From: a virus
Reading direction: 5' to 3' (one strand)
UHGV virus genome: UHGV-0135847
Length of the DNA stretch: 35,435 nt
How positions within the stretch are numbered: position 1 is the stretch's first letter; each line of letters opens with the position of its first letter. This document shows, piece by piece, positions 1 to 35,435 of this stretch. Both the position numbers and the translations under genes were made by a program. The notes under the pieces were generated by a model, which worked only from the letters and a program-made list of their open reading frames with translations, searched no databases and was not told where the DNA came from.

Positions 1-1002
1 TTACCCTCTATTGTCAAAAGGGTTCAATTCAACAGCAGCCTCTAAATGACCTGGAGCAAAATGCGCATAACGCATAGTCATTTTTATATCGCTATGCCCC
101 AGTATTTTTTGCAACACAAGAATATTTCCGCCCCGCATCATAAAATGACTGGCAAACGTGTGACGTAGCACATGAGTTAATTGCCCATCAGGAAGCTCGA
201 TCTTCGCTCTCTTAATTGCAGCGTCAAAAGCCTCATAACATGGTGAAAATAGCGCTCCTCGTTTTTTAGGAAGCATAGCTTGCAATTGAGGTGAAATCGG
301 TACAGTGCGGTTCTTCTTTCCTTTAGTTTTAACAAATGTGATTCGACCGGGCAGTACTTGAGATTGCTTTAATCCTTCTGCTTCACTCCACCGAGCACCA
401 GTCGCAAGCCCAATACGGACAACAACCCCCAAATCTTTATTCCGTGACTCATCACACGCAATCAGAAGGCGTTCAATCTCATCTACATACAGAAACGCCA
501 GTTCCTTTTCTTCCTCACGAAACTTGCGAATACCGGTCAGGGGGTTTTCACCAGACCACTCTCCAAGGCGCTTCAGTTCGGCAAAAACAGCATGTAGATA
601 TGACTGCTCGCGATTAACGGTTGCTTCACTAAGTTTTTTCTTCCCCTTGGGATTCCATTCTCCTGATAGCCTTCTTTCCCGATAAGTAGCAAACATATTT
701 TTGTCAAACTGAGAAGCAAATGGATCTCCCAGCCTGGAACAAATCGCCTCAAGTTTGACTTTGCGCTCTGCACCAGAGGACAAGGTTTTACCGTACATCT
801 CAAACCAGCGAGCAATCAACTCAGAAAGACGAGGACCAGAACCATCTTGAAACTCGTCTCCAACTCTACTATTCATTAAACGGCGCTCATAAGAGAGCGC
901 CTCACTTTTTGTCGCAAACTGTTTACGAATGCGTTTTCCCGATGCCCCGTAGGGATAACATTCGCAAAGCCATTTACCTGATGGAATCTTACGAACCGAC
1001 AT
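1..1002 (-). CDS. int: Tyrosine-recombinase phage integrase
   Basis: 333 aa; C-terminal catalytic region with HxLRHT and terminal RYAHF Tyr motif typical of P2/186 integrases; stop codon at bases 1-3. Confidence 0.9.
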   Translation of the reverse strand: MSVRKIPSGKWLCECYPYGASGKRIRKQFATKSEALSYERRLMNSRVGDEFQDGSGPRLSELIARWFEMYGKTLSSGAERKVKLEAICSRLGDPFASQFDKNMFATYRERRLSGEWNPKGKKKLSEATVNREQSYLHAVFAELKRLGEWSGENPLTGIRKFREEEKELAFLYVDEIERLLIACDESRNKDLGVVVRIGLATGARWSEAEGLKQSQVLPGRITFVKTKGKKNRTVPISPQLQAMLPKKRGALFSPCYEAFDAAIKRAKIELPDGQLTHVLRHTFASHFMMRGGNILVLQKILGHSDIKMTMRYAHFAPGHLEAAVELNPFDNRG

Positions 1003-1007
1003 TTTAG

Positions 1008-1355
1008 TTACTTATCACATAAATCAAATGCAGCCTTAGTGACATCCCCCAGACTCTTTTTTAACCCTGGGGCGGCATCATTATCTAGCCAAAATGGATT
1101 ATTGTTATCTAACGGTAACGCACCAAATGTTTTACCTTTTATTCGAGCCAAACCTGTAAGTGCATATAACTTATTATCGTCAAAATTCATCACATAAGGA
1201 TTACCATCAAGACACTGTAATTGAACCTCATCAGTATTAAATGGCCATACCCCATTGAAACTCTCACGTTCAATAGTTTTAAAAGGCATTGCGACGGCGG
1301 AAAAAGAAAACATAGATAAAAAAGTAACTAATAGTTGAACCTTTTTTACTTTCAT
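1008..1355 (-). CDS. Small secreted (signal-peptide) protein of unknown function, lysogen-expressed cargo
   Basis: 115 aa; N-terminal MKVKKVQLLVTFLSMFSFSAVA looks like a Sec signal peptide with AxA cleavage site; two Cys in mature part; GAGGT RBS; 5 nt upstream of int start on same strand. Confidence 0.6.
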   Translation of the reverse strand: MKVKKVQLLVTFLSMFSFSAVAMPFKTIERESFNGVWPFNTDEVQLQCLDGNPYVMNFDDNKLYALTGLARIKGKTFGALPLDNNNPFWLDNDAAPGLKKSLGDVTKAAFDLCDK

Positions 1356-1384
1356 ATCATTACCTCAATTTAGCTCAAGTAAGA

Positions 1385-2035
1385 TTACAAATTAAAAAAC
1401 GCCCTAGAAATGACACCGCCTACCAAAACCCCTACGCAGATAAAGAATATTATTTCTTTTGGATAAAGTCGGATTAATTCTGAAGCACGAAGTCGGACTT
1501 CTGGTAAGGTCGAACTCTCTGTGTGGCTTGATGCCGATTGTTGCTCTAACCACGACAATGCAGACTGTAACTGAGAACGAGTAAGATCGTTTAAACGTCC
1601 TGTACCGAAATTGATATGGCAATACCGCAGAAGTTTTTGTCGAAGTCCACAGTCTTCACTGTTACGTAGTAATAAACTTACAAGAGCCTTACAGGCATCA
1701 TGATCTTTACATCGCTCAAGCATTGCATGCAGAAAACTCTCCGCTGTTTTATATTGATTTACTGTCATATCATCAATACCAGCTACACCAATCTCCGCAT
1801 GTACTTTTTGCCAAATAATAAACGCTTCAGTATTGCTAGCTTCTGCAATAGCAGCAACCAAGCTATTTAGCTCCTTACGCTGAGCCTTAAGCAAAGGGCG
1901 ATCGTCATCATCATTATTCGAAGGGATTGCGATATTGACGGTATGAGAACCATCATATCGCTCTATCTGAATATTCTTTTCGTGAAAATCACGCCCAGCA
2001 ACGCGATTGTTTGAACCGTTTGAGTTGACGGCCAT
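1385..2035 (-). CDS. Hypothetical protein with C-terminal transmembrane anchor, lysogen-expressed cargo
   Basis: 216 aa; strong GGGAGG RBS; hydrophobic C-terminal segment IIFFICVGVLVGGVI; N-terminus carries a 13-aa motif also present at repressor C-terminus; 15 nt downstream of repressor stop. Confidence 0.6.
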   Translation of the reverse strand: MAVNSNGSNNRVAGRDFHEKNIQIERYDGSHTVNIAIPSNNDDDDRPLLKAQRKELNSLVAAIAEASNTEAFIIWQKVHAEIGVAGIDDMTVNQYKTAESFLHAMLERCKDHDACKALVSLLLRNSEDCGLRQKLLRYCHINFGTGRLNDLTRSQLQSALSWLEQQSASSHTESSTLPEVRLRASELIRLYPKEIIFFICVGVLVGGVISRAFFNL

Positions 2036-2050
2036 GTCACCTCCCTACTA

Positions 2051-2455
2051 TCACCTACCCTTAGTTTCGTTATAGTCACGACCAGCGATACGGTTATTAC
2101 CACCAGAAATATTTAACTCACGTCCTGATGGCTGAGTTTCCTTTTCACTGATCGCACCTTTTAAAGCCCCAATCACCGCGTTTTTCACATCTAACGAAGC
2201 TGCTCGAAAGCGAGTAATCAATTCCTGCTCATCATCGTTATAAGTTTCAGGTGAGTGAATTCCCAACACAACATACTGAACATCAAGGCCAAAACGAGAC
2301 AGCGCTGCCAAATACGCAGCATCAGGAAAGCTATCTCCTTTCTCATATCTAAGCTGAGTTAGCTTTTTGACTCCACCAATGTCGCTCATGGCAACTTGAC
2401 TAAGTCCCAATCTTTCCCTTTCCTCACGCAACCGCTGACCAATATCATTTTTCAT
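2051..2455 (-). CDS. XRE-family helix-turn-helix immunity repressor (C/CI-like); start taken at internal Met (MKNDIGQRL)
   Basis: HTH signature IGQRLREERERLGLSQVAMSDIGGVKKLTQLRYEKG near N-terminus; divergent from early operon; longer ORF in track begins 2530 but would overlap the divergent promoter. Confidence 0.75.
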   Translation of the reverse strand: MKNDIGQRLREERERLGLSQVAMSDIGGVKKLTQLRYEKGDSFPDAAYLAALSRFGLDVQYVVLGIHSPETYNDDEQELITRFRAASLDVKNAVIGALKGAISEKETQPSGRELNISGGNNRIAGRDYNETKGR

Positions 2456-2465
2456 ACAAAAAACC

Positions 2466-2489
2466 TTGACAGGTATCTTTTTTGATACC
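2466..2489. promoter_or_regulatory. Early promoter -35 (TTGACA) followed by perfect palindrome GGTATC-N6-GATACC, candidate repressor operator in the divergent switch region
   Basis: TTGACA at 2466-2471; inverted repeat GGTATCTTTTTTGATACC at 2472-2489; weak -10-like CAAAAT at 2489-2494; lies between the repressor start (2455) and first early gene (2532). Confidence 0.4.
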
Positions 2490-2531
2490 AAAATGATTTC
2501 ACGAGCTATTAGATGATCACAATATACCACT

Positions 2532-2738
2532 ATGAAACAAGTTCTTCACGATACCAGATCACGCATTCCGCGTAACACCGCCACAGGTCCAAGACTGGCA
2601 CTTCGGCTGTCCCTCGAGGAGCGAGCCGTCATTGATGAAATGGCAGCTAAAGAACAACGCTCATCCTCTAACATGGCGCGCATGATCTTCCTTCGCGGCC
2701 TAGAGCTAACCCAGAAAGAACAAAACAAATCTTCCTGA
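2532..2738 (+). CDS. Small early regulator, possible ribbon-helix-helix / Cro-like protein
   Basis: 68 aa; first gene of early operon; segment LALRLSLEERAVIDEMAAKE resembles an RHH beta-strand/helix; assignment by position and composition only. Confidence 0.45.
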   Translation: MKQVLHDTRSRIPRNTATGPRLALRLSLEERAVIDEMAAKEQRSSSNMARMIFLRGLELTQKEQNKSS

Positions 2739-2754
2739 TCAGGAGGCTAGTGGG

Positions 2755-2958
2755 ATGTCAGGTATAACCATCAATATCAATGTGAATGCCCCCTATGTAT
2801 CCCTGCAGAAATATGCAGAGATAACAGGTATCCCTCTTAATACATGCAAAAAGATGTTGGCTGACGGTCGAATTATTATCCGCCCCAAACGCGCCAAAAT
2901 GGAAAAGCCTGAAGTAAACCTTGTGGCGATGTTAAAAGACGCTTTGGCTAACAGCTAA
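2755..2958 (+). CDS. Cox/Apl-like small HTH protein (excisionase / lysogenic-promoter repressor type)
   Basis: 67 aa; PYVSLQKYAEITGIPLNTCKKMLADGRI resembles the HTH region of P2 Cox as recalled; position in early operon. Confidence 0.5.
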   Translation: MSGITININVNAPYVSLQKYAEITGIPLNTCKKMLADGRIIIRPKRAKMEKPEVNLVAMLKDALANS

Positions 2959-2979
2959 AACAATGAACAGAGCACCATC

Positions 2980-3330
2980 ATGAAAAAAAACGCTGATAAT
3001 CCATACTCCAAATTTCGTAATGGCGTAGAACGCCATGTACACCACGTCGCTACCAGTGCATCACGTAGTAACAGTCGCTATAACCTGAACGAGACGCACG
3101 CAACACCGGATGGCCACGCTGTAAAACAAATCGGCGAACATGCCTGGCTGATTGAAAAAGCTGGAATCGTGGTCCACAAATGCCCACGCAATCCGTTTAC
3201 CGGAAACCGCATTTTTGCATTGAACTGCGGCGACAATCACTTCGGGCAGGATTTCACATTATACGAAGCACTTCGCACGGTTGATCGTCTGCTTCGCGGG
3301 CAAAGTTTTATTAAACAGGCTGATTTTTAA
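2980..3330 (+). CDS. Hypothetical early protein
   Basis: 116-aa ORF in early operon; no recognisable motif. Confidence 0.45.
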   Translation: MKKNADNPYSKFRNGVERHVHHVATSASRSNSRYNLNETHATPDGHAVKQIGEHAWLIEKAGIVVHKCPRNPFTGNRIFALNCGDNHFGQDFTLYEALRTVDRLLRGQSFIKQADF

Positions 3331-3340
3331 CAGGTGCTTT

Positions 3341-3619
3341 ATGACTAAAGAGCATGCACAAGGTGTATTTATCCGTTTTATTGATTTTCGCGGTGAACTG
3401 TTATTACGCGCATCAGCCATTGACGGAGTTGTTCCATCCGAAAAAAACGCAGCTACTTACGTTTATCTGAACGGTACGCGCCTGACTGTGGAGCTTCCGT
3501 ACCAGACCGTACGAGAAATCATTAGTGAAGCTGAAAAGGCACGTCAGGTTAATGGCGATGAACCCTATATCGAAATTATTTGTATGGATTCAGAAGCTGA
3601 AATTCAGAAAGCAGATTAA
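3341..3619 (+). CDS. Hypothetical early protein (start at ATG 3341)
   Basis: ORF track 3281..3619 trimmed to first ATG after upstream stop; no motif recognised. Confidence 0.45.
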   Translation: MTKEHAQGVFIRFIDFRGELLLRASAIDGVVPSEKNAATYVYLNGTRLTVELPYQTVREIISEAEKARQVNGDEPYIEIICMDSEAEIQKAD

Positions 3620-3630
3620 AGGGCGTTGCG

Positions 3631-3873
3631 ATGGGCAAAGAATATAAAACTCTCATTAACAAAGCACTTGAACGATTTTATTTTCGCTTAAGTGCATCAG
3701 GCGCTCATGCTGAACATGCAGCCCGTGACTCATTGACCAGGGCAATCCGGAGTTTGTATGACGTTGCTTTTTACGCTGATGATCTGGATGCACTTAACGA
3801 ACTTTCCGAGCTGATCTGTGCCGCAGAATGCGGGGAACACATTGAACCATATAAGCTGGGGAATATCGCATGA
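3631..3873 (+). CDS. Hypothetical early protein
   Basis: 80-aa ORF; stop overlaps start of the following small ORF (ATGA). Confidence 0.45.
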   Translation: MGKEYKTLINKALERFYFRLSASGAHAEHAARDSLTRAIRSLYDVAFYADDLDALNELSELICAAECGEHIEPYKLGNIA

Positions 3874-3983
3874 GTATATTTATCTCATGGCTTGTTCTGA
3901 TTATTTCGGTGGCCTGCGCCATTGGGATTATGCGAATTATTCATTCAGTAAAAAAGATTGAACGCTTTTTCACTGACGAATAA
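3870..3983 (+). CDS. Possible 37-aa single-pass membrane peptide (not in ORF track, below length cutoff)
   Basis: ATG at 3870 overlapping preceding TGA (ATGA coupling); translation MSIFISWLVLIISVACAIGIMRIIHSVKKIERFFTDE, hydrophobic helix then basic tail. Confidence 0.3.
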   Translation: MSIFISWLVLIISVACAIGIMRIIHSVKKIERFFTDE

Positions 3984-4075
3984 CAGCTTAAACAAAACAC
4001 CAGATTAAACCCGAAAACCTGAAAACTATCCGCATTCGCGGAGGTATTCGCACACGTAAATAACGGAGATATAAA

Positions 4076-4492
4076 ATGAACGCAAAAGAAGAAGGCATTA
4101 TCGACACATTAAAAAAAATATCAGAAGCGGAAGATGAAATGGCTAAAGATGCCGTGAAGCGTAGCCAACATATGGCAGCACTTCACGCACTGACCATTGC
4201 AAAAATCACCGCTGACGCAGCCAAAATTATTGAGGAACAGAGCAAAGAAATCGACACTCTTAAAACACAGTCAACAGTTGCAGCCATGAATCCGTCCAGC
4301 ATTGGACGCTGCATTTATATTCTTGGTTCAGCAATGATGCTGCAATACACCATTATTGCCGAACTGCACGGCAAATACCTGATAACGCCTTACCACACAA
4401 AAGAGTCAGAGCTTCTGACAAATCTCCGCCTGATAGAACGCTCTCAAGCTGTATTCATTGATGACGCGCAACGTGCCGTATTTAACGCATAG
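4076..4492 (+). CDS. Hypothetical early protein
   Basis: 138-aa ORF with GGAG RBS upstream; no motif recognised. Confidence 0.5.
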   Translation: MNAKEEGIIDTLKKISEAEDEMAKDAVKRSQHMAALHALTIAKITADAAKIIEEQSKEIDTLKTQSTVAAMNPSSIGRCIYILGSAMMLQYTIIAELHGKYLITPYHTKESELLTNLRLIERSQAVFIDDAQRAVFNA

Positions 4493-4515
4493 GGTTACTG
4501 GACAAAGGGGGCGCA

Positions 4516-4719
4516 ATGGCAATTAAGCATTTTTCCGTCGTTCGCTTTACCTCCAGAGGGCGCGAATACGAGGTCGACGAACGCCTGATTACCACTATCG
4601 ACAAACATCGTTCGGAAAAGGATGCACACCACATCTACCTCACTGACGGCACTTACTTCTGCGCCACCAACGTGGCGCGAGTAAATCTTATCCGACAGGT
4701 ACAGGAGCCACGCAGATGA
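4516..4719 (+). CDS. Hypothetical early protein
   Basis: 67-aa ORF, stop overlaps next start. Confidence 0.4.
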   Translation: MAIKHFSVVRFTSRGREYEVDERLITTIDKHRSEKDAHHIYLTDGTYFCATNVARVNLIRQVQEPRR

Positions 4720-4982
4720 CCATTCTGGACTACATCGCTACTCATCCGGGGTGTAGCGGCGGAGAGATCACCGCAGCACTGAATACCCCAACCACAGCCA
4801 TTAATGCTGAGTTACGCCGACTTTGGCGCGGCGGCTTAGTCATCAGAACAAACCGCAGCACAGGTGGTCGCGCTCGCAAAACAGGAGGCCAGGCTTCTTA
4901 CCACGTAAACCCGATGCCGTTCGGGTGTAGCAATCCACTTACCAACATGTTTAACCAGCTACTGAAGGAAGCCAGAGCATGA
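4716..4982 (+). CDS. Hypothetical early protein, possibly winged-helix DNA binding
   Basis: 88 aa; N-terminal ILDYIATHPGCSGGEITAALN...INAELRRLWRGGLV pattern resembles a winged HTH; overlapping start/stop with neighbours. Confidence 0.45.
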   Translation: MTILDYIATHPGCSGGEITAALNTPTTAINAELRRLWRGGLVIRTNRSTGGRARKTGGQASYHVNPMPFGCSNPLTNMFNQLLKEARA

Positions 4983-5278
4983 GCACCATCAACCACCAGA
5001 AGCTACGCGAACTGGCATTTGCCCTGCAACGAATGGCAACGCCTCAAAAATTACTGGCATTTCGCGCAATGCTCTCGCCGTCTGCTGTGCTGGCACTGCT
5101 GGATCAGCTGGAGCACGCCAGAACCACGGCTCCTGCCATTCGCCTCACGCTCCATCATGAAATCGCTGATTTCTGCGCAACGCTGGGGGCACCTGGCGAA
5201 CCGGAAACGCCGGAAGCAATGCAGCAAGAGCTGCTGCAACGCATCGATAACGTTTTTGATTTTTTTCTGAACCAGTAA
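4979..5278 (+). CDS. Hypothetical early protein
   Basis: 99-aa ORF; followed by ~320 bp structured non-coding region. Confidence 0.45.
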   Translation: MSTINHQKLRELAFALQRMATPQKLLAFRAMLSPSAVLALLDQLEHARTTAPAIRLTLHHEIADFCATLGAPGEPETPEAMQQELLQRIDNVFDFFLNQ

Positions 5279-5400
5279 GAAACCAGAACATGCACACACA
5301 AAAAAACCGCTTGCCATGCCGCAATCGGTCAGGTTACATTTCCGCTGCACCTCATAAAACGGGTGCCGGGATTCTCAACCCGATACAGAGCAAAGCGCAT

Positions 5401-5421
5401 AACCGCGCAAGCGGTTTTTTT
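5401..5421 (+). terminator. Candidate intrinsic terminator (AACCGC-GCAA-GCGGTT hairpin with GNRA loop followed by T7 run)
   Basis: Sequence aaccgcgcaagcggttttttt read directly; located inside the early region between ORFs. Confidence 0.45.
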
Positions 5422-5600
5422 GTGCGTACTGTATTGCCACGTCTTTTTCGCGTCAGAATTATGGCGGGGCGTACGGGGCCGACTTCGGTCGGGCCGGATT
5501 CTTTGCTCTCCGGTGTTGAGAACCCTGTACGTCTCGCCACCCCGAGATTCTCAACTCTGGATGGTGAGTTATTTCTATCACCGAGCAAAGAGGCCACACC

Positions 5601-5831
5601 ATGGCAGACCGCAAACAGCACCGCGCTATCGCGGAGCGTCGTCACATCCAGACTGAAATCAACCGCAGACTTTCCCGCGCATCACGCGTCGCGCAAATCA
5701 TGCACATCAATATGCTGCATGAGCGCAGCCACGCACTATCAAACATTTATTCCGCCTCTGTTTTCAGCTATCTGGCGGATGATCTGCACGAGCTTCAACA
5801 GCTCATCCAGCAGCAAAACAAACTCCATTAA
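5601..5831 (+). CDS. Hypothetical small basic protein
   Basis: 76-aa ORF with AGAGG RBS 7 nt upstream. Confidence 0.4.
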   Translation: MADRKQHRAIAERRHIQTEINRRLSRASRVAQIMHINMLHERSHALSNIYSASVFSYLADDLHELQQLIQQQNKLH

Positions 5832-5903
5832 TTCCTGTTCCGGGCCTTTCCTGCACCTTGCGGCGGGAGGCCTTCGCACATCTGTAGTAAAGAGAATTGC
5901 AGC

Positions 5904-6293
5904 ATGATTGACGCTCATGACTTCACAAGATGGGTGCGCACACAGGACACCCGTCTGGCTCCCGTTCTTCAGGGGTTATTTGATCTCTACATCCGTGGTC
6001 GTGACAACAGAGCACGCACCACAAAACCGGAGAATGCAGACACCCTTTATTTCACAGTAGACGACTGCTACCGCGTGGATTTCACACCACACGGACTGGC
6101 GTTGCACTGCCTGACACCGCACGGCGAATCACTGCTGGCGTATTACGACTCCCCGGCCTCCGTATTTGCAGCAATGCTGGCGCATCGCACTGCTGGCGGG
6201 TGTGCCTCGCTGAGTGAATACACCGCTGAATTTAACCGCCTTTCCGTCCTCTTCTCGCAGGAGTGGCAGCGCGTGACGGGATACCAGCCATGA
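5904..6293 (+). CDS. Hypothetical protein, translationally coupled to replication gene A
   Basis: 129-aa ORF; stop TGA overlaps ATG of gene A at 6290 (ATGA). Confidence 0.5.
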   Translation: MIDAHDFTRWVRTQDTRLAPVLQGLFDLYIRGRDNRARTTKPENADTLYFTVDDCYRVDFTPHGLALHCLTPHGESLLAYYDSPASVFAAMLAHRTAGGCASLSEYTAEFNRLSVLFSQEWQRVTGYQP

Positions 6294-9130
6294 GTGCGTT
6301 TGCATGGAGCTGGAATGAACCACGACCAGCTATTGATCCGGCCAGATTTACGGAGCGCAGGCAGGAAACTGAAACCGACCTGCAACGCGCCATCCGTTAC
6401 TACCTTGAGGCGGACAAAAGGGCACAGGAAGAACAGGAAGCGAAGGAAGAAGCCTTTTTCGCACAATCCGCCATGGGTAAAAAACTCATGGCATCCCTTG
6501 AGGAAGCCGGACAGCGTGAAAAGCTGGCACAGAGCATCATCAGTAAGCGCCGGGCAACAGAACAAGACCCGGTAGCCCGTGCCTTTGCCACACTGAAGGC
6601 GCTTCCCGTTTATCTGCGAGAACCTCTGAGCCGCCACCTCTCTTTCCTGCGCAAGAAGCAGGAAGCCGATCGTCAGAAAGGCAAAAAGAGCTGGCAGGCG
6701 GAACGCTATACACGCGGAACCCTGCGCAAAATATTCGAACGTCTGGATCGCACTGACGGGCGCTGGCTGACACCTGGTTATCGCTCCCTTGCCGGACGCG
6801 AACGCCTGGACGATTTGCTTTACCTGCCGCAGCTCAACAAACACCAGATACAGACGCTGGCCACCATGACGGCGGCGATGTTCAGCAGCACCTTCGAAAA
6901 ACTCTGCGATGGCTTTGGCGCGACCGATGGCGAACTGACCATGGATGTAACGCTGAAGGCGTATCAGATGCTGGCCCGCATGGCGTTACACCTGCACATC
7001 ATGCCTCCACATTATGACGCACTGACAACAGATAAAGACCGGAGGAACGAACCGGACACGGAGCTGCTGCCGGGCGCAATCCTTCGCCTGACCTGTACGG
7101 AATGGTGGAAACGCAAACTGTGGCTGTTACGTTGCGAGTGGAGAGAAGAACAACTCCGCGCCGCCTGTCTGGTTTCCAGAAAAACATCGCCCTATCTGAG
7201 CCAGGACGCATTAAGCGAGTTTCGCGCACAGCGCGAGAAAACACGCGATTTCCTGAAAAGTTTCATGCTGGAAAACGAAGATGGGTTCACGATTGATCTC
7301 GAGACAGTGTATTACGCGGGAGTAAGTAACCCGGTTCACCGTAAGGCAGAAATGATGGCCACCATGAAGGGGCTGGAACTTCTGGCCGAAGCCCGTGGCG
7401 ACAAAGCGGTGTTTCTGACTGTCACCTGCCCGTCAAAATACCACGCCACAACAGAGAACGGTCATCCGAATCCCAAATGGAACGGGGCCACCATGCGCGA
7501 CTCCAGCGATTACCTGGTTAACACGTTTTTTGCGGCGGTCCGCAAGAAACTGAACCGCGACGGCCTGCGCTGGTATGGCATCCGCACGGTGGAGCCTCAC
7601 CATGACGGCACCGTGCACTGGCATATGATGGTCTTTGCTCATCCGGAAGAAATCGACACTATTGTGTCCCACACCCGCGATATTGCCATTCAGGAAGATC
7701 GTCACGAGCTGGGTGATGATATTACCCCACGCTTTAAGGCGGAGTACGTCGACGGCTCAAAAGGCACACCGACCAGCTACATCGCCACCTACATCGGGAA
7801 AAACCTGGACAGCCGTGCCGTGGATGGCATCGACCCGAAAACGGGCAAGCCACGCGTTGACCACGAAACCGGAAAATCAATGGCCGAGAGCGTGGAACGC
7901 GCCATCGGCTGGGCGCGCCTTCACCGGGTCCGCCAGTTCCAGTTCTTTGGCATCCCCTCCCGCCAGGTATGGCGTGAACTGCGCCGCCTTGCCAGCCAGA
8001 TGGCACGCAACCCGGAAGGCCCGCAACGGCTGAAGGATGACGCAATGGATGCGGTTCTTGCCGCCGCTGATGCCGGATGTTTTGCCACCTACATAGAGAA
8101 ACAGGGCGGCGTACTTGTTCCACGCAAAGACTACCTGATTCGCACCGCCTACGACCTCGCCGATGAGCTGAACGATTACGGCGAACAGAGCGTACAGATT
8201 TACGGGATCTGGTCACCACTCATCGGGGAATCCTCCCGTGTGTGCACGCATCCGGATAACTGGAAGCTGGTAAGACGCAAACCGGAAGCGGAAGACAGTG
8301 CCCGCGAAAATGGTTTTGACCTTCAGGGCGGCCCTGCCGCCCCTTGGACTCGTGGCAATAACTGTCCCCGTGTACAGGAAACGGACAACAACGGGACAGA
8401 ACAGCCGGAAGAACGGCCAGCAACGTGGCCGCAGCTCCCTGACGGCGTTGAAGTGAACGAATGGATGCGCTCACTGAAACGGCACGAACGCCGGGCGCTG
8501 ATGCGTTCGCTTCGTGACAAACAGGCAAAAAACAGCAGTGATGAAATGCAGAGCTGGACACAGAGCCGCAAACAGCAGCGGCCTTTGCCTGATAACCACG
8601 AATTACTCGCTAAAGAATGGCGGGAGTCTGCTGAATCTCTCGGCCTGCATATCGGTGAACAACAGATGCAGCACCTGTTACGGGGCGGCAGTCTGTACGT
8701 TGACGGCAGCATCATTGCACCGCAGGGATTTGAAATTGTACGCAAACCGGATACCCGCCCGGACAGCCGAATCACGCAGCTCTGGCAGCGCCTGAGCCGT
8801 AATCATGGCGTAAGCAGCACGGAGATCCGCCATAACCCGGTCGCCAGCTATCTGGCACAGCTGGGGGCATCAGACCCTGAAGCCGCCGCACGCCTGGCAT
8901 CCACACTTCAGCAGGACCAGAACACCATGAAAACACCCGTTACCGTGCTTTCTGACATGCTGCGCGCCATCCGCGACGCAGAGCACGCACAGAGAATCAG
9001 TGAGACCACTGAACGCGCCAGCCGCAAAGCAGACCTGCTGCGGGGTGGCCTGACCAGCGGAAACAAAAAACAGACAGAAACGGGACTCACGAATCCCGTA
9101 AATGACCAAAAAACGCGCAGCGATATATGA
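6290..9130 (+). CDS. A: Replication initiation protein A (P2 gpA-type HUH rolling-circle initiator endonuclease)
   Basis: Motifs GIRTVEPHHDGTVHWHMMVF (HUH) and YIATYIGKNLD (catalytic Tyr region) typical of P2/186 A proteins; start taken at ATG 6290 rather than upstream GTG 6263. Confidence 0.9.
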   Translation: MSAFAWSWNEPRPAIDPARFTERRQETETDLQRAIRYYLEADKRAQEEQEAKEEAFFAQSAMGKKLMASLEEAGQREKLAQSIISKRRATEQDPVARAFATLKALPVYLREPLSRHLSFLRKKQEADRQKGKKSWQAERYTRGTLRKIFERLDRTDGRWLTPGYRSLAGRERLDDLLYLPQLNKHQIQTLATMTAAMFSSTFEKLCDGFGATDGELTMDVTLKAYQMLARMALHLHIMPPHYDALTTDKDRRNEPDTELLPGAILRLTCTEWWKRKLWLLRCEWREEQLRAACLVSRKTSPYLSQDALSEFRAQREKTRDFLKSFMLENEDGFTIDLETVYYAGVSNPVHRKAEMMATMKGLELLAEARGDKAVFLTVTCPSKYHATTENGHPNPKWNGATMRDSSDYLVNTFFAAVRKKLNRDGLRWYGIRTVEPHHDGTVHWHMMVFAHPEEIDTIVSHTRDIAIQEDRHELGDDITPRFKAEYVDGSKGTPTSYIATYIGKNLDSRAVDGIDPKTGKPRVDHETGKSMAESVERAIGWARLHRVRQFQFFGIPSRQVWRELRRLASQMARNPEGPQRLKDDAMDAVLAAADAGCFATYIEKQGGVLVPRKDYLIRTAYDLADELNDYGEQSVQIYGIWSPLIGESSRVCTHPDNWKLVRRKPEAEDSARENGFDLQGGPAAPWTRGNNCPRVQETDNNGTEQPEERPATWPQLPDGVEVNEWMRSLKRHERRALMRSLRDKQAKNSSDEMQSWTQSRKQQRPLPDNHELLAKEWRESAESLGLHIGEQQMQHLLRGGSLYVDGSIIAPQGFEIVRKPDTRPDSRITQLWQRLSRNHGVSSTEIRHNPVASYLAQLGASDPEAAARLASTLQQDQNTMKTPVTVLSDMLRAIRDAEHAQRISETTERASRKADLLRGGLTSGNKKQTETGLTNPVNDQKTRSDI

Positions 9131-9178
9131 AGCGCGCACAAAACAGGCAAAAACGGGATTTCAGAATCCCGTAAACGA
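9078..9178. repeat. Two copies of a 28-bp element, each containing an 8-bp-arm palindrome (ACGGGAYT-N4-AATCCCGT), 73 bp apart, spanning the 3' end of A and the A-parM intergenic region
   Basis: aaacgggactcacgaatcccgtaaatga (9078-9105) vs aaacgggatttcagaatcccgtaaacga (9151-9178), 23/28 identical by eye. Confidence 0.4.
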
Positions 9179-9206
9179 TTAATTAATCAACATAAGGAAA
9201 AGCGAC

Positions 9207-10166
9207 ATGAAAATTTGTATCGACGACGGCTCCACCAACATCAAGCTGGCATGGACTGAGAACGGCGAACGCCGCAACGCCATCAGCCCGAACAGCTTCA
9301 AGTCGGAATGGTCTGCGCCGTTCGGTGGCACGCAGCCCGCGAACTACATGCTTGATGGCGTGCGCTATGGTTTTGATCCGGTCAGCGATCGCTTTGTCCA
9401 GACGACCGACACGCAATACCAGTACAGCGATGTGAATGTCATTGCCATTCATCACGCGCTGGTCAAATCAGGCATCACGCCACAGGAGGTGGATGTGGTT
9501 GTCACCCTGCCACTGAGCGAGTATTTCGACACAAACGCACAGCCGGACATGGCCAACATAAACCGCAAAAAAGCAAACGTTATGCGCCCGGTGGAATACC
9601 AGAACGGCGAAGCATTCACTATCCGTAATGTACGGGTTATGCCTGAATCCATTCCGGCTGGCTTTAAAGCACTGGCTGACATGAGTCCGTTTGAATCCCT
9701 GCTGATTGTGGATTTAGGTGGAACCACGCTGGATGTGGCAAAGGTTCAGGGACAACTGGCAGGTATCAGCCAGGTGTTTTGCGATCCACACGTAGGCGTT
9801 TCCCTGATGGCCGATGCAGTACTGTCGGTGATGGCCACTAACGGTATGCGTACCAGTCACCACATCGCCAATACCATTATCGAACATCGCCATGATGAAG
9901 CCTGGCTGCGCCAGCACATCTACAATGACGCGCATTACGCCAGCCTGATGGCGGTTATTCGTGAAAAGGAAGAAACACTGAAACAACGCGTGATCCGCGC
10001 GCTGGCGGGTTTTTCGGGTTACGGGCGGGTGATGGTTGTCGGTGGCGGGGCGGAGATTGTGGCACCCGCTATCCGCGAAGCCTGCGGAGTTAATGCGATT
10101 TTCATCGCGGACGGGGTGCCACAGTTTGCTCTGGTTAATGGGCTGTACGCAATGGACAAGGAGTAA
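9207..10166 (+). CDS. parM: ParM/StbA-like actin-type segregation ATPase
   Basis: N-terminus MKICIDDGSTNIKLAW and motifs VMPESIPAG, LIVDLGGTTLD, VVGGGAE closely follow plasmid R1 ParM (StbA) as recalled. Confidence 0.8.
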   Translation: MKICIDDGSTNIKLAWTENGERRNAISPNSFKSEWSAPFGGTQPANYMLDGVRYGFDPVSDRFVQTTDTQYQYSDVNVIAIHHALVKSGITPQEVDVVVTLPLSEYFDTNAQPDMANINRKKANVMRPVEYQNGEAFTIRNVRVMPESIPAGFKALADMSPFESLLIVDLGGTTLDVAKVQGQLAGISQVFCDPHVGVSLMADAVLSVMATNGMRTSHHIANTIIEHRHDEAWLRQHIYNDAHYASLMAVIREKEETLKQRVIRALAGFSGYGRVMVVGGGAEIVAPAIREACGVNAIFIADGVPQFALVNGLYAMDKE

Positions 10167-10170
10167 ACCA

Positions 10171-10482
10171 ATGACGACACCAACCAGACGAATAAGTTTC
10201 TATCTGAAGCCCGCCGCCGTCAAGAACGAAGGCGAAGCATGCGCCTGGCTGGACAGCCTTACACCAGAAGCCCGTAAAAACGGCCAACGCGTGGCTTTTC
10301 TGGCCGGGCTGGCGCTTCTGAAAATGAATCCGGCAGAGGCTTACCGACTGGCAGCATGGGCTGACGATGAGGCGTTATCAGTGACACAAACCAGGACAGA
10401 ACGCCTCCTGTCACAGCCAGTACCAACCGCACAGATAACCAGTCAGATGGCCGGAAATATCAGGGCGTTATTTCCTGAATAA
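10171..10482 (+). CDS. parR: ParR/StbB-like centromere-binding adaptor
   Basis: 103 aa starting 5 nt after parM; pattern RRISFYLKP...WLDSL...AFLAGLALL...ALFPE matches R1 ParR layout as recalled; ORF track lists it inside a longer out-of-context frame (10036..10482). Confidence 0.7.
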   Translation: MTTPTRRISFYLKPAAVKNEGEACAWLDSLTPEARKNGQRVAFLAGLALLKMNPAEAYRLAAWADDEALSVTQTRTERLLSQPVPTAQITSQMAGNIRALFPE

Positions 10483-10545
10483 CACAACGTCAGGGCGAGT
10501 TCGCCCTGATCTCCATCTCAGAACATAAACAAGAAGAGCGACTTA

Positions 10546-10929
10546 ATGAGCAAAATCAACTATCAGGCATTACGTGAACGTTATTCACCTGCACCAGTAC
10601 CAAAATGCCCTATTTGCGGCGAAGAAATGTCAATTCAGCGAATATCTGGAGCACAGGTTGTTTATGGCTGCTCCGGTTATGGTGATGATGGAGATTTCAA
10701 AATTGGTCGAACTCTTGCCGACGAACATTATGAAAAATCACGCGTAACAGTGTTGGATGTCGGGGATCCTGAAGTATTGGCGCTACTTGATTGGCTGGAA
10801 ACCAAAGACAACCGAATCGCTGAACTGGAAAAAATCGCCACTGACTATGCACTTAAATTCCAGAAAGCACAGGACGCATTAAAGTACGCCGCTTTGCTGC
10901 ATAGCAGGACAGCGCAGCTACAAGACTAA
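10546..10929 (+). CDS. Hypothetical protein with N-terminal Cys-rich (CPICG...YGC) zinc-ribbon-like segment and C-terminal coiled-coil-like tail
   Basis: 127-aa ORF; Cys pattern read from translation; function unknown. Confidence 0.5.
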   Translation: MSKINYQALRERYSPAPVPKCPICGEEMSIQRISGAQVVYGCSGYGDDGDFKIGRTLADEHYEKSRVTVLDVGDPEVLALLDWLETKDNRIAELEKIATDYALKFQKAQDALKYAALLHSRTAQLQD

Positions 10930-11019
10930 CTTAAAGCGGAAGATTAATACATGGTGAGTCGGGGTAATTTGTTTTTATCCCGACAAATAAACAAAAAAGT
11001 GGACTATCTCTGTAGTATC

Positions 11020-11550
11020 TTATTCAGCATCGTCTCGTGCAGTCTGTGCATACGTCACAACAACGCCCAATGCATTAGTTTTCTTTTCAACATAGATAAT
11101 ATTGTCATATTCATAGTTACCATACGGATAGCAAATAAGAATATTTTTATGCAGATCGGGATCATCAACAAACGCTCCGGAACAGCTTCTTGAACTACCG
11201 GATGTATACTCATACGGTGCAACATATGATGATGTTAGTCCTGGTAAAAAATAAGTCACCATCATAAGAGGGATAATCAGGAATATCCCTGTAAGAATGC
11301 AAGAGCCAGCATAAACCTTCAGGTATTCCGACAGTCCTTTCCAGCCACTTTGCTTCACTACCCCCCTCTTCACCAGAAACAAGGAGAAGAAAAAGGACAT
11401 ACCCATACTACACAAGATGTAATAATTGGATATACGCGAATTAAGATATGTAATCCTGTAGATATCTGCCCTCCACCAGTAAAAGAGGAAAATAATCCCT
11501 AGCACTGAAACAGTCATGCAAATCAAATAAGGATATGAATCTTTCTTCAT
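11020..11550 (-). CDS. AT-rich cargo gene encoding a polytopic inner-membrane protein of unknown function
   Basis: 176 aa; three hydrophobic segments (approx. residues 10-30, 42-60, 82-105) then a soluble Tyr/Gly-rich C-terminal domain; DNA visibly AT-rich versus flanking phage genes; opposite strand to neighbours. Confidence 0.6.
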   Translation of the reverse strand: MKKDSYPYLICMTVSVLGIIFLFYWWRADIYRITYLNSRISNYYILCSMGMSFFFSLFLVKRGVVKQSGWKGLSEYLKVYAGSCILTGIFLIIPLMMVTYFLPGLTSSYVAPYEYTSGSSRSCSGAFVDDPDLHKNILICYPYGNYEYDNIIYVEKKTNALGVVVTYAQTARDDAE

Positions 11551-12080
11551 GTCTTGCGCTCATTAAAATTTCCCTGCTGCGAACAAATTTACCATCCGTT
11601 TTTTGCGCAGAAAACAGCACGATGCACACTGCACGATAGTGCACAAATTTGCACAATTTTTTTGAACGACTTTTTACCCTTCCGGCCCGCATGGCGGCTG
11701 GATCCGTCAAGGATCCGTGCGTGCACAAAAAAACGCGTTTTTTCTGCGCGCAGGTGACGGGGGAACAGCCCGCGTTTCAGGGGGTAAATAGCATCCCCTG
11801 AACGATGTCGCAGCGACACAACAGAATGGCTGTATTTCTCACACTGAGCGTGAAAAAGACGTGAGGGCTTTTGATTTGATGGGGTGAAAGGTAAGGCCGT
11901 CAAAATCGCACTGAGACGGCGAGAACATGCAGTCAACGCGGTGGGATTGCGTAAGAGTCTGACTGTCGATGATGGCAATAAGCAGGAAAGCGTCGTGAAA
12001 TTATCTGACTGATACAGGAGCTGGAGAGTCGGGGCATAAATTTTTTATGCCCCGGCGAAGCAGCAGACAAGCGAAGCGCG

Positions 12081-13127
12081 TCAGGATGTGGGCTGGGTGT
12101 CTAACAGTGCGTAAGGGTTAAAGCGGATCACCTCTTCGCCAAGCCAGTCATTGATGTGCTTCATGGCCTCCATGACGGGCATCAGCTCGTTAATTGCGTA
12201 AACCCGCGCGGCCTTCTCCACATCACCAAACGCGCTTTTTTCGCCCGGCATCGCCCCCATCAGTTGCGGCGGAACGCGGTGCGCAGCCAGCACATCATCA
12301 CGGGATGCCGCCTTAACATTCATGAACTCATCCTTTGCGGTGATCTGCTGGAACGGCAAAATTTGCACCCCCTCTTTGCCCCCGTTGGGCGCATGGATGA
12401 GCACGTTTTTAAACGCACCACCACCACGCGCACCCTGTAACGTTTCTTTCAGGGAGTCCATGCTTTCGCGGTTTACCTGCGCTGCACCGATGTAGATGAT
12501 GCACCCGGCGTGGGATCCATTGTCGTAATACAGTTTTCTGAACATGTCCGCCGAATGAGACAGGCTGGCCGAGAGTAATGCGCCAAGATATTCCGGCATA
12601 CCGTAAATTTCCTGGTTAATGTCCGGATTCATCAGGTGGCACACTTTGCCAGGGCGAAACTGAAACGCGTCCTTGCCATCCTGCACATACCACCATGATT
12701 CAAGATCGCTTCCGCGTCGCATGTATTTCGCCAGTGCGTGCCGTAATTTAAGCGGTTCGCCGAGCATATTGCTTCGAAGCTCAAGGAATGCGTTACCGAA
12801 CACAAACCAGTCCAGCGCCAGCGCCGAGAAATCCTGCCGGGAAAGCAGCGGGTGCGGGATGTAGCAACCGAGTAATACATTGCGCTTAAAGTAAAGCGCA
12901 GACTGATGCCAGGACGTTTGCCGGGCTGCTCTTGCCAGACCGTACCAGTCCACCGGGGTTTCATACCACCGCCCGTTATCAGCACAGTACATATTGTCCA
13001 GCAGGTCATGCCCGGTCAGGCGATAAGGACCATCAAATGTGAATGCACTGAGCGATGATTCTTTCCTGAGCGCATCAGCGAGATCAATGCGTGAACTCAT
13101 GCGCACTTTTTTATTTTTTCTGCTCAT
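12081..13127 (-). CDS. Q: Portal protein (P2 gpQ-type)
   Basis: 348 aa, position and orientation immediately beside the terminase ATPase gene, size typical of P2 Q. Confidence 0.9.
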   Translation of the reverse strand: MSRKNKKVRMSSRIDLADALRKESSLSAFTFDGPYRLTGHDLLDNMYCADNGRWYETPVDWYGLARAARQTSWHQSALYFKRNVLLGCYIPHPLLSRQDFSALALDWFVFGNAFLELRSNMLGEPLKLRHALAKYMRRGSDLESWWYVQDGKDAFQFRPGKVCHLMNPDINQEIYGMPEYLGALLSASLSHSADMFRKLYYDNGSHAGCIIYIGAAQVNRESMDSLKETLQGARGGGAFKNVLIHAPNGGKEGVQILPFQQITAKDEFMNVKAASRDDVLAAHRVPPQLMGAMPGEKSAFGDVEKAARVYAINELMPVMEAMKHINDWLGEEVIRFNPYALLDTQPTS

Positions 13128-14878
13128 CAGAACTCCATAACCGTGAAACGCTCGTTTTCTCCTTCGCCGCCAATCGGTTCGTTAATGACAGCAAGCATGG
13201 TTGCCCACGCAAGGTCGCCGTGGCTGATCCCCCTCGCGCGGTCCGTTTCGTAAGTGATAAAGCCGCCCGGTGTTTTCACCTTACGCACGGCGTTAAAGGC
13301 CGCGACCAGCTCGCGTTCGGCGCGATCGTATTCCCACCGCCCGGCACGCATTATTTGCAGCATTTTCAGTACCAGCGACCGTTTTGATGACAGCGTGAAG
13401 GTGTACGGAATAGCAGCAGGGAAAAACCGTTTCACTATCTGATAAACAGCCTCCCCGTTCCCGCCCGTCACATCAATGCCGATGTGTTCCACGTTGTAGC
13501 GATACGTGAACTCTTCAATGACTCTGGCCTGTTCTTCAAACTCCAGCCCCTGAACGCGTCGCGTCTCCACCGTTCGAAAACGGCCACCAGGAACAGCCGG
13601 AGGAACCACCACGGACACAGCGCCGCTGTCGCCGTTGCCACTGCTGCCGTTTGCGTCATACCCAATCCATACCGGACGATTCCCCATCGGGCGGGGAGCA
13701 AAAGGTTTCCAGTCTTTCCAGTCGTCGTATCCGTCAACACCGCAGCCAATCAGGATATTCAGGTTAAATGCCGATTCCCCTTCGCGAACAAACTCACACA
13801 TATAGAGATTGAGGAACTCGTCTTCGGTGTTTTCATCACGGATTTCGTCAATATCGGTGTGTTTCCAGCCGTGATTAACCACATCTTCCAGCGTGACAAT
13901 TTGCCGCCACGTCCGGTCAGGGCAGATAAGCCCGTTATGCAGCGTTTTCCAGTCCACAGAAAAACGCTGGCGTTTATGCGAGGCCTTTTTCTCGTTCCAG
14001 CGGTCGCCGTTCCAGTAGGCGTATGCCTCGTGCGTTTCGGTGGATGGCGTGGAGAAGTAGGTGCGCCGCAGTCCGCTGAGGGTTGCCATAGCGCCAGCTA
14101 CCTTGCGCAGTTCAGCAAAGCGACTGACCCAGAAAAATTCATCAAAATAAAAATTGCCCGTATAGGACTGTGCCGACGCAGCAGAAGTGCCGAGAAAATG
14201 CAGCTCTGCGCCGTTGGAGAGGATGATTTTATCGCCCCCTTTCAGCTCCACATCAACTTCAGCCGCGGCCTTCTGAATAATGCTTTTAAACTGGAACGCC
14301 TGACGACGCGACGCAGACAAAAAAATCTGGTTACGCTGGTAAGGTTGCGCCACATCGTCACGCAGCGCCATCAGCAGAGCTTCCTGTGCAAAATACCAGG
14401 TCGCCCCAATCTGTCGGGATTTCAGGATCATCCTGTTACGTATCCCGGCTTCCCTGCAAAGGGTCAGGGAGTCAAACCAGCCCCGCTGATGCCACTCCAG
14501 CCTGCTGATGATTTTTTCCCGCAGTGCGGCAATCTGTTCCGGCGTGAAATGATTTTTGAGTTTTTTCGCCCGGCCTTTCTTTCCTGTGACCGTCGCATCC
14601 GGCTGGCCATCATGCAGTTTTTTAAGCTGCCGGGTCAGCAGGTCTATTTCCTTAAAGTCACCGCCTGTTTTATTCTGTTTTTCAGTAAGCTGGATGAGGC
14701 GCGCATCGATGGACTGCGTGACACGCTGCACGGGTGGCGTTTCATCCCACTGGTCGCGTTTTTTCCACGCATAAATCGTGTTCGGGTTTATTCCCATCAG
14801 ACGTGATATTTCTGCGGGCGGATAACCCTGCCAGTAAAGTTGCCGCGCACGCTGGCGCACAAAAGCGTCCTGAATCAT
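13127..14878 (-). CDS. P: Terminase large (ATPase) subunit (P2 gpP-type)
   Basis: 583 aa; N-terminal MIQDAFVRQRARQLYWQGYPPAEISRLMGINPNTIYAWKKRDQWDE HTH-like start typical of gpP; stop overlaps Q start by 1 nt. Confidence 0.9.
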   Translation of the reverse strand: MIQDAFVRQRARQLYWQGYPPAEISRLMGINPNTIYAWKKRDQWDETPPVQRVTQSIDARLIQLTEKQNKTGGDFKEIDLLTRQLKKLHDGQPDATVTGKKGRAKKLKNHFTPEQIAALREKIISRLEWHQRGWFDSLTLCREAGIRNRMILKSRQIGATWYFAQEALLMALRDDVAQPYQRNQIFLSASRRQAFQFKSIIQKAAAEVDVELKGGDKIILSNGAELHFLGTSAASAQSYTGNFYFDEFFWVSRFAELRKVAGAMATLSGLRRTYFSTPSTETHEAYAYWNGDRWNEKKASHKRQRFSVDWKTLHNGLICPDRTWRQIVTLEDVVNHGWKHTDIDEIRDENTEDEFLNLYMCEFVREGESAFNLNILIGCGVDGYDDWKDWKPFAPRPMGNRPVWIGYDANGSSGNGDSGAVSVVVPPAVPGGRFRTVETRRVQGLEFEEQARVIEEFTYRYNVEHIGIDVTGGNGEAVYQIVKRFFPAAIPYTFTLSSKRSLVLKMLQIMRAGRWEYDRAERELVAAFNAVRKVKTPGGFITYETDRARGISHGDLAWATMLAVINEPIGGEGENERFTVMEF

Positions 14879-15032
14879 TGCTCCCCCTGAGTAATTACAG
14901 GAAGATTACCCGCGCGCGAAACTGTTCTCCTTAACCCCCTGTTCTGGCCGTTTTCTTACAACAAAAGCCCTTTGTATCAGCCTGTTACGCTTTGCCATCA
15001 TGACTGAAGAACCAGTCAGAGGGGCAAAAACT

Positions 15033-15869
15033 ATGGCTAATGAAAAAAAGACATCCCGCAAAAAGTTTCGCGTGGCTGTCTCCGGATCAACTGTTGATGG
15101 ACGTGAAATCAGTCCGGTGCATCTGCGTGAAGCCGCCGAGAACTTCAACCCGGATGTTTACGCTGCCCGCGTGAACGTTGAGCACTATCTCTCGCCATGC
15201 CCGTCAAGCGAATTTTCCGCAATGGGCGATGTCACCGCACTGAGTACGGAAGACATTACGGAAGGTCCGCTGGCCGGACGTACTGCGCTGTATGCAGAAA
15301 TCGAACCGACCGAGCGCATGAAGCAGCTTGTCGCGGACGGCAAGAAAATCTATTCCAGTATCGAACTGCACCCGCAGTTCTCCGTTAACGGGCGCGCCTA
15401 TCTGGTCGGGCTGGCGATGACCGACACCCCGGCAAGCCTGGGCACTGAGCGCCTGAAATTCACGGCACAGCAACGTCAGGCGGTAATGACGTTCAACAGT
15501 GTCCAGGGTGAAGCGCCGCTTATCTCCGAAGCCATCGAGTCTGAAATCATCGAAATGGCAGAACAACGCCAGGAAGAAGGCACCCAGTGGTTTAACCGCG
15601 TAATGGGGATTATTGGCCGTGGCCGCAAAGCGGATGACGCCAGTTTTTCCCGTATTCAGGAAGCGGTGGAAGGCGTCGCAACGTCACAGGCCGACATTAT
15701 CGACCGTTTTAATGTGCTGGAAACCCGCCATCAGCAGGACCGCCAGAAAATCACGTCACTGACCACAGAGCTGACAGCACTGAAGGAAAAACTGCGCACG
15801 CAGGACGGCGATCCGCAGAACCGCTTCACCGCAACGGGCGCAGCCTCCGACCAGCTGGCTGACTTCTGA
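15033..15869 (+). CDS. O: Capsid scaffolding protein (P2 gpO-type)
   Basis: Start at ATG 15033 after AGAGGGG RBS; similarity to P2 O (FRVAVSGSTVDGREIS..., YLVGLAMTDTPASLGTE) as recalled; divergent from Q/P operon. Confidence 0.85.
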   Translation: MANEKKTSRKKFRVAVSGSTVDGREISPVHLREAAENFNPDVYAARVNVEHYLSPCPSSEFSAMGDVTALSTEDITEGPLAGRTALYAEIEPTERMKQLVADGKKIYSSIELHPQFSVNGRAYLVGLAMTDTPASLGTERLKFTAQQRQAVMTFNSVQGEAPLISEAIESEIIEMAEQRQEEGTQWFNRVMGIIGRGRKADDASFSRIQEAVEGVATSQADIIDRFNVLETRHQQDRQKITSLTTELTALKEKLRTQDGDPQNRFTATGAASDQLADF

Positions 15870-15892
15870 TAAGACAAAGGAGCAAATTTTTT

Positions 15893-16945
15893 ATGAATCT
15901 GGTGATGTCAGATATTACCCGCAACAAGCTGGGTTGCTATATGGCGCAGCAGGCGTCGCTTAACAATATCCCGGTTTCCGCACTGGTATCGCGATTTACC
16001 GTGGAACCCTCGGTGCAGCAGCGTTTTGAAAACGCCTCAAAGGAAAGCACCGAATTTACAAAAAGAATTAACGTGATCGGCGTGACCGACCAGAAAGGCG
16101 AAAAAATCCTCCTGGACACCACCGGGCCAATTGCACGCACGAATACCAGTTATGACGGCACAAAACGCCGTAACCCGAATAACGTGGTTGATCTGAAAAA
16201 CCGCAAATACCAGTGCGAACAGGTGAACTACGACACGTTTATTTCATATCCGCAGCTTGATGCCTGGGCGGCACATCCTGATTTTCAGTCCCGCATCAGC
16301 GCACAGATTGCCCGACAGGTGGCGCTTGACCGCATCATGATCGGTTTCAACGGCACGTCTCACGCGGATGAGTCCAACTTCAGCACCAACAAGCTGCTTC
16401 AGGACGTTAACGTGGGATGGCTGGAGCACATCAGAACCGACGCCAGCGAACGCGTTATGAATGACGTGACGCTGACCTCCCGCAACATGGACAACACCGT
16501 GGCGCACGCGGGTAAGTATGCGAACGCTGATGCACTGGTACAGGACGCACGCTCATCCCTGCTGGATGAATGGCACAAGGAAGCTGACGACCTTGTGGTG
16601 ATTATGGGGCGCAACCTGTTTAACTCGCTGCGTCTGCCCGTGCTGAACAGCATCAGCGGCCAGAATCCCAATGCGGAATTACTTGCCGGGCAGCTCATCC
16701 TGTCATCGCGCACCATTGGCGGGCTGGGCGTGTTCCTTGCGCCGTTCTTCCCGGATGCAACGATGCTGATCACCTCGTTCAACAACCTGTCGATTTACTG
16801 GCAGAAAGGTTCAATGCGTCGCCTGATGAAAGACGAGCCGGAATACAACCGCATCGCCACCTACCAGTCCATCAATGACGCTTATGTCGTTGAAGACTAT
16901 GGCAAGTGCGCGATGGTCACTGGCCTGAAGTTCGCCGACAGCTAA
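15893..16945 (+). CDS. N: Major capsid protein (P2 gpN-type)
   Basis: 350 aa; motifs FTVEPSV, GFNGT, LSIYW, YVVEDY parallel P2 N as recalled; AAGGAG RBS. Confidence 0.9.
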   Translation: MNLVMSDITRNKLGCYMAQQASLNNIPVSALVSRFTVEPSVQQRFENASKESTEFTKRINVIGVTDQKGEKILLDTTGPIARTNTSYDGTKRRNPNNVVDLKNRKYQCEQVNYDTFISYPQLDAWAAHPDFQSRISAQIARQVALDRIMIGFNGTSHADESNFSTNKLLQDVNVGWLEHIRTDASERVMNDVTLTSRNMDNTVAHAGKYANADALVQDARSSLLDEWHKEADDLVVIMGRNLFNSLRLPVLNSISGQNPNAELLAGQLILSSRTIGGLGVFLAPFFPDATMLITSFNNLSIYWQKGSMRRLMKDEPEYNRIATYQSINDAYVVEDYGKCAMVTGLKFADS

Positions 16946-16990
16946 TCAACTCACGGCGGGCATCATGCCCGCCAGTAACGGAGAGAACAA

Positions 16991-17791
16991 ATGATTACTC
17001 CTGCACAGCAACACTGGCAGAACGTGATGGCACAGCGCGCAGGCCGGGCGAATGAAGGCGTGGACCACGCCGCGCGTACCGCGCATGAAGAGGTGCTGTA
17101 TCGTCTGCGTCTGGCACAGGCCCGGCTTAAGGGCGTACAGGCCAGAAGCGCGAAAGCCGCCATCAAAAAAGAGTTGTTGCCGGATTTTTCCGGCTGGATT
17201 GAGGGAACGCTGGAGGCTGACGGCGGGCAGCAGGATGAAGTGATTGCCACGCTGATGGTGTGGGCGATTGACTGTGGCGATCTTCCGCTTGCGCTGCGTA
17301 TCGGCGCGTATGTGGTCCGTCACAACCTCATCATGCCGGATAACTTTGGCCGTACTGCTGCCACGGTACTGACCGAAGAAATCTGTAATCCGGTACTGAC
17401 GCAGGCTGGGACGGATGCCGACGCGGATTTGTCCGCCTTTATCGAACCACTGGACACCCTCCGGGAGATTGTCACCGACCAGGACATGCCGGACGAAGTG
17501 CGCGCCAAATTATGCAAGGCGTGCGCCTTTGCCCGTCGTGGTCTGACCGATGCAGACAACATGGCCTTATCACTGAAGCTGCTGCGCGAAGCGATGCACC
17601 TGAACCCGAACGCAGGTGTGAAACGCGAGATTGCAACCCTTTCCCGCGCCCTGAAAAAAGCCGATTCCGCAGCCGCACCAGAAGACGCCAGCACACAGCA
17701 GGCGCAGGACGAAAGCAGCAAAAGTAAAAAGACAACGCGGAAGCCTGCAACACGAAAAACCACCGCGACGCAGAAGGCGAAGCGCGGTTAA
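16991..17791 (+). CDS. M: Terminase small (endonuclease) subunit (P2 gpM-type)
   Basis: 266 aa; PDEVRAKL and KKELLP motifs parallel P2 M; basic C-terminal tail. Confidence 0.85.
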   Translation: MITPAQQHWQNVMAQRAGRANEGVDHAARTAHEEVLYRLRLAQARLKGVQARSAKAAIKKELLPDFSGWIEGTLEADGGQQDEVIATLMVWAIDCGDLPLALRIGAYVVRHNLIMPDNFGRTAATVLTEEICNPVLTQAGTDADADLSAFIEPLDTLREIVTDQDMPDEVRAKLCKACAFARRGLTDADNMALSLKLLREAMHLNPNAGVKREIATLSRALKKADSAAAPEDASTQQAQDESSKSKKTTRKPATRKTTATQKAKRG

Positions 17792-17892
17792 CGACTGACC
17801 CCGTCAGCGGGCGGCGTGCGCGGTGTTCCGGTTTGACTCCGTGACCGTTTACACCGCGCACCCACCGCCCGATTTTTTCAGGAGTGAACCCC

Positions 17893-18387
17893 ATGAGTAT
17901 GGTTGCCAGAACCAACCCCGGACCCGCAGAGGACGACATCACCGATACCGATGATGGTGATACCCGTATTTCAGCAGGTGCATTCTGGCCGGATATTGTG
18001 CTGCGTGAACTGCGTCTGGCGGTACGACTGCCGGGCCGTGTGACCACCTCCCGCCTGCTGCATACCGCCACCGGGGCCGTGGCACACGTTACCCGCGAGC
18101 TGGAAGCGTGGCAGCAGGAACAGCAGGCGGCTGGCCATCAGACGCTGGCCGATGTTCCGGCACCCGTAATTAACGGAGAAAGCGTCAATCTCTGGCACTG
18201 GCGCAATGCGGTTTACACCGCCACACGCGCCCTGATTCTGGAGCGTTACCGCGATGCGGACACAACGGACAAGGGCGACCGCCGGGCGGACGCACTGGAT
18301 ATACAGACATCGGATTTGTGGCGCGATGTGAGCTGGGCCATCTCTGACATTCTGTGCCGCCCGCGAATCTTTGCGGAGTTGTGCTGA
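17893..18387 (+). CDS. L: Head completion/stabilisation protein (P2 gpL-type)
   Basis: Start at ATG 17893 after CAGGAG RBS; position between M and X; stop overlaps X start. Confidence 0.8.
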   Translation: MSMVARTNPGPAEDDITDTDDGDTRISAGAFWPDIVLRELRLAVRLPGRVTTSRLLHTATGAVAHVTRELEAWQQEQQAAGHQTLADVPAPVINGESVNLWHWRNAVYTATRALILERYRDADTTDKGDRRADALDIQTSDLWRDVSWAISDILCRPRIFAELC

Positions 18388-18587
18388 TGAAAGTGAAGGC
18401 ACTGGAAGGCGACACCGTGGATTCGCTCTGTTTCCGGTACTACGGCACGACGCAGGGCGTCACCGAAAAGGTGCTGGATGCCAACCCCGGACTCTGTCAG
18501 CAGGTATTTCTGGACGCCGGGCAGGAAGTGGAGATGCCGGAGCCAGAGAAGAAGAAACGAGAAATGATTCAGTTGTGGGGGGAGTAG
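18387..18587 (+). CDS. X: Tail protein X (LysM-like small tail component)
   Basis: 66 aa MKVKALEGDTVDSLCFRYYG..., start ATG 18387 overlapping L stop; position as in P2. Confidence 0.75.
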   Translation: MKVKALEGDTVDSLCFRYYGTTQGVTEKVLDANPGLCQQVFLDAGQEVEMPEPEKKKREMIQLWGE

Positions 18588-18589
18588 CA

Positions 18590-18913
18590 GTGAGCACCAT
18601 TCAAACAGGGATCACAGAGCAGGTTATTGCGTGGCTCTTTGACCACCTGCCAACGGTGTATGCAGTAGGCGCGGCGGTCAGCATTTCCGCGCTGATGAGT
18701 CTTTATGACGGACGAACACTGGTTCAGACCGTAACGGGATCGCTGGCGTGCGGCGTTCTTGCCATGGCCGTGGCCGGGTCGTTGCGCTTCTTCGGTTTTC
18801 CTGAAGATGCCGTGACGTTTATCGGCGCATCAATCGGTTTTATGGGCGCAGAGAAAGCACGCGACAAGGTTATTGCAGCCTTTAATCGCAGGGTGAAGGA
18901 GAAGGACGAATGA
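18590..18913 (+). CDS. Putative holin (GTG start)
   Basis: 107 aa with hydrophobic helices (IAWLFDHLPTVYAVGAAVSISALM, LACGVLAMAVAGSL, VTFIGASIGFMGA), GGGGGGAG RBS, first gene of lysis cassette; stop overlaps endolysin start. Confidence 0.6.
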   Translation: MSTIQTGITEQVIAWLFDHLPTVYAVGAAVSISALMSLYDGRTLVQTVTGSLACGVLAMAVAGSLRFFGFPEDAVTFIGASIGFMGAEKARDKVIAAFNRRVKEKDE

Positions 18914-19302
18914 GCAACACATTTAAATTCAGCAGCCGGAGCGAAAAGAATTTGCAGGGCGTAAATCCTGATCTGGTGAAAGTGACCCGACGGGCACTGG
19001 AAATTTCGGAAGTGGATTTTGGTATCACCGAAGGGTTGCGCAGCCGTTACCGCCAGAAGCAACTTGTGGCCACAGGTAAGAGCCAGACCATGAACAGCCG
19101 CCACCTTACGGGACATGCCGTGGATGTTGTGGCTTATATCGGCAGCCAGGTGTCATGGGAATGGCCGCTGTACGAAAAAATCGCAGCAGCATTCAGACAG
19201 GCCAGCCGGGAACTGAATATTCCGGTGGAATGGGGCGGCGACTGGAAGACCCTGAAAGACGGACCGCATTTTCAGTTACCACACGGAGCCTATCCGGCAT
19301 GA
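18910..19302 (+). CDS. Endolysin, T5-type L-alanyl-D-glutamate peptidase (peptidase M15 family)
   Basis: 130 aa; FKFSSRSEKNLQGVNPDLVKVTRRALEISEVDFGITEGLRS and SRHLTGHAVDV closely parallel phage T5 endolysin as recalled. Confidence 0.85.
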   Translation: MSNTFKFSSRSEKNLQGVNPDLVKVTRRALEISEVDFGITEGLRSRYRQKQLVATGKSQTMNSRHLTGHAVDVVAYIGSQVSWEWPLYEKIAAAFRQASRELNIPVEWGGDWKTLKDGPHFQLPHGAYPA

Positions 19303-19706
19303 AGCTCTGGCCCACGCTTGGCGTCGCTTTCCTTCTGATTGCCGGATGGGGAACATCCATGCGTCTGTCGTGGTCGCTGGGCCGGGAGAACGCCAGAAAC
19401 GAAGCGCAGGCCAGCGCCCTGAAAAGCACCGTCGACACCCTGAATATCATCAGCACCGGGGTACAGGATATGCAGCAGGTGCTGGCGCAACTCCGCGTGG
19501 AAAATCAACAGAGAAATCAGGACGGAGAGGCCAGACGTGAACAGCTACGCAACGATATTGCAAAAGATGAATGCGCCCACGCTTTGCCTGACGCTCGTTT
19601 TACTGACAGGTTGCGCAGGCACGCAGAACGCGCCACGGCCAGCGCCGTCAGTCCGGCTTATACCGCAGACGCTGACCATACCGGTAACGCCTCCCCCCTT
19701 CCCTGA
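19299..19706 (+). CDS. i-spanin (Rz/LysB-like), N-terminal membrane anchor
   Basis: ATG 19299 overlaps endolysin stop (ATGA); N-terminal TM LWPTLGVAFLLIAGWG then charged coiled-coil-like region. Confidence 0.65.
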   Translation: MKLWPTLGVAFLLIAGWGTSMRLSWSLGRENARNEAQASALKSTVDTLNIISTGVQDMQQVLAQLRVENQQRNQDGEARREQLRNDIAKDECAHALPDARFTDRLRRHAERATASAVSPAYTADADHTGNASPLP

Positions 19707-19857
19707 CACTCCCACATGGGGAAATCTCGGTATATGGGGCGACCGCCTTCTGGATGCACTGGAAACCTGTAACGCGGATAAACGGGCCATTGAATTACTG
19801 GAACAGCGCAGGCTGCAACGACTGAACAACGAGGACAACAACCATGCTGAAAACTGA
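19537..19857 (+). CDS. o-spanin (Rz1/LysC-like lipoprotein) starting inside the i-spanin gene in another frame and extending beyond it
   Basis: Lipobox LLTGC, Pro-rich mature part (PRPAPSVRLIPQTLTIPVTPPPFPDTP); alternative start ATG 19567. Confidence 0.65.
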   Translation: MNSYATILQKMNAPTLCLTLVLLTGCAGTQNAPRPAPSVRLIPQTLTIPVTPPPFPDTPTWGNLGIWGDRLLDALETCNADKRAIELLEQRRLQRLNNEDNNHAEN

Positions 19858-20311
19858 TTCCCTGCGTGAAGCCATGACCCGTTCATGCCGATGGTGTCAG
19901 GCTAACCCGGAAAAATTCACCATTTTCGTGGAGAGCGGCAACATTGAAACGACCGGAGAAACGCCCTCGTTTGTTTACCGCTATCAGATGGTGATGTTTG
20001 TCATGGATTACGCCGGAGAGCTGGACGACCTCACGCTGCCGCTGCTGGCGTGGTTATCCGAAAATCAGCCACAGTTGTTGCTCAATCCGGAGCGTAATCA
20101 GGACATCAAATTTTCCGCCGTTATCAATGACGATGACAGCGCCGATCTCCTGTTTACGCTCCCTCTGCGGGAACGCGTTCGCATCACGCGCAGCAGTCAG
20201 GGGACACCGCAGGCAGAACACCTGCCGGAGCCAAAACCCCGCCTGCCATCTTCCGAAGGCGACTGGTCGCATGTATTCCAGGATGTGACGTGGGGTGAAA
20301 GCGATGGATAA
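19844..20311 (+). CDS. R: Tail completion protein (P2 gpR-type)
   Basis: 155 aa, same size and position as P2 R. Confidence 0.8.
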   Translation: MLKTDSLREAMTRSCRWCQANPEKFTIFVESGNIETTGETPSFVYRYQMVMFVMDYAGELDDLTLPLLAWLSENQPQLLLNPERNQDIKFSAVINDDDSADLLFTLPLRERVRITRSSQGTPQAEHLPEPKPRLPSSEGDWSHVFQDVTWGESDG

Positions 20312-20939
20312 GGCATTCACCCGCGTGGATGAAACCTTTGAGGCCATCCGCGACAGCCTGAATCAGCAGGCCATCAATAACATCGCCAGAAAGCTGGCAC
20401 AGGATTTACGCCGCGCCCAGCAGGCGCGTATCCGGTCACAGAAAGCGCCGGACGGGACCGCGTGGACACCACGCAGACGCCGCGTAACCCGGATACAGGA
20501 ACGCATTCGCTTTATCTGGAATAACGAAGCACGCACGCTGAAAAACTGGCATCACGACACGGGGAAATACGGGCGAACCATTACCGGGTGGGATGAGGAT
20601 AAAAACAATATCCGCACGTTTTACCGGGATGACATCGACCGTTTTCTGGAAATACGCACCCGGCGCATCAACCAGGACAGCACAAAGCGCGTCCCCATGT
20701 TCGTAAAACTGCGCACCGCCCGCTACCTGAAAGCCCGTGCAGATGCTTCCGGTGTGACGGTGGGTTACAGCGGCGTGGCCGCACGTATTGCCCGCGTTCA
20801 TCAGTTCGGTGAGCGCGATCAGGTTGCGCCGGGCATTTTCACCGATTACCCGGTACGTGAGCTGTTGGGCATCAGCCAGGCAGATGAGCGCCTGATTTAT
20901 AACACGGTGCTGGGCCGGATTGCGGAGGCTGTACGGTGA
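20304..20939 (+). CDS. S: Tail completion / virion morphogenesis protein (P2 gpS-type)
   Basis: Start ATG 20304 overlapping R stop; position between R and V. Confidence 0.75.
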   Translation: MDKAFTRVDETFEAIRDSLNQQAINNIARKLAQDLRRAQQARIRSQKAPDGTAWTPRRRRVTRIQERIRFIWNNEARTLKNWHHDTGKYGRTITGWDEDKNNIRTFYRDDIDRFLEIRTRRINQDSTKRVPMFVKLRTARYLKARADASGVTVGYSGVAARIARVHQFGERDQVAPGIFTDYPVRELLGISQADERLIYNTVLGRIAEAVR

Positions 20940-21517
20940 GCGCAGAACTCATGCGACTGCTGAGCAACATCATCCGCACCGGGATCATCTCTGAAGTTGA
21001 TGAGGAATCCTGGTGCGTGCGCGTTCGCAGCGGCGAACTGGAAACAGGCTGGCTGCGCTGGAACACCACGCGCGCGGGAGACTTCAATGTGTGGCTGCCG
21101 CCATCACCAGGCGAACAGGTGGTAATTGCCTGCATTGGCGGCAACCCGGAAACCGCCATGATAATTGGCAGCCTGTGGAGTGATGCCAGTCCGGCCCCCG
21201 GCAAAAGCCTGAAAGAAATCGTGATCAGCACGCCGGATGGCGCGGTGTTCCGCTACGACGCGGACGCAGGCGCGCTGAGCGCCAGCGGCATGAAAACGGC
21301 CACTTTACAGGCATCCGTCAGCGTGACACTGGACACGCCCGTCGTGGAATGCACAAACCTTCTGAGAACAGCGACGCTTGACGTCACAAAAGGAGGAAAG
21401 ATGAGCGGCAATATCACGCACAGCGGCGGCGATTTCACCTCAAACGGCATCACAGTGCATACGCATAAACACGGTGGTGTTAAAGGTGGCAGCGATTCGA
21501 CAGGAGGCCCGCAGTGA
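20936..21517 (+). CDS. V: Baseplate spike/assembly protein (P2 gpV-type)
   Basis: GTG start overlapping S stop (GTGA); C-terminal VHTHKHGGVKGGSDSTGGP matches gpV spike apex motif. Confidence 0.85.
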   Translation: MSAELMRLLSNIIRTGIISEVDEESWCVRVRSGELETGWLRWNTTRAGDFNVWLPPSPGEQVVIACIGGNPETAMIIGSLWSDASPAPGKSLKEIVISTPDGAVFRYDADAGALSASGMKTATLQASVSVTLDTPVVECTNLLRTATLDVTKGGKMSGNITHSGGDFTSNGITVHTHKHGGVKGGSDSTGGPQ

Positions 21518-21864
21518 CAACCCGCTACACAGGAATGAACCCGGACGGAACGGGAAACCTGAATGATATGGAGCACCTGAAACAGTCAGTCAGGGACATC
21601 CTGACCACCCCGCTGGCAAGCCGGGTTATGCGACGGGAATATGGCAGCCTTGTGCCTGATTTGATTGACGAACCCATGAATAACACCACGCGTCTGCAAT
21701 GCATGAGTGCTGCCGTGATTGCGCTGACACGATGGGAACCCCGCATTGCCCTGGATGCCATCGACGTTGTCTGGAAAGCGGGAGGCCGCGCCGGGGTGAC
21801 GCTGTCGGGCACTGTCATGCAGACCATGCAGAATGTTGAGTTAACCATCACGCTGAGGGAGTAA
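21514..21864 (+). CDS. W: Baseplate protein W (gp25-like)
   Basis: 116 aa MTTRYTGMN... with SRVMRREYGSL motif as in P2 W; GTG start after CAGGAGG RBS overlapping V stop. Confidence 0.85.
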   Translation: MTTRYTGMNPDGTGNLNDMEHLKQSVRDILTTPLASRVMRREYGSLVPDLIDEPMNNTTRLQCMSAAVIALTRWEPRIALDAIDVVWKAGGRAGVTLSGTVMQTMQNVELTITLRE

Positions 21865-21867
21865 ATC

Positions 21868-22764
21868 ATGCCCGCCGTTGACCTTTCCCAGTTACCGGAA
21901 CCCGCCATCATCGCGGAGCCTGACTTTGAAGCAATTCTGGCTGACACAAAAGCCATGATGATTGCGTCCTATCCCGCCGAACAGCGTGAAGCCGTTTCCG
22001 CCGCGCTGGAGCTGGAATCAGAACCCCTTAACGTTATCGCTCAAACCATGTCGTTTCGTGAAATGCTGTTACGCCAGCGGGTCAATGAGGGTGCACGCGC
22101 CTGCATGTTAAGCCACAGCGCCGGGACAGACCTGGACAACCTCGCAGGCAATATGAACACAAAGCGCCTGGTTATCACTCCGGCAACGGATACCACCGAC
22201 GCGGTGATGGAAAGCGACACCTCGCTGAGACTGCGGGCGCAACGGGCGTACGACGGCCTGAGTGTTGCTGGCCCGTCAGGTGCATACGAGTATTTTGCCC
22301 GCAGCGCCAGCGGTCTGGTGCGTGATGCGCGGGCTATCAGTCCGTCTCCGGCAAATGTGACGGTTTCCATCCTGTCCACTGAAGGCGACGGCACAGCAAC
22401 GGAGGCGTTGCTTAATACCGTTCGCGCCGTTCTGAATGCAGAGGATACCCGCCCGGTGGCCGACCGCCTGACCGTACAGAGTGCCAGAATCGTGACATGG
22501 CGGCTGAATGCAAAACTGTACTTTTACCCCGGCCCGGAATCCGAACCTATTCTGGCCGCGGCGGAATCGTCGTTCAGGAAGTGGCTGTCTGAGCAGGGGC
22601 TTATCGGTCAGGACGTGGCGTTGTCAGCCATTGCTGCCGCACTGCATGTGCACGGTGTGCAACGCGTGGAGATAATCGAACCCACACAAAATATGGCCAT
22701 CAGCGACATACAGGCGGCGCGCTGTGAGTCATTCACCATCAGCGAAGGTGGACGTAATGAGTAA
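21868..22764 (+). CDS. J: Baseplate protein J
   Basis: 298 aa; N-terminus MPAVDLSQLPEPAIIAEPDFEAILAD parallels P2 J. Confidence 0.9.
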   Translation: MPAVDLSQLPEPAIIAEPDFEAILADTKAMMIASYPAEQREAVSAALELESEPLNVIAQTMSFREMLLRQRVNEGARACMLSHSAGTDLDNLAGNMNTKRLVITPATDTTDAVMESDTSLRLRAQRAYDGLSVAGPSGAYEYFARSASGLVRDARAISPSPANVTVSILSTEGDGTATEALLNTVRAVLNAEDTRPVADRLTVQSARIVTWRLNAKLYFYPGPESEPILAAAESSFRKWLSEQGLIGQDVALSAIAAALHVHGVQRVEIIEPTQNMAISDIQAARCESFTISEGGRNE

Positions 22765-23287
22765 TTCACTGTTACCGCCATCAGCCAGCAATTTCATGCG
22801 TTGCGCCGAAGCTGTCGGAGCGCGCATTACAAACATCCCGGTAGACCTCAACACACTGTGGTCACCAGATACCTGCCCGGTGCATCTGCTGCCTTATCTC
22901 GCCTGGGCATTTTCCGTTGACCGCTGGGATCGCAACTGGCCGGAAGAGACAAAGCGACAGGTTATTCGTGATGCATGGCTGATACACCGACACAAAGGGA
23001 CCATCAGCGCACTGCGCCGGGCCATTGAGCCGCTGGGATACCTCATTCGCGTGTCTGAGTGGTGGGAGTTCGGCGGAGAACCGGGAACATTTACCGTTGA
23101 AGTCGGCACGCTGGACAGTGGCGTGACGGAGGAAATGTATCTGGAAATGGAGCGGTTGATTGCTGATGCCCGCCCGGTCAGCCGCCACATGACAGGGCTG
23201 AATATCATTCAGGAAATTCCGGGGGATATTTTCGCAGCGGCGGCAACTTATGACGGTGAAGTTATTACCATTTATCCAGGCGATTAA
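22757..23287 (+). CDS. I: Baseplate protein I
   Basis: ATG 22757 overlapping J stop; 176 aa, size and position as P2 I. Confidence 0.85.
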   Translation: MSNSLLPPSASNFMRCAEAVGARITNIPVDLNTLWSPDTCPVHLLPYLAWAFSVDRWDRNWPEETKRQVIRDAWLIHRHKGTISALRRAIEPLGYLIRVSEWWEFGGEPGTFTVEVGTLDSGVTEEMYLEMERLIADARPVSRHMTGLNIIQEIPGDIFAAAATYDGEVITIYPGD

Positions 23288-23289
23288 GC

Positions 23290-25593
23290 ATGAGTACCAC
23301 AACACGAAAATTTAAAACCGTTATCACCGATACGGGTGCAAAAAAATTAGCTCAGGCAGCCGCGCCAGATGGTAAGCCTGTCCGCCTGACTCATATGGCC
23401 GTGGGCGACGGTGGCGGCACGTTGCCCACACCAGACAGTAAGCAGACCCGTCTGGTGCATGAGGTGTGGCGACATACTGTTAATCGCGTCATCCTGGACG
23501 CAACACATCAGAACCGCATTATTGCGGAGCTGGTTATTCCTCCTGAAACGGGCGGATTCTGGATCCGGGAAATTGGTGTATTTGATGAGCACGGCGATTT
23601 AATCGCGGTGGGAAATACTGCCGAAAGTTACAAGCCAGCCGTTGCCGAAGGGTCCGGTCGTGCACAAACATTTCGCACCATTCTGACCGTATCCAGCACG
23701 GCCACCGTGGCGCTTACCGTGGATAACACCATGGTGATGGCCACAGTGGATTACGTGGATGACAAACTAAAAGAGCATGAACAGTCACGACATCACCCGG
23801 ATGCCTCGCTGACCGCAAAAGGCTTTGTTCAACTCAGTAGCGCCATCAACAGCGATTCTGAAACACTGGCTGCAACGCCGAAAGCGGTTAAGGCCGCGTA
23901 TGACCTTGCTAACGGAAAATATACCGCTCAGGACGCCACGACAGCACGAAAAGGAATAGTCCAGCTCAGTAGTGCCACCAACAGCGATTCTGAAACGCTC
24001 GCCGCAACACCAAAAGCGGTAAAGGCCGCGTATGACCTTGCTAACGGGAAATACACTGCACAGGACGCCACCACAGCGCGAAAAGGTCTTGTCCAGCTCA
24101 GTAGCGTCACCAACAGCGATTCTGAAACGCTTGCGGCAACGCCAAAAGCGGTAAAGGCCGCGTATGACCTTGCTAACGGGAAATACACTGCACAAGATGC
24201 CACTACAGCGCGAAAAGGTCTTGTCCAGCTCAGTAGCGCCACCAACAGTGATTCTGAAACGCTGGCCGCAACATCAAAAGCAGTGAAGTCTGCCTATGAC
24301 AATGCTGAAAAACGTCTTCAGAAAGATCAGAACGGTGCGGATATTCCGGGAAAGGATACCTTCACGAAAAATATCGGTGCCTGTCGTGCTTATAGCGGCG
24401 CTTTGAGCACTGAAGCCGGAAACTGGACAACCGCTCAGTTTATTGAATGGCTGGATTCCCGTGGTGCATTTAATCATCCGTACTGGATGTGCAAAGGCTC
24501 CTGGTCATATGCAAATAACAAAATCATTACGGATACCGGATGTGGTGATATCCACCTGGCTGGTTGTGTCGTCGAGGTCATGGGAACAAAATCTGCAATC
24601 ACTATCCGAGTGACCACGCCAACAACATCAAGTGGTGGCGGTACAACCAGCGCGCAATTCACTTACATTAATCATGGGGACGGCTACTCCCCCGGCTGGC
24701 GTCGTGACTGGAATCGTCAGGGCGACTCAATGACCGGAACGATTAATCAGGATGGCGGAAGCCAGAATGCCTATATGTCTACGGCCTTATGTTCAGGCAC
24801 CAGAGGCGGCAAAAAATATCTCAGAAAGTTTCGTGGTGGAGAAGGAGATACTATCTGGCATGAAACAGTACAGGGCGGGGTAGTTCGCTGGGCGACAGGT
24901 AATACTGATGCTCAGGAAGAATTATCACTCAGCTCCGCTTATGGTCTCCGTTCTAGAGGTGAAATTACATCACTCAGTGCTAATGGTCTGCGCATTGCTT
25001 ATGGCAATTATGGATTCTTTATCAGGAATGATGGCGGCAGCACATATTTAATGCTGACGGCCTCTGGCGATAAATTTGGGACATGGAACGGTTTAAGACC
25101 GCTGACTATCAATAACGCTAATGGCGGAGTGTCAATGGGGCATGGCCTGAGTGTTACTGGTGATATTGCCTCAAGTACCAAAGTACGTGCCGGTAGCGGG
25201 AAAAAATTCACGGTCAGCAGCAGTAATACATCCACGAAGGAAGCCGCATTCAATTTGTGGGGAAACTCAAGTCGTCCGGTGGTGGCTGAATTAGGTGATG
25301 ATGCAGGCTGGCATTTTTACAGTCAGAGAAATACAGATAACAGCATCACTTTTGCTGTTAACGGTCAGGTATCACCATCTAACTATAGTAATTTTGATTC
25401 CCGCTATGTGAAAGATGTTCGCCTGGGTACGCGTGTTGTTCAGACCATGCAGAAAGGGGTGATGTATGAGAAATCAGGCCATGTAATTACAGGGCTTGGC
25501 ATTGTCGGCGAAGTTGATGGCGATGATCCGGCAGTATTCAGACCAATACAAAAATACATTAATGGCACATGGTATAACGTCGCACAGGTGTAA
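23290..25593 (+). CDS. H: Tail fibre protein H
   Basis: 767 aa; conserved N-terminal anchor domain, TPKAVK tail-fibre repeats, C-terminal ...YINGTWYNVAQV as in P2 H. Confidence 0.9.
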   Translation: MSTTTRKFKTVITDTGAKKLAQAAAPDGKPVRLTHMAVGDGGGTLPTPDSKQTRLVHEVWRHTVNRVILDATHQNRIIAELVIPPETGGFWIREIGVFDEHGDLIAVGNTAESYKPAVAEGSGRAQTFRTILTVSSTATVALTVDNTMVMATVDYVDDKLKEHEQSRHHPDASLTAKGFVQLSSAINSDSETLAATPKAVKAAYDLANGKYTAQDATTARKGIVQLSSATNSDSETLAATPKAVKAAYDLANGKYTAQDATTARKGLVQLSSVTNSDSETLAATPKAVKAAYDLANGKYTAQDATTARKGLVQLSSATNSDSETLAATSKAVKSAYDNAEKRLQKDQNGADIPGKDTFTKNIGACRAYSGALSTEAGNWTTAQFIEWLDSRGAFNHPYWMCKGSWSYANNKIITDTGCGDIHLAGCVVEVMGTKSAITIRVTTPTTSSGGGTTSAQFTYINHGDGYSPGWRRDWNRQGDSMTGTINQDGGSQNAYMSTALCSGTRGGKKYLRKFRGGEGDTIWHETVQGGVVRWATGNTDAQEELSLSSAYGLRSRGEITSLSANGLRIAYGNYGFFIRNDGGSTYLMLTASGDKFGTWNGLRPLTINNANGGVSMGHGLSVTGDIASSTKVRAGSGKKFTVSSSNTSTKEAAFNLWGNSSRPVVAELGDDAGWHFYSQRNTDNSITFAVNGQVSPSNYSNFDSRYVKDVRLGTRVVQTMQKGVMYEKSGHVITGLGIVGEVDGDDPAVFRPIQKYINGTWYNVAQV
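23818..24297 (+). repeat. Four tandem 120-bp (40-codon) coding repeats within tail fibre gene H (fourth copy diverges)
   Basis: Repeated unit KG(F/I/L)VQLSS(A/V)(I/T)NSDSETLAATPKAVKAAYDLANGKYTAQDATTAR read directly from translation and DNA. Confidence 0.85.
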
Positions 25594-25596
25594 TTT

Positions 25597-26130
25597 ATGC
25601 AGCATTTAAAAAATATTACTGCGGGTAATCCCAAAACTGTTGCCCAATATCAACTGACAAAAAATTTTGATGTTATCTGGTTATGGTCTGAAGACGGAAA
25701 AAACTGGTATGAGGAAGTAAGTAATTTTCAGGAGGACACGATAAAGATTGTTTACGACGAGAATAATATAATTGTCGGCATCACCAGAGATGCTTCAACG
25801 CTCAACCCTGAAGGTTTCAGCGTTGTCGAGGTTCCTGATATTACCGCCAACCGACGTGCTGATGACTCAGGTAAATGGATGTTTAAGGATGGTGCCGTCA
25901 TTAAACGTATATATTCCGAAGAAGAGCAACGGTTGCAGGTTGAAAATCAGAAACAAAAGTTGTTACAACAGGCCAGAGAAAAAACGCAGTTCTGGCAAAC
26001 CCAGCTTACTTTGGGGATTATCACTGATTCAGACAGGCAACAACTGATGAACTGGATGCGGTACGTGCAACAGATTGAAGCCACTGATACCTCTGAATTG
26101 CCCGTTACATTTCCGGAACAACCAGAATAA
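25597..26130 (+). CDS. G: Tail fibre assembly chaperone (P2 gpG-type)
   Basis: 177 aa [14 protein letters not shown]...[17 protein letters not shown] closely parallels P2 G N-terminus. Confidence 0.85.
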
Positions 26131-26168
26131 ACGATAAGACCAGAATACCGGGTCTTATCGTTTCTGTT
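26131..26168. terminator. Bidirectional intrinsic-terminator-like hairpin between convergent G and U
   Basis: 11-bp perfect stem ACGATAAGACC/GGTCTTATCGT with 9-nt loop, T-rich tracts on both strands. Confidence 0.55.
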
Positions 26169-26171
26169 AAA

Positions 26172-26666
26172 TCAGAACAGCCCTTTAACTGAACTGGCCG
26201 CGTTGTTAATGGATGCTGTCACCTTATCTTTGAAGCCGGACAGCATATCGCTGAACGATGAGGATTGCAGGCGCTCCCGCAAATCCTCATCACAGCGTTC
26301 AAGGGTCAGTGAAAATTCTATCTTTTTCGCCTTACCGTAGCGATCAAACTCGGAACGGGTCGTATTCGTTCCGGTCAGGACATACATGCCGTAAATCTGC
26401 CCGACGCCATCAATAAGAGGCCAGGGGCGTCCTGTATACGCCTGCGTGGTCAGCAGCGACAGCGACACTTCGCCACCTGTAATTTCAGGATAAAGCACAC
26501 CAGAAAGAACAATACGATCATCGCCTGCCCCGATATACTGCCATCTTGCTGAACGGTTAACGCGTTCATTTTTCACATGCCGCCAGCTTTTGCTTTGCTG
26601 TAACTGCTGATGCGGCAACGTGCGCAGCTCAAAAACAAACATGCCGTAGATCATCATCATGGCCAT
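26172..26666 (-). CDS. U: Tail protein U
   Basis: 164 aa; MAMMMIYGMFVFELRTLPHQQLQQSKSWRH start and overall pattern like P2 U. Confidence 0.8.
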   Translation of the reverse strand: MAMMMIYGMFVFELRTLPHQQLQQSKSWRHVKNERVNRSARWQYIGAGDDRIVLSGVLYPEITGGEVSLSLLTTQAYTGRPWPLIDGVGQIYGMYVLTGTNTTRSEFDRYGKAKKIEFSLTLERCDEDLRERLQSSSFSDMLSGFKDKVTASINNAASSVKGLF

Positions 26667-26672
26667 GACTCC

Positions 26673-29480
26673 TCAATCTTTATCGTAAAAACTGCCACGC
26701 CCGGCACGGGCGCGCCGTTCCATTTCTGCCCTGACCATTTCACCGACCAGTTTCGCCAGTTCGCGGGGATTCTGCGTAACGACGTTATGCAGATGAACAT
26801 GAATTTCACCGCCAAATCCTGAGGCAACAGGTTCCCGGTTACGCGAAGGTGCTGGGGCAGATGCCACTGGCGATCGTATGGCTTCCGCCACCGGGCGGGA
26901 GCTGGCCGCAACAACAGGGACCAGCGCCGGAGGCAGCGGGGCCGGAACCACAGGCGTGATATTAATTGCGGGGGCAGGCTTACTGACCTGCGCAATCTTC
27001 CGCTCCTGCCACTCCCCACGAACAGCAAGTGCGCGGGGCAGGTTCTTAAAGACAATATCGCCGGGGCCAATGCGTTTTTTCGTCTCATCAACCAGCTTAC
27101 CTGTGTTATCAGCAATTTTGCTGAGTCTGCGTAGCGTACCGGTATTGCTGTCTGTGAGCGGTTTATTATCTTTGGGTTTATCACCTCCGGTGCCATTGCC
27201 ATTTTCTACAGGCTTCGGCGGATTGATTTTCGCCAGGTCCCCCTGAAGCAAGGCAACCTTGTCCTGAAGAATGGCCGCACGCTGTGCGTCTTCGATTTTC
27301 TTTCTCGCCCTTTCCGCTTCATCCGGAAGCACACCGAGTTTTTCAAGTATCCACGCCAGCGTATCCAGCAACATTTTTGCAGGCGTCAGAACAAGCTGTA
27401 GCGCGCCACCAAGAGCGTTACCGAATATCTCGCCAGCACTGGTACATTTATCCAGCGTTTCCTTGCTGGACTCCATCGGTGACAGCAGCGATTTAAACCA
27501 GTTAAACACCTGGCTGATCCCGCTTCCGATTGCGTCAAAAACAGGACCAAACCGTTCAAAGGTTTCACGCAACGGGTTCAGCCTTTCCATAATCCCGCTG
27601 AACACCCCGGCAAAAAATGCCCTGATGGGATCCCAGTATTTCCAGATAAGAACGGCAGCTCCGGCAAGCGCAGCCACGATAAGACCAACCGGACTGAACA
27701 GCGCCCCGATAGCGCCTCCCAGCAAAGAAACGGAACCCGTCACCATTCCCCACAGCGCAGGCAACACTCTGACAACATTCATTGACCGGGTAAGAATGTC
27801 AAAACCAAGACGCAGGGTGGCCAGCTTCCCGTAAAGCACCCCAATAACCAGCGACAACGAGCCAATCGTTGCAGTCATTGCCAGCAACGCACCGCCTGCT
27901 ATCAGTAGCTGGCGCGTCAGCACCGGATGGGCCTGCGCCAGCGAGGTGATTTTTTCAAGCACCCGCGTGAGCCACTGCGTGACAGAACGCAGCGGACCGT
28001 CAACCAGATCACTGATGCGAATACGAAGACCTTCCCATGCGCTGTCGAGATTTTTCAGGTCCCCATCAAGATTATCGGCCATTACTTTTGCGACGCGATC
28101 GGCCTCTCCCCTTGCCCCCTGCAATTCTCTGGTCAGTTTTTGCAGCTCTCCTGAACCAGCCGCCGCAACAAGCGTCTGCAAACCAACGAACGCCTCTTCT
28201 CCGGCGATGTCCTTGAAGAAGGAGACCTGGTCCACCTGTCCGTATTTTTGTGTCGCCTTATAGAGATCAAGCAGCACATCCTCCATCGGGCGCATTTTGC
28301 CTCTGGCGTCAGCAACTGACACCCCCAGCTCTTTCAGTGCATCAGCCGCAGCTTTTGGCGGTGATGCAAGGCGGGACAAACTTGCGCGCATGGCCGTGCC
28401 AGCATCGCTTCCGCGAAGACCATTATTGGCAAGCATCCCGGCCATGGCCGCCGCTTCTTCAAGACTGATACCAAGTTTTGCGGCAACCGGACCGGTATAC
28501 TTCATGGTTTCGCCCAGCGCGCGTAAATCAGTATTGGTCCGGGTAAATGCTGCTGTCAGCGTATCGCCCACCCGGTCCATTTGATCGGCTGTCAGGTTGA
28601 ACTGTGTGAGGATATTGGAGCCTATATCCGCCGTCTCGCCGAGTTCGACGCCACCTGCCAGCGCCATATTAAGAACACCGGGCAATGCGGCCTGAATGGC
28701 CTGCGGAGTAAAACCAGCCATTGCCAGAAAGCTCTGCCCACTGGCGGCATCACTCGCAGTAAACTGTGTTTCAGAGCCAAGTTTTAACGCCTGCTCACGC
28801 AGCGCCTTAAACTGCGGGCTGTTTTTGTCGATTCGCGTCAGTGCCTGAACGCGGGACATCTCTTTGCCGAACCCGATCGCAGGCTGCAAAAAACGCCCGG
28901 CAGCATAGCCGCCCGCCGCTGCCGCACCAATTGCCAGCGCACCACCTGTTTTCAGTTTTCCCGCGGTTTCCTGCGCGCGCGAATACCGCTCACGCGCCCG
29001 CGTTACACGCGCAAGCGCCTGCCGTTCGCGTTCAAGCTGGTTGTTGTACTGTTCGGTGCGTCTGATGGCCTGCTGGATGGTGTTATCGCTGCCTGTCAGG
29101 GAAATGCCGTGGCGTTTCAGCTCTCCGCCAAGCTCCCGCATTTTCTGAATTTCCCGTGTGCGCGATTCATTCAGGCGTTCAAGCCGGGTGCTTAACTGCT
29201 GCATCAGCTTTTGTTGTTTTTCGCTGAGCACTGTACCCGTGCGTTGTAACTGATTAAGGGCGTTAAGCTGGCGTCGTGCTTTCACGATACCCGCATCCGC
29301 TTTACTGACAGCGTCGCGGGCGCGCTCAAATGATCGCGCCTGACGCTCGAGATTTTTGATCGCCCCCTGCGTTCGCTGGATGGAGTCACCAAACTGCCCC
29401 ATCAGGCGGCGGGCGTTTTCGGCAGGCCGGGTCAGCCTGTCAACGGCGCTGAAAGCGACCCGGATATCAAGAGTCTTCAT
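26673..29480 (-). CDS. T: Tail tape measure protein (P2 gpT-type); start uncertain (29480, 29489 or GTG 29516)
   Basis: ~935 aa, coiled-coil N-terminal half, Gly/Ala-rich hydrophobic middle, position after E/E'. Confidence 0.85.
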   Translation of the reverse strand: MKTLDIRVAFSAVDRLTRPAENARRLMGQFGDSIQRTQGAIKNLERQARSFERARDAVSKADAGIVKARRQLNALNQLQRTGTVLSEKQQKLMQQLSTRLERLNESRTREIQKMRELGGELKRHGISLTGSDNTIQQAIRRTEQYNNQLERERQALARVTRARERYSRAQETAGKLKTGGALAIGAAAAGGYAAGRFLQPAIGFGKEMSRVQALTRIDKNSPQFKALREQALKLGSETQFTASDAASGQSFLAMAGFTPQAIQAALPGVLNMALAGGVELGETADIGSNILTQFNLTADQMDRVGDTLTAAFTRTNTDLRALGETMKYTGPVAAKLGISLEEAAAMAGMLANNGLRGSDAGTAMRASLSRLASPPKAAADALKELGVSVADARGKMRPMEDVLLDLYKATQKYGQVDQVSFFKDIAGEEAFVGLQTLVAAAGSGELQKLTRELQGARGEADRVAKVMADNLDGDLKNLDSAWEGLRIRISDLVDGPLRSVTQWLTRVLEKITSLAQAHPVLTRQLLIAGGALLAMTATIGSLSLVIGVLYGKLATLRLGFDILTRSMNVVRVLPALWGMVTGSVSLLGGAIGALFSPVGLIVAALAGAAVLIWKYWDPIRAFFAGVFSGIMERLNPLRETFERFGPVFDAIGSGISQVFNWFKSLLSPMESSKETLDKCTSAGEIFGNALGGALQLVLTPAKMLLDTLAWILEKLGVLPDEAERARKKIEDAQRAAILQDKVALLQGDLAKINPPKPVENGNGTGGDKPKDNKPLTDSNTGTLRRLSKIADNTGKLVDETKKRIGPGDIVFKNLPRALAVRGEWQERKIAQVSKPAPAINITPVVPAPLPPALVPVVAASSRPVAEAIRSPVASAPAPSRNREPVASGFGGEIHVHLHNVVTQNPRELAKLVGEMVRAEMERRARAGRGSFYDKD

Positions 29481-29996
29481 TGTCTGCATTCCCGCTGCGA
29501 AGTGCCGCCCGCTCACGCCAGCTAACCACTTCGCCGGGCGTCATCATGAAGATTTCGGCGGGCGACCAGTTAAAAATGGCGGCAATATCCGCCACAAAGT
29601 CTTCTATGTGCTCAAAGCACACAACCGTGATCAGGCTTCCGTCGCCTGTTCGTTCTTCCCGCCAGAGTCCGCACCGCTCAAAAAATTTACGGCAACCACA
29701 CATAACTGAATAAAATCACGGGATGCCATTTTTTTGATCGTCACTTCATCCAGTCGCGGTGATGTCACGCGTGACAGCAGCGTAAACATGGATTCCGCTT
29801 TCAGATTCAGCACATCAGACAGCGACAAATCTCGCAGAGATCCAGCCTGCTCAATAGCCCCGGTGATCTCCACATACGTGATTTTTTCGCCGCCTCGCTC
29901 AATTGGTTGGGTAAGTTTTACGCCACGCTCGCTGGTTTCTTTCACAGTGTCAGCAACGACCGTGTTTTCGGTATCGATGTTTTTCGTCTCTTTCAT
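29467..29996 (-). CDS. Tail assembly chaperone E+E' fusion made by programmed -1 ribosomal frameshift
   Basis: Slippery T_TTT_TTG in E zero frame at plus-strand 29679-29685; -1 frame continues as FFERCGLWREE... (ORF 29467..29703). Confidence 0.65.
29631..29996 (-). CDS. E: Tail assembly chaperone E
   Basis: 121-aa ORF upstream of T; contains slippery heptamer near 3' end. Confidence 0.75.
   Translation of the reverse strand: MKETKNIDTENTVVADTVKETSERGVKLTQPIERGGEKITYVEITGAIEQAGSLRDLSLSDVLNLKAESMFTLLSRVTSPRLDEVTIKKMASRDFIQLCVVAVNFLSGADSGGKNEQATEA
29679..29685 (-). other. -1 frameshift slippery heptamer TTTTTTG
   Basis: Read on minus strand; codons AAT TTT TTG (N F L) in E frame. Confidence 0.6.
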
Positions 29997-30050
29997 CAGG
30001 AAACTCCTTTCAGTCAGAGGCGACGCACTGCGCCGCCTGCATATTACTTA

Positions 30051-30563
30051 TCAGCCAAGCCCGAGCGCGGAACGGATGCGATCGGGCACAATGTCCTTGC
30101 CGTCCTTCCGGTAAATGAAGTTCAGCAGGTCAATCTCCCACAACGGGCGATCGTTAACACTCAGCTTGTAGTAGGTGTTTTTAATGGCGTAAGTGTGTGA
30201 TGTGGCTTCGCCCTGTTTGGCTTCCCCCATATCAATTTCCGTCACACGTCCGCGCATTTCGACTTCATACAGGTCGCTTTCTGCATCGGTGTAGTATTCA
30301 CCCGCAAAACGCAGCAGCGTGCCGTCAATCGTGCCGCCATACTTAAGGAACAGCTCACGAACTGCGCCCCCCATGACAAAGCTCGCATCAAGCGCGGAGT
30401 CGTCCAGGCCGAGATCAATACTTACCGCCCCCATCATGCCACCACCCCGGTAGCTGTCGGTTTTGCGCGTCAGCTTAGGCAAAGTGACGGACGTCACCTT
30501 ACCCACTTCGTTTTCACCATCCACAAACAGCGTAAAAAAGCGAAGATGTTTTGGCACAGCCAT
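30051..30563 (-). CDS. FII: Tail tube protein (P2 gpFII-type)
   Basis: 170 aa; position directly after sheath gene; pattern as P2 FII. Confidence 0.9.
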   Translation of the reverse strand: MAVPKHLRFFTLFVDGENEVGKVTSVTLPKLTRKTDSYRGGGMMGAVSIDLGLDDSALDASFVMGGAVRELFLKYGGTIDGTLLRFAGEYYTDAESDLYEVEMRGRVTEIDMGEAKQGEATSHTYAIKNTYYKLSVNDRPLWEIDLLNFIYRKDGKDIVPDRIRSALGLG

Positions 30564-31747
30564 CAGGCACCTCCCAGCACCGCAAATGCGGGTTCAAAGT
30601 ATTCATCAGTAAACGTCTGGTAAAGCTCCATGTCTTCCAGTGGCGGAACGGGCGTATATTTGTAGCGAATACGCACACGCCCCTGACGTAAATCCGTGGT
30701 GCTGTTATCCACCACGTCATACCAGCACTCCGCGCCAATCAGTTTCCCGGCAGTCACCAGTGAATCCAGTTTTGCCCTGATGGCACTGATAACATCCTTC
30801 ACGTTCGCAGGCGTCAGTGGACTGTCGATGGTTTCAAACTGCGCTTCCGCAATTGAATCAGCCAGCACCTGTGCGGTTCGGGTATACACCTCAAAGATGT
30901 AGGCGTTCGTTTCCGGTGTGCGGTTGCCCCAGAAGCGGAACCCGTTGCGACGAATAATGGTCGTGATTTCTTTGTTGTTGAGGCTGTTGGCATCGCTGTC
31001 TTCGGCCTGCAACGACCAGAACACATGCCTCGACATCCCCAGCACATTTTTAACCGGAACGTTGGACAATGATTTGTGCCAGCCCTGCTCATGGTCAATG
31101 TACGCACGAAGGCCGCACGCATAGGCAGGCGCGGGGAACGTTTCGTTTTTGCCACTTTTCGGGTTGTAGGCGATGAAGTCCGGCCATAAGAGCATCACCT
31201 CACGTTCGTTGAATTTCTGGCGGTAGGTAATCGCCTCAGCCATCGTGTTACAGCCGTGACATGAGGCATACACAAACGCGCGCAGTTTACCTGCAATCAC
31301 GCACAGGGATTTTGTTACAGCCTCCGTGTCCAGCTCCGGCGCGGCCAGAATACGCGGACGGTATCCGATGCTTTCATCCTGCTCTGCAACAAGCAGCGCA
31401 TACATCCCCGTATAGCTGCCGTCATCCTCAGAACCACCGATAACCAGTTGATCCTGCGTCTTTCCGTCTTCTTCTTTGTGTTCAGCCACGCGAACGACGA
31501 CCACCTTTGTGCTCACCTGGTCTGCGATGGCCTTAAGCGCACGATAAAGCGTCCCCGTTGTCCCGCATTTTCCCAGCACATCATTGACGCGGGTCAGCAG
31601 TGTGGGCTTGTTCAGCGGGAACAGCTCCGCGTCCGCATCATCCGCCGTTGCCACGATACCGATAACGCTGGAATCAACATCGTTAATCGCTGTTACCAGG
31701 TCGGTATTTTCCGTAACACGGGCACCATGAAAACGAGTTTCACTCAT
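30563..31747 (-). CDS. FI: Contractile tail sheath protein (P2 gpFI-type)
   Basis: 394 aa; motifs FPLNKP, KLRAF, WPDF, EQGWHK, LIRRNGFRFWGNRT, YTRTAQV, YTPVPPLE parallel P2 FI. Confidence 0.9.
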   Translation of the reverse strand: MSETRFHGARVTENTDLVTAINDVDSSVIGIVATADDADAELFPLNKPTLLTRVNDVLGKCGTTGTLYRALKAIADQVSTKVVVVRVAEHKEEDGKTQDQLVIGGSEDDGSYTGMYALLVAEQDESIGYRPRILAAPELDTEAVTKSLCVIAGKLRAFVYASCHGCNTMAEAITYRQKFNEREVMLLWPDFIAYNPKSGKNETFPAPAYACGLRAYIDHEQGWHKSLSNVPVKNVLGMSRHVFWSLQAEDSDANSLNNKEITTIIRRNGFRFWGNRTPETNAYIFEVYTRTAQVLADSIAEAQFETIDSPLTPANVKDVISAIRAKLDSLVTAGKLIGAECWYDVVDNSTTDLRQGRVRIRYKYTPVPPLEDMELYQTFTDEYFEPAFAVLGGA

Positions 31748-31904
31748 AGCTTCAGCCCCTTGTATCCGTTAAATGATTCGGCAACAATCATCACCCACCA
31801 CGCGCGTAATCTCACCCCTGCGCCGTTCTCCCGACCCGGCGACAACAAAAAGCAGTAACCCCCTCTGCACGCACATGCGACCATGCCGCACAGGGAGGGA
31901 ACAG

Positions 31905-33014
31905 ATGACCGACACCACCATGCAATTGCTCAGTCAGGGCACAGACCCCGTGAAAATGCCAGATTTTGATATTCTCGCGGAGGGGAAAACGCTGTCAGGC
32001 GTGGCAGAGCGCCTGATGAGCCTGTCACTGACCGACAACCGGGGATTTGAGGCGGACCAGCTCACCATCACGCTGGATGATGCGGATGGTCAGTTGCAGC
32101 TACCGCCACGGGGCGCGCGCCTGACGGTTCTCATTGGCTGGAAAGGAGAACCGCTGACAGAAAAAGGCACTTACATTGTTGATGAAATCGCTCACGAAGG
32201 ACCGCCGGACAGGCTGACTGTTTCAGCCAGAAGCGCAGATTTTCGGGATGAATTTAACGTTAAACGTGAAGTGTCCTGGCATGATGTGACCGTTGAGCGC
32301 GTGGTATCCGCCATCGCTCATCGGTACGGCCTGAAACCGCAAATCAGCGAAATGCTGATGGATATCGAAATCGACCACGCCGACCAGACCGAAGAAAGCG
32401 ACATGTCCTTCCTCACGCGCATGGCGGAAATGCTGGGCGCAATCACCACGGTAAAAAGCGGTAACCTGTTATTCATCATGCCCGGCGGTGGCGTGAACGC
32501 ACAGGGCCAGCCGTTGCCCTCGTTCGCCATCACACGCAGCAGCGGCGATCGCCATCAGTTCCGCATTGCTGACCGCGAAGCGTATACGGGGGTACGCGCT
32601 TACTGGCTTGATCTTAATTACGGGAAAAAGAAAAAAGTCAGCGTGAAACGCCGCAAACCGCCAAAACCCAAAAAGGAGAAAAGCAGCAGCCGTGAAGGTG
32701 ATTATATGGAAGGCGCAGAAGGCAATGTGTTTGTGTTACGCAAGACTTATCAGAACGAGCAGGCAGCAAGACGCGCAGCGGCGGCAAAGTGGCAGCAGCT
32801 ACAACGCGGAGCCGCATCATTTTCCATCACGCTGGCGCGTGGACGTGCAGAACTCTACCCCGAAATGCATGGCACGGTAACAGGATTTAAAAGCGAGATT
32901 GATAATCAGGACTGGATTATTGCAAAAGCCGAGCACACTATTGATGACAGTGGCTTTACCACACAGCTTGAGCTTGAAGCAAAAATCCCGGAATGGATAG
33001 CGGAAACAGAATGA
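31905..33014 (+). CDS. D: Tail protein D (late control gene D product)
   Basis: Start ATG 31905 after GGGAGGGA RBS; ~369 aa; divergent from FI. Confidence 0.85.
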   Translation: MTDTTMQLLSQGTDPVKMPDFDILAEGKTLSGVAERLMSLSLTDNRGFEADQLTITLDDADGQLQLPPRGARLTVLIGWKGEPLTEKGTYIVDEIAHEGPPDRLTVSARSADFRDEFNVKREVSWHDVTVERVVSAIAHRYGLKPQISEMLMDIEIDHADQTEESDMSFLTRMAEMLGAITTVKSGNLLFIMPGGGVNAQGQPLPSFAITRSSGDRHQFRIADREAYTGVRAYWLDLNYGKKKKVSVKRRKPPKPKKEKSSSREGDYMEGAEGNVFVLRKTYQNEQAARRAAAAKWQQLQRGAASFSITLARGRAELYPEMHGTVTGFKSEIDNQDWIIAKAEHTIDDSGFTTQLELEAKIPEWIAETE

Positions 33015-33413
33015 GCAAATTAGATGTATTGACTCAAACCAGAACTGACACACTCACAGCACAGTGCCAGACCCAATCTGGCAGCCCGCTTTGTGCCTAG
33101 AGTAGGTGTTGCTTATGTAACAGTTAATCCACGGATAGTGGTCATGAATGCTGGTTGAAGTTGTATTGCCATGAGTGGTCAATTAGGGACTCACTTATTA
33201 TCGCGTGCTCACCATTGATGGGTAAGATCATGCATTTCGGCTACTGTACTTCGCGAATCCTCCACACACAGGCAACACCTGATTTAAGAACAGAGGGAGA
33301 TGATGACGCAAGGAAGATTTATTATCGTGCATGTGGCAGATGATCTTTTAGCTGCCGGAGTGATAAATTACACCTATTTTCGATAAGTGTTTTTGTTATA
33401 GAACATTAATTTC

Positions 33414-34553
33414 GTGGGAAACAATAAAGTGAAATTAGGAAGAAATGATAAGTGCTGGTGTAATTCAGGACTTAAGTATAAAAAGTGCCATCTTGGTCGA
33501 GACCGTGAAACTCCGGTATCCAAAGCCGAGGCACTGAAATTTTCAAAGTCTCTCTCGCAGAGAAAGGCATGTTATGCGCCAGCATCCATGCACGAAGATT
33601 GTGATAAACGCATCGTTCAGGCGCATACGATATCTAAGAGCAGTAGCCTTAAGGCGATCGCCGACTCCAGCAATCACGTCATGGGGGTGATAATGAACTT
33701 AGCAAGCCTGATGAGAAACAACGGAAAATGGCTTCCCGAGAAGATCGGTATCAATCAGGCATCCACTTTTACAGGATTTTGTGCAGTTCATGACAGAATC
33801 TTGTTTTCATGCCTAGAGAACGAAAAATTTACAGGCACGGACGAGCAGTGCTTTGCCTTAATGTTTCGTTCATTGTCTAAAGAAATTTACGCCAAAGAAG
33901 GGGGAGTGCTATCTTCCGATTTTGCTAAAAATGCCGATAAAGGAAAGCTACAAGTTGAACAGTATTATATTCAGAAATTAATCGACCAGCACCAAAGTGG
34001 CTTAAATGCAGCAATAATTGAATTAAATAATCTTAAAACTAGCCTCGACCGCATCCTACTTAGCAGGCAATTTTCAGAAATTGAAAGTGTTATCTTCACT
34101 TTTGCAGAGCCTTTACCAATTGTAGTTTCGTCAATTCTTTCACCGGAGAGGGATTTCGATGGGACCAAAATTCAGGATTTGAGCGATCTTACAGTGTCGG
34201 CGGAACAAGTATGTTTCAATGCTTTTTCCTGCGGAGGTAAGGGATATGTAGTGTTCAGTTGGCTGAGAACTTCAACAATTATCAGACGTTTTATACGGAC
34301 ACTAATTAAGATCCCGGCTAACAGGATGTTCAATACCCTTCTGTATTTTTTCTTCACAAAGGCCGAAAATACATATTCATCCCCTGAGTGGTGGGACAGG
34401 CTCAGTGATAAACAGCGAGAGAATATCGGCAACATGATTATGTCAGGGGTTGAATTTTTTGGCAGACCTACATCACAGGTTGATCATTCCGTTGATTATA
34501 ACGCCGCTGCACTTGAAGAGATAACATGCAGCAACAACGAAATTTGCAGCTGA
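33414..34553 (+). CDS. AT-rich cargo gene: protein with N-terminal SEC-C zinc-binding motif and ~340-aa uncharacterised domain (start GTG 33414 or GTG 33429)
   Basis: GRNDKCWCNSGLKYKKCH matches the SecA C-terminal SEC-C motif GRNDPCPCGSGKKYKQCH; rest of protein unrecognised; DNA visibly AT-rich. Confidence 0.65.
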   Translation: MGNNKVKLGRNDKCWCNSGLKYKKCHLGRDRETPVSKAEALKFSKSLSQRKACYAPASMHEDCDKRIVQAHTISKSSSLKAIADSSNHVMGVIMNLASLMRNNGKWLPEKIGINQASTFTGFCAVHDRILFSCLENEKFTGTDEQCFALMFRSLSKEIYAKEGGVLSSDFAKNADKGKLQVEQYYIQKLIDQHQSGLNAAIIELNNLKTSLDRILLSRQFSEIESVIFTFAEPLPIVVSSILSPERDFDGTKIQDLSDLTVSAEQVCFNAFSCGGKGYVVFSWLRTSTIIRRFIRTLIKIPANRMFNTLLYFFFTKAENTYSSPEWWDRLSDKQRENIGNMIMSGVEFFGRPTSQVDHSVDYNAAALEEITCSNNEICS

Positions 34554-34842
34554 ATGTTTACATGCTGTTAGAAAAAGCGGGCTGAACAATCATTTCGGGA
34601 TTGTAACAGATAAGATGGCACTGCCCGCTTGCTTCCCGATATGTACCTCAGCCAATAAACTTATGTAAGCAACCGATTTCCATTTATGCGGAGGTTATCA
34701 AAGTTGTTGGAGTTGCGAACTTCCGCTCTTCGCACAAAGCGTACCGCTAGGTTTGATTGTATTCTGGCTGCGCAAACTGTCAGTTGGAGTCTGAGCTATT
34801 ACAACTTAGAATAGCGGCAGCACCACGTTAAGGGAGGTCGCT

Positions 34843-35103
34843 ATGTTCCGTTGTCCGCTTTGTGGCGCATCTGCCCGAATCCGCACCAGTCGTCCGGAAA
34901 ACGATTCAAACACTGTGCGGCAAAAGTATTACCAGTGTAACAACCTGGAATGCGGCGTATGCTTCTCAACACTGGAAGCTTTCCATAAATTCACATCAAA
35001 ACACGCCTCCGGCGTTCACTCTTCGGAAGGTATCCCGTGGCATGAGCTGCCAGCTTCACACAGGGGAAACAATCAGATGAGTTTGCCTTTACCTCAGAAT
35101 TAA
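34843..35103 (+). CDS. ogr: Ogr/Delta-family zinc-finger late transcription activator
   Basis: MFRCPLCGASARIRTSR...YYQCNNLECGVCFSTLE parallels P2 Ogr MFHCPLCQHAAHARTSR...YHQCQNVNCSATF; GGGAGG RBS. Confidence 0.85.
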   Translation: MFRCPLCGASARIRTSRPENDSNTVRQKYYQCNNLECGVCFSTLEAFHKFTSKHASGVHSSEGIPWHELPASHRGNNQMSLPLPQN

Positions 35104-35294
35104 CAGGCAGAATTGCCGGAGTAACAAAAAAACGATAGATTACCCGCGGGTGCCTTTCGGCTGATGGTCGGAGGGAATACCCGAAGGCCGGATGTGGAAA
35201 GGCCCCGGAAAACATTTCTGTTTAACCGAGGCCCTAACATATCTACCTTAAGCAAGTGATAGGTTAGCGCCTCTCCAACAAAGGAGCAAGCGCT

Positions 35295-35435
35295 ATGTCG
35301 CAAAAATCGCTTACGGCCATCACGTTCTGCGTGACGGTAATCCTCATCATCTGGATGCTACACGGTTCGCTGTGTGAAATACGGATGAGCTTCTGGGGAG
35401 CGGAGTTTGCGGCGTTCTTACAGTGTAAGCAGTAA
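35295..35435 (+). CDS. hok: Hok/Gef-family type I toxin (46 aa), not in ORF track
   Basis: MSQKSLTAITFCVTVILIIWMLHGSLCEIRMSFWGAEFAAFLQCKQ: TM helix plus SLCEIR and E(F/L)AAFL motifs as in E. coli HokA and R1 Hok; AAGGAG RBS 8 nt upstream; stop is the last codon of the window. Confidence 0.7.
   Translation: MSQKSLTAITFCVTVILIIWMLHGSLCEIRMSFWGAEFAAFLQCKQ

Follow-up and report, generated by a model that had tools for sequence, protein, structure and literature searches.

A prophage repressor and its membrane-anchored neighbor share a co-varying terminal motif beside a variable cargo slot upstream of int

In the 35,435-nucleotide stretch of viral DNA analyzed here (UHGV virus genome UHGV-0135847; hereafter the window), two genes, ORF216 and ORF115, lie between a repressor gene and the integrase gene int. 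The question raised by this locus is whether they are a single two-gene envelope cargo inserted into the lysogeny operon, as a sequence-only reading had proposed, or something else. The analysis points to two separate parts: a repressor and membrane partner module, which would operate through mimicry between the repressor tail and the ORF216 head, and a swappable cargo, ORF115, which may provide envelope protection. We favor this division with modest confidence.

Organization of the lysogeny operon

The genes from the repressor to int make up the lysogeny operon of a P88-like prophage (Xuanwuvirus, Peduoviridae), which adjoins yecA in E. coli genomes. An ORF check recovered the four minus-strand genes repressor, ORF216, ORF115 and int at the positions first described for them (Table 1), with gaps of 15, 29 and 5 nt, also as described. 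A ribosome binding site had been reported before each gene; those of ORF216 (GGGAGG) and ORF115 (GAGG) were found, but the site of the repressor is weak and none is obvious for int. No terminator-like site was detected on the minus strand from positions 1 to 3400, including between the four genes, and the only internal promoter-like site in the operon is weak and within chance level (3 found vs 6.8 expected). It is therefore plausible that the four genes are co-transcribed as one unit, in agreement with the earlier proposal, and their spacing also resembles that of a single lysogeny operon. The region is GC-poor, with values of 0.35-0.45 vs 0.52 for the window.

Table 1. Coordinates of the features of the repressor-int region in the window.
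Feature	Position	Strand	Remarks
Cox-like excisionase/repressor, divergent early gene	2755-2958	plus	PHROG 575
Arc-like RHH protein, divergent early gene	2532-2738	plus	PHROG 3431
Early (lytic) promoter-like site TTGACA-17-CAAAAT	2466..2494	plus	promoter scan
Palindrome GGTATC-N6-GATACC, between promoter hexamers	2472-2489		inverted repeat I4
Repressor	2455->2051	minus	134 aa counted from ATG; homologues begin at same MKNDIG
Repressor tail motif LNISGGNNRIAGRDYNE, residues 114-130	2066..2116	minus	conserved in repressors of many genera
ORF216	2035->1385	minus	216 aa; C-terminal membrane anchor
ORF216 head motif VNSNGSNNRVAGRDFHE, residues 3-19	1979..2029	minus	mimic of repressor tail
Flk_N helical domain of ORF216, about residues 45-172	1520..1903	minus	
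C-terminal transmembrane anchor of ORF216, about residues 192-214	1394..1462	minus	hydropathy and model helix
ORF115	1355->1008	minus	115 aa; signal peptide
ORF115 signal peptide, residues 1-22	1290-1355	minus	predicted; n/h/c regions ending AVA, next residue M
int, tyrosine integrase, final operon gene	1002->1	minus	Int_N and Phage_integrase matches

In phage P88, of the same genus, int is directly beside a 94-aa C repressor. The two intervening genes are indeed extra relative to P2 and P88, as had been claimed, but the whole immunity region differs from those phages, and insertion alone does not describe the difference.

In the repressor, an XRE-type HTH at the N-terminus is followed by a conserved helix (FRAASLDVKNAVIGAL) and by a tail at the C-terminus, and profile searches matched the protein to HTH_31/HTH_3 and to PHROG repressor families. 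Its 232 homologues, of about 127-135 aa, occur in Enterobacterales and beyond. The divergent early genes (2532..2958) delimit a switch region that faces the repressor operon. The palindrome located between the hexamers of the early promoter-like site is a probable operator, and extra half-sites were found at 2550-2556 (GATACCA) and 2524-2529 (ATACCA). A LexA box search gave one chance-level match, far from the region.

ORF216 is a tail-anchored Flk_N protein

Both intervening genes had been described as lacking a recognizable family, which proved wrong: ORF115 is a DUF2511/YebY protein (see below), and ORF216 belongs to Pfam family Flk_N (PF27202; assignment precomputed for homologues 94-98% identical) and to PHROG 5825 (E 4e-103). 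ORF216 also matches the NCBIfam Flk model PRK10715 (E 8.6e-16), with 58.1 bits vs an equivalog cut-off of 353 and over profile positions 20-149 of 339 only, and E. coli Flk residues 26-146 (28% identity over 121 residues, BLASTP E 2e-10). A PDB sequence search with the ORF216 family profile gave no match.

The C-terminal membrane anchor initially noticed was upheld, since the sole strongly hydrophobic segment spans residues 195-213 of 216, where the Kyte-Doolittle 19-residue mean peaks at 2.36. In the AF2 model a helix covers residues 192-214, with merely 2-3 residues beyond the anchor. ORF216 is a tail-anchored inner-membrane protein with a cytoplasmic Flk_N domain and, according to hydropathy and the AF2 model, essentially no periplasmic part.

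The homology to Flk raises the alternative that ORF216 is a Flk mimic, altering flagellar type III secretion or motility in the lysogen as a form of lysogenic conversion or of flagellotropic-phage exclusion. The two proteins have the same tail-anchored topology, and Flk keeps the export gate of the flagellum locked in its early mode (PMC13344023). However, the score of ORF216 is far under the Flk equivalog cut-off, it carries one Flk_N unit instead of two, its head motif is absent from Flk, non-Flk_N partners take its place in other lineages, and the gene is also present in insect endosymbionts. Moreover, it abounds in Klebsiella pneumoniae, a classically non-flagellate species (one 90%-identity cluster with 754 contigs; 1,158 blocks in the index). 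A flagellar role was judged unlikely from this Klebsiella distribution, and with all the evidence taken together we regard the Flk mimic as very unlikely.

The Flk_N gene is linked to the repressor

Comparison of loci showed that a Flk_N gene directly follows a repressor of this XRE class in about 95 loci, comprising IMG/VR contigs and Enterobacterales (Escherichia, Klebsiella, Salmonella, Erwinia, Enterobacter, Hafnia, Mixta, Rosenbergiella, Izhakiella and Arsenophonus). In intact loci the Flk_N gene starts 2-34 nt past the repressor stop, and the sole exception to adjacency is one Erwinia locus, in which a YebY gene lies in between. The Flk_N gene accompanies this repressor class, with its tail motif, wherever found, and a related P2-like repressor that is devoid of the tail has no Flk_N gene beside it. 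The N-terminal DNA-binding domains of the repressors, for their part, swap independently of the unit formed by the C-tail and Flk_N. Judged from gene order, ORF216 is tied to the repressor, not to the cargo, and is a fixed component of the immunity module.

The linkage between repressor and partner holds in P2-like and Mu-like phages. In some lineages the partner is a 2-TM protein which has the head and lacks Flk_N, the constant elements across partners being the head and a membrane anchor. A scan of IMG/VR with the Pseudomonas partner protein gave no match. Natural HTH-Flk_N fusions (Rosetta-stone test) were not found among the 232 repressor homologues or 137 Flk_N representatives. Fusion of the repressor to ORF216 by read-through or frameshifting was also rejected: the two genes are in the same frame here, yet three stops (TGA TAG TAG) separate them, and elsewhere the junctions are out of frame or overlapping.

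The exact region is present in 507 of 5,426 complete E. coli genomes, including O157:H7 (>=80% coverage, mostly >=95% identity), and the repressor/Flk_N module is widespread in prophages of Klebsiella, Salmonella, Enterobacter, Serratia and Erwinia. Among 50,697 deposited phage genomes the module occurs in just one, whose record has both genes unannotated.

The repressor tail and the ORF216 head share a co-varying motif

The C-terminal tail of the repressor and the N-terminal head of ORF216 contain the same 17-residue motif, with 10 of 17 residues identical. The motif is short, terminal and G/N/Q-rich, with alternating hydrophobic residues, and the 35 kb window holds two copies only. It is among the best-conserved parts of both proteins, and the surrounding linkers vary. 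The ORF216 head is near-invariant in the family alignment A1, yet it has low pLDDT and no fold in the AF2 monomer model; such a conserved segment with predicted disorder is as expected for a binding motif.

The tail and the head change together across lineages, including Mu-like phages of Pseudomonas (tail QQFNGPVGTVTSGDVVN, head QQFHDRVHQVAAGDIKN) and Gilliamella (KQVFNSKVSGQVSAENIYN and EQNFYGQVDQVAANNIYN); the pair in IMG/VR contigs is FHGNVGQVVEGSITN and FHGDVGQVAAGNINN. The summed score of the cognate tail-head pairs was 566 vs 343±35 for permuted pairings (0/50,000), a test that leaves part of the shared ancestry in the score, and vs 256±15 for composition-preserving shuffles. In some lineages other heads match the tail better than the cognate one does, which ranks 8-12 for L148, L173 and L171.

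One explanation for the similarity is that it is functionless, a by-product of duplication or of recombination at the junction, and that ORF216 is an ordinary moron beside the repressor. The two copies are merely about 90 nt apart, and module-boundary recombination is common in phage immunity regions. However, 6 of the 10 shared residues are encoded by different codons, so recent gene conversion does not account for the sharing. Cognate pairs are more alike than non-cognate ones, unlike what ancient duplication followed by independent drift would leave, and both the conservation of the motif between variable linkers and a linkage that spans P2-like and Mu-like phages argue against an accident. 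We regard the functionless explanation as highly improbable. The co-variation could also come from the binding of both motifs to a third, co-evolving factor.

Possible consequences of the tail-head pairing

In the favored reading, the tail and the head would bind each other, or bind the same partner, while the C-terminal anchor would hold the cytoplasmic Flk_N domain of ORF216 on the inner membrane. ORF216 could then tether or titrate the repressor, or the repressor could hold ORF216 in check (guarding), and either way immunity or induction would be modulated. The short or overlapping gene junctions may favor co-translational assembly of the repressor with its membrane partner. Both the physical interaction and its regulatory outcome are proposed here from sequence comparisons. 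No description of such a tail/head mimicry mechanism was found in the literature that could be searched, in which queries pairing Flk with prophage and tail-anchored with repressor gave nothing relevant.

In a rival reading, a guarded-effector or addiction model, ORF216 and its 2-TM analogues would be membrane-damaging effectors. The head would be held inactive by the repressor tail, in the manner of an antitoxin, and loss or inactivation of the repressor would free the effector; release could be triggered by induction, by the antirepressor of an invading phage or by prophage loss. In the extreme version, the matching motifs would act as amyloid-type signaling motifs. Type II TA systems have this layout, an HTH protein with a C-terminal tail followed by a tightly coupled gene, and the repressor also gives weak antitoxin-family matches. 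In addition, the partners, which are small membrane proteins, differ in architecture and have only the head in common, and the short G/N/Q-rich terminal motif is common to adjacent gene products. On the other hand, Flk_N is homologous to Flk, a non-toxic regulator (PMC13344023), a single tail anchor is atypical of a pore-former, NLR or Bell-type domains are absent from the Pfam matches of ORF216 and the repressor, and the module is stably kept in the 507 E. coli genomes. A guarded effector is thus unlikely in our judgment.

Rather unlikely as well is that the tail and the head are a homotypic, possibly amyloid-like pair that passes the state of the repressor to a membrane effector, or the reverse. 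Loss of the repressor or an attack on it would then bring about a membrane-level response (abortive infection, addiction or lysis commitment); alternatively, a membrane cue would convert the repressor and lead to induction. If true, P2-like and Mu-like phages of Proteobacteria would have in common a new type of control over immunity or the lysis-lysogeny choice.

A variable cargo slot upstream of int

A comparison of the repressor-int junction across relatives had been suggested, and it showed the cargo variability that was looked for. The slot just upstream of int holds at least eight unrelated gene families besides DUF2511, and the distance from the Flk_N gene to int ranges from 76 to 1850 nt. 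The contents include YebY-like, BRCT/WYL, TerB-BRCT and DUF8087 genes. Some of these are defence-like, namely BRCT+WYL proteins and TerB+BRCT proteins, the latter matching the PADLOC candidate PDC-S48; the PADLOC models matched by these cargoes are WYL and PDC-S48.

These data bear on the initial proposal that ORF216 and ORF115 are one envelope module, inserted as a unit and acting jointly in superinfection exclusion or defence. The two genes are adjacent and probably co-transcribed in the lysogen, one product is membrane-anchored and the other secreted, and ORF216 and DUF2511 co-occur in E. coli, Rosenbergiella and some IMG/VR contigs. In Vibrio phage K139 (facts on this phage are from the GenBank annotation NC_003313) the corresponding place is occupied by a two-gene insert, orf2-glo, for which an exclusion phenotype is annotated. 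Nevertheless, a search of the same collection at E<=0.001 gave 194 Flk_N-type homologues vs 18 DUF2511 homologues, ORF216 being usually found without DUF2511. The other families in the slot also count against a fixed pair, as does Erwinia, where the order is reversed and the DUF2511 gene is on the opposite side of the Flk_N gene, and ORF216 has practically no periplasmic portion with which to touch ORF115. Searches of the PADLOC-DB v2 defence models at E<=0.1 gave no match for ORF216 or ORF115 and nothing relevant for the repressor. The single two-gene cargo was consequently abandoned, and we consider a joint envelope module quite unlikely. Of the exclusion, defence or conversion layout that had been claimed, the variable slot, the defence-like genes of relatives and the K139 parallel remain in favor, and the PADLOC result for the two proteins speaks against it.

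ORF115 is a predicted secreted protein with a YebY-like fold

ORF115 has a typical signal peptide, as had been claimed (MKVKKVQLLVTFLSMFSFSAVA followed by MPF). It matches Pfam DUF2511 (PF10709) with 28.4 bits vs a gathering score of 21, over profile positions 2-87 of 87, as well as PHROG 2950 (E 9e-40) and, by phmmer, YebY 7n0j (E 0.0027). A Foldseek search of the PDB, made with a model of modest quality (pLDDT 62), retrieved YebY 7n0j (E 9e-4, probability 1.00, target-normalised TM 0.75) and MlbQ 2mvo (probability 1.00), and no significant match beyond YebY/MlbQ. Identity to YebY is about 30% over the structural alignment. Cysteines at positions 48 and 113 and a tryptophan at 37 are invariant in alignment A3; the disulfide Cys48-Cys113 and the conserved Trp37 have been described in YebY (PMC8689200).

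The gene has a GC content of 0.35 and its context consists of the repressor, the Flk_N protein and int, not the yobA-yebZ-yebY (CopC/CopD) operon, a context that defines the AZY subgroup and not the Pfam family DUF2511. That yebY genes occur in Enterobacteriaceae flanked by a XerD-like recombinase and a phage CI repressor had already been noted (PMC8689200). Studied DUF2511 members are tied to copper delivery and lantibiotic binding, not to phage. According to sequence and fold comparisons, ORF115 is real cargo: a horizontally acquired, predicted Sec-exported and disulfide-stabilised protein of the YebY/MlbQ fold.

In the favored reading, ORF115 would be made in the lysogen via read-through from the repressor promoter and would bind a periplasmic target, which could be a component of an incoming phage, as with K139 Glo or T4 Spackle, or an envelope-active compound, as with MlbQ. 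Envelope-level protection is our guess for its role because of the K139 layout (cI-orf2-glo-int), its position and its fold.

Significance

If the partner does couple to the repressor by mimicry, the inner membrane would be a site of immunity or induction control for a large class of temperate phages. The slot upstream of int offers a compact and easily located hotspot of accessory genes, presumably expressed in the lysogen, in Peduoviridae, adding to the known P2 defence hotspots, and it would give the uncharacterised DUF2511 family a second biological context.

Comparison with known systems

The closest parallel to the operon is the lysogenic PL operon cI-orf2-glo-int of Vibrio phage K139, reportedly described by Nesper et al. 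in 1999. K139 likewise belongs to Peduoviridae, and its lysogenic transcript includes two additional genes that separate repressor from int; the one beside int (glo) encodes a periplasmic protein annotated for phage exclusion. ORF115 is of the Glo type in that it is predicted to be secreted, lies between repressor and int and is probably transcribed in the lysogen, and K139 Orf2 (BRCT) is homologous to one slot cargo of the relatives (32% identity, E 3e-47). However, ORF115 and Glo have no homology (BLASTP E 7.5), by which ORF115 was ruled out as a Glo homologue, and the K139 repressor is of the CI type (Phage_CI_repr and Phage_CI_C), without the tail motif and with no Flk_N partner.

ORF115 has its domain and fold in common with YebY, of the E. 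coli yobA-yebZ-yebY operon, and with MlbQ, a lantibiotic self-resistance lipoprotein of Microbispora. The signal peptide, Trp37 and the Cys48-Cys113 pair of YebY are present in ORF115 too, but ORF115 is encoded in a prophage, not in a copper operon or a lantibiotic cluster.

ORF216 resembles Flk in the Flk_N helical domain and in a C-terminal membrane anchor that leaves the protein facing the cytoplasm (PMC13344023). Flk differs in its size (331 aa with two Flk_N units, vs 216 aa with one) and in a Pro/Gly-rich N-terminus, where ORF216 has the repressor-like head. The flk gene lies between pdxB and yfcJ, unlike the ORF216 gene, which is located in a prophage immunity operon and also occurs in non-flagellate hosts.

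For the mimicry itself, the Bacillus subtilis pairs SinI/SinR and SlrA/SlrR are instructive: the antagonist copies the C-terminal oligomerisation segment of the repressor and is encoded beside it. Here, too, the C-terminal end of an HTH repressor and the product of an adjacent gene have a short segment in common. SinI, however, is soluble and its element is helical, whereas the partner in this phage carries a membrane anchor and shares a terminal, G/N/Q-rich motif, from which binding is proposed.

A further likeness is to the effector-associated domains said by Kaur et al. (2020) to be homotypic adaptors of adjacent conflict-system genes, and to the bacterial amyloid signaling motifs (BASS) reportedly described by Dyrka et al. 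(2020), which the tail/head motif resembles. In those systems a C-terminal motif matches the N-terminus of the next protein and co-varies with it, and the partner is often a membrane-targeting effector. The locus departs from them in that Pfam detected no NLR/STAND sensor or Bell/HeLo-type effector, the sensor side here being a prophage repressor.

Operon anatomy and immunity region

The repressor, ORF216, ORF115 and int were reproduced on the minus strand as the sequence-only reading had placed them, with intergenic gaps of 15, 29 and 5 nt. Of the ribosome-binding sites it had seen before each gene, those of ORF216 and ORF115 are clear Shine-Dalgarno sequences, but none clear was found for int, which is probably translated by coupling. 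No terminator-like sites were found on the minus strand in positions 1-3400, and the one internal promoter-like site is weak, no more than chance expects; we infer that the four genes are co-transcribed. Their GC content is 0.35-0.45, versus 0.52 for the window, with the minimum in ORF115 (0.35). ORF216 has a single strongly hydrophobic segment (residues 195-213 of 216), and the ORF115 N-terminus is a classic predicted signal peptide, ending AVA|M.

Features of the window
Feature	Position	Strand	Remarks
int	1002->1	minus	
ORF115	1355->1008	minus	115 aa
ORF216	2035->1385	minus	216 aa
ORF216 head	1979-2029	minus	residues 3-19
Repressor	2455->2051	minus	134 aa
Repressor tail	2066-2116	minus	residues 114-130
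Early promoter-like site	2466-2494	plus	perfect palindrome GGTATC-N6-GATACC (2472-2489) between -35 and -10 hexamers
(G)ATACCA half-sites	2524-2529, 2550-2556		39 and 66 nt downstream, at start of Arc-like gene
Arc-like RHH gene	2532-2738	plus	68 aa; PHROG 3431, E 1e-28
isrK	5347-5421	plus	Hfq-binding sRNA, 63 bits
C4 antisense RNA	5457-5544	plus	78.5 bits
Derepression family protein	5601-5831	plus	76 aa; PF25738
ParM/StbA-type actin-like segregation protein	9207-10166	plus	E 2e-82
Protein with N-terminal SEC-C motif	33414-34553	plus	379 aa; near right end

A P88-like prophage of the genus Xuanwuvirus (Peduoviridae), integrated beside yecA, makes up the window. Positions 1-3400 recur, at a coverage of at least 80%, in 507 of the 5,426 complete E. 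coli genomes searched, many O157:H7 strains among them. In phage P88, int directly adjoins a 94-aa P2-type C repressor, so the comparison with P2, from which the two intervening genes had been read as an insertion, was fair, but the whole immunity region differs in the window. Here an XRE-type repressor lies opposite Arc-like and Cox-like genes, and the palindrome and half-sites are probable repressor operators. For the Arc-like gene, RefSeq has a 45-aa minus-strand ORF (5545-5682 in comparison locus L003), a call that is probably wrong. The isrK and C4 RNAs, with the Derepression gene directly downstream, look like a P1/P7-style c4-controlled antirepressor module, which would form a second immunity layer. 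The ParM/StbA-type and SEC-C genes are accessory and have no bearing on the findings below.

ORF216 is a Flk_N protein that belongs with the repressor

Both intervening proteins, thought to match no recognisable family, have relatives. ORF216 falls within Pfam PF27202 (Flk_N). Compared with the N-terminal unit of Flk, a flagellar regulator, it gives an NCBIfam E of 8.6e-16, yet 58 bits versus a cut-off of 353, and residues 26-146 of E. coli Flk are 28% identical to it. Its AF2 model (pLDDT 74) comprises a low-confidence stretch (1-44), a confident helical domain (~45-172), a linker and a C-terminal transmembrane helix.

Linkage was followed in loci from Klebsiella, E. coli, Salmonella, Erwinia, Rosenbergiella, Mixta, Izhakiella, Enterobacter, Hafnia, Arsenophonus and IMG/VR contigs. 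The Flk_N gene starts 2-34 nt after the repressor in all intact loci examined, with the sole exception of one Erwinia locus, where a YebY gene sits between them, while the gene following Flk_N varies. Downstream of a related P2-like repressor that has no C-terminal tail lie other genes and no Flk_N gene. The repressors are mosaic: DNA-binding domains of different types are swapped in, independently of both the C-terminal part and the Flk_N gene. ORF216 thus belongs with the repressor and is not cargo. In some loci two repressor genes of this family, both tail-bearing, lie in tandem upstream of the Flk_N gene (L064 2129-2985, L021 3069-3966).

A flagellum-specific role for ORF216 is unlikely, because one Klebsiella pneumoniae cluster of its homologues by itself occurs on 754 contigs, and because Flk differs from ORF216 in having two Flk_N units, in lacking the head motif and in being encoded on the chromosome between pdxB and yfcJ (PMC13344023).

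The repressor tail is matched by the head of its membrane partner

A 17-residue motif at the repressor C-terminus (tail) matches one at the ORF216 N-terminus (head) at 10 positions, six of which use different codons, and these are the only two copies in the 35-kb window. The head is near-invariant across the ORF216 family yet lacks a fold in the AF2 model, a combination typical of a binding motif. Tail and head change jointly between lineages.

Tail and head pairs in the window and in other lineages
Source	Tail	Head	Partner
Window	LNISGGNNRIAGRDYNE	VNSNGSNNRVAGRDFHE	ORF216
Pseudomonas Mu-like phage	QQFNGPVGTVTSGDVVN	QQFHDRVHQVAAGDIKN	Flk_N-like, tail-anchored
Gilliamella Mu-like phage	KQVFNSKVSGQVSAENIYN	EQNFYGQVDQVAANNIYN	2-TM, no Flk_N
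IMG/VR contig	FHGNVGQVVEGSITN	FHGDVGQVAAGNINN	2-TM
Another IMG/VR contig	QVFHGAVSGGVAARDIIN	QEFQGNVDGGVAGRDIVN	269-aa membrane protein, no Flk_N match

Mu-like transposable phages, with rve transposase or AAA_22, holin and SLT neighbours, carry the same repressor family followed by a membrane protein with a tail-mimicking N-terminus (L031 3501-4523, Pseudomonas; L026 3501-4367, Gilliamella; also L148, L180, L151 and L189), and several of these partners are small 2-TM proteins without Flk_N. Every partner has the head and a membrane anchor, but not always the Flk_N domain.

Over 14 motif types, local alignment scores of cognate tails and heads sum to 566, against 343±35 for permuted pairings (0 of 50,000 reach 566) and 256±15 for composition-preserving shuffles; in a broader set of 23 clusters the cognate sum is 814 versus 506±48. 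The cognate head ranks first for six of the 14 tails and second for four. One ancient duplication followed by independent drift would leave cognate pairs no closer than non-cognate ones; they are closer, and the match is therefore maintained. Linked to its repressor, the partner shares and co-varies in this motif, and its topology is that of a cytoplasmic head with a membrane anchor.

Tail and head may interact directly, or they may compete for a common partner; in either case the membrane protein could act as a tether or a titrant of the repressor, or could itself be restrained by it. The Derepression protein might be a third party that recognises both motifs.

ORF115 is a YebY relative in a variable cargo slot

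ORF115 matches Pfam DUF2511 above threshold, as well as PHROG 2950, and is alignable to E. coli YebY (7n0j). Its cysteines at exactly 48 and 113 and Trp37 match the disulfide cysteines and conserved tryptophan of YebY (PMC8689200). Enterobacteriaceae yebY genes were described as flanked by an XerD-like recombinase on one side and a phage CI repressor on the other (PMC8689200); the prophage context had therefore been noticed, though without explanation. ORF115 adds a member to a known family and is real cargo of the operon, so that only half of the proposed two-gene cargo stands.

The slot just upstream of int is hypervariable: 76 to 1850 nt separate the Flk_N gene from int across ~95 related loci. 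DUF2511 fills it in 47 loci, mostly E. coli copies that are nearly identical, a BRCT+WYL protein of 288-295 aa in 16 and an acidic DUF8087 protein in 14. Its other occupants are a TerB+BRCT protein (PADLOC candidate PDC-S48, E 3e-9), a membrane protein of 242 aa, a secreted protein of 137 aa, a 236-aa zinc-ribbon/TM protein, and a zinc-ribbon protein paired with a tail-anchored coiled-coil protein. Some E. coli prophages with the yecA site and the same int have DUF8087 in place of DUF2511. BRCT+WYL and TerB+BRCT cargoes lie at L004 5647-6513, L098 3648-4535, L108 3551-4447, L028 4594-5298 and L191 2194-3099. The pair of zinc-ribbon-like (117-131 aa) and coiled-coil (135-163 aa) genes recurs before int (L023 3857-4632, L095 3647-4419, L100 4654-5503), in Flk_N-module prophages and in one prophage with a tail-less repressor. 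The slot is an ordinary moron hotspot, yet a useful one.

The best parallel for ORF115 is one of position: in Vibrio phage K139 the PL operon is cI-orf2-glo-int, where an annotated periplasmic exclusion protein adjoins int, as ORF115 does here, although Glo is unrelated to ORF115. K139 Orf2 is a homologue of the TerB+BRCT cargo (32% identity, E 3e-47), and one accessory family therefore fills the repressor-int interval in distant Peduoviridae. The ORF115 fold resembles those of MlbQ, a lantibiotic self-resistance lipoprotein that binds a small envelope-active ligand (a lantibiotic), and YebY, a weak copper binder (PMC8689200). From this position and fold likeness, our best guess, held with low confidence, is that ORF115 might act in envelope-level protection.

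Spread and comparison with known systems

Among 50,697 deposited phage records, the ORF216 and ORF115 genes occur in a single one, where both are left unannotated. In this record, Escherichia phage 520873, the annotation splits int into two CDSs, and each of the two genes aligns in three tblastn pieces. Set against the 507 E. coli genomes, this suggests that prophages with the repressor/Flk_N immunity module may rarely be recovered as free phage. The literature searched yielded neither a Flk-like prophage protein nor a membrane-anchored partner of a repressor.

The mimicry between repressor and membrane partner is widespread and directly testable, and judged from sequence it looks like a new form of a known principle. 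A close logic is that of SinI/SinR, where the antagonist holds a copy of the repressor C-terminal segment; a related idea is that of homotypic adaptor or amyloid-type motifs common to adjacent genes of conflict systems.

What the first reader, a model, noticed from the sequence alone, without database searches (positions are those of the whole stretch)
1979..2104. 13-aa motif shared between the repressor C-terminus and the N-terminus of the downstream cargo protein
The repressor ends ...GGNNRIAGRDYNETKGR and the next gene begins MAVNSNGSNNRVAGRDFHE...; the shared NNR(I/V)AGRD(Y/F) block is encoded by diverged codons about 90 nt apart on the same strand. It could be a remnant of a local duplication created when the cargo was inserted, or a functional short linear motif (shared partner, protease or adaptor site) linking repressor fate to the membrane protein.
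Basis: seen in the sequence. Interest (0 to 1): 0.5.

Follow-up and report, generated by a model that had tools for sequence, protein, structure and literature searches.

The report
Matched peptide linking prophage repressor and membrane protein
The master repressor of this P2-like prophage ends in the same short glycine/asparagine-rich peptide that begins the membrane protein encoded right after it. This matched pair recurs and co-varies across many temperate phages, so it is almost certainly a working contact between the two proteins and not a leftover of a duplication.

Summary
On the minus strand the XRE repressor (2051-2455) ends in LNISGGNNRIAGRDYNE-TKGR. The next gene (1385-2035) begins M-A-VNSNGSNNRVAGRDFHE.

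It is not a duplication scar. Both copies are conserved in about 120 homologues each. At 555 aligned identical residues in 58 pairs, codon identity equals chance (250 observed, 249.7 expected).

The pattern is general. In P2-like and Mu-like prophages of Gamma- and Betaproteobacteria, including phages B3 and BcepMu, the repressor tail and the downstream protein's N-terminus share a motif. The motif sequence differs greatly between lineages but matches within each pair (cognate versus shuffled pairing, z = 11).

The motif travels with different HTH domains and with different partner types: Flk_N tail-anchored proteins, 2-TM proteins and soluble proteins. Both copies sit on termini that AlphaFold2 models as disordered. 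Their composition (G and N enriched; L, P and K depleted) matches that reported for amyloid signalling motifs.

Best reading: a pair-specific, like-with-like beta-type contact that couples the immunity repressor to a co-transcribed membrane protein. The direction of control and any amyloid-like templating are inferred, not shown. I found no description of it in the literature searched.

The parts
2051..2455 (-). Immunity repressor gene (134 aa). Layout: XRE-type HTH (aa 1-70), two helices (aa 74-105), disordered linker, terminal motif and basic end.
   Evidence: Pfam HTH_31/HTH_19/HTH_3 and PHROG repressor families. AlphaFold2: helices to aa 105, aa 105-134 pLDDT below 50. Divergent from the Arc-like and Cox-like early genes.
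2066..2116 (-). Repressor C-terminal motif LNISGGNNRIAGRDYNE
   Evidence: Conserved as INVSG.GNR[IV]AGRD[YF].E in homologues. Retained when the HTH domain is swapped.
2054..2065 (-). Basic C-terminal end TKGR after the motif
   Evidence: 44 of 48 motif-bearing repressors have at least 2 K/R in the last 6 residues, but so do 6 of 7 without the motif, so its significance is unclear.
2036..2050 (-). 15-nt intergenic spacer with two extra stop codons and the GGAGG ribosome-binding site (2040-2044). No terminator, so the two genes are co-transcribed.
1385..2035 (-). Partner gene (216 aa): N-terminal motif, Flk_N helical domain, C-terminal membrane anchor
   Evidence: Precomputed PF27202 = Flk_N. 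NCBIfam Flk region match, E = 8.6e-16. phrog_5825. AlphaFold2 model.
1979..2029 (-). Partner N-terminal motif VNSNGSNNRVAGRDFHE (aa 3-19), inside a leader (aa 1-41) modelled as disordered
   Evidence: Conserved as M.VNS.G..NR.[AS]GRD[FY].E in about 120 homologues. pLDDT below 50 for aa 1-41.
1520..1903 (-). Flk_N-type helical cytoplasmic domain (aa 45-172)
1391..1486 (-). C-terminal hydrophobic helix (aa 184-215): a tail anchor that places the N-terminal motif in the cytoplasm
   Evidence: Flk is treated as a tail-anchored membrane protein in PMC6794478.
1008..1355 (-). DUF2511 protein with a signal-peptide-like N-terminus. Variable cargo in the same operon, not part of the matched pair.
   Evidence: Present in only some relatives.
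1..1002 (-). Tyrosine integrase, last gene of the leftward operon (context)
2532..2958 (+). Divergent early genes, Arc-like (2532-2738) and Cox-like (2755-2958). They define the upstream gene as the immunity repressor (context).
   Evidence: Promoter-like site at 2466-2494.

Best explanation
The two peptides are a matched interaction module kept by selection.

The prophage's immunity repressor carries a short beta-forming motif on a disordered C-terminal tail. The membrane protein translated from the same mRNA carries the same motif on its disordered, cytoplasmic N-terminus. Because the copies are alike rather than complementary, the most likely contact is like-with-like: beta-strand pairing or stacking between the two termini. 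This would tie a fraction of the repressor physically to its own membrane partner, specifically within each phage.

What is shown: conservation of both copies, protein-level selection, co-variation between the two copies, modularity of the motif, cytoplasmic placement of both copies, and co-transcription.

What is inferred: that the two peptides bind each other, and what follows from that. My preferred consequence (about 0.4 of the total) is that the partner acts as a membrane-located regulator. It would sequester or aggregate the repressor and so link a membrane or envelope event to the lysogeny switch. This would matter because these small repressors have no self-cleavage domain. The reverse direction, where the repressor tail caps a membrane effector, is nearly as likely and is listed as a rival.
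For: 1. Both copies are conserved family features.
2. Codon identity at 555 identical aligned residues in 58 distinct pairs is 250 against 249.7 expected. The similarity is therefore held at the protein level, not by gene conversion or recent duplication.
3. The two copies co-vary.
   - In 55 unique tightly linked pairs taken without regard to similarity, the cognate score sum is 2553 against 1644 +/- 81 for shuffled pairing (z = 11.3).
   - Outside the NRxAGRD class z = 9.9, with 0 of 20,000 shuffles reaching the observed value.
   - Examples: TVDYGNAQIGQASAGDIVN / TVSFGGAQIDQAAAGDINN; IFNGDISGQFAGNQIIN / EFNGTAQGQFSSRDIIN; QVFHGAVSGGVAARDIINN / QEFQGNVDGGVAGRDIVNQ.
4. The effect is specific. 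56 of 73 repressor-to-next-gene pairs score at least 33. Other adjacent ORF pairs in the same loci average 20, with a 99th percentile of 38.
5. Homologous repressors without the tail have no matching neighbour.
6. The motif is modular.
   - The same tail sits behind different HTH domains: 36 of 37 distinct upstream proteins carry it.
   - It sits in front of unrelated partner architectures: Flk_N tail-anchored, Flk_N plus coiled coil plus TM plus outer domain, small 2-TM, zinc-ribbon-like plus TM, and soluble.
7. It occurs in P2-like and in Mu-like prophages, including phage B3 ORF18/ORF20 and BcepMu gp17/gp18.
8. Different motif classes, each matched within its pair, occur in the same host genus. 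This argues against a conserved host reader.
9. Both motifs lie on segments modelled as disordered, 2-3 residues from the chain ends.
10. The partner's anchor puts its N-terminus in the cytoplasm.
11. A Flk_N-like domain also occurs at the C-terminus of Rha- and AntA-type 'antirepressor'-class proteins.
Against: - Monomer models only show disorder.
- Within the NRxAGRD class, fine-scale co-variation is weak: z = 2.5, and the variable position X is not matched in most pairs.
- The loci were collected through repressor homology, so the sample is one repressor superfamily.
- The partner matches no known defence or toxin family.
- Constitutive co-expression of a repressor with its own inactivator requires an unidentified trigger.
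Confidence: 0.7

Rival explanations
1. Repressor-gated membrane effector (toxin-antitoxin or abortive-infection logic). The partner self-assembles through its N-terminal motif into a membrane-damaging or exclusion-active form. The look-alike repressor tail caps it. Loss, titration or degradation of the repressor would then release the effector. This shares the direct-contact premise of the best explanation but reverses the direction of control.
For: - Gene order and tight coupling (gaps of -8 to +34 nt, often an ATGA overlap) resemble type II toxin-antitoxin operons that have an XRE antitoxin with a disordered C-terminal tail.
- Partner architectures vary while the repressor-side module stays constant. 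This looks like effector swapping in defence systems, and several partners are small 2-TM holin-like proteins.
- The operon is expressed in the lysogen, the usual place for exclusion genes.
Against: - No match to any PADLOC defence model or Pfam toxin family.
- The commonest partner has a 130-residue helical cytoplasmic domain of regulatory type (Flk_N), also found in Rha- and AntA-class regulators, and a single tail anchor, which is not an obvious pore former.
- The upstream gene is the phage's master repressor, not a dedicated antitoxin.
Confidence: 0.3
2. Both termini are read by one third component (protease, adaptor, chaperone or membrane-targeting factor). They resemble each other because they fit the same site, for example if the partner acts as a decoy that protects the repressor from degradation.
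For: - Both motifs are on free, disordered termini, the usual place for degrons and adaptor sites.
Against: - Host proteases and adaptors are conserved, yet mutually dissimilar motif classes coexist in one host genus, each matched only within its own pair. Examples: Pseudomonas B3 NRTAGRDF versus QQFNGPVG..GDVVN; Pectobacterium GQRVAGRDY versus FNGDISGQFAGNQIIN; three classes in Gilliamella.
- No third conserved gene accompanies the pair across P2-like and Mu-like contexts.
- No third copy of the motif is present in the window.
Confidence: 0.12
3. Neutral duplication scar or chance similarity with no function.
For: - The two copies are adjacent and in the same orientation, as a local duplication would leave them.
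Against: - The score is far above shuffles and above all other ORF pairs in the window.
- Both copies are conserved in about 120 homologues each.
- Synonymous sites are randomised.
- Matched pairs occur in many sequence versions in distant phages.
Confidence: 0.02

Closest known systems
Amyloid signalling motif pairs: fungal HET-S/NWD2 (HRAM), bacterial Bell/NLR pairs (BASS1-10; bioRxiv 10.1101/2020.01.06.895854), and E. coli Bab/Agp (BASS11; bioRxiv 10.1101/2024.11.07.622273)
   Same: - A short motif sits at the C-terminus of one protein and at the N-terminus of the product of the adjacent gene.
- The two copies are similar within a pair and diverse between pairs.
- The composition bias is the same: G and N enriched; L, P and K depleted.
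- The motif is modular and combines with different domains.
- One member targets the membrane.
- Bab/Agp also lies in E. coli prophage sequence.
   Different: - There is no NLR/STAND, TPR or other known oligomerising sensor, and no Bell/HeLo/Bab-type domain. The partners are a DNA-binding repressor and Flk_N or other membrane proteins.
- The aligned core is about 17 residues, against about 25 for BASS, and it carries an R-D pair.
- Pseudo-repeats on one side appear in only 4 of 48 pairs.
- Fibril or prion behaviour is untested.
Lambda cI-rexA-rexB type immunity operons (bioRxiv 10.1101/2021.04.19.439022 and PMC12894663, titles and abstracts only)
   Same: - A membrane protein is co-transcribed with the master repressor in the lysogen.
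- It has proposed roles in exclusion and in the lysogeny-to-lysis transition.
   Different: - No shared peptide between CI and Rex proteins is known to me.
- The protein families are unrelated.
Antirepressors that inactivate repressors by binding or aggregation: Tum of phage 186, Gifsy antirepressors (PMC3121763, seen), RstC of RS1 and Qtip of VP882 (the last two and Tum from my own knowledge)
   Same: - They would give the same outcome if the partner sequesters or aggregates the repressor.
- A Flk_N-like domain occurs in Rha- and AntA-class proteins.
   Different: - Known antirepressors are soluble and separately regulated. They do not share a sequence motif with their target and are not co-transcribed with it.
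Flk, the enterobacterial flagellar regulator (NCBIfam NF007987; treated as a tail-anchored membrane protein in PMC6794478)
   Same: - It has the same helical domain (E = 8.6e-16) and a C-terminal tail anchor.
   Different: - The score of 58 bits is far below the 353-bit cut-off for Flk itself.
- Host Flk orthologues lack the N-terminal motif and are not next to a repressor.
Type II toxin-antitoxin operons with XRE-family antitoxins (established knowledge)
   Same: - An HTH protein with a disordered C-terminal tail is followed by a tightly coupled second gene.
   Different: - The second gene belongs to no recognised toxin family.
- Similarity between antitoxin tail and toxin N-terminus is not a feature of those systems.
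- Here the HTH protein is the phage's master repressor.

Membership tests
Amyloid signalling motif pair (HRAM/BASS type) | Motif at the C-terminus of one protein and the N-terminus of the product of the adjacent gene | tested here: met
   Window pair. 48 further distinct pairs; the motif lies a median 3 residues from the repressor's end and 2 from the partner's start.
Amyloid signalling motif pair (HRAM/BASS type) | The two copies of a pair resemble each other more than copies from other pairs | tested here: met
   Cognate versus permuted pairing z = 11.3 overall, 9.9 outside the NRxAGRD class, 2.5 within it.
Amyloid signalling motif pair (HRAM/BASS type) | Composition enriched in G, N, Q, V, I and depleted in K, P, L (Dyrka et al.) | tested here: met
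   G 2.4x, N 3.8x, V 1.3x, Q 1.2x; L 0.09x, P 0.3x, K 0.41x. I is not enriched (0.96x).
Amyloid signalling motif pair (HRAM/BASS type) | Length about 25 residues with beta-arch propensity | tested here: inconclusive
   The aligned core has a median of 17 residues. Some classes extend to 25-30 with a third strand-like segment. No ArchCandy-type predictor was available.
Amyloid signalling motif pair (HRAM/BASS type) | One partner is an NLR/STAND or similar oligomerising sensor, the other a Bell/HeLo/Bab-type or enzymatic death effector | tested here: not met
   The partners are an XRE HTH repressor and Flk_N, 2-TM or other proteins. No such domains were found.
Amyloid signalling motif pair (HRAM/BASS type) | Peptides form amyloid fibrils or transmissible foci, and one side templates the other | not testable with these tools
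   Needs ThT, EM, ssNMR and GFP-foci assays as.
Phage immunity repressor of the XRE (HTH_3/HTH_31) class | N-terminal five-helix HTH domain | tested here: met
   Pfam, PHROG and NCBIfam hits. The AlphaFold2 model has pLDDT about 90 for aa 10-60.
Phage immunity repressor of the XRE (HTH_3/HTH_31) class | Divergently transcribed from the early lytic (cro/cox-type) operon, in a prophage | tested here: met
   Arc-like and Cox-like genes lie opposite, with the integrase downstream. The same position is seen in Mu-like prophages.
Phage immunity repressor of the XRE (HTH_3/HTH_31) class | Represses the lytic promoter and confers immunity | not testable with these tools
   No experiment was possible, and none was found in the literature searched for this phage group.
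Flk_N domain family (PF27202) / Flk | Flk_N helical domain | tested here: met
   Precomputed PF27202 on homologues. Match to Flk aa 20-149, E = 8.6e-16.
Flk_N domain family (PF27202) / Flk | Orthologue of Flk itself (NCBIfam equivalog cut-off) | tested here: not met
   58 bits against a cut-off of 353. Host Flk representatives have a different N-terminus and are 300-430 aa long.
Type II toxin-antitoxin module | Second gene belongs to a recognised toxin family or is demonstrably toxic | tested here: not met
   No PADLOC or Pfam toxin match. Toxicity itself is not testable here.
Local duplication scar | Nucleotide similarity beyond what the shared amino acids require | tested here: not met
   250 identical codons against 249.7 expected at 555 identical residues.

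The most novel reading that the evidence does not exclude
The matched termini may be a cross-beta (amyloid- or prion-like) templating pair. In that case the membrane protein and the prophage master repressor would stack the same motif in register. A conformational change started at the membrane partner would convert and inactivate the repressor, giving an irreversible switch to lytic growth. Alternatively, repressor assemblies would template activation of the membrane effector. This would be the first amyloid-type signalling pair that involves a transcription factor. It would also be the first outside NLR/Bell-type immune modules, and it would be widespread in P2-like and Mu-like phages of Proteobacteria.
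Probability: 0.25. Interest if true: 0.92.

Novelty: new variant of a known kind. Interest (0 to 1): 0.78.

Why it matters
- **Induction of small-repressor prophages.** P2-like and many Mu-like prophages have small repressors with no RecA-dependent self-cleavage domain. How such lysogens sense conditions and switch is poorly understood. A conserved, pair-specific link between the repressor and a co-transcribed membrane protein gives a concrete, testable route. Motif deletions and class swaps are simple experiments.
- **Prevalence.** The same region is found in 525 of 5,426 complete E. coli genomes, including O157:H7 EDL933.
- **Classic phages.** Phages B3 and BcepMu also carry the module, apparently unnoticed.
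- **Wider reach of matched motifs.** If the contact is of the cross-beta kind, matched-motif signalling would extend from immune death modules to the control of transcription factors.
- **Insulation between prophages.** Many mutually dissimilar motif classes coexist in one host. This suggests a set of insulated interaction tags that keep co-resident prophages from cross-talking. Such tags could also serve as orthogonal protein-pairing parts.

Tried and rejected
1. **Duplication or gene conversion.** Rejected by the codon test.
2. **Chance.** Rejected by shuffles and by the ORF-pair background.
3. **A third copy of the motif in the window.** The only other AGRD-like hit (22924) is out of frame.
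4. **HET-s-like pseudo-repeat in the partner.** A second copy with z of at least 3 appears in only 4 of 48 pairs, so this is not general.
5. **Position-by-position co-variation inside the NRxAGRD class.** It is weak. The variable residue X is mostly unmatched. A partner Y occurs only with a repressor Y (9 of 9), but this may reflect shared ancestry.
6. **The motif as a DNA-contacting arm tracking operator specificity.** Rejected, because the same tail follows different HTH domains and the motif is acidic/neutral.
7. **The partner's Flk_N domain as the common receptor of both peptides.** Rejected as a general model, because 2-TM and other partners without Flk_N have matched motifs too.
8. **Known defence, toxin or holin families for the partners.** No significant Pfam or PADLOC hit.
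10. **Sequence search of solved structures with the repressor.** Nothing found.
11. **Natural 'all-in-one' HTH-Flk_N fusions.** None among 139 family representatives.
12. **A broad partner alignment (A3) for locus retrieval.** Failed for lack of a conserved stretch. A narrower alignment (A4) worked.
13. **Literature.** Five searches found no paper linking prophage repressors or HTH proteins with matched or amyloid motifs, or Flk-like proteins with prophages.
Full report
**Setting**

The window is a P2-like prophage. Region 1000-2800 is 98% identical to Escherichia phage 520873 (Peduoviridae, Xuanwuvirus). It is 99.8% identical to a prophage of E. coli O157:H7 EDL933, and it occurs in 525 of 5,426 complete E. 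coli genomes.

A leftward operon on the minus strand holds four genes:
- an XRE-type repressor (2051-2455, 134 aa);
- a 216-aa protein (1385-2035) with an Flk_N domain (PF27202; match to Flk, E = 8.6e-16) and a C-terminal hydrophobic helix;
- a DUF2511 protein with a signal-peptide-like N-terminus (1008-1355);
- the integrase (1-1002).

Arc-like and Cox-like early genes run the other way from 2532. This marks the XRE protein as the immunity repressor. Repressor and partner are separated by 15 nt containing GGAGG, with no terminator-like site, so they are co-transcribed.

**The observation**

It is correct. The repressor ends in LNISGGNNRIAGRDYNE-TKGR. The partner begins MA-VNSNGSNNRVAGRDFHE. 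The alignment score is 62. Shuffles give 21.5 +/- 4.2, with a maximum of 50 in 20,000. No other of 2,862 ordered ORF pairs in the window reaches it. The DNA is 27/39 identical in the core, and most differences are synonymous.

**Not a scar**

- The N-terminal block M.VNS.G..NR.[AS]GRD[FY].E is present in essentially all 120 listed homologues of the partner, across Enterobacterales.
- The C-terminal block INVSG.GNR[IV]AGRD[YF].E.KK is present in the closer repressor homologues.
- Across 58 distinct repressor/partner pairs, the two motif copies share 555 aligned identical residues. Of these, 250 use the same codon, and codon usage alone predicts 249.7.

Gene conversion or a recent duplication is therefore excluded. 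The resemblance is maintained on the protein.

**The general rule**

More distant repressor homologues have quite different tails. I fetched 80 genome loci and 80 viral contigs through a repressor alignment. In each I read the repressor's last residues against the first residues of the gene directly downstream. The downstream protein begins with that lineage's own version of the tail.

| Source | Repressor tail | Downstream N-terminus |
|---|---|---|
| Jeongeupia | TVDYGNAQIGQASAGDIVN | TVSFGGAQIDQAAAGDINN |
| Pectobacterium | IFNGDISGQFAGNQIIN | EFNGTAQGQFSSRDIIN |
| Pseudomonas | QQFNGPVGSVTSGDVVN | QQFNGAVEQVAAGDIKN |
| Aeromonas | LNFNGPVGTAFSGDATI | LNFHAPVEYAAGGDVKI |
| Viral contig L147 | QVFHGAVSGGVAARDIINN | QEFQGNVDGGVAGRDIVNQ |
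| Gilliamella | QVFNSKVSGQVSAENIYN | QNFYGQVDQVAANNIYN |

I then took all 55 unique pairs with a gap of at most 40 nt, without selecting on similarity.
- The cognate score sum is 2553 against 1644 +/- 81 for permuted pairing (z = 11.3).
- Outside the enterobacterial NRxAGRD class z = 9.9, and none of 20,000 permutations reached the observed value.
- Inside that class z is only 2.5, and single positions co-vary weakly.

Shared ancestry of the phages cannot produce this excess. If the two genes drifted independently from a matched ancestor, a tail would resemble a foreign N-terminus as much as its own.

As a background, 1,326 other adjacent co-directional ORF pairs in the same loci average 20, with a 99th percentile of 38. 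By contrast, 56 of 73 repressor pairs reach 33 or more. The high-scoring exceptions in the background were spurious GC-rich ORFs, or further repressor pairs that my pattern had missed.

Homologous repressors without such a tail serve as negative controls. The Pseudomonas chromosomal ones lie next to a response regulator, and an E. coli 186-like prophage has one too. None has a matching neighbour.

**Modularity**

On the repressor side, hetero-immune variants with clearly different HTH sequences keep the same C-terminal half and tail. This holds for 36 of 37 distinct upstream proteins retrieved through the partner.

On the partner side, the motif precedes several unrelated architectures:
- Flk_N plus a tail anchor;
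- Flk_N plus coiled coil, a TM helix and an outer cysteine-containing domain;
- small 2-TM proteins;
- a 118-aa zinc-ribbon-like protein with a TM helix;
- soluble proteins.

The module sits in the immunity region of P2-like prophages, with conserved Arc/Cox on one side and the integrase on the other. It also sits in Mu-like transposable prophages carrying an rve transposase, a MuB-like AAA_22 ATPase, Gam, Mor and a Mu portal.

Two classic phages carry it.
- Pseudomonas phage B3: ORF18 ends in ISVTGDGNRTAGRDFHERKE, and ORF20, a 2-TM protein, begins NIEVTGSNNIVAGRDFIEN.
- BcepMu: gp17 ends in QEQVFHGSVGQAVKVEGNLDQQGISF..., and the membrane protein gp18 begins ...KQEFNKPVGQAIQAGEANI....

Several mutually dissimilar classes occur in one host genus (Pseudomonas, Pectobacterium, Gilliamella).

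**Physical character of the motif**

- AlphaFold2 models the repressor as an HTH plus two helices up to residue 105. Residues 105-134 have pLDDT below 50.
- The partner model has a low-confidence leader (aa 1-41), a confident helical domain (aa 45-172) and a terminal membrane helix (aa 184-215).
- The tail anchor places the partner's N-terminus in the cytoplasm with the repressor.
- The aligned core is about 17 residues. It lies 3 residues from the repressor's end and 2 from the partner's start.
- It is enriched in G (2.4x), N (3.8x) and D (1.6x). It is depleted in L (0.09x), P (0.3x) and K (0.41x).
- This is the same bias that Dyrka et al. report for bacterial amyloid signalling sequences.

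**Interpretation**

The evidence supports a selected, pair-specific functional link. A conserved host reader (protease, adaptor) fits poorly, because different matched classes share one host. A receptor inside the partner's globular domain fits poorly, because that domain is not constant. A DNA-contact role fits poorly, because the tail is independent of the HTH domain.

What remains is direct recognition between the two termini. Because the copies are alike rather than complementary, and are G/N-rich and L-poor, like-with-like beta pairing or stacking is the natural structural reading. I put this at 0.7.

The consequence is inferred only.
- I slightly prefer a membrane-located regulator that sequesters or aggregates the repressor. 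First, an Flk_N-like domain also occurs in Rha- and AntA-class proteins. Second, the repressor holds the C-terminal position, which in known matched pairs belongs to the protein that is acted upon. Third, these repressors lack a self-cleavage domain.
- A repressor-capped membrane effector is nearly as plausible.

**Comparison with known systems**

The closest known systems are amyloid signalling pairs: HET-S/NWD2, Bell/NLR BASS1-10, and E. coli Bab/Agp BASS11, which itself lies in prophage sequence.
- Met here: adjacent-gene C-terminus/N-terminus placement, within-pair similarity, and composition.
- Not met: the sensor and effector domain types.
- Unclear: the length.
- Not general: pseudo-repeats, seen in 4 of 48 pairs.
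- Untested: fibril formation.

So the module may work like such a pair, but it cannot be filed as one. Five literature searches found no paper connecting prophage repressors or HTH proteins with such motifs, or Flk-like proteins with prophages. The library lacks most subscription journals, so an earlier description cannot be excluded.

**Limits**

- There are no binding data and no complex model.
- The sample comes from one repressor superfamily.
- The permutation statistics treat dereplicated pairs as independent.

**Verdict**

The duplication-scar reading is rejected and the functional-motif reading is supported. The feature turns out to be a widespread, co-evolving matched-termini module of temperate-phage immunity regions.

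Noticed in passing
P0348 and P0374 (family representatives): An Flk_N-like domain sits at the C-terminus of a Phage_pRha protein and of an AntA + ORF6C protein, both of the 'antirepressor' class. Host Flk orthologues (MQP.SGPG..., 300-430 aa) lack the N-terminal motif. The whole family has only 139 representatives at 50% identity.
   Followed up: partly
L246:767-2801 (Salmonella enterica contig ABCTBU010000011.1): Three XRE repressor paralogues lie in tandem (141, 124 and 121 aa) ahead of one Flk_N partner. The first two have intact tails. The third has an internally deleted tail (NISDTGNNENK).
   Followed up: partly
window 2532-2738 (+); L162 (EDL933) and L001 (phage 520873): Public annotations disagree. 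RefSeq EDL933 omits the 68-aa Arc-like ORF and calls a 45-aa ORF on the opposite strand. The phage 520873 record splits the integrase in two and leaves both the partner and the DUF2511 genes unannotated.
   Followed up: no
window 1008-1355 (-): A DUF2511 protein with a signal-peptide-like N-terminus lies between the partner and the integrase. It is present in only some related prophages, so it is true variable cargo.
   Followed up: partly
window 2054-2065 (-) and repressor homologues: Repressor tails end in a K/R cluster after the motif (ENKK, NKKNK, RRRKTK, GKKRK...). 44 of 48 motif-bearing repressors have at least 2 K/R in the last 6 residues, but so do 6 of 7 without the motif, so its meaning is unclear.
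   Followed up: partly
P0279, P0285, P0308, P0312, P0347: Some Flk_N partners carry a 30-40-residue helical, acidic leader before the G/N-rich motif. The motif is therefore not always at the extreme N-terminus. Their upstream genes were not examined.
   Followed up: no
L245:3887-4423 (BcepMu gp19) and L163:9024-9527: In Mu-like phages the gene after the partner is another uncharacterised protein with no Pfam hit. BcepMu gp19 has hydrophobic segments.
   Followed up: no
window 22924 (+ frame 0): The only other AGRD-like peptide in the six-frame translation (LGSQLAGRDKATG) is out of frame with the 187-aa ORF at 22724-23287. It is a chance match.
   Followed up: yes

Follow-up and report, generated by a model that had tools for sequence, protein, structure and literature searches.

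The paired palindromic elements at the junction of the replication initiator gene A and parM in a P88-like prophage probably serve a ParMRC partition cassette (type II, actin-like) as its parC-type centromere, and probably as its operator too. The window, by which we mean the whole stretch of 35,435 nt that was analysed and to which all positions refer, is a P88-like (Xuanwuvirus, P2-family) prophage of a type common in E. coli, and the parMR cassette (approximately 9035–10530) is cargo inserted between gene A and the packaging genes. A sequence-only reading had proposed that the elements were a centromere and/or a replication origin. The first part, widened to centromere and operator, is supported by the position of the elements, by their conserved cores and spacing and by their absence where parMR is absent, while the second part did not hold.

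Gene A (6290..9130, plus strand) is a homologue of the rolling-circle replication initiator (Pfam Phage_GPA, 1.2e-131; 30% identity to P2 A over 732 aa), with its stop codon at 9128–9130 and a spacer of 76 bp separating it from parM. The start codon of gene A is uncertain, its ORF opening at a GTG at 6263. The next gene, parM (9207..10166, plus strand), encodes an actin-like segregation ATPase of 319 aa (Pfam StbA_N, 1.8e-82; ParM C-terminal domain, 8e-68; R1 ParM, PDB 1MWK, E 2.9e-92), and its ATG at 9207 is preceded by the ribosome-binding site (RBS) AAGGA at 9194–9198. After a gap of 4 nt follows parR (10171..10482, plus strand), coding for a ribbon-helix-helix centromere-binding adaptor of 103 aa (Pfam PF10784, 2.1e-24); the cognate ParM and ParR are thus both present and intact. 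The PF10784 family profile matched 2JD3, the StbB/ParR of pB171 (E 3.9e-16), and it was by this profile only that 2JD3 was found, a PDB search with the single ParR sequence giving no match. These Pfam, PDB and profile matches agree with the earlier gene calls: A is Phage_GPA, and StbA/ParM and a PF10784 ParR follow. The conserved segments of ParR are TRRISFYLKP at the N-terminal end and NIRALFPE at the C-terminal end. An AlphaFold model of the ParR monomer, built on a 14-sequence alignment, was of low confidence (mean pLDDT 55) and uninformative.

The elements comprise two 28-mers, AAACGGGACTCACGAATCCCGTAAATGA at 9078–9105 and AAACGGGATTTCAGAATCCCGTAAACGA at 9151–9178, identical at 23 of 28 positions and 73 bp apart from start to start. 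Each contains an inverted repeat with 8-nt arms and a 4-nt centre, as the sequence-only reading had described, and its placement of site 1 in the last codons of A and of site 2 in the A–parM intergenic region near the parM RBS was confirmed by the coordinates. The direct repeat is longer than the 28 bp first reported, spanning 42 nt when its A/C-rich left flank is included. Repeat unit 1 (9064..9105, unstranded), made up of the A/C-rich flank and dyad site 1, overlaps the last 22 codons of gene A; repeat unit 2 (9137..9178, unstranded) is its intergenic copy (direct-repeat family D1, 81% identity, spacing 73). The gap between the 42-nt units is 31 bp and that between the cores of the dyads 57 bp.

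Dyad site 1 (ACGGGACT-CACG-AATCCCGT, 9080–9099, unstranded) has its core, GGGA..TCCC, at 9082–9097, and lies inside the last A codons because gene A does not stop until 9128–9130. In the window this dyad pairs at 7 of 8 positions, with C9086 opposite A9093, and it is perfect in most relatives because these have a T at 9086. Dyad site 2 (ACGGGATT-TCAG-AATCCCGT, 9153–9172, unstranded; core 9155–9170) is perfect (8/8), is located 22 nt upstream of the AAGGA RBS and ends 35 nt before the parM ATG. The inter-site spacer (9106..9136, plus strand) is not conserved between lineages; in it lie the stop codon of A and hexamers that weakly resemble promoter elements, ATGACC (9102–9107) and TATATG (9124–9129). 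Between site 2 and the RBS is a ATTAATCAA box (9182..9190, plus strand).

The motif ACGGGAYT-N4-AATCCCGT, with up to three mismatches allowed, matched at the two sites only in the 35.4 kb, with 0.37 matches expected by chance and the observed count reached in 0 of 100 shuffles. Likewise, GGGA-N8-TCCC occurs in the window only at 9082 and 9155 (0.63 expected), and no other repeat arrays flanking the parMR operon were found there. AAA tracts in 9056–9200 showed a periodicity of 10.4–10.5 bp, which was reached by 0.5–0.6% of shuffles in what is a crude test. Phasing the 42-nt units at 11 bp gave 11-mers that are weakly similar by eye; with so weak a similarity, a description of the units as four 11-bp R1-like iterons was not adopted.

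The sequence-only reading had tied its proposal in advance to the elements being kept in relatives that carry the module, and they are present in all of the approximately 150 P88-like loci examined, with their cores and spacing kept in the Hafnia and Plesiomonas lineages. The two cores together span 89 bp in 146 of 153 loci and 88–90 bp in the remainder, and the outer C of site 2 (9170) is a T in 14 of 66 distinct haplotypes. We aligned four lineages, namely the P88-like type of the window, a closer Hafnia relative (ParR 73% identical), a second Hafnia lineage and Plesiomonas. In the last two, ParM is 62–63% identical and ParR is about 39% identical or alignable in its N-terminal half only. 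The core of site 1 is invariant in this alignment, as are the ATTAAT columns of the box in all four lineages. In the diverged lineages the invariant columns are the GGGA..CCC of both sites, which remain 72–73 bp apart and 35–43 bp from the ATG, and the inter-site spacer has diverged in the Hafnia and Plesiomonas lineages. In all cases in which the GGGAT dyads persist, the strand of ParR presumed to read DNA, RRISFYL, is unchanged, including those in which ParR identity elsewhere is 50–56%. No covariation of site variants with ParR alleles was found, a comparison that has no power because this strand is invariant.

A genome-contig search with ParR alone recovered close relatives only, and scans of viral contigs with the ParM of the second Hafnia lineage (Hafnia-2) and of Plesiomonas added one locus, of the Enterobacter type. 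Two further ParR sequences (P0029 and P0031, 62–63% identity) are on contigs that begin inside parM and were left out of the upstream comparison. Serratia and Enterobacter relatives have a different site layout. E. coli prophages whose A is homologous up to approximately 9031–9040 and is followed by other cargo are without the dyads, indicating that these are part of the parMR cassette, not of A. In one natural variant, L085, exactly 73 bp have been deleted, so that only one site is left next to intact A, parM and parR genes; persistence thus does not strictly depend on having two sites.

The proposal that the region is a replication origin was not borne out, since the P2 nick-site sequence (annotated in NC_001895 at position 29892) aligns approximately 735 bp upstream of the dyads. 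The probable replication origin, or A nick site, is at 8329..8366 (plus strand), by homology to the P2 ori with about 80% DNA identity over 38 nt, and it sits at the matching place in the protein alignment of A to P2 A. Klebsiella P2-like phages matched the query at 8324–8385 of the window only, and distant P2-like phages share the nick-site stretch of this region only, and not the dyads. The P2 ori does lie inside the 3′ part of A, and site 1 here is in the last A codons. Nevertheless, because the homologue of the nick site was found at 8329–8366 and not at 9078–9178, the origin reading was rejected, and it is highly improbable that the A protein recognises the dyads as an origin or as an accessory element of one. 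They do not look like the nick site, and in Hafnia, where A terminates within site 1, most of the element is consequently outside A. Relatives with a homologous A 3′ end that are without parMR are also without the dyads.

Two other readings take the dyads as structures formed in RNA, and we consider each of them improbable. On the minus strand each dyad reads as an 8-bp stem with a 4-nt loop and a T-rich tail, and a terminator scan called both, so that they might be two tandem intrinsic terminators protecting gene A and the early operon against antisense transcripts from the cargo or late region; the closer Hafnia relative has likewise kept the T-rich tail, which on the plus strand is the A-rich flank. 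Against this, no minus-strand gene ends here, the nearest (11020–11550) being approximately 1.9 kb away, beyond the plus-strand genes parM, parR and ead. In Hafnia-2 and Plesiomonas the stems have shrunk to 3–4 bp around loops of 10 nt and have energies of about −4.6 kcal/mol (−9.1 in one case), and the T-tail is gone by eye, whereas GGG-N10-CCC cores at a spacing of 72–73 bp persist; the elements also vanish together with parMR. On the plus strand, the sites could be hairpins for processing, stability or translation control of the A–parM transcript, or could form a long-range helix between site 1 and site 2. The folding energies of the single sites are −8.7 to −10.7 kcal/mol, the fold of the 160-nt region has a z-score of −4.9, and the frequent site-2 variants A9153G and C9170T would retain G–U pairs on this strand. 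However, the minus strand is also low (z = −4.1), and a low z-score follows automatically from the presence of two near-identical palindromes. Variants of site 1 are wobble-compatible on the opposite strand only, so the variants give no consistent strand signal, and no compensatory double changes were seen. An Rfam search of 8800–9400 was without a match.

What separates both readings from a site on duplex DNA is the behaviour of the stems in distant lineages, where hairpin stability drops from approximately −10 to approximately −4.6 kcal/mol with 10-nt loops and the cores stay; in the loci L196 and L198 the stems have degraded to 3–4 bp and the cores persist. Since hairpin stability is not conserved, it appears that a duplex protein site is kept and not a stem–loop. 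Minus-strand terminators and RNA hairpins were accordingly ranked lower, stem stability not being conserved while the GGG/CCC cores are kept and the variants having no consistent strand bias. The comparison speaks more for a site that a protein binds on duplex DNA and that moves along with parMR.

If ParR is the protein that binds, the sites could still be an autoregulatory operator only, with the centromere function lost or the module repurposed. There are just two sites, the single-site variant L085 exists, and the prophage is nearly always integrated, the element being chromosomal in 1531 of 1533 places in E. coli. This we regard as unlikely, if somewhat less so than the terminator and the RNA hairpins. 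ParM is strongly conserved, with clusters at 98–99% identity that hold thousands of members, the ParM-docking tail of ParR is conserved, and the module occupies the same genomic slot in P2-like prophages of Escherichia, Hafnia, Plesiomonas, Serratia and Enterobacter; this conservation of ParM, ParR tail and location argues for a working machine of ParM, ParR and DNA. Moreover, known type II systems use the same DNA as operator and centromere (PMC2241845).

As to transcription of the operon, no sigma-70-like promoter above the scan threshold was found between or beside the sites. An analogy with R1 in which a promoter would lie between the repeats was therefore left unconfirmed, the scan being negative and the inter-site spacer not conserved. 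The ATTAAT/ATTAATCAA box is a candidate −10 element of a weak parMR promoter. No plus-strand terminator was found between A and parM, so read-through from A into parMR is possible; as no sigma-70-like promoter was detected, the operator is a putative one, and parMR may simply be transcribed from gene A.

The centromere reading is consistent with what is known of type II systems, whose centromeres all lie immediately upstream of the parM–parR operon (PMC5016525; for R1 parC, PMC2241845). The dyads have this position, and they are co-inherited with parMR and kept by relatives of the module. They do not form the canonical array of at least four tandem iterons of 10–11 bp, nor one of 20-bp repeats, whether contiguous or divided into two blocks, there being two 42-nt units with one dyad each. 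R1 parC is 159 bp long in total, its promoter lying in a 39-bp core flanked by two sets of five direct 11-bp iterons, and is described as curved (PMC2241845). Like it, the element described here is directly upstream of parM–parR genes of the same protein families (ParM and PF10784 ParR), is bipartite, with two repeat blocks and a spacer, is A/C-rich with phased A-tracts, and has a similar RBS context (CATAAGGA). In contrast to R1, each of its two 42-nt units has one dyad of 16–20 bp, no promoter is detectable in the gap, the GGGAT/ATCCC motif is unrelated to the iterons, and the carrier is a phage and not a plasmid. The R1-like, IncL/M, IncF and IncK plasmid relatives and phage D6 have clear direct iterons and no GGGAT dyads. 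The predicted layout of two dyads with no clear promoter between them is thus a departure from R1 parC within the known ParMRC type.

Each 20-bp repeat of pSK41 is occupied by a ParR dimer of dimers, and the tandem repeats build a superhelix. As in pSK41 and pB171, the ParR of the window is a ribbon-helix-helix protein, and its family profile matches the pB171 ParR (2JD3). The pSK41 repeats are contiguous and contain 10-bp sub-repeats (PMC5016525), whereas here there are only two dyads, and these are separated. The srpMRC system of the SXT/R391 integrative conjugative elements is, similarly, a type II partition module on a normally integrated element, and acts on the transient excised circular form. 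It differs in that SrpR is not homologous to ParR, in that its carrier is an ICE and not a phage, and in that srpC binding and stabilisation were shown experimentally, whereas the dyads are predicted sites. Another prophage system, AlpAC-alpS of the Corynebacterium prophage CGP3, is required for the excised phage to replicate efficiently and also combines an actin-like filament with a DNA-binding adaptor on repeats upstream of the operon (PMC4446434), although its proteins are unrelated or distant, alpS consists of 24 short TTAAnnG repeats and the host is Gram-positive. In parH of TP228 (PMC3130281), short boxes with AT-rich spacers are read by a ribbon-helix-helix protein (ParG, type Ib), as proposed here, but with a Walker-type ParF motor and an array of tetramer boxes instead of two dyads.

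The analysis shows the anatomy of the sequence, the protein families, the conservation, the joint inheritance with parMR and the placement of the probable origin elsewhere; how the element might work, including ParR binding and its stoichiometry, bending, autoregulation and biological role, is what we infer. By analogy with its family, ParR would bind each 16–20-bp dyad as two ribbon-helix-helix dimers (a dimer of dimers). At the GGGAT/ATCCC half-sites, whose centres are approximately 11 bp apart, the beta-ribbons would enter consecutive major grooves. The spacing of 73 bp corresponds to 7.0 helical turns and would therefore place both dyads on the same DNA face, flanked by phased A-tracts. 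Because of this shared face and these flanking tracts, we propose that the bound ParR tetramers, possibly with further ParR on the A-rich flanks, would assemble into a segrosome that is bent or U-shaped. Through its conserved C-terminal tail, NIRALFPE, ParR would catch ParM filaments at their growing ends, and the filaments would push apart sister copies of the extrachromosomal phage circle. ParR at site 2, beside the RBS and the ATTAAT box, may also repress parMR. It is possible, though somewhat less likely than not, that a minimal centromere of two ParR-tetramer dyads, seven turns apart, is enough to couple a rolling-circle, normally integrating P2-family genome to ParM filaments. The module would then act on the excised or infecting circle only, positioning or segregating replicating copies or ensuring inheritance by both daughters before integration.

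ParMRC is the textbook plasmid-segregation machine, and an integrating P2-like prophage, present in 1371 of 5426 complete E. coli genomes, here carries a complete, conserved copy of it. Full-text searches found no study on the role of parMR, or on its centromere, in P88/Xuanwuvirus. The cis fragment of approximately 115 bp, with two mutable GGGAT/ATCCC dyads, is a concrete experimental handle on what actin-like partition does for a phage and on the smallest number of ParR sites with which a type II segrosome can work. Should ParR not bind, the element would be merely a conserved repeat of little wider interest. If instead the reading as a minimal centromere is true, active partition would belong to the regular life cycle of this prophage family, which is present in about a quarter of E. 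coli genomes.

Comparison of window 8000–11000 with Escherichia phage P88, Xuanwuvirus P884B11, Citrobacter phage Shae_phiSM and other Peduoviridae gave 96–98 % identity, and the three genes are annotated in the matching phage records as replication endonuclease, plasmid segregation protein ParM and partition protein. Pfam bore out the A, parM and parR calls of the sequence-only reading: ORF 6263–9130 (A) matched Phage_GPA (1.2e-131), 9207–10166 (parM) matched StbA_N and the ParM C-terminal domain, and 10171–10482 (parR) matched Plasmid_stab_B (PF10784, 2.1e-24), while an Ead/Ea22 gene was assigned at 10546–10929. Window ParM matched the R1 ParM structures (E 2.9e-92), and the ParR family profile matched pB171 ParR/StbB (2JD3) at 3.9e-16. 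A tyrosine integrase is encoded at the window left end, and 1371 of 5426 complete E. coli genomes carried the element, with a chromosomal location in 1531 of 1533 places. The parM–parR slot between gene A and ogr/portal (window 9207–10482) is common to P2-like prophages of Escherichia, Hafnia, Plesiomonas, Serratia and Enterobacter (L196, L198, L199, L200 and L204). One complete P88-like genome (L201, NZ_CP148288.1, 34,461 bp), carrying integrase, cox, A, parMR and structural genes, is recorded as a circular E. coli 'plasmid'; it could represent a prophage in the plasmid state or else an excised or replicating form. Near-identical P88-type ParR (90–92 %) also occurs in Gram-positive-labelled assemblies (L003, a Vagococcus sp. 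contig, and L005, a 229-bp Fredinandcohnia humi contig), probably as contaminating enterobacterial DNA.

The paired palindromic elements reported upstream of parM were present as two 20 bp dyads spaced 73 bp apart, ACGGGACT-CACG-AATCCCGT at 9080–9099 (site 1) and ACGGGATT-TCAG-AATCCCGT at 9153–9172 (site 2), each held, together with an A/C-rich left flank, in a 42-nt direct repeat (9064–9105 and 9137–9178, 81 % identical). As originally placed, site 1 lies within the last codons of A (stop 9128–9130) and site 2 in the 76-bp A–parM spacer. The dyad pattern was not found elsewhere in the 35.4-kb window, where 0.37 occurrences were expected. CGCGCA also occurs twice, 19 bp apart, flanking the A stop codon (9114–9119 and 9133–9138); a Hafnia relative has CGTGCA at both places with the spacing unchanged, but most E. 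coli relatives have a broken pattern (CGCGCC). This repetition is probably due to chance.

Both dyads were found in all P88-like loci taken from IMG/VR via ParM or via the DNA pattern. Measured across both cores, the element is 89 bp long in 146 of 153 loci and 88–90 bp in the others. Single-base dyad variants exist, e.g. 9086 C/T, 9153 A/G, loop positions 9162/9164 and 9170 C/T (14/66 haplotypes), with neither consistent strand-specific wobble nor compensatory pairs among the P88-like haplotypes. One locus (L085, IMGVR_UViG_2657245439_000011) has naturally lost exactly 73 bp between the repeat units, equivalent to window 9076–9148, and retains a single hybrid dyad together with intact A, parM and parR.

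Protein searches and contig look-ups extended the comparison to diverged lineages. Dyads were found in a Hafnia phage (ParR 73 % identical; GGGATTCATGAATCCC and GGGATTTGAAAATCCC, spacing 73 bp), in which the centre of site 1 holds the A stop codon and the spacer has diverged, in a second Hafnia lineage (ParM 62 %; GGGATTGAGGAAACCC and GGGTTCATTAAATCCC, 73 bp) and in Plesiomonas (ParM 63 %, ParR 39 %; GGGACAACAAAAACCC and GGGACAACACTAACCC, 72 bp). In the four-way alignment, the columns that never vary are concentrated at GGGA..CCC in both sites and at an ATTAAT(CAA) box immediately 5′ of the ribosome-binding site, with a few scattered invariant A columns in an otherwise variable spacer. The cores and the 72–73 bp spacing persist in the distant lineages, whose hairpins are predicted at about −4.6 kcal/mol as against about −10; what has been retained is therefore GGG-N10-CCC as a duplex signature, with its helical phasing, and not a stem-loop. 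The box itself (ATTAATCAA, 9182–9190), which follows site 2 and precedes the parM ribosome-binding site, is conserved in the four diverged lineages; it could serve as a −10 element, or else its WATCAA core could represent one half of an IHF-like site. The Serratia/Enterobacter P2-like prophages (L199, L200 and L204) encode a ParR strand RKISFYL and keep a CGGGAAC motif upstream of parM, where 20-nt arms (CGGGAACnAnATAGAAAAAT) form one long inverted repeat with a 26–28 bp centre; this is an alternative, predicted centromere layout sharing the CGGGA motif.

At its N-terminus, ParR likewise retains the strand (T)RR(I/V)SFYL in the P88-like, both Hafnia and Plesiomonas lineages. This strand is invariant in those E. 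coli ParR alleles that are just 50–56 % identical elsewhere, and the dyads upstream of these alleles are virtually unchanged. Across ParR (10171–10482, alignment A2), the N-terminal ~14 aa and the C-terminal NIRALFPE are invariant, and the middle and helix region are highly variable; the 50–56 %-identical alleles adjoin nearly identical parM and upstream DNA, a pattern suggestive of parR having undergone internal recombination or diversifying selection. In E. coli prophages where A is homologous up to ~9031–9040 and is followed by a Dam methylase and AAA ATPase or other cargo, there are no dyads, and right-hand homology among P88-like phages stops soon after parR (10482–10533). These break points delimit a cassette of ~9035–10530, whose left edge provides the final codons of A; as judged by homology, the dyads are part of this parMR cassette. 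A 9-bp-arm hairpin without a T-run (TCAGGGCGA-GT-TCGCCCTGA, 10490–10509), 8 nt past the parR stop, is a possible end point of the cassette or operon.

The dyads had been proposed as centromere and/or replication origin; the centromere part is supported, while the origin probably lies elsewhere. The A nick site in the P2 record, marked at 29892 within A, is surrounded by DNA (GCGGCATCGCCGCGCCTCGGAGTCCTGTCAATAACTGT) that aligns to window 8329–8366 (GCGGCCCTGCCGCCCCTTGGACTCGTGGCAATAACTGT) with ~80 % identity, the A proteins being just 30 % identical overall, and the match coincides exactly with the position given by the A protein alignment. In addition, 8324–8385 is the sole part of the 3-kb query (8000–11000) matched by 56 Klebsiella and other P2-like phages. 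The nick-site alignment and the distant-phage match thus place the putative origin ~735 bp upstream of the dyads, ruling them out as the nick-site homologue and making an origin at the dyads extremely improbable. Minus-strand tandem terminators are very unlikely, since the hairpin and T-run, although genuine in the window, are wrongly located and not conserved. Plus-strand RNA structures are equally unlikely; the z-scores (−4.9 on the plus strand, −4.1 on the minus strand) stem from the repeated palindromes, and there was no Rfam match. An operator without partition function also appears unlikely.

We consider it likely, on comparative grounds, that the dyads are ParR-binding sites making up the centromere, and probably also the operator, of a phage ParMRC system. 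Here we infer ParR binding, its stoichiometry, bending, autoregulation and timing: two ribbon-helix-helix dimers would occupy each dyad, the dyads would lie 7 turns apart on one helix face of bendable A-tract DNA, and the ParR C-terminal tail would capture ParM filament ends. The target would be the phage genome in its circular, extrachromosomal state, following infection or induction.

Type II centromeres are generally tandem repeats 5′ of the operon, contiguous (pSK41) or split (R1) (PMC5016525). R1 parC spans 159 bp, with five 11-bp direct iterons on either side of a 39-bp promoter-bearing core, and binds ~1 ParR dimer per iteron in a U-shaped complex with curved DNA (PMC2241845). The plasmid relatives of window ParM (46–52 % identity; R1-like IncF, IncL/M pOXA-48-like, IncK, Arsenophonus and phage-plasmid D6) have direct iterons and no GGGAT dyads. 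The phage element resembles R1-type centromeres in its position, bipartite layout, A/C-rich composition with helically phased A-tracts and CATAAGGA ribosome-binding context, but has two dyads in place of iteron arrays and, unlike the R1 parC core, no promoter detected by a scan of the gap between them. Precedents for integrated elements with type II partition modules are srpMRC of the SXT/R391 integrative conjugative elements and AlpAC-alpS of prophage CGP3 (the latter in PMC4446434). Full-text literature searches found no published functional study of the P88-type parMR module. The two-dyad element would be an architectural variant of a type II centromere, in a phage-borne ParMRC module that is itself already known.

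Follow-up and report, generated by a model that had tools for sequence, protein, structure and literature searches.

An R1-type parM-parR segregation cassette behind the replication gene of a common P2-like Escherichia coli prophage family

The window analysed here is the whole 35,435-nucleotide stretch of the virus genome UHGV-0135847, in which two genes following the replication gene A were identified as parM and parR based on Pfam, PDB and profile searches. The features of the locus, with positions counted from the first letter of the window, are as follows.

6263..9130, plus strand: replication gene A, rolling-circle initiator (Pfam Phage_GPA, E 1.2e-131; in RefSeq a 'replication endonuclease' with its start at 6290)
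9064..9105, no strand assigned: repeat 1, candidate centromere (parC-like), within the final codons of gene A
9080-9099: palindrome in repeat 1, ACGGGAyT-N4-AATCCCGT
9137..9178, no strand assigned: repeat 2, candidate centromere, in the A-parM intergenic region
9153-9172: palindrome in repeat 2, its end 34 bp ahead of the parM start codon
9194..9199, plus strand: Shine-Dalgarno-like AAGGAA, read from the sequence, 7 nt before the parM ATG
9207..10166, plus strand: parM, actin-like segregation ATPase of 319 aa with an ATG start (Pfam and PDB R1 ParM matches)
10171..10482, plus strand: parR, ribbon-helix-helix centromere-binding adaptor (putative role) of 103 aa (PF10784, PHROG 2515)

The ParM polypeptide matched the Pfam models StbA_N (E 1.8e-82, residues 1-157) and ParM C-terminal domain (E 8.3e-68, residues 159-316), and it aligned end to end with the R1 ParM structures 1mwk and 4a62 (E 3e-92, approximately 52% identity). 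Its nucleotide-binding (phosphate/adenosine) motifs DDGSTNIK, DLGGTTLD and GGGAE are intact, and the AAGGAA ahead of the gene is nearly invariant among relatives. The parR start codon, ATG 10171, lies 4 nt past the parM stop and is also the start annotated by RefSeq, in line with which TTG 10036, the start given in a program-made list of open reading frames and overlapping parM, was dropped. ParR matched Pfam PF10784 (Plasmid_stab_B, E 2.1e-24) and PHROG 2515 ('partition protein', E 8e-58). A single-sequence phmmer search of ParR against the PDB gave no match, and the crystal structure of pB171 ParR (2jd3, ribbon-helix-helix) was reached at E 4e-15 only with a profile that combined the window ParR with two plasmid ParRs and four related proteins of other P2-like prophages. 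For neither protein did NCBIfam have a model at its cut-off. The strength of the Pfam, PDB and profile matches excludes chance and establishes the homology of both proteins. By these matches it is essentially certain that ParM and ParR are a genuine type II (R1-type) segregation pair, with an actin-fold ATPase whose nucleotide-binding motifs are kept and a small ribbon-helix-helix adaptor encoded directly downstream of it. A sequence-only reading of this DNA had taken the two open reading frames after gene A for R1-type ParM and ParR, which these matches bear out with exact coordinates, and had placed a hok-like gene at the right edge of the window, where there is indeed such an open reading frame at 35295-35435.

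The parR gene was intact in 83 of 84 loci. There were 43 ParR alleles, 42 of them full-length. Among the full-length alleles the N-terminus MTTPTRRISFYLKP, predicted to be the DNA-reading strand, was fixed except for one RRISL variant, and a C-terminal NIxxxFP was present in every one. Residues from about 65 to 95, the linker, were hypervariable, and whole allele classes were only 42-55% identical overall. The C-terminus of the window protein, NIRALFPE, aligned with that of each of two plasmid ParRs (N..LFP/N..MF) and with those of four diverged phage ParRs. Its position is the one which, going by the R1 literature and structure 4a62, we take to be where ParR binds ParM. Fixed ends joined by a free linker are the pattern that a working adaptor should show, and the description of this pattern is new here.

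Gene A and parM are separated by 76 bp. A simple consensus scan of positions 8800-11100, which a weak or activator-dependent promoter could escape, found no sigma-70 consensus promoter; inspection by eye of 9153-9206 found no good -35/-10 pair, and no plus-strand terminator was found between gene A and parM. The promoter of the R1 system lies inside parC, and the simple consensus scan is weak evidence that the phage cassette has no such promoter of its own. Given that there is neither a consensus promoter nor a plus-strand terminator, the cassette looks like the tail of the replication operon, and we infer that parMR is probably co-transcribed with gene A as the distal end of this early operon. 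The apparent co-transcription is likewise new here. The GC content of the cassette (0.52-0.56) is at the level of the phage backbone, and it falls to 0.40-0.43 in the next two genes along, one an ead-like pseudogene and the other coding for a membrane protein. With PADLOC, none of ParM, ParR and the two downstream open reading frames matched a defence model.

The sole repeats in the neighbourhood of parM are two direct ones of 42 nt each, 81% alike and 73 bp apart. Both hold a 20-bp palindrome with 8-bp arms, ACGGGATT/AATCCCGT, around a 4-nt centre; the two palindromes straddle the stop codon of gene A, and the exact pattern occurs in the 35-kb window at these two sites only. Across 61 distinct haplotypes most arm positions were near-invariant and the centres variable, with common variants at three arm positions. 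A Plesiomonas relative with otherwise unalignable flanks has two 26-nt repeats 72 bp apart with a CGGGA...CCCG core, and here too one of the pair falls within the last part of gene A. In Serratia and Enterobacter the locus has inverted repeats of greater length, and Serratia shares the motif GGCAAAAACGGGA with the window. Among phage records, the gene A-parM junction sequence was found only in the 14 that bear parMR. The A-parM intergenic region as a whole showed no excess conservation, with a nucleotide diversity of 0.060 compared with 0.05-0.06 at synonymous/third codon positions. Both palindromes also score as minus-strand intrinsic-terminator-like hairpins with T-runs after them, and no minus-strand gene converges on the two hairpins. 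The N-terminus of ParR is nearly constant in this clade and so offers no variation from which covariation with the sites could be read. The parC of R1 is made up of 10 iterons, and the candidate sites here number two. From their sequence and placement, the paired palindromes can reasonably be inferred to act as the centromere, and this candidate centromere of two 20-bp palindromes is a new proposal.

Positions 9000-10700 of the window matched the chromosome of E. coli strain S87 (NZ_CM151376) at 100%. In S87 the locus belongs to a P2-family prophage adjoining yecA/tyrP, and RefSeq annotates its structural genes in P2-type order. The window prophage is P88-like (genus Xuanwuvirus, P2 family), and its A-parM-parR DNA is 96-98% identical to that of P88, P884B11, phiSM and 520873. 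Altogether 14 deposited phage records carry A-parM-parR at 92-98% identity, among them P88, Xuanwuvirus P884B11, Citrobacter phiSM, 520873, 503458, PhiR44_2 and Chuche. The integrase gene noted by the sequence-only reading is present in the lineage; within the window it is a fragment only, split by an IS3 element, and for this reason the window's copy of the prophage is probably unable to excise.

A search of 5426 complete E. coli genomes identified parM in 1279 (24%; at least 80% coverage), including UTI89 and O157 strains, and the matching type of gene A in 1322, so that nearly every prophage of the lineage carries the cassette. The parM open reading frame was intact at 319 aa in all 90 loci with a complete copy, and mean pairwise dN (0.0044) and dS (0.082) over these loci gave a dN/dS of 0.053, showing that parM is under strong purifying selection. 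The same position after gene A was observed in P2-like prophages of Plesiomonas, Hafnia, Serratia and Enterobacter, whose ParMs are 54-63% identical to that of the window; in these four genera gene A is followed by parM and then by a PF10784 ParR, all ahead of the portal/terminase genes. Judged by these sequence comparisons, the cassette has long been resident in the P88-like lineage and is conserved there. It had been supposed beforehand that P2-family phages do without partition systems, a view that is contradicted by the share of E. coli genomes with the module, by the 14 phage records and by published work (PMC9122126). The possibility had also been raised that the module would prove a routine component of the lineage with a known role; the survey of related prophages shows that it is routine, and the second half of that statement did not hold, as a literature search found no functional study of parMR in P2-like, Peduoviridae, Xuanwuvirus or P88 phages. 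The parMR pair is thus a real, ordinary and annotated component of a very common integrating P2-like prophage family of E. coli.

Parts of this picture are already in print. Both genes are annotated in RefSeq and PHROGs. In a study of the gpA-gpQ locus in P2-like prophages of E. coli, Rousset et al. 2022 (PMC9122126) reported that 'around a fourth of P2-like phages' of E. coli have a putative partition system and that it might allow persistence as plasmids, so that both the observation of parMR and the hypothesis of episomal persistence precede our work. In the paper on phiSM the gene is given as a 'fitness' factor (PMC6456863). The cross-genus synteny, the selection statistics and the counts against a steady plasmid state are additions of the present analysis.

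Among 50,697 phage records, R1-type ParM was found only in the P88-like phages and in the phage-plasmid D6. Of the best 5000 plasmid records, six were copies of the prophage and the other 4994 had less than 60% ParM identity. A crude neighbour-joining tree placed the phage ParMs apart from the plasmid ParMs, as two basal groups whose monophyly is not established. An origin as plasmid-derived cargo had been proposed for the module and, in any recent sense, finds no support, with no plasmid ParM above 60% among the best 5000 records, a GC content like that of the backbone and synteny across four genera.

Compared with parMRC (stbAB) of the plasmids R1/NR1 and pB171, the phage cassette has a ParM of the same length that is about 52% identical and keeps the nucleotide-binding motifs, a ParR that shares its Pfam family with the plasmid proteins and reaches the pB171 ParR structure by profile, the order parM then parR with a tight junction, a ParR C-terminal motif at the presumed ParM-binding position and repeats immediately upstream of parM. 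It differs in that the carrier is an integrating P2-family phage rather than a low-copy plasmid, and in that the phage ParMs group apart from those of plasmids, with over 40% divergence from any plasmid ParM in the best 5000 records. The phage ParR has 103 aa, whereas the compared plasmid ParRs have 138-140, with a shorter, hypervariable linker, and is 19-30% identical to them. In place of an iteron array around a promoter there are two palindromic candidate sites, one of them in coding sequence, and the simple consensus scan recognised no promoter belonging to the cassette. The phage-plasmid D6, which is P1-like, also has an R1-type (StbA-type) ParM, at 47.8% identity to that of the window. 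In contrast to the P88-like phages, D6 is a 91-kb phage with a plasmid prophage, in which partition has its classical role; the prophage of P1-like phages is a plasmid.

Two systems with experimental work behind them bear on what such a cassette might do in an integrating phage. One is srpMRC of the SXT/R391 ICEs, which stabilises their excised, rolling-circle-replicating form, makes the R391 ICE less prone to be lost once excised and has its expression confined to the period around excision (Carraro et al. 2015, PMC4489591). As in the phage, an actin-type partition system is found on an element that is normally integrated in the chromosome, a rolling-circle enzyme replicates the excised element and a toxin-antitoxin or killer companion is present (hipAB in the ICE, hok in the phage); expression together with mobility functions rather than constitutively would be a further likeness, for the phage module on the strength of its apparent operon. 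The two differ in that SrpM is distant from R1 ParM and SrpR has no recognisable ParR domain (PMC4489591), whereas the phage pair is orthodox R1-type, in that the carrier is a phage and not a conjugative element, and in that the function of srpMRC has been demonstrated, that of the phage module being a proposal.

On this analogy we tentatively favour the view that what the cassette partitions is the short-lived phage circle outside the chromosome, much as SrpMRC does for the excised ICE, so that both daughter cells inherit it before integration or lysis; the case for this role falls somewhat short of an even one. Transcribed at the tail of the early replication operon, behind gene A, parM and parR would be made while the genome is an extrachromosomal circle, following infection or excision, and would be off in the repressed lysogen. 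ParR dimers would bind the two 20-bp palindromes astride the gene A stop codon, and their fixed tail, NIxxLFP, would capture the ends of ATP-ParM filaments. Growth of the filaments would then push apart the sister circles produced by A-dependent rolling-circle replication, and both daughter cells would retain the phage until integration or lysis. A point against partition of the circle is that its benefit is not obvious for a phage about to lyse the cell.

A stable plasmid-prophage lifestyle, in which the cassette together with hok would maintain an indefinite low-copy plasmid as in P1, D6 and N15, as an alternative to integration, appears improbable. The idea was raised by Rousset et al. 2022 (PMC9122126), and it draws some support from D6 with its 48%-identical ParM and from a PLSDB record, NZ_CP148288.1, a circular 'plasmid' of 34,461 bp that amounts to a whole P88-like phage, int, parMR and hok included. 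This single record could be a plasmid-state prophage; however, a lone circular contig may also be no more than excised, replicating phage DNA that an assembler has caught as a circle. The pairing of parMRC with hok/sok in R1 also speaks for a plasmid lifestyle. On the other hand, 1441 of the 1443 places at which parM occurs in complete E. coli genomes are chromosomal, and parts of the 520-bp attP junction of NZ_CP148288.1 were found in 431 complete E. coli genomes, in none of which was at least 80% of it covered in one place, so that in all 431 the junction is split. A steady plasmid state of P88-like phages is therefore at best rare, and episomal persistence as a steady state, one of the two explanations offered by the sequence-only reading, is not favoured. 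The lineage has a tyrosine integrase, the replication protein found is of the rolling-circle GPA type only and no theta-type plasmid replicon was found in it, and the marks of a phage-plasmid (an extrachromosomal prophage, a plasmid-type replicon and no need for integration) were not observed. A heritable, non-integrated 'carrier' state, in which the actin-like spindle and perhaps hok would see the circle partitioned over several generations before integration or lysis, or when attB is occupied, strikes us as remote.

The filaments might instead serve the lytic cycle, ParM moving or organising the replicating DNA for efficient replication or packaging, with inheritance beside the point. We regard this as unlikely, albeit a serious contender: the cassette stands directly behind the initiator gene A, with which it is apparently co-transcribed, and it is under strong purifying selection in an inducible, plaque-forming phage. 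There is also a precedent in AlpC/AlpA/alpS of the Corynebacterium glutamicum prophage CGP3, an actin-like protein and its adaptor encoded by an integrated prophage and required for efficient viral DNA replication (PMC4446434, PMC5539076). The Alp system resembles the phage cassette in combining an integrated prophage, an actin-like filament former and a DNA-binding adaptor, and the sites upstream of the operon that the Alp adaptor recognises would have their counterpart in the candidate palindromes. However, its host belongs to a different phylum, its actin-like protein is highly divergent and there is no sequence-level relation to the window proteins beyond the actin fold; its role in viral DNA transport and replication efficiency has been demonstrated. 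The window proteins are of the orthodox R1 partition type and not a divergent Alp. In addition, such a system is reportedly missing from some three quarters of the P2-like phages of E. coli, which replicate nonetheless. That the cassette has no phage role at all, being a plasmid relic in decay or a module serving the host or plasmid incompatibility, for instance against incoming plasmids with similar centromeres, with ParR mainly a repressor, is hardly credible. Its location at the edge of the gpA-gpQ accessory hotspot and the bare label of 'fitness' gene used by the phiSM authors (PMC6456863) would suit this explanation, but decay is ruled out by the dN/dS of 0.05 and the 90 intact open reading frames out of 90, and the position is fixed across five genera. 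Cross-binding is unlikely at the low identity between the phage ParR and the compared plasmid ParRs, and the lack of a PADLOC defence-model match and the backbone-like GC content also count against it.

The module is present in approximately one quarter of E. coli genomes and strongly selected, which raises the question of why an integrating rolling-circle phage keeps a plasmid spindle. If the transient circle is what is partitioned, the lesson of SrpMRC would extend to phages, in that 'integrated' elements too need plasmid-like inheritance functions, and there would be a bearing on lysogenisation efficiency, prophage stability and pseudolysogeny. A carrier state, if it were real, would add a third option for temperate phages, intermediate between integration and a true plasmid prophage, in a quarter of E. 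coli strains, and the hypervariability of the ParR linker would then reflect incompatibility-driven diversification among co-resident phages.

Additional searches touched on the diversity of the locus. A scan of contigs with ParM gave three near-identical loci that added no diversity, and a scan of IMG/VR gave 80 loci, all 98-100% identical, which served the population statistics rather than covariation. ParM homologues at 49-50% identity on megabase contigs were considered as possible prophage genes and ruled out from their contexts: of those checked, one lies in an ICE and one in an integrated plasmid.

ParR, encoded at 10171-10482 of the window, falls into several allele classes across this copy and the compared relatives (loci L005-L092). 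Overall identity is 42-55%, with strong divergence in the linker (residues about 65-95) and in the second helix. The ParM proteins adjoining divergent ParR alleles are still 98-99% identical, and recurrent breakpoints of the DNA alignments fall inside parR. Together, the divergence of ParR beside a near-constant ParM and the breaks within parR suggest recombination or diversifying selection, possibly with an incompatibility effect behind the diversity.

Features of the window outside parM and parR were as follows.

About 1-1002 (9769-12003 in L001, the locus with the corresponding RefSeq annotation): integrase split by an IS3-family transposase, based on RefSeq annotation
5347-5421, plus strand: isrK, Rfam gathering-level match (63 bits)
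5457-5544, plus strand: C4 antisense RNA, Rfam gathering-level match (78.5 bits)
10546-11550: accessory stretch 3' of parR, with an ead/Ea22-like gene and a minus-strand membrane-protein gene
33414-34553, plus strand: low-GC ORF of 379 aa between the tail genes and ogr
35295-35435, plus strand: Hok/Gef-like ORF (…SLCEIR…EFAAF…) running off the window end

True accessory cargo lies after parR, in the stretch 10546-11550. According to RefSeq, the ead/Ea22-like gene is incomplete and the membrane-protein gene, which has a low GC content (0.40–0.43), is frameshifted. Relatives have different cargo at this place: Serratia carries HicAB, Enterobacter encodes a KAP NTPase, and other E. coli have an ASCH-domain gene. 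The 379-aa ORF has a cysteine-rich N-terminus, CWCNSGLKYKKCH, and gave weak matches only, to E2-like models, in PADLOC. Its location at the second P2 hotspot would fit a moron or a defence gene, and it is a possible candidate for either.

The counterpart of the Hok/Gef-like ORF in the circular P88-like record (NZ_CP148288.1) is annotated as Hok/Gef, and the lineage thus holds homologs of both plasmid R1 stability modules, parMR and hok. At the left edge, RefSeq annotation places two partial integrase pseudogene pieces on either side of the IS. The window starts inside the IS and retains only a 144-bp 5' fragment of the integrase (about 859-1002). As its integrase is split, this prophage copy probably cannot excise.

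The isrK and C4 matches lie directly upstream of an ORF encoding a 76-aa 'derepression protein' (5601-5831), the three forming a P1/P7-style antisense-RNA-controlled antirepressor module within a P2-family phage.

A small number of large plasmids also contain the P88-like gene A-parM-parR stretch, presumably as integrated prophage; the records are NZ_CP110658.1 from Salmonella (272 kb) and NZ_MK439959.1 from E. coli (228 kb). Other plasmid-labelled records matching this stretch are 0.4–1.4 Mb in size and may be chromosome fragments. One contig labelled Vagococcus sp., a Firmicute (L011, NZ_JBQPOM010000071.1), contained parM and its flanks at 97% identity, most likely reflecting enterobacterial contamination or a mislabelled assembly. 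In a single IMG/VR locus (L081, IMGVR_UViG_2690315922_000015, 4001-5380), the ParM tblastn match spanned 1380 bases rather than 957, suggesting an insertion within or beside parM.

Follow-up and report, generated by a model that had tools for sequence, protein, structure and literature searches.

What is the small membrane-protein gene that lies between the replication gene A homologue and the packaging genes of this prophage, and what does it do? We address this question in UHGV virus genome UHGV-0135847, a stretch of 35,435 nucleotides that was analysed whole and is called the window here. It corresponds to a complete prophage of the P2 family, of the P88 type (Xuanwuvirus). In a megablast search the relatives found for the flanks are phages P88, Chuche, P884B11, 500465-2 and 520873. 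An initial annotation had marked positions 10930-11560, which comprise the ORF 11020..11550 plus its flanks, as an AT-rich, reverse-strand membrane-protein gene in an accessory hotspot. The layout of the window around this gene is as follows.

1-1002: integrase
6263-9130, early strand: replication gene A homologue (GPA; PF05840)
9207-10166, early strand: ParM, a partition gene
10171-10482, early strand: StbB, a partition gene
10483..11627, no strand: variable cargo slot (boundaries from blastn; GC 41%)
10546..10929, plus strand: Ead/Ea22-like gene, 127 aa (PF13935 at 3.3e-29)
11020..11550, minus strand: membrane-protein gene, 176 aa (intact ORF, ATG start)
11628..12080, no strand: conserved non-coding backbone from the portal gene to the cargo slot (96% identical to Chuche by blastn)
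12030..12054, minus strand: perfect 11-bp hairpin (dG -26.4 kcal/mol, z -5.2), without a U tract
12081-13127, minus strand: portal
13127-14878, minus strand: large terminase
31773-33014: gpD, at the end of the run of head and tail genes after the terminase

The edges of the cargo slot are backbone common to Chuche and P88, and inside it lie the Ead/Ea22-like gene and the membrane-protein gene. The latter had been described as encoded on the opposite strand to its neighbours. This is correct on the side of A, ParM, StbB and the Ead/Ea22-like gene, the last of the early-strand block, with which it is convergent, but not on the other side, where the portal and terminase genes are also on the minus strand. 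PGAP labels the Ead/Ea22-like gene 'missing C-terminus', and among the loci examined no other, whether P2-like, lambdoid or chromosomal, has such a gene beside its homologue of the membrane protein. Most likely it is a lambdoid-type gene that has been truncated, and it is probably no functional partner of the membrane protein.

The frame of 176 codons with three transmembrane segments that had been described is present and intact: an in-frame stop lies four codons 5' of the ATG, and hydropathy and AlphaFold agree on the segments. In comparisons with six homologues, including those of phage 434, Salmonella and Citrobacter, dN/dS is 0.10-0.22. Purifying selection also acts on codons 1-64 (pN/pS 0.23-0.26 in the closer comparisons), and the C-terminal domain, with a pN/pS of 0.14, is the most constrained part in the closest clades compared. 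The gene is therefore real, and not a chance ORF. Annotation pipelines nevertheless disagree on its product, calling 90, 112, 176, 188, 200 or 223 aa, and RefSeq/PGAP flags the P88-type copy as a 'frameshifted' pseudogene in 3/3 genomes checked. These calls would be expected of a decaying pseudogene or of annotation noise, an explanation that is extremely improbable given an intact frame, a shared Met-Lys-Lys start and a low dN/dS over the whole length. Most full-length members of the family, down to about 25% identity, start at the same Met-Lys-Lys/Asn. Since the whole 176-aa frame is under selection, we regard the 90-, 112- and 188/200/223-aa calls as start-codon errors; those of 112 aa are probably due to the internal sequence AAGAGGGGGGTAGTG, which looks like a ribosome-binding site. 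The 'frameshifted' flag is an artefact of using as reference the 200-aa lambdoid start call, whose N-terminal extension is not conserved. As a result of the pseudogene label and the disputed starts, counts of annotated proteins understate the family.

The AT-richness of the gene, asserted in the initial annotation, is confirmed by calculation. Its GC content is 38.8% and its GC3 40%, against a GC of 54.8% for the prophage backbone and a GC3 of 58-69% in most backbone genes (the exceptions are StbB, 53%, and the tail fibre, 47%). Compared with backbone windows of the same length the gene has a GC z of -4.4, which places it in the lowest 1.8% of all windows. This composition had been taken to suggest recent acquisition, a claim that has to be abandoned: every homologue examined is AT-rich relative to its flanks, by 2-14 GC points and in any host or element, and orthologues with 55-66% identity and a dS above 1 hold the same slot. 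Between clades dS is saturated (1.2 to >3). Because all homologues examined lie below their flanks and the clades are diverged, low GC is a stable trait of the family and not a timestamp.

The position of the gene had been equated with that of the tin/old locus of P2. It lies between GPA and the portal and terminase genes, as that claim requires, and the orientation matches too. In the P2 reference record the order is P, Q, the terminator tQ, cos, the old-tin promoter, and then old and tin on the minus strand, convergent with orf91 and A; the starts of the old-tin mRNA are about 150 nt from cos, and the promoter region as a whole about 150-200 nt. The window has the same order and strands, namely portal and terminase, hairpin, conserved non-coding sequence, gene, and convergent early genes, so that the positional match with old/tin is better than had been stated. 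The hairpin at 12030..12054 is just 3' of the portal stop codon, at the position of tQ. By synteny with P2, cos would be expected within 11628..12080. The cos 19-mer of P2/186 is not recognisable in this interval, where shuffled sequence matches at least as well; one candidate, with 13/19 matching letters at 11753-11771, was rejected, being at chance level and disrupted in phage Chuche.

That this locus is an accessory hotspot for anti-phage cargo, as had also been proposed, agrees with the literature and with the sister phages. The gpA-gpQ locus of P2-like prophages is a defence hotspot (Rousset et al. 2022, PMC9122126), whose cargo is not confined to defence but also includes, for example, partition genes and toxins (PMC9122126). 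The contents of the slot differ among the sister phages P88, Chuche, 520873 and P884B11. In Chuche the slot gene is on the same strand, has the same upstream region and matches the PADLOC defence candidate PDC-M04A at 2.6e-35. Exactly this configuration is found in 62 E. coli genomes for the window, while the slot flanks match about 1,300.

These data bear on a possible role in the lytic cycle, in which the gene would be expressed by late read-through from P-Q across cos and its product might, for example, keep progeny or relatives from injecting into a cell that is already infected, or aid release. The gene is directly downstream of the terminase and portal genes on the same strand, and because the hairpin after the portal has no U tract, termination there may be leaky. 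We nonetheless consider such a role very unlikely. The gene is dispensable, as only those 62 of the roughly 1,300 E. coli genomes with matching flanks have it in this configuration and viable sister isolates, for example Chuche, carry other genes in the slot. Moreover, the lambdoid copies described below are antisense to pL, the chromosomal copies have no late operon upstream, and the equivalent genes of P2 have their own constitutive promoter.

Is the protein known? Neither the single protein nor a 30-member profile has a sequence match in Pfam, NCBIfam, PADLOC or PDB. In the PADLOC search suggested by the initial annotation, no family of PADLOC-DB v2 matches the membrane protein at E up to 1, and Foldseek against viral predicted structures gives no match at E up to 0.001. 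PHROG 1416 does match at 1.6e-45 over aa 90-175; its profile is 90 positions long, and it consists of truncated gene calls of the same family and carries no functional information. The source names of the homologues are 'hypothetical', 'membrane' or 'transmembrane protein' in every case, and we found no study, phenotype, transcript or localisation for the protein in the literature searched, including under ECs_0804 and WP_000120056. The family is present in the survey of Rousset et al. 2022, whose Table S5B lists as 'System #4' of the P2 hotspot a single protein with no Pfam domain and '3 TM' (PMC9122126), with 470 occurrences among 18,150 loci (PMC9122126). In frequency the family ranks fourth among the occupants of the P2-type defence hotspot. 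The System #4 representative (MRTVKNYSYPYLTF...SCSGAFVDDPDLQKTIFICYPYGDY...) falls in the P0046/L081 clade, which matches the window protein at 1.7e-53 with about 57% identity. The table of cloned systems in the same study does not include this sequence (PMC9122126), so System #4 has apparently only been catalogued, with no function attached. The family is a hotspot family that is already catalogued and has never been characterised, and finding it here is no surprise to specialists.

The distribution of the family was drawn from 80 IMG/VR loci, four genome loci and further loci reached via homologous proteins. These fall into three contexts: P2-like prophages, lambdoid prophages and a few orphan chromosomal copies. 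In P2-like prophages the order is terminase, portal, membrane-protein gene and GPA, and the orientation is always the same; here the family comprises a 99%-identical E. coli clade and clades of 55-66% identity from Salmonella, Klebsiella and Enterobacter, making four genera. The lambdoid clade, about 80% identical, includes phage 434, 2B8, mEp332, prophage Sp3 of O157:H7 (ECs_0804, at ybhC) and others; here the gene is flanked by xis and exo and runs antisense to the pL operon. Orphan chromosomal copies are found in Citrobacter, flanked by a DUF1294 gene and rstB/tus, in Cedecea, close to mipA and oppA-like genes, and in Pseudescherichia, between reductase genes; another adjoins a sucrose operon. 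A further homologue is carried by an island that has an integrase, and a distant one in Orbus adjoins Cas13a-Cas1-Cas2. No neighbour is conserved across the P2-like, lambdoid, island and chromosomal contexts examined. By blastn the family is present in 999 of 5,426 complete E. coli genomes (about 18%), 77 of them with a copy at least 99% identical and 918 with one at about 78%; it is also present in Shigella sonnei and Salmonella. A profile search of 1.84 billion representative proteins gave 59 matches, almost all of the full-length ones being 166-189 aa. One profile match of 3,074 aa (P0104), a surface-adhesin-like repeat with a short Cys motif, was judged unrelated.

If the protein serves its host and not its prophage, it could be a lysogenic-conversion factor with a role outside defence, altering a process of the periplasm or inner membrane, for example in stress tolerance, in resistance to colicins or to contact-dependent or type VI toxins that depend on inner-membrane entry factors, or in transport. 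The orphan homologues of Citrobacter, Cedecea and Pseudescherichia and the one beside the sucrose operon, all fixed at ordinary chromosomal loci remote from prophages, are consistent with such a role: they indicate that the protein can persist outside a phage, which fits host physiology as well as it fits defence. The Sakai copy of O157:H7, which sits in a defective prophage, has been kept there, and the partition systems and toxins carried by the hotspot besides defence genes (PMC9122126) point the same way. Against this, most members are carried by prophages, in slots where genes of inter-phage competition are known to reside, a distant homologue is beside the Cas13a-Cas1-Cas2 locus, and no domain indicates a particular physiological activity. 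On balance we consider a host-benefit role rather unlikely.

How might the gene be expressed? Its upstream region contains three features that are relevant here.

10932..11687, minus strand: DNA homology with the phage 434/mEp332 module, 76% by blastn, covering the gene, 88 nt downstream and 137 nt upstream
11584..11614, minus strand: best-conserved upstream block, TTTTCTGCGCAAAAAACGGATGGTAAATTTG, in an alignment of relatives
11617..11660, minus strand: run of GTGCA motifs, starting at 11654, 11644, 11634, 11627 and 11620

The block at 11614-11584 is near-identical in the window, phage 434, mEp332, the O157 prophage and Salmonella L077, and its surroundings diverge. It contains TGGTAAATT, within the candidate promoter, and can be read as an extended -10 element (TGnTAAATT) with TG at 11594-11593 and TAAATT at 11591-11586, together with a poor -35; the candidate -10 lies about 35-40 nt 5' of the ATG. 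A consensus promoter scan found no sigma-70 site at threshold upstream of the gene, and a terminator scan no canonical or clear terminator for it. From its conservation we infer that the TTTTCTGCGCAAAAAACGGATGGTAAATTTG block may be the gene's own, probably weak, promoter. Of the GTGCA motifs, the first three (11654, 11644 and 11634) are in 10-bp phase, and the run contains the dyad GTGCA-N6-TGCAC. The motifs are kept in P88-like phages whatever the cargo, including Chuche, and are degenerate in phage 434; the promoter region of P2 old has three ATGCA repeats at the corresponding position. The run may be a binding site for a regulator or a packaging protein.

In the lambdoid module about 250 nt upstream are homologous to the P88-type backbone, and the module does not have an 84-nt segment that is present in all P88-like phages. 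This upstream homology suggests that the module moved from P2-like to lambdoid phages, control region included. Two ORFs upstream of the gene, of 129 aa (11589-11978) and 95 aa, were rejected as genes because of a frame-breaking indel relative to Chuche; in the 129-aa ORF a 7-nt indel within the frame indicates that it is non-coding. A 56-aa 'membrane protein' ORF upstream in phage 434 was also considered as a partner and rejected, being absent from P2-like loci; the sequence with which it overlaps does not code for protein in the P88 backbone.

What kind of protein is encoded? Hydropathy places hydrophobic segments at about aa 7-26, 43-60 and 79-102, and AlphaFold predicts helices at 5-28, 38-61 and 71-101, after which comes a beta domain of five strands. 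The three transmembrane helices and the soluble C-terminal domain of the initial annotation were thus recovered when topology was predicted by these two methods. The same domain had been called Tyr/Gly-rich; with 9 Tyr (12%) but 5 Gly in the C-terminal 74 aa, 'Tyr-rich' is fair and 'Gly-rich' is not. In the family alignment MKKxSY is conserved at the N-terminus, a W-x3-I-x-R-x-TFL motif follows helix 1 and a basic loop ending in LK precedes helix 3. The C-terminal beta-barrel domain (aa ~103-170, about 75 aa) has the pattern LPG..S.Y.A.Y.Y.SGG..SCSGA.V.DP.L...IRIC.P.G...V.KRSN.LG.VV, in which Cys140 and Gly162 are invariant in the family and Cys123 nearly so. There are seven Lys/Arg residues in the N-terminus and loop 2 and three in loop 1, and by the positive-inside rule these counts favour an N-in, C-out topology. 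The barrel, predicted to be OB-like and to lie with its two conserved cysteines in the periplasm, has a net charge of -5. Two conserved cysteines in an acidic, predicted extracytoplasmic domain suggest a disulfide, and a Cys123-Cys140 bond probably stabilises the barrel. Fold similarity is weak and generic. A lipoprotein was rejected, since the protein lacks a lipobox and Cys11 varies in the family alignment.

What, then, might such a protein do? In P2-like and lambdoid prophages alike its gene is antisense to the adjacent early lytic operon and has a conserved upstream block, as is typical of prophage-expressed morons; expression in lysogens and an anti-phage activity are both putative. Our preferred explanation, held tentatively and with a chance somewhat short of even, is that the protein is expressed from the prophage, acts alone in the envelope and keeps superinfecting phages out at the stage of genome entry. 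The gene would be a stand-alone lysogenic-conversion gene, the first after cos, reading away from cos and converging on the early operon, and would be expressed in lysogens from its own weak promoter about 40 nt upstream. Its product would be inserted in the inner membrane with a cytoplasmic N-terminus, three transmembrane helices and a strongly basic cytoplasmic loop, so that the acidic OB-like five-stranded barrel of about 75 aa, probably closed by the Cys123-Cys140 disulfide, faces the periplasm. There the periplasmic domain may impede the incoming phage genome as it crosses the inner membrane, its target being either tape-measure or ejection proteins of the invader or an entry factor of the host inner membrane. 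Exclusion of this kind would neither kill the cell nor require a partner protein. We rank it first because of the slot and orientation, the antisense arrangement to the early operon, the absence of a partner, the constrained C-terminal domain and the SieA-like size and transmembrane count. Counting against it are the absence of homology to SieA or to any PADLOC, Pfam, NCBIfam or PDB entry, the lack of a consensus promoter and of a clear terminator, the weak and generic fold similarity, the chromosomal orphans and the mixed cargo of the hotspot.

A lone membrane protein in a defence hotspot could also be an abortive-infection effector. On sensing of infection its three helices would depolarise the inner membrane or make it permeable, and the cell would die before the phage cycle is complete. 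Transmembrane proteins of hotspot systems are often suicide effectors (PMC9122126), and the gene is located in such a hotspot. No sensor or partner gene is conserved in any context, however, and the best-conserved part of the protein is the predicted extracytoplasmic barrel and not the helices. The long-term chromosomal orphans argue against a protein that is dangerous alone, and there is no PADLOC match. Abortive infection therefore seems unlikely, and exclusion appears to be the more plausible of the two.

Exclusion at genome entry, if it is what the protein does, could be extended to the family as a whole. In this more doubtful proposal the family would be a new and widespread single-protein envelope defence in which the disulfide-bonded barrel, held in the periplasm by an inner-membrane anchor, captures DNA or the conduit formed by tape-measure or ejection proteins while the genome is being transferred, and the module would be mobile with its own promoter among P2-like phages, lambdoid phages and bacterial chromosomes and partly hidden from protein surveys by start calls and pseudogene flags. 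The family is found in about one fifth of complete E. coli genomes, O157:H7 included, yet it has no Pfam family or name, and its abundance makes it a worthwhile bench target. If it blocks genome entry it would be a common and easily transferable determinant of phage host range; this would matter for predicting the outcome of phage therapy and would open a new way to study the passage of phage DNA across the inner membrane.

Short NfeD-type proteins, such as YuaF of B. subtilis and YbbJ of E. coli, have about 150-175 aa, N-terminal transmembrane helices and a C-terminal OB-fold barrel, an overall plan that resembles that of the window protein. NfeD (PF01957) is matched neither by the window protein at E up to 1 nor by 30 members at E up to 0.01, and no neighbour of the SPFH, stomatin or flotillin type was found in the P2-like, lambdoid, island and chromosomal loci examined. 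Imm and Sp of T4, gp15 of HK97 and the lactococcal Sie2009 are small phage-encoded proteins that prevent genome entry; they are anchored in the membrane and have an extracytoplasmic part. They differ from the window protein in size, transmembrane count and fold, and no sequence similarity to them was found in the libraries searched. Two-component Abi systems with a membrane effector, of the Rex type and similar, have an adjacent sensor or partner gene; no such conserved gene accompanies the window protein, whose neighbours differ everywhere.

SieA of P22, a prophage-expressed inner-membrane protein of about 163 aa with three transmembrane segments, is a proven injection blocker (PMC10883804) and has the motif FxRYPxEAxxFNK near its C-terminus (PMC10883804). 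The two proteins are alike in their size (about 160-176 aa) and their three predicted transmembrane helices, and SieA acts alone in the inner membrane. The gene for SieA is transcribed against neighbouring lytic genes from its own promoter, and the window gene likewise runs against such genes and has a candidate promoter of its own. SieA differs in having no C-terminal beta domain and in its location between genes 16 and 9 of P22-like prophages. There is no homology between the two by hhalign (probability 0.3% with the 30-member family profile), and FxRYPxEAxxFNK is absent from the window protein and the family consensus.

With the old-tin locus of P2 the likeness is one of arrangement. Both loci follow P, Q, a terminator (in the window the hairpin in its place) and cos (in the window expected by synteny), read away from cos and converge on the A operon; both have short repeats phased at about 10 bp in the known or putative promoter region, and both hold non-essential, variable cargo. 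The products differ, Old being a soluble ATPase-nuclease of 586 aa and Tin also soluble, whereas the window encodes one small membrane protein with no sequence or fold relationship to either. System #4 shares family, gpA-gpQ slot and plan with the window gene, as a single gene without a Pfam domain whose product has three transmembrane segments; the window copy differs in belonging to another clade and in being accompanied by ParM/StbB and the Ead-like fragment.

The 176-aa gene carries a 'frameshifted' pseudogene label from RefSeq/PGAP in all three genomes checked (11020-11595 in the window; also L089, L105 and L106), despite an intact reading frame. The label arises because the PGAP reference protein (200 aa) begins at an upstream start that is not conserved. 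The lambdoid-type copy of E. coli O157:H7 Sakai, ECs_0804, lies in the defective prophage Sp3 (L107 7910-8512), in which the integrase is a pseudogene, and this copy has therefore been retained within a decaying prophage. In Orbus wheelerorum (L096 1-6465) a distant member of the family, with ~28% identity, has a Cas13a-Cas1-Cas2 locus, together with a small HTH gene, directly 5' of it.

The slot occupied by the gene holds other cargo in related phages and prophages. The sister phage Chuche has a gene of the same orientation there (L003 3315-4121), which matches the PADLOC defence candidate PDC-M04A (2.6e-35). In a P2-like prophage of Klebsiella michiganensis (L093 2281-5623), genes for proteins of 790 aa and 279 aa separate the family member from the portal gene. 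The larger has a weak AAA_16 match, neither is matched by PADLOC, and together they may represent an uncatalogued two-gene system. In a Salmonella prophage (L077 6919-8767) the slot additionally encodes a 150-aa protein, taken from its sequence alone to be hexapeptide-repeat acetyltransferase-like, and three proteins rich in Gly and Asn that have apparent signal peptides.

Elsewhere in the window, the early-strand neighbours of the gene and two further AT-rich accessory loci, one at each prophage end, are as follows:
1008-2035, a DUF2511 protein and a 216-aa protein, adjoining the integrase
9207-10482, plasmid-partition genes of the ParM/StbB kind
10546-10929, an Ead/Ea22-like gene, 127-aa form
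33414-34553, beyond gpD, a 379-aa protein whose N-terminus carries a SEC-C motif

The 379-aa protein has weak PADLOC E2-like matches that are confined to the SEC-C motif, and the 216-aa protein could not be assigned to a family. [quoted passage not shown] The 127-aa form of the Ead/Ea22-like gene is called C-terminally truncated by PGAP, and homology to phage 434 starts exactly at its stop codon (10932). Lambdoid phages are the usual home of Ead/Ea22-like genes.

Three non-coding features lie on the portal side of the gene:
11617-11660, a run of GTGCA motifs phased at 10 bp and including the dyad GTGCA-N6-TGCAC
~11690-11775, an 84-nt segment with a dyad (11718-11752) and direct GGATCCGT repeats (11700-11718)
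12030-12054, a perfect 11-bp hairpin (dG -26.4 kcal/mol, z -5.2) directly 3' of the stop codon of the portal gene

The 84-nt segment is present in every P88-like phage examined. The lambdoid copies lack it, although their upstream region is homologous in other respects. The segment could contain packaging or terminator signals of the P2 type, which disappeared after the transfer. The GTGCA motifs, 5' of the cargo slot, are kept across P88-like phages independently of the cargo; the phage 434 copy has degenerate versions of them. This run of motifs may be a site bound by a regulator or packaging protein. At the equivalent place, the old promoter region of P2 has three ATGCA repeats, and the hairpin, which is without a U tract, occupies the position of the P2 terminator tQ.

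Follow-up and report, generated by a model that had tools for sequence, protein, structure and literature searches.

The window analysed here (UHGV virus genome UHGV-0135847; 35,435 nucleotides in full) represents an E. coli prophage of the Peduoviridae, P88-like and of the Xuanwuvirus type, in which the tail gene block from FI to U is inverted relative to phage P2 and gene D stands apart as a separate, divergently oriented unit. The flip arose long ago and is fixed in a large and named group of phages, the P88-like phages and their relatives; it is hence ordinary. The account as a whole, in which an ancestral inversion was fixed in this clade, FI and D would be transcribed divergently from a shared Ogr site, and convergent late transcription would end at a terminator hairpin, is considered highly probable.

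Three sources are concordant on the gene layout: the open reading frames, Pfam domains, and the annotation given by RefSeq/PGAP to an E. coli S87 segment with 100% identity. The tail fibre gene H (23290-25593) and the tail-fibre assembly gene G (25597-26130) are located on the plus strand (Pfam Phage_tail_fib, Phage_fiber_2 and Caudo_TAP; PGAP), and together (23290-26130) form the terminal part of a rightward late operon that runs into U. The minus strand then carries the gpU tail protein gene, which ends the leftward FI-U operon (26172-26660; Pfam Phage_P2_GpU, 9e-39; PGAP), the gene of the tape measure protein gpT (26673-29480; Pfam PhageMin_Tail, 2e-56; start from PGAP), the E' frame (29467-29622), which is covered by a PGAP "GpE family" ORF, the gpE gene (29631-29996), the gene of the tail tube protein gpFII (30051-30563; Pfam Phage_tube, 7.5e-47) and, as the first gene of the operon, that of the tail sheath protein gpFI (30563-31747; Pfam sheath domains). 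Translation of both E frames located a slippery site of the T7G type, the heptamer TTTTTTG at 29679-29685 on the minus strand, from which the E' frame continues uninterrupted to 29467; by the P2 E/E+E' annotation, a -1 frameshift product E+E' is predicted for 29467-29996 (minus strand). Gene D, encoding the tail/baseplate hub protein gpD (31905-33014, plus strand; Pfam Phage_GPD; start from PGAP), forms a separate rightward unit, and an Ogr/Delta-like zinc-finger late activator follows on the same strand (34843-35103; Pfam Ogr_Delta, 5e-14; PGAP "Ogr/Delta-like zinc finger protein"). The P2-like (Peduoviridae) contractile-tail F gene set is complete, with FI, FII, the E/E' chaperones, T, U and D. 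The original prediction had read U, T, E', E, FII and FI as minus-strand genes converging on H and G, and D as a separate unit divergent from FI; all three sources agree with this reading, and the gap between FI and D measures exactly the 157 bp (31748-31904) then given.

The P2 RefSeq record lists FI, FII, E, E+E', T, U and D on one strand under the promoter pF, in agreement with the single rightward operon from which the original prediction had argued. This co-oriented architecture downstream of G is absent from the window, where U through FI occupy the minus strand and D the plus strand. By BLASTP, the FI protein is 46% identical to P2 FI over 383 amino acids and the D protein 49% identical to P2 D, and therefore the inverted genes are true orthologues and not an unrelated module. 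The window has orthologues of all seven products of the P2 F operon and conserves the T7G site for the -1 frameshift to E+E'; like P2, it encodes an Ogr homologue and carries an Ogr-type dyad approximately 80-90 nt upstream of FI. In contrast to the window, where the FI-U block is inverted and D is a separate gene with its own ribosome-binding site, P2 maintains one rightward operon with overlapping U and D genes, which follows G and the fun(Z) cargo locus.

The same order and orientation, H-G / U-T-E'-E-FII-FI / D, was found in Escherichia phage P88 (Peduoviridae, Xuanwuvirus) and the close relatives grouped with it, Citrobacter PhiSM, PhiR44_2, Chuche and 500465-2. In the P88 annotation, H and G are followed by a minus-strand block U-T-E'-E-FII-FI and a plus-strand D. 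Between G and U, P88 additionally has an inverted tail-fibre cassette and a DNA invertase, both missing from the window; a further difference is the 1.8-kb YecA/SEC-C cargo gene region that separates D from ogr in the window. Nucleotide identity of the window with P88 is 94.0% over 92% of positions 25000-33100, and 96.2% over 76% of positions 1-25000. The ICTV genus criterion is approximately 70% nucleotide similarity; coverage multiplied by identity places the window above it for Xuanwuvirus, at an approximate 73-86%, with the left part close to the threshold. Salmonella phage SEN5 (Senquatrovirus, which also includes SEN4) and Klebsiella phage Kp4848-1 (Reipivirus) share the inverted FI-U block and the divergent D gene; their sheath proteins are 55 and 71% identical to that of the window, respectively. 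Serratia phage KSP20, compared by its sheath alone, has a close relative of the window's sheath (69% identity). In SEN5, Kp4848-1 and KSP20, the tail-fibre regions and the cargo differ from those of the window. Viable particles are produced by phages with this layout, P88 (PMC5285337) and PhiSM (PMC6456863), and also by Serratia phage PP4 (PMC9826266), which is near KSP20 and is likened here by kinship, not by gene layout. The inversion is not mentioned in any paper found, including those on P88, SEN4/5, PhiSM and Serratia PP4.

A survey of databases extends this pattern. An 8.1-kb segment spanning both junctions of the inverted block had a collinear match (at least 80%, across both junctions) in 1102 of 5426 complete E. 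coli genomes. Among GTDB species representatives, 505 loci were obtained, and the best 80 of these were surveyed; 55 of the 80 had the inverted layout, distributed over approximately 23 genera of Enterobacterales, and among these best 80 of 505 loci the inverted type was met in Enterobacterales only. A misassembly, which the original prediction had left standing, can be dismissed on the strength of more than 1100 complete genomes and several independent phage isolates. Against a false orientation of the FI-U block in the assembly of the source genome stand the collinear E. coli matches, independently sequenced isolates that include P88, PhiSM, PhiR44_2 and Chuche, and the 55 species-representative loci (of the best 80 of 505) from other genera; nothing was found in favour of such an error, and its probability is practically nil.

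The two layouts are also separated by sequence divergence. FI identity to the window is at least 55% in all 55 inverted loci and at most 52% in all 25 canonical loci among the best 80 of 505, and the inverted type is monophyletic both in the FI tree (57 of 57 tips) and in the D tree (55 of 55 tips); these are neighbour-joining trees with midpoint rooting and without support values. Monophyly on both trees points to a single ancient inversion within the set surveyed, the best 80 of 505 loci; the layout is common to P88, SEN5, Kp4848-1 and the 55 loci. The ancestral inversion or distinct lineage architecture postulated in the original prediction is substantiated; since this orientation is the norm in the named genera Xuanwuvirus, Senquatrovirus and Reipivirus, the layout is not unusual. 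The midpoint root of the FI tree falls between the two types, so that this tree leaves the change unpolarised and would also accommodate an ancestral inverted arrangement from which the P2 arrangement is derived; yet on the D tree the inverted clade is nested among canonical sequences, and the canonical order is found in distant hosts, which makes this direction of change very unlikely. Phage phiCTX, phage HP1 and the R-pyocins are also canonical. Canonical loci among the best 80 of 505 include those of Solimicrobium (L061), Collimonas (L068) and Acinetobacter (L081). The Burkholderia phages KS5, KS14 and KL3 were followed as a lead, which was rejected since they are canonical; in the gene table of KS5, D, U and T stand next to one another with the same orientation (PMC3091744).

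In P88 and several relatives, a DNA invertase is located directly beside U, between the tail-fibre cassette and U, which raises the question of whether the FI-U block could be an active invertible segment, controlled by a Gin/Cin/Hin/Pin-like switch and seen here in one of its two states. The P88 invertase, however, adjoins a duplicated, inverted tail-fibre/assembly cassette that constitutes its obvious substrate. The window is without an invertase (a tblastn search with the P88 enzyme gave a best match of E = 2.9) and without inverted repeats bracketing 26131-31904, as no repeat pair in the window has arms near both 26131-26170 and 31748-31904; with neither flanking inverted repeats nor an invertase, the block is therefore no switch. 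Moreover, all 55 loci (best 80 of 505) and three phages in which FI identity is 55% or higher have the block in one and the same orientation, every E. coli match is collinear, and D would be left without its promoter geometry if the block were flipped. An active switch is accordingly regarded as extremely improbable, and the orientation of the block as a fixed trait.

At the convergent junction, the intergenic space between G and U contains a stem-loop (26131-26168; stem 26131-26162) that folds strongly on both strands, as anticipated in the original prediction of H/G and U converging across a hairpin. The folding energy is -20 kcal/mol (z -6.1) on the plus strand and -20.9 kcal/mol (z -4.4) on the minus strand, and 0 of 200 shuffled sequences folded as well on either strand. 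The stem is followed by TTTCTGTT on the plus strand and by TTATTCTG on the minus strand, with T contents of 6/8 and 5/8, respectively. This hairpin was not listed by a simple consensus terminator scan of the window; its fold and its tails make it a plausible bidirectional intrinsic terminator. P88 has a different hairpin in the same place after U, whereas the window has its own, and of 53 relatives, 36 show one of -12 kcal/mol or stronger that begins no more than 60 nt from the U stop codon, a count that, tallied without a random control, is suggestive only.

The divergent FI-D control region (31748-31904, 157 bp) was compared, in an anchored comparison, with the orthologous gaps of relatives, 54 of them unique. 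Its central feature is an Ogr-type dyad, TTCT-N12-ACAA at 31826-31845 (centre 31835.5; minus-strand reading GCTTTTTGTTGT-N12-AGAAC), the proposed shared activator site. Ogr dependence and the consensus TGT-N12-ACA have been described previously (PMC3931495); the dyad of the window, TGT-N12-AGA, has one mismatch to this consensus, and the annotated P2 Ogr sites are themselves imperfect. The dyad is conserved across the 54 unique gaps, with approximately 2 bits per position in an alignment where most remaining gap columns have approximately 0 bits. It matches TGT-N12-ACA exactly in most of the more distant relatives; SEN5 has an exact central dyad of this type and Kp4848-1 one with a single mismatch, while in Providencia relatives both half-sites are altered symmetrically (TCT...AGA). 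Where start codons are cleanly located, the dyad lies approximately 69-79 nt from the start of D and 70-88 nt from that of FI in the relatives. An additional conserved, GC-rich CGCGCGCG element is present on the D side of the gap in most relatives.

Conserved -10-like hexamers occur on both sides of the dyad, 43.5-48.5 nt from its centre. On the FI side, the predicted -10 hexamer GATGAT (31787-31792, minus strand) aligns with a conserved GA.tAT column block, and the -55 geometry of P2 would place the transcription start of FI near 31780. On the D side, the predicted extended -10 element TGcGACCAT (31876-31884, plus strand) aligns with a conserved CA..(A/G)T block, which reads TGn + nAnnAT on the D strand; transcription of D would probably start near 31890, just ahead of the GGGAGGG ribosome-binding site, with a very short predicted leader of approximately 14 nt. 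Both -10 elements (GATGAT for FI and GACCAT for D) are weak, and a sigma-70 consensus scan of the gap gave nothing convincing, as is expected because these promoters would be activator-dependent. From this arrangement we infer that one Ogr site drives divergent transcription of FI-U and of D. The back-to-back late promoters expected in the original prediction are consistent with the conserved dyad and the -10-like elements on both sides of it, but the two promoters apparently share one site and are not independent. Two independent promoters, with separate activator sites or with an Ogr-independent D, would find sufficient length in 157 bp, and the GC-rich CGCGCGCG element on the D side and the imperfect dyad of the window are compatible with them; yet just one dyad, in a central position, is conserved in the 54 unique gaps, and the symmetric -10-like hexamers fit the single annotated pP/pO site of P2, so that independent promoters appear unlikely and one shared site is preferred.

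The FI-D gap has a counterpart in P2, where the RefSeq record has a single feature "activator binding site; pO, pP promoters" (3057-3087); the start sites, at 3016 (minus strand) and 3127 (plus strand), lie 56 and 55 nt from the centre of this site and 111 bp apart. In both cases a central dyad lies between two divergently transcribed late units, with the difference that starts and Ogr binding are predicted in the window; P2 has no second bidirectional control region such as FI-D, and the gap resembles a second copy of the shared-activator divergent design of pP/pO. Within the window, a matching dyad of the same extended form (14942-14961) is present in the P-O divergent late control region, the internal analogue of FI-D, where its centre is approximately 81.5 nt from the start of O (PGAP, near 15033) and approximately 73.5 nt from that of P (14878). 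Exact TGT-N12-ACA has four matches in the window, fewer than expected by chance and none in the late control regions; relaxed TTGT-N12-ACAA with one mismatch has 13 matches, the P-O and FI-D sites among them, against 16.9 expected. As the relaxed motif is not enriched, the case for the dyads rests on their position and on conservation across lineages. The cognate Ogr/Delta zinc-finger activator is encoded in the window, and its gene product is proposed as the trans-acting factor for the FI-D gap.

Two bidirectional regions, P/O and FI/D, could then suffice to run the late genes, each having one symmetric Ogr site approximately 55 bp from both starts; V starts 12 nt after S, which leaves no space for a separate pV promoter. 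By this scheme, which is slightly favoured and is described in no paper found, the inversion would have been tolerated since a symmetric pF site could immediately serve D; if true, it would be a modest new variation in P2 late-gene wiring.

The history that these observations suggest would begin in the ancestor of a large Enterobacterales-infecting clade, in which the pF promoter, its Ogr site and FI-FII-E/E'-T-U were presumably inverted as one segment; this event would have severed gpD from gpU, and the arrangement would later have been fixed. The rightward H-G operon would since have met the leftward FI-U operon tail-to-tail at the presumed terminator hairpin, and FI and D would be transcribed divergently out of the 157-bp gap, both promoters being activated from the single dyad-symmetric Ogr site approximately 55 bp upstream of both predicted starts. 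Owing to the symmetry of the activator site, D would automatically have received a usable upstream activator element through the inversion; all that it would still have required was a ribosome-binding site of its own and a weak -10 element, both of which are present. The shared site offers a simple, testable account of how gpD could remain co-regulated with the tail genes after its loss from the operon. Beyond correct annotation, the significance of the inversion is slight: P2 synteny is not uniform across the Peduoviridae, and since a very common Enterobacterales prophage clade, found in approximately 20% of complete E. coli genomes, carries the flip, there is no reason to mark this layout as a rearrangement or an assembly error.

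Other permutations of the tail genes occur in Stenotrophomonas phage Smp131 (PMC3931495) and in a Rahnella locus (L072), both of which retain Ogr-type sites; they show that rearrangement of the late tail operons has happened repeatedly among P2-like phages. In contrast to the inversion that parts U from D in the window, the changes in Smp131 and the Rahnella locus are transpositions or exchanges, affecting V-W or the F block, that preserve orientation.

The window holds a complete P2-like prophage, with an integrase (1-1002), replication gene A, Q/P, O-N-M-L, lysis genes, R-S, V-W-J-I-H-G, the tail block, D, ogr and hok. Pfam backs every gene identity in the tail region, and the coordinates agree with those that PGAP assigns in an E. 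coli S87 segment matching at 100% identity. Genes H (23290-25593) and G (25597-26130) lie on the plus strand, followed by a stem-loop between G and U (26131-26162) and then, on the minus strand, by U (26172-26660), the tape measure gene T (26673-29480), E (29631-29996; the E' frame stays open as far as 29467), the tube gene FII (30051-30563) and the sheath gene FI (30563-31747); a gap of 157 bp (31748-31904) separates FI from D (31905-33014), again on the plus strand. In the P2 RefSeq record, FI, FII, E, E+E', T, U and D occupy a single strand under the promoter pF, and U abuts D. Over their full lengths, FI matches its P2 counterpart at 46% identity and D at 49%, and the T7G slippery site used for E+E' frameshifting is kept at 29679-29685; the tail block is therefore orthologous to the P2 F operon, but inverted. 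The comparison with Pfam, PGAP and the P2 record confirms the original prediction of an inverted tail block with D as a separate, divergent unit; the prophage has the full P2 F gene set but not the canonical P2 operon architecture, and this is true of its whole clade.

A megablast search of phage records with 25000-33100 as query returned collinear matches to P88, Xuanwuvirus P884B11, Citrobacter phage PhiSM and others. Escherichia phage P88 (Xuanwuvirus) was 94% identical over 92% of the query, and its annotation places U-T-E'-E-FII-FI opposite in strand to H/G and D; the remainder of the window was also P88-like (96% identity over 76% of 1-25000), and the prophage belongs with the P88-like phages. 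Misassembly is ruled out by 1102 of 5426 complete E. coli genomes, which carry a one-strand collinear match that spans both junctions and takes in 80% or more of the 8.1-kb query. The inverted layout recurs in Salmonella phage SEN5 (Senquatrovirus) and Klebsiella phage Kp4848-1 (Reipivirus), with sheath proteins 55% and 71% identical to that of the window, so that it is found in three named genera. P88 (PMC5285337) and PhiSM (PMC6456863) combine this layout with viability. Particle formation is also on record for Serratia PP4, which is closely related to KSP20 (PMC9826266), and a different permutation of tail genes in P2-like phages is known from Smp131 (PMC3931495).

For a survey across species, one genome per GTDB species was scanned by FI alignment, the best 80 of 505 loci were kept, and gene orientations were scored by local tblastn. 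Among these best 80, all 55 loci with FI at least 55% identical to the window were inverted (D shares a strand with ogr, FI-FII-E-T-U run on the opposite strand, and beyond U the genes J-I-H are again on the D strand), and all 25 loci with FI at most 52% identical had canonical P2 order. The 55 inverted loci represent approximately 23 genera, including Salmonella, Citrobacter, Edwardsiella, Enterobacter, Kosakonia, Pantoea, Erwinia, Klebsiella, Brenneria, Serratia, Pectobacterium, Providencia, Morganella, Xenorhabdus and Hafnia. In neighbour-joining trees the inverted type was monophyletic for FI (57/57 tips) and D (55/55), and the D tree nested the inverted clade inside canonical sequences. 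The simplest reading is a single old inversion in an Enterobacterales-infecting branch of the Peduoviridae; phage records, species survey and both trees thus support the proposal of an ancestral inversion or lineage-specific architecture. The original prediction had named a normal occurrence of this orientation in a known sublineage as one outcome that would refute it, and this outcome was found. The arrangement is already known and ordinary, because it is plain in many annotated public genomes and three ICTV genera; no paper remarking on the inversion was found in the literature searched.

The tail block could also be viewed as a DNA switch. This reading is rejected: neither inverted repeats bracketing the block nor an invertase gene was found in the window, and the opposite orientation is absent among close relatives in the survey loci and trees. 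The invertase of P88 adjoins U; its evident substrate is the neighbouring tail-fibre/assembly cassette, which is duplicated and inverted.

Several surveyed loci were unusual. A prophage with FI 97% identical to that of the window lies on a 226-kb contig labelled Vagococcus sp. WN89Y (NZ_JBQPOM010000071.1); this Firmicute label probably reflects assembly contamination or mislabelling. Rahnella sp. AA (locus L072, 8300-18600) shows a third arrangement on a single strand, R, V, W, FI-FII-T-U-D-ogr, J-I-H-G, with W and J flanking the F block and ogr; the canonical order is kept in neighbouring Rahnella species. In Trabulsiella odontotermitis (locus L021, 8400-19300) D is split into three frames, I and H directly follow U on the same strand, and J, V and W matches were not found; it is probably a degraded relative, a decaying and rearranged prophage.

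Late genes of P2 need the zinc-finger activator Ogr, which acts on TGT-N12-ACA-class sites (PMC3931495). One "activator binding site; pO, pP promoters" is annotated in the P2 RefSeq record at 3057-3087, its centre 56 and 55 nt from the start sites of P (3016, minus) and O (3127, plus). When the FI-D gaps of all inverted loci (54 unique sequences) were anchored on the best central dyad, GTTGT-N12-ACAAC was kept at close to 2 bits per position, with nearly no information in most gap columns outside it; in loci with cleanly located start codons, the dyad lies 69-79 nt from D and 70-88 nt from FI. Two more conserved blocks stand exactly 43.5-48.5 nt either side of the dyad centre: GA.tAT on the FI side (GATGAT in the window, complement of 31787-31792) and, read in the D direction, TGn + nAnnAT on the D side (TGcGACCAT, 31876-31884). 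These are the positions where -10 elements would be expected if the dyad were centred near -55 for both promoters. The window dyad (31826-31845; minus strand GCTTTTTGTTGT-N12-AGAAC) has one mismatch to the consensus, and P2's annotated activator sites are likewise imperfect; its extended sequence recurs in the P-O region of the window (14942-14961, GCTTTTGTTGT-N12-AGAAC). The relaxed motif was not enriched across the whole window (13 found, 16.9 expected). In Providencia relatives both half-sites are altered symmetrically (TCT...AGA), as expected if a symmetric protein reads the site.

The phage encodes an Ogr homologue, and D has a strong ribosome-binding site of its own (GGGAGGG); the leader predicted for D is short. 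From these sequence patterns we infer that one Ogr site may activate divergent FI-U and D transcription, with predicted starts near 31780 (minus) for FI and 31890 (plus) for D. The expectation of back-to-back late promoters in this gap is supported by the conserved dyad and the -10-like blocks on both sides; the shared-dyad reading is a modest, testable refinement. Under the proposed mechanism, the inverted piece would have brought pF and its symmetric activator site directly upstream of D, and a single site at about -55 to both promoters would drive FI-U leftward and D rightward; the inversion would have been viable because this site landed there. On the D side of the gap, most lineages keep a conserved CGCGCGCG tract between the dyad and the predicted D -10, approximately 31-39 nt away from the dyad centre; in the P-O region of the window a similar tract lies on the P side (14911-14918). 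In Serratia microhaemolytica a 22-23-bp unit (CTGGTTGTTTGTTGTACTTCTT) is repeated in tandem about six times by the D start, in the D-proximal part of the sequence taken as the FI-D gap, and contains GTTGT motifs that resemble the dyad half-site; since D start-codon placement was uncertain in some loci, this stretch may partly be D coding sequence.

The hairpin at the G/U junction (26131-26162) reaches about -20 kcal/mol on either strand (z -6.1 and -4.4), was matched by 0 of 200 shuffles on both strands, and has T-rich tails on each; it is a plausible candidate bidirectional terminator, absent from the output of a simple terminator scan. Homology with P88 resumes about 10 nt past the U stop, and the hairpin there differs between the two phages; 36 of 53 relatives have a hairpin of -12 kcal/mol or lower beginning within 60 nt of the U stop, a raw tally without random control. 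These observations fit a terminator at a boundary where variable tail-fibre cassettes swap. Between G and U, P88 carries its second, inverted cassette and DNA invertase (locus L001, 3773-5921). The window has neither, and its G-U spacing is only 41 bp (26131-26171); its H/G cassette is instead close to the cassettes found in P2-like phages of Yersinia pestis (96% identity over 25000-25915).

At the S-V junction (20939-20951) V begins 12 nt past the S stop, and no intergenic space, terminator, orf30-like gene or dyad match was found there. The corresponding stretch of P2 contains a terminator, orf30 and pV; the layout in the window suggests either that this lineage transcribes O-to-G as a single long operon or that S contains an internal promoter. 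Most relatives have ogr within a few tens of bases after D; the window has a 1.8-kb cargo insertion of low GC (approximately 43%) between D and ogr (33015-34842). Its gene at 33414-34553 encodes 379 aa with an N-terminal SEC-C motif, named "YecA family protein" by PGAP, and the prophage of E. coli S87 adjoins the host yecA gene. The YecA-family gene is closely preceded by an exact TGT-N12-ACA (33388-33405), which is too near for a -55 site. Between replication gene A and the pre-Q cargo region, as in P88, lie two genes (9207-10482) that are unusual in a P2-like phage that integrates: one for a ParM actin-like segregation protein (Pfam StbA_N, 2e-82) and a small one labelled "plasmid partitioning/stability". 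The window has an intact integrase; in the otherwise near-identical S87 prophage (locus L087, 36433-38667) an IS3-family element splits this gene, so the window represents a different strain or an earlier state.

Follow-up and report, generated by a model that had tools for sequence, protein, structure and literature searches.

The AT-rich island that lies between gene D and ogr in the virus genome UHGV-0135847 (35,435 nucleotides, the whole of which is called the window in what follows) encodes a single protein of 379 residues which, by sequence comparison, is a full-length homologue of Rugutis and a member of an already known family. Arguing by analogy with Rugutis, the island is probably a cassette of one gene, gained by horizontal transfer, and its product would belong to this family of one-protein abortive-infection-like systems. 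The original prediction had taken the island for acquired cargo consisting of one gene, placed at a tail-module junction of variable content, a view that the results described here support. What is potentially new is not the gene family but the apparent mobility of the cassette that carries it.

The insert and its gene

The left backbone flank of the island is the tail/baseplate hub gene gpD (31905..33014, + strand; PF05954 Phage_GPD, E = 7e-17), whose orthologue in phage PhiR44_2 is 1,110 nt long and annotated as GpD, and the right flank is the late-gene activator ogr (34843..35103, + strand; PF04606 Ogr_Delta, E = 5e-14). Since the gpD stop lies at 33014 and the ogr start at 34843, the separation is 1,828 bp, very much the 1.8 kb originally estimated, as against 40–42 bp in sister phages where the site is empty (42 bp from D stop to ogr start in the related phages PhiR44_2 and Chuche). 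The inserted DNA proper occupies 33025–34803 (1,779 bp, GC content 0.42 versus 0.53), the final 41 bp upstream of ogr (34802–34842) being phage backbone. The AT-richness that had been noted by eye is confirmed by calculation, the GC content being 0.426 for 33015–34842, 0.526 for the remaining window and 0.539 for D.

Within the element there is one intact open reading frame, at 33414..34553 on the + strand (379 residues, RefSeq WP_001317900.1, product name “YecA family protein”; assigned from the ORF, BLASTP and hhalign), preceded, as the original prediction had it, by some 400 bp of non-coding DNA (399 bp when measured). It begins with a GTG codon that four diverged alleles have in common; the in-frame GTG that follows is not conserved among them. 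A non-coding leader or regulatory region (33105..33413, + strand), recognised by nucleotide conservation across genera, moves with the gene, and is about 83% identical to copies in Salmonella (L007) and Pantoea (L008) that lie in unrelated contexts. No Shine-Dalgarno sequence was found ahead of the GTG start, a promoter scan gave no strong sigma-70 consensus or otherwise convincing promoter upstream of the gene, and an Rfam search of the island gave no matches. Beginning 22 nt past the stop codon there is an inverted repeat (AAGCGGGC...GCCCGCTT; 34575..34630, + strand, from a repeat search), a possible candidate for a transcript-end hairpin that has no T-run and was not called by a terminator scan. 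The right end of the cassette holds an inward-facing sigma-70-like site, CTGACA-16-TACAAT (running from 34783 to 34756, with a 10/12 match), which is antisense to the gene.

Low-GC DNA in E. coli is typically silenced by H-NS, and the low GC of the cassette, taken with the lack of a consensus promoter or Shine-Dalgarno sequence and the occurrence of IS-disrupted and deleted derivatives of the island (H11, H12, L176), might suggest a decaying, unexpressed remnant that has no current function. This is very improbable, however, given that the reading frame is intact and the island at least 99% identical from end to end in 80 complete E. coli genomes (5,426 searched; the 80 include O157:H7, O26, O103 and O111 strains), that 40 residues are invariant among 50 family members (alignment A1) and 23 are still invariant across several phyla (superfamily alignment A6, in which Rugutis is included), and that the upstream leader is co-conserved among genera.

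Homology to Rugutis and the proposed function

Comparison of the 379-residue protein with the Rugutis ORF of the Lactococcus plasmid pUCCL633A (L003:5995-7071) gives 26% identity over 358 residues by BLASTP (E = 2e-37), a probability of 99.96% by hhalign (E = 7e-39, 340 columns) and, for tblastn against pUCCL633A, E = 4e-27; motifs common to the two are C..C..AH(T/S)I, A(S/T)TFTGFCxxHD, EQ..YR, IQDL, W and EN..P.W. Rugutis (pUCCL633_059, 359 residues) was reported by Grafakou et al. 2024 (PMC11381338) to be a single-gene Abi-like system that works after DNA injection and lowers plaquing of skunaviruses and c2; its fold was reported there to have no match in the PDB (PMC11381338). According to Mosterd et al. 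2025 (PMC12184496), every c2 escape mutant of Rugutis maps to the ATPase domain of the large terminase (TerL), and the toxicity of c2 TerL is confined to cells bearing Rugutis. Even for Rugutis, TerL is no more than a possible direct trigger, because escape-mutant TerL remained toxic with it (PMC12184496). The Rugutis assays used a high-copy vector.

By this homology the protein would be a credible candidate for the single-protein anti-phage factor that the original prediction suggested, but it can no longer be called undescribed, its full-length homologue being an experimentally validated anti-phage system (PMC11381338, PMC12184496). In other words, the finding of homology to a known protein strengthens the defence reading while removing the claim that the protein is of a new kind. 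Since identity is only 26%, its trigger and phage range may differ from those of Rugutis.

Near the N-terminus lies the SEC-C zinc-binding motif (residues 9–26, C14-x-C16-x8-C25-H26, GRNDKCWCNSGLKYKKCH; 33438..33491, + strand), which had been described as almost canonical and proves to be canonical (PF02810, E = 2e-8). Its PDB matches include two zinc-domain peptides from the C-terminus of SecA, 1OZB and 1SX0, as well as entry 9L6B, and its Cys ligands are invariant in 22 sequences across several phyla. From the sequence, C53, C63, C123 and H126 probably form a second metal site. Further polar residues, namely H71, D127, E135, R152, E157, K161, Q183, Q254 and N319, are invariant from Firmicutes to Proteobacteria, a pattern that would be easier to reconcile with the active site of an enzyme than with a protein that is only a scaffold; a more specific reading of H71...C123xxH126D127 as HNH / His-Me or PD-(D/E)xK, prompted by the motif, was rejected for want of fold or profile support.

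When the protein and 50 homologues were searched against Pfam, PADLOC, PHROGs and NCBIfam, the SEC-C motif was the only feature recognised, the C-terminal 340 residues having no match in any of these libraries, and fold comparison of the whole protein (AF2 model, pLDDT 88.9, pTM 0.87) gave no PDB or BFVD match. The original statement that some 340 residues match nothing recognisable therefore holds for the family libraries, the PDB and BFVD, but not for Rugutis, to which the homology spans the whole protein. PADLOC-DB v2.0.0 gave only motif-length matches (E1-E2, E2 and PDC-S12; 22–45 residues), none of them full-length, and there is no independent defence call because PADLOC v2.0.0 (2023) has no model for the Rugutis-like family. 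The identity implied by the RefSeq product name was likewise rejected: the YecA model PRK10396, whose cut-off is 149 bits, reaches 17.9 and matches at profile positions 197–220 only, while all other NCBIfam matches are similarly confined to the SEC-C motif (about 24 residues) and fall far under their cut-offs. Judged by these alignments, the name is a motif-level carry-over from a 20-residue motif.

Metal-binding domains of this sort in SecA, YecA and YchJ contact SecB or ribosomes, and the protein could be supposed to act in lysogenic conversion or host physiology and to have no role in defence, for example by associating with SecB or ribosomes through its SecA-like zinc domain. The SEC-C motif is after all its sole annotated feature, the PDB matches (1OZB, 1SX0, 9L6B) are in keeping with such a role, and some homologues are found amid housekeeping genes. 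Nevertheless, PRK10396 and the other models match only those 24 or so motif residues, Rugutis, to which it is homologous over the full length, has been shown to act against phages (PMC11381338), and the distribution of the family is patchy and mobile-element-borne, in the present case at a hotspot full of defence-type genes, so that a host-factor role appears unlikely.

The superfamily comprises about 1,500 cluster representatives (50% identity clusters) at E ≤ 1e-30; a scan of genome contigs returned mostly SEC-C-only matches, together with about 15 true family loci. The neighbours of family genes differ in all contexts examined, and no conserved partner was found in 12 diverse contexts. One homologue, in Klebsiella aerogenes, is at a prophage edge, others are on Lactococcus, Rhizobium and Sphingomonas plasmids, and about 55 IMG/VR viral contigs carry homologues, often close to the contig end; several are lone genes surrounded by housekeeping genes, an arrangement compatible with defence islets but not diagnostic of them. 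In Salmonella the homologue lies in a P4-like integrase/AlpA/DUF927 island adjoining PARIS.

This last location touches on a narrower role, directed against the phage's own parasites or competitors, in which the protein would interfere with P4-type satellites, or bring about P2-like exclusion, by sensing packaging. The link between Rugutis and the large terminase (PMC12184496) points to packaging, the step that P4 satellites hijack, and the gene is the phage's only defence candidate in the window, because at the classical A-Q hotspot there is a ParM-type partition module, with nothing that can be recognised as a defence gene. Against this must be set the homologues in plasmids and chromosomal islets that have no P2/P4 connection, and such a role, argued by analogy, is considered quite unlikely.

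If the preferred, broader reading as a Rugutis-type defence protein is followed, the protein would be expressed at a low level from the prophage in lysogeny (the GTG start, the lack of a Shine-Dalgarno sequence and the possible antisense promoter in the right end being consistent with this), and, by homology, would be inactive until a superinfecting phage entered its late stage. It would then respond, directly or indirectly, to the large terminase (ATPase domain) of that phage; its toxic activity would be switched on and the infected cell would yield no progeny, by which block the resident prophage and the host population would be protected. The prophage's own TerL (13127-14878) would have to leave the protein untriggered.

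The D-ogr hotspot and the cassette ends

The D-ogr junction is a genuine hotspot for cargo. Among 73 IMG/VR phage loci with gpD at least 99% identical, it was empty in 43 (a gap of 40–42 bp) and occupied in 30, these 30 sites holding at least 19 differing types of insert (1.0–3.8 kb, GC 0.32–0.41), with cargo that includes PifA (E = 1e-64), PDC-S06, PDC-S31/DUF2971, GmrSD-like, PIN and HEPN types, among others. Most of the inserts have common inverted-repeat ends of about 95 nt, 5'-TG...CA-3', and ends of this family also lie on either side of fun(Z) in phage P2.

In the present island these transposon-like ends, and the target duplication that accompanies them, form no part of the original prediction. 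The left end (33025..33121, + strand; nhmmer E = 8e-11) starts 5'-TG and comprises an outer module, TGTATTGACTCAAAC..CTGACA, and an inner one, GCCCGCTTTGTGCC.., while the right end, of the “long form” (34705..34803, − strand; nhmmer E = 8e-12), finishes ...TATTACA-3'. The nhmmer model was built solely from the ends of other cassettes, this D-ogr locus being left out, and the two ends are its only matches in the 35-kb window. The two arms match one another at 48 of 82 positions, as compared with 26.5 +/- 2.3 for shuffled sequences, none of which (0/5000) reaches 48. Immediately outside them, as defined by comparison with empty sites, are the direct repeats AATTAGA on the left (33018..33024; 9-bp form CAAATTAGA, 33016–33024) and ACTTAGA on the right (34804..34810; 9-bp form CAACTTAGA, 34802–34810). 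Empty sites (PhiR44_2, L099) have a single copy, GCAACTTAGAATAGCGG, where the element is flanked by (C)A(A/C)TTAGA, and the repeat of 7–9 bp is thus a putative target-site duplication.

An 86%-identical copy of the island with homologous ends is found in a different mobile element (L006), where the direct repeat is GATAGC; at another locus (L179) it is TATCATT. Empty-site searches for these two contexts found none, yielding for L006 only a deletion derivative in E. coli M8. Of 5,426 E. coli genomes, 564 contain matches to a near-consensus end, with a maximum of three per genome, and cargo-less 242-bp end pairs are present in IMG/VR. No cognate transposase was identified, and the ends match no recognised IS; a tyrosine-recombinase-like ORF of 228 residues at L248:3598-4284 is a candidate for such an enzyme. 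A 74% left-end match beside an IS256-family transposase (L015) was rejected as a link to IS256: it is a solo end remnant lying between IS1 and IS256, and that IS256 has separate inverted repeats. Also rejected were attC-like or strongly structured hairpin ends, the single-strand folds being no stabler than those of shuffled sequences (z −1.4 to +0.2).

It might be thought that the island is itself an insertion sequence, with the SEC-C protein as its own transposase or recombinase: the inverted ends with their TG...CA tips, the single ORF in 1.78 kb, the direct repeat present just once in empty sites and the copy in L006 would all suit this. The idea was rejected since many unrelated D-ogr cargoes, as well as P2 fun(Z), lie between ends of the same kind, a fact that by itself largely refutes it, and since most family members have no such ends (they are lacking at 20 of the 22 family loci tested outside E. 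coli). Moreover, there are only one or two copies per genome, the sole ORF has no transposase or recombinase Pfam domain and no RNase-H, HUH, serine- or tyrosine-recombinase fold or motif, and the Lactococcus homologue acts as a defence gene. All told, this explanation is extremely improbable.

Delivery of the Rugutis-like gene to D-ogr would instead have been as passenger in a 1.78-kb element, with inverted ends of about 95 nt and a target duplication of 7–9 bp, the same kind of frame carrying many other cargo genes at this hotspot. Somewhat tentatively, the island may be an instance of a new class of non-autonomous transposon-like cassettes, with ~95-nt inverted ends, TG...CA tips and a duplication of ~7 bp, that ferry single defence genes or small gene sets into fixed intergenic sites of P2-like phages (D-ogr, and G-FI including fun(Z)) and into other mobile elements. 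If so, the class would explain in concrete terms how defence cargo is exchanged so rapidly, which the latest P2/P4 survey left unexplained and explicitly did not ascribe to transposable elements (PMC13586616). Neither the gene family nor the repeat ends are mentioned by Rousset et al. 2022 (PMC9122126), in PMC13586616 or in the iLund4u preprint (10.1101/2024.10.15.618418), and among the papers available for searching none dealt with inverted repeats flanking the cargo genes of P2, though this does not in itself prove them unpublished.

Significance and comparison with known systems

Rugutis is an experimentally validated defence protein so far studied in Lactococcus only. It can now be placed in a large superfamily with one member in P2-like prophages of E. 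coli, which moves the Rugutis problem to the best genetic system, that of E. coli, P2 and defined phage collections; the list of invariant residues provides targets for mutation, and a misleading RefSeq product name is corrected. The common ends and target duplication around unrelated cargo, fun(Z) included, offer a testable lead on how defence genes are acquired and exchanged at phage hotspots.

In common with Rugutis, the protein has an N-terminal SEC-C zinc motif, the 23 invariant core residues of superfamily alignment A6 and a high-confidence AlphaFold model without a PDB relative, and it is a single-gene module on a mobile element. It differs in that its fourth zinc ligand is His rather than Cys, and in that its carrier is a Gram-negative P2-like prophage, that of Rugutis being a Gram-positive plasmid; post-injection resistance and TerL-linked escape and toxicity are known for the Lactococcus protein only. 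With YecA and proteins having the SecA C-terminal metal-binding domain it shares the zinc knuckle of 18–20 residues, C-x-C-x8-C-H, but in YecA (a 221-residue UPF0149 protein) this is C-terminal, whereas here it lies at the N-terminus, and the remaining 350 residues show no relationship.

As regards the cassette, the closest parallels are non-autonomous transposons and cargo-bearing MITE-like elements (for example integron mobilisation units, TIMEs), in which short conserved boundaries frame unrelated cargo, and the PeSL “mobile regulatory cassettes” of T4-type phages, which likewise have conserved boundaries around hotspot cargo (PMC2839356). PeSLs, however, consist of promoter and stem-loop repeats in direct orientation and work through homologous recombination (PMC2839356), whereas the island is bounded by inverted repeats tipped with TG...CA and by a duplicated target, and the copy number per genome is low (no more than three end matches). 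Finally, the gene resembles the P2 cargo genes fun(Z), tin and old in being low in GC, non-essential and single, at a fixed intergenic site, and the site resembles the P2/P4 defence hotspots in that its contents are swapped among near-identical phages, but it is D-ogr, and neither A-Q nor G-FI.

The island between D and ogr and its setting

Between the end of gpD (33014) and the start of ogr (34843) the window carries a low-GC island (33025-34803), and as the same interval spans just 42 bp in the close relatives PhiR44_2 and Chuche, some 1.78 kb of extra DNA must be present here. The original prediction had described this island as AT-rich, about 1.8 kb long and occupied by a single 379-aa ORF with a SEC-C motif, and this proves correct in every particular: the local GC content, computed as had been proposed, is 0.42 (0.53 in the remainder of the window), and the one long ORF runs from 33414 to 34553 (plus strand). 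Its GTG at 33414 is kept in four diverged alleles and, since the next in-frame GTG is replaced by GAG in one of them, is the true start; no Shine-Dalgarno sequence lies upstream of it. Residues 9-26 match Pfam SEC-C (E 2e-8) and, in the PDB, peptides of the SecA zinc domain; they form a zinc knuckle of the canonical SecA type, C-x-C-x8-C-H.

The window is a complete P2-like prophage, with an integrase (1-1002, minus strand), the gpA replication protein (6263-9130), the portal (12081-13127, minus strand), the large terminase gpP (13127-14878, minus strand), and tail fibre and tail fibre assembly proteins; gpU, the tape measure, FII and FI are on the minus strand, and gpD, ogr and sok/hok follow the tail block in that order. 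The tail block FI-FII-(E)-T-U (26172-31747) lies on the strand opposite to D and the tail-fibre genes and is inverted relative to phage P2, so that D stands alone, divergent from FI. Directly after ogr there is a hok/sok-type toxin-antitoxin (35148-35435), comprising a sok RNA (RF01794 at 35148-35305, E 3e-8, under the gathering score) and a Hok-like ORF (35295-35435) whose stop codon falls on the window's last bases. In the classical A-Q (old/tin) hotspot (9207-11978), a plasmid-segregation gene of ParM type (9207-10166) is accompanied by an Ead/Ea22-like gene (10546-10929) and, on the minus strand, by two short ORFs without assigned function (11020-11550 and 11589-11978). PADLOC returned no match for these genes. 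As the hotspot offers no recognisable defence system, the island gene is left as the sole candidate for defence in this prophage.

At 99% identity or more the island occurs in 80 of 5,426 complete E. coli genomes, O157:H7, O26, O103 and O111 among them. About 340 further E. coli genomes match only the 41 bp preceding ogr, which, judged from the ogr side alone, would fit a D-ogr junction that is without the island. In O157:H7 PV15-279 (L001 1-10421) the island is carried by a degraded P2-like prophage located by the tRNA Leu-Cys-Gly/pgsA/uvrC region. Fragments of IS1203 and IS30 truncate the tape-measure gene of that prophage, and near its tail-fibre genes there are a macro-domain gene and a serine O-acetyltransferase, both missing from the window. 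Decayed variants of the cassette were also seen: in E. coli O111:H11 (H11 and H12) ISVsa5 (IS4-like) has inserted within the island, in E. coli M8 (L176) the gene is deleted while the left end and leader remain, and in E. coli M19 (L015) a solo left end lies between IS1 and IS256.

Cargo and inverted-repeat ends at the junction

The suggestion that occupancy of the D-ogr junction be compared across related phages was followed using 73 IMG/VR phages with gpD at least 99% identical and ogr retained. The junction is empty (40-42 bp) in 43 of these and occupied in the other 30, by at least 19 kinds of insert (in L096-L175; 1.0-3.8 kb, GC 0.32-0.41), the SEC-C gene being present in only two. Cargoes include PifA (E 1e-64), PDC-S06, PDC-S31/DUF2971, a GmrSD-like DUF262-HNH protein, two PIN proteins (PIN_4 and PIN_12), a HEPN protein, DUF3800, a ParA-like protein, a two-gene cassette (195 and 185 aa; the first product is PRTase-like, with PADLOC match PsyrT) and a radical-SAM/His-Xaa-Ser-repeat set, while several large proteins (495, 932 and 1039 aa) gave no Pfam or PADLOC match.

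At its ends the island has imperfect inverted repeats, each about 95 nt long (33025-33121 and 34705-34803) and with 5'-TG...CA-3' tips, that match without gaps at 48 of 82 positions (shuffles 26.5 +/- 2.3; 0 of 5,000 reach 48). The sequence (C)A(A/C)TTAGA lies on both sides of the island and is single-copy in empty sites, a 7-9-bp flanking duplication. An 86%-identical allele in a very different island (RepL, H-NS, DUF4755/6; L006 6790-8417) has the same kind of ends, with a different flanking repeat (GATAGC). An end HMM built without the window locus has exactly two matches in the window (E 8e-11 and 8e-12), one at each end of the island. Outside the window its matches include paired inverted ends that flank a 433-aa gene of no assigned function at the G-FI hotspot of a second P2-like prophage (L178 3456-3542 and 5338-5382), two small genes in a further prophage (L179 4001-4862, where the 7-bp repeat TATCATT is perfect) and the classic fun(Z) of phage P2 (L280, 15276-15368 plus and 17514-17421 minus). 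Cassettes with ends of this family thus also turn up away from P2-like settings. In several IMG/VR phages the G-FI hotspot has such pairs without cargo, 242 bp in length. One such MITE-like pair (L248 2331-2572; also L250, L259, L268, L271, L275 and L279) comes right after the tail-fibre assembly gene and is followed in L248 by cargo that is closed by a third end and includes a 228-aa tyrosine-recombinase-like ORF (3598-4284). The long form of the right end contains an inward-facing sigma-70-like site, CTGACA-16-TACAAT (34756-34783, minus strand), antisense to the gene; a similar site occupies equivalent positions in the L006 and L175 right ends, and the middle segment is missing in most others.

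The first impression given by this end structure was of an insertion sequence with the SEC-C protein as its transposase. This was rejected, because most of the unrelated D-ogr cargoes have homologous ends and the same duplication, and because such ends are absent from 20 of the 22 loci tested for family members outside E. coli. No transposase was found within any cassette examined, the copy number of the ends per genome is low, the ends are not unusually structured, and a search for empty sites for two non-junction contexts (L006 and L179) found none. The latest survey of P2/P4 hotspots describes the exchange mechanism as unknown and transposable elements as nearly absent there (PMC13586616). 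A non-autonomous, transposon-like cassette family is a serious but unproven reading of the ends and duplications, which we put forward only tentatively; alternatively, there may have been an ancient insertion, and its conserved flanks may now be the homology arms through which cargo is replaced. The searchable literature gave no description of these ends, which does not in itself prove novelty. The cassette frame offers a clue to the way cargo is loaded into phage hotspots.

Relationship to Rugutis

Beyond the SEC-C motif, nothing was recognised by Pfam (for the protein and 50 homologues), PADLOC, PHROGs or NCBIfam. The RefSeq product name of WP_001317900.1 (L001 8400-9539), "YecA family protein", seems to be a misannotation arising from the motif, as the YecA model aligns with nothing beyond SEC-C (its last 24 positions; 17.9 bits against a cut-off of 149). 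The family is large, its proteins being of about 370 aa, with 296 matches in a clustered database and, by profile search, some 1,500 representatives of 50%-identity clusters at E<=1e-30. Its genes always form a stand-alone module, typically on mobile DNA, a setting that supports the defence role proposed below. A Salmonella copy is in a P4-like island adjoining PARIS and a Klebsiella copy at a prophage edge; plasmids from several phyla carry others, and so do about 55 IMG/VR contigs, in which the gene is often close to a contig end.

The decisive lead came from tblastn against plasmids, which gave 359-aa proteins of 27% identity on Lactococcus dairy plasmids including pUCCL633A. The 359-aa SEC-C protein of pUCCL633 is Rugutis, shown by Grafakou et al. 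to be a single-gene anti-phage system (PMC11381338). The two proteins are homologous from end to end: pairwise BLASTP aligns 358 residues at E 2e-37, and a comparison of profiles covers 340 columns with a probability of 99.96%. The island gene is a member of this family. The idea of an undescribed single-protein defence factor thus survives in part: such a function is credible, but the family is already described and validated.

An AlphaFold2 model built from 50 homologues is confident (pLDDT 88.9, pTM 0.87). In it the zinc knuckle is followed by a small beta domain, residues 143-217 form a long helical hairpin, and a second beta sheet precedes the helical C-terminus; like the Rugutis model, which was also confident (PMC11381338), it has no relative in the PDB. 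In an alignment of 22 members from Proteobacteria, Firmicutes, Chloroflexi, Acidobacteria, Gemmatimonadota and Fusobacteria, the SEC-C cysteines, C53, H71, C123, H126, D127, E135, R152, E157, K161, Q183, Q254 and N319 are invariant and C63, D175, D247, W283, E318 and W326 nearly so, which suggests a putative second metal site (C53/C63/C123/H126) and a putative polar catalytic cluster. The island gene, with this residue list, provides an E. coli/P2 entry point to the mechanism and fold of the family.

Rugutis acts once adsorption and DNA injection are done (PMC11381338). [quoted passage not shown] Expression of c2 TerL lowers viability only in cells carrying Rugutis; mutant TerL is still toxic with Rugutis, so direct sensing of TerL is not proven (PMC12184496). 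The prophage protein belongs to the same family, and by homology we infer a defence role in E. coli, a trigger and a toxic activity: it would be a dormant one-protein sensor-effector that responds to late-stage packaging functions of a superinfecting phage, whose infection would then be aborted.
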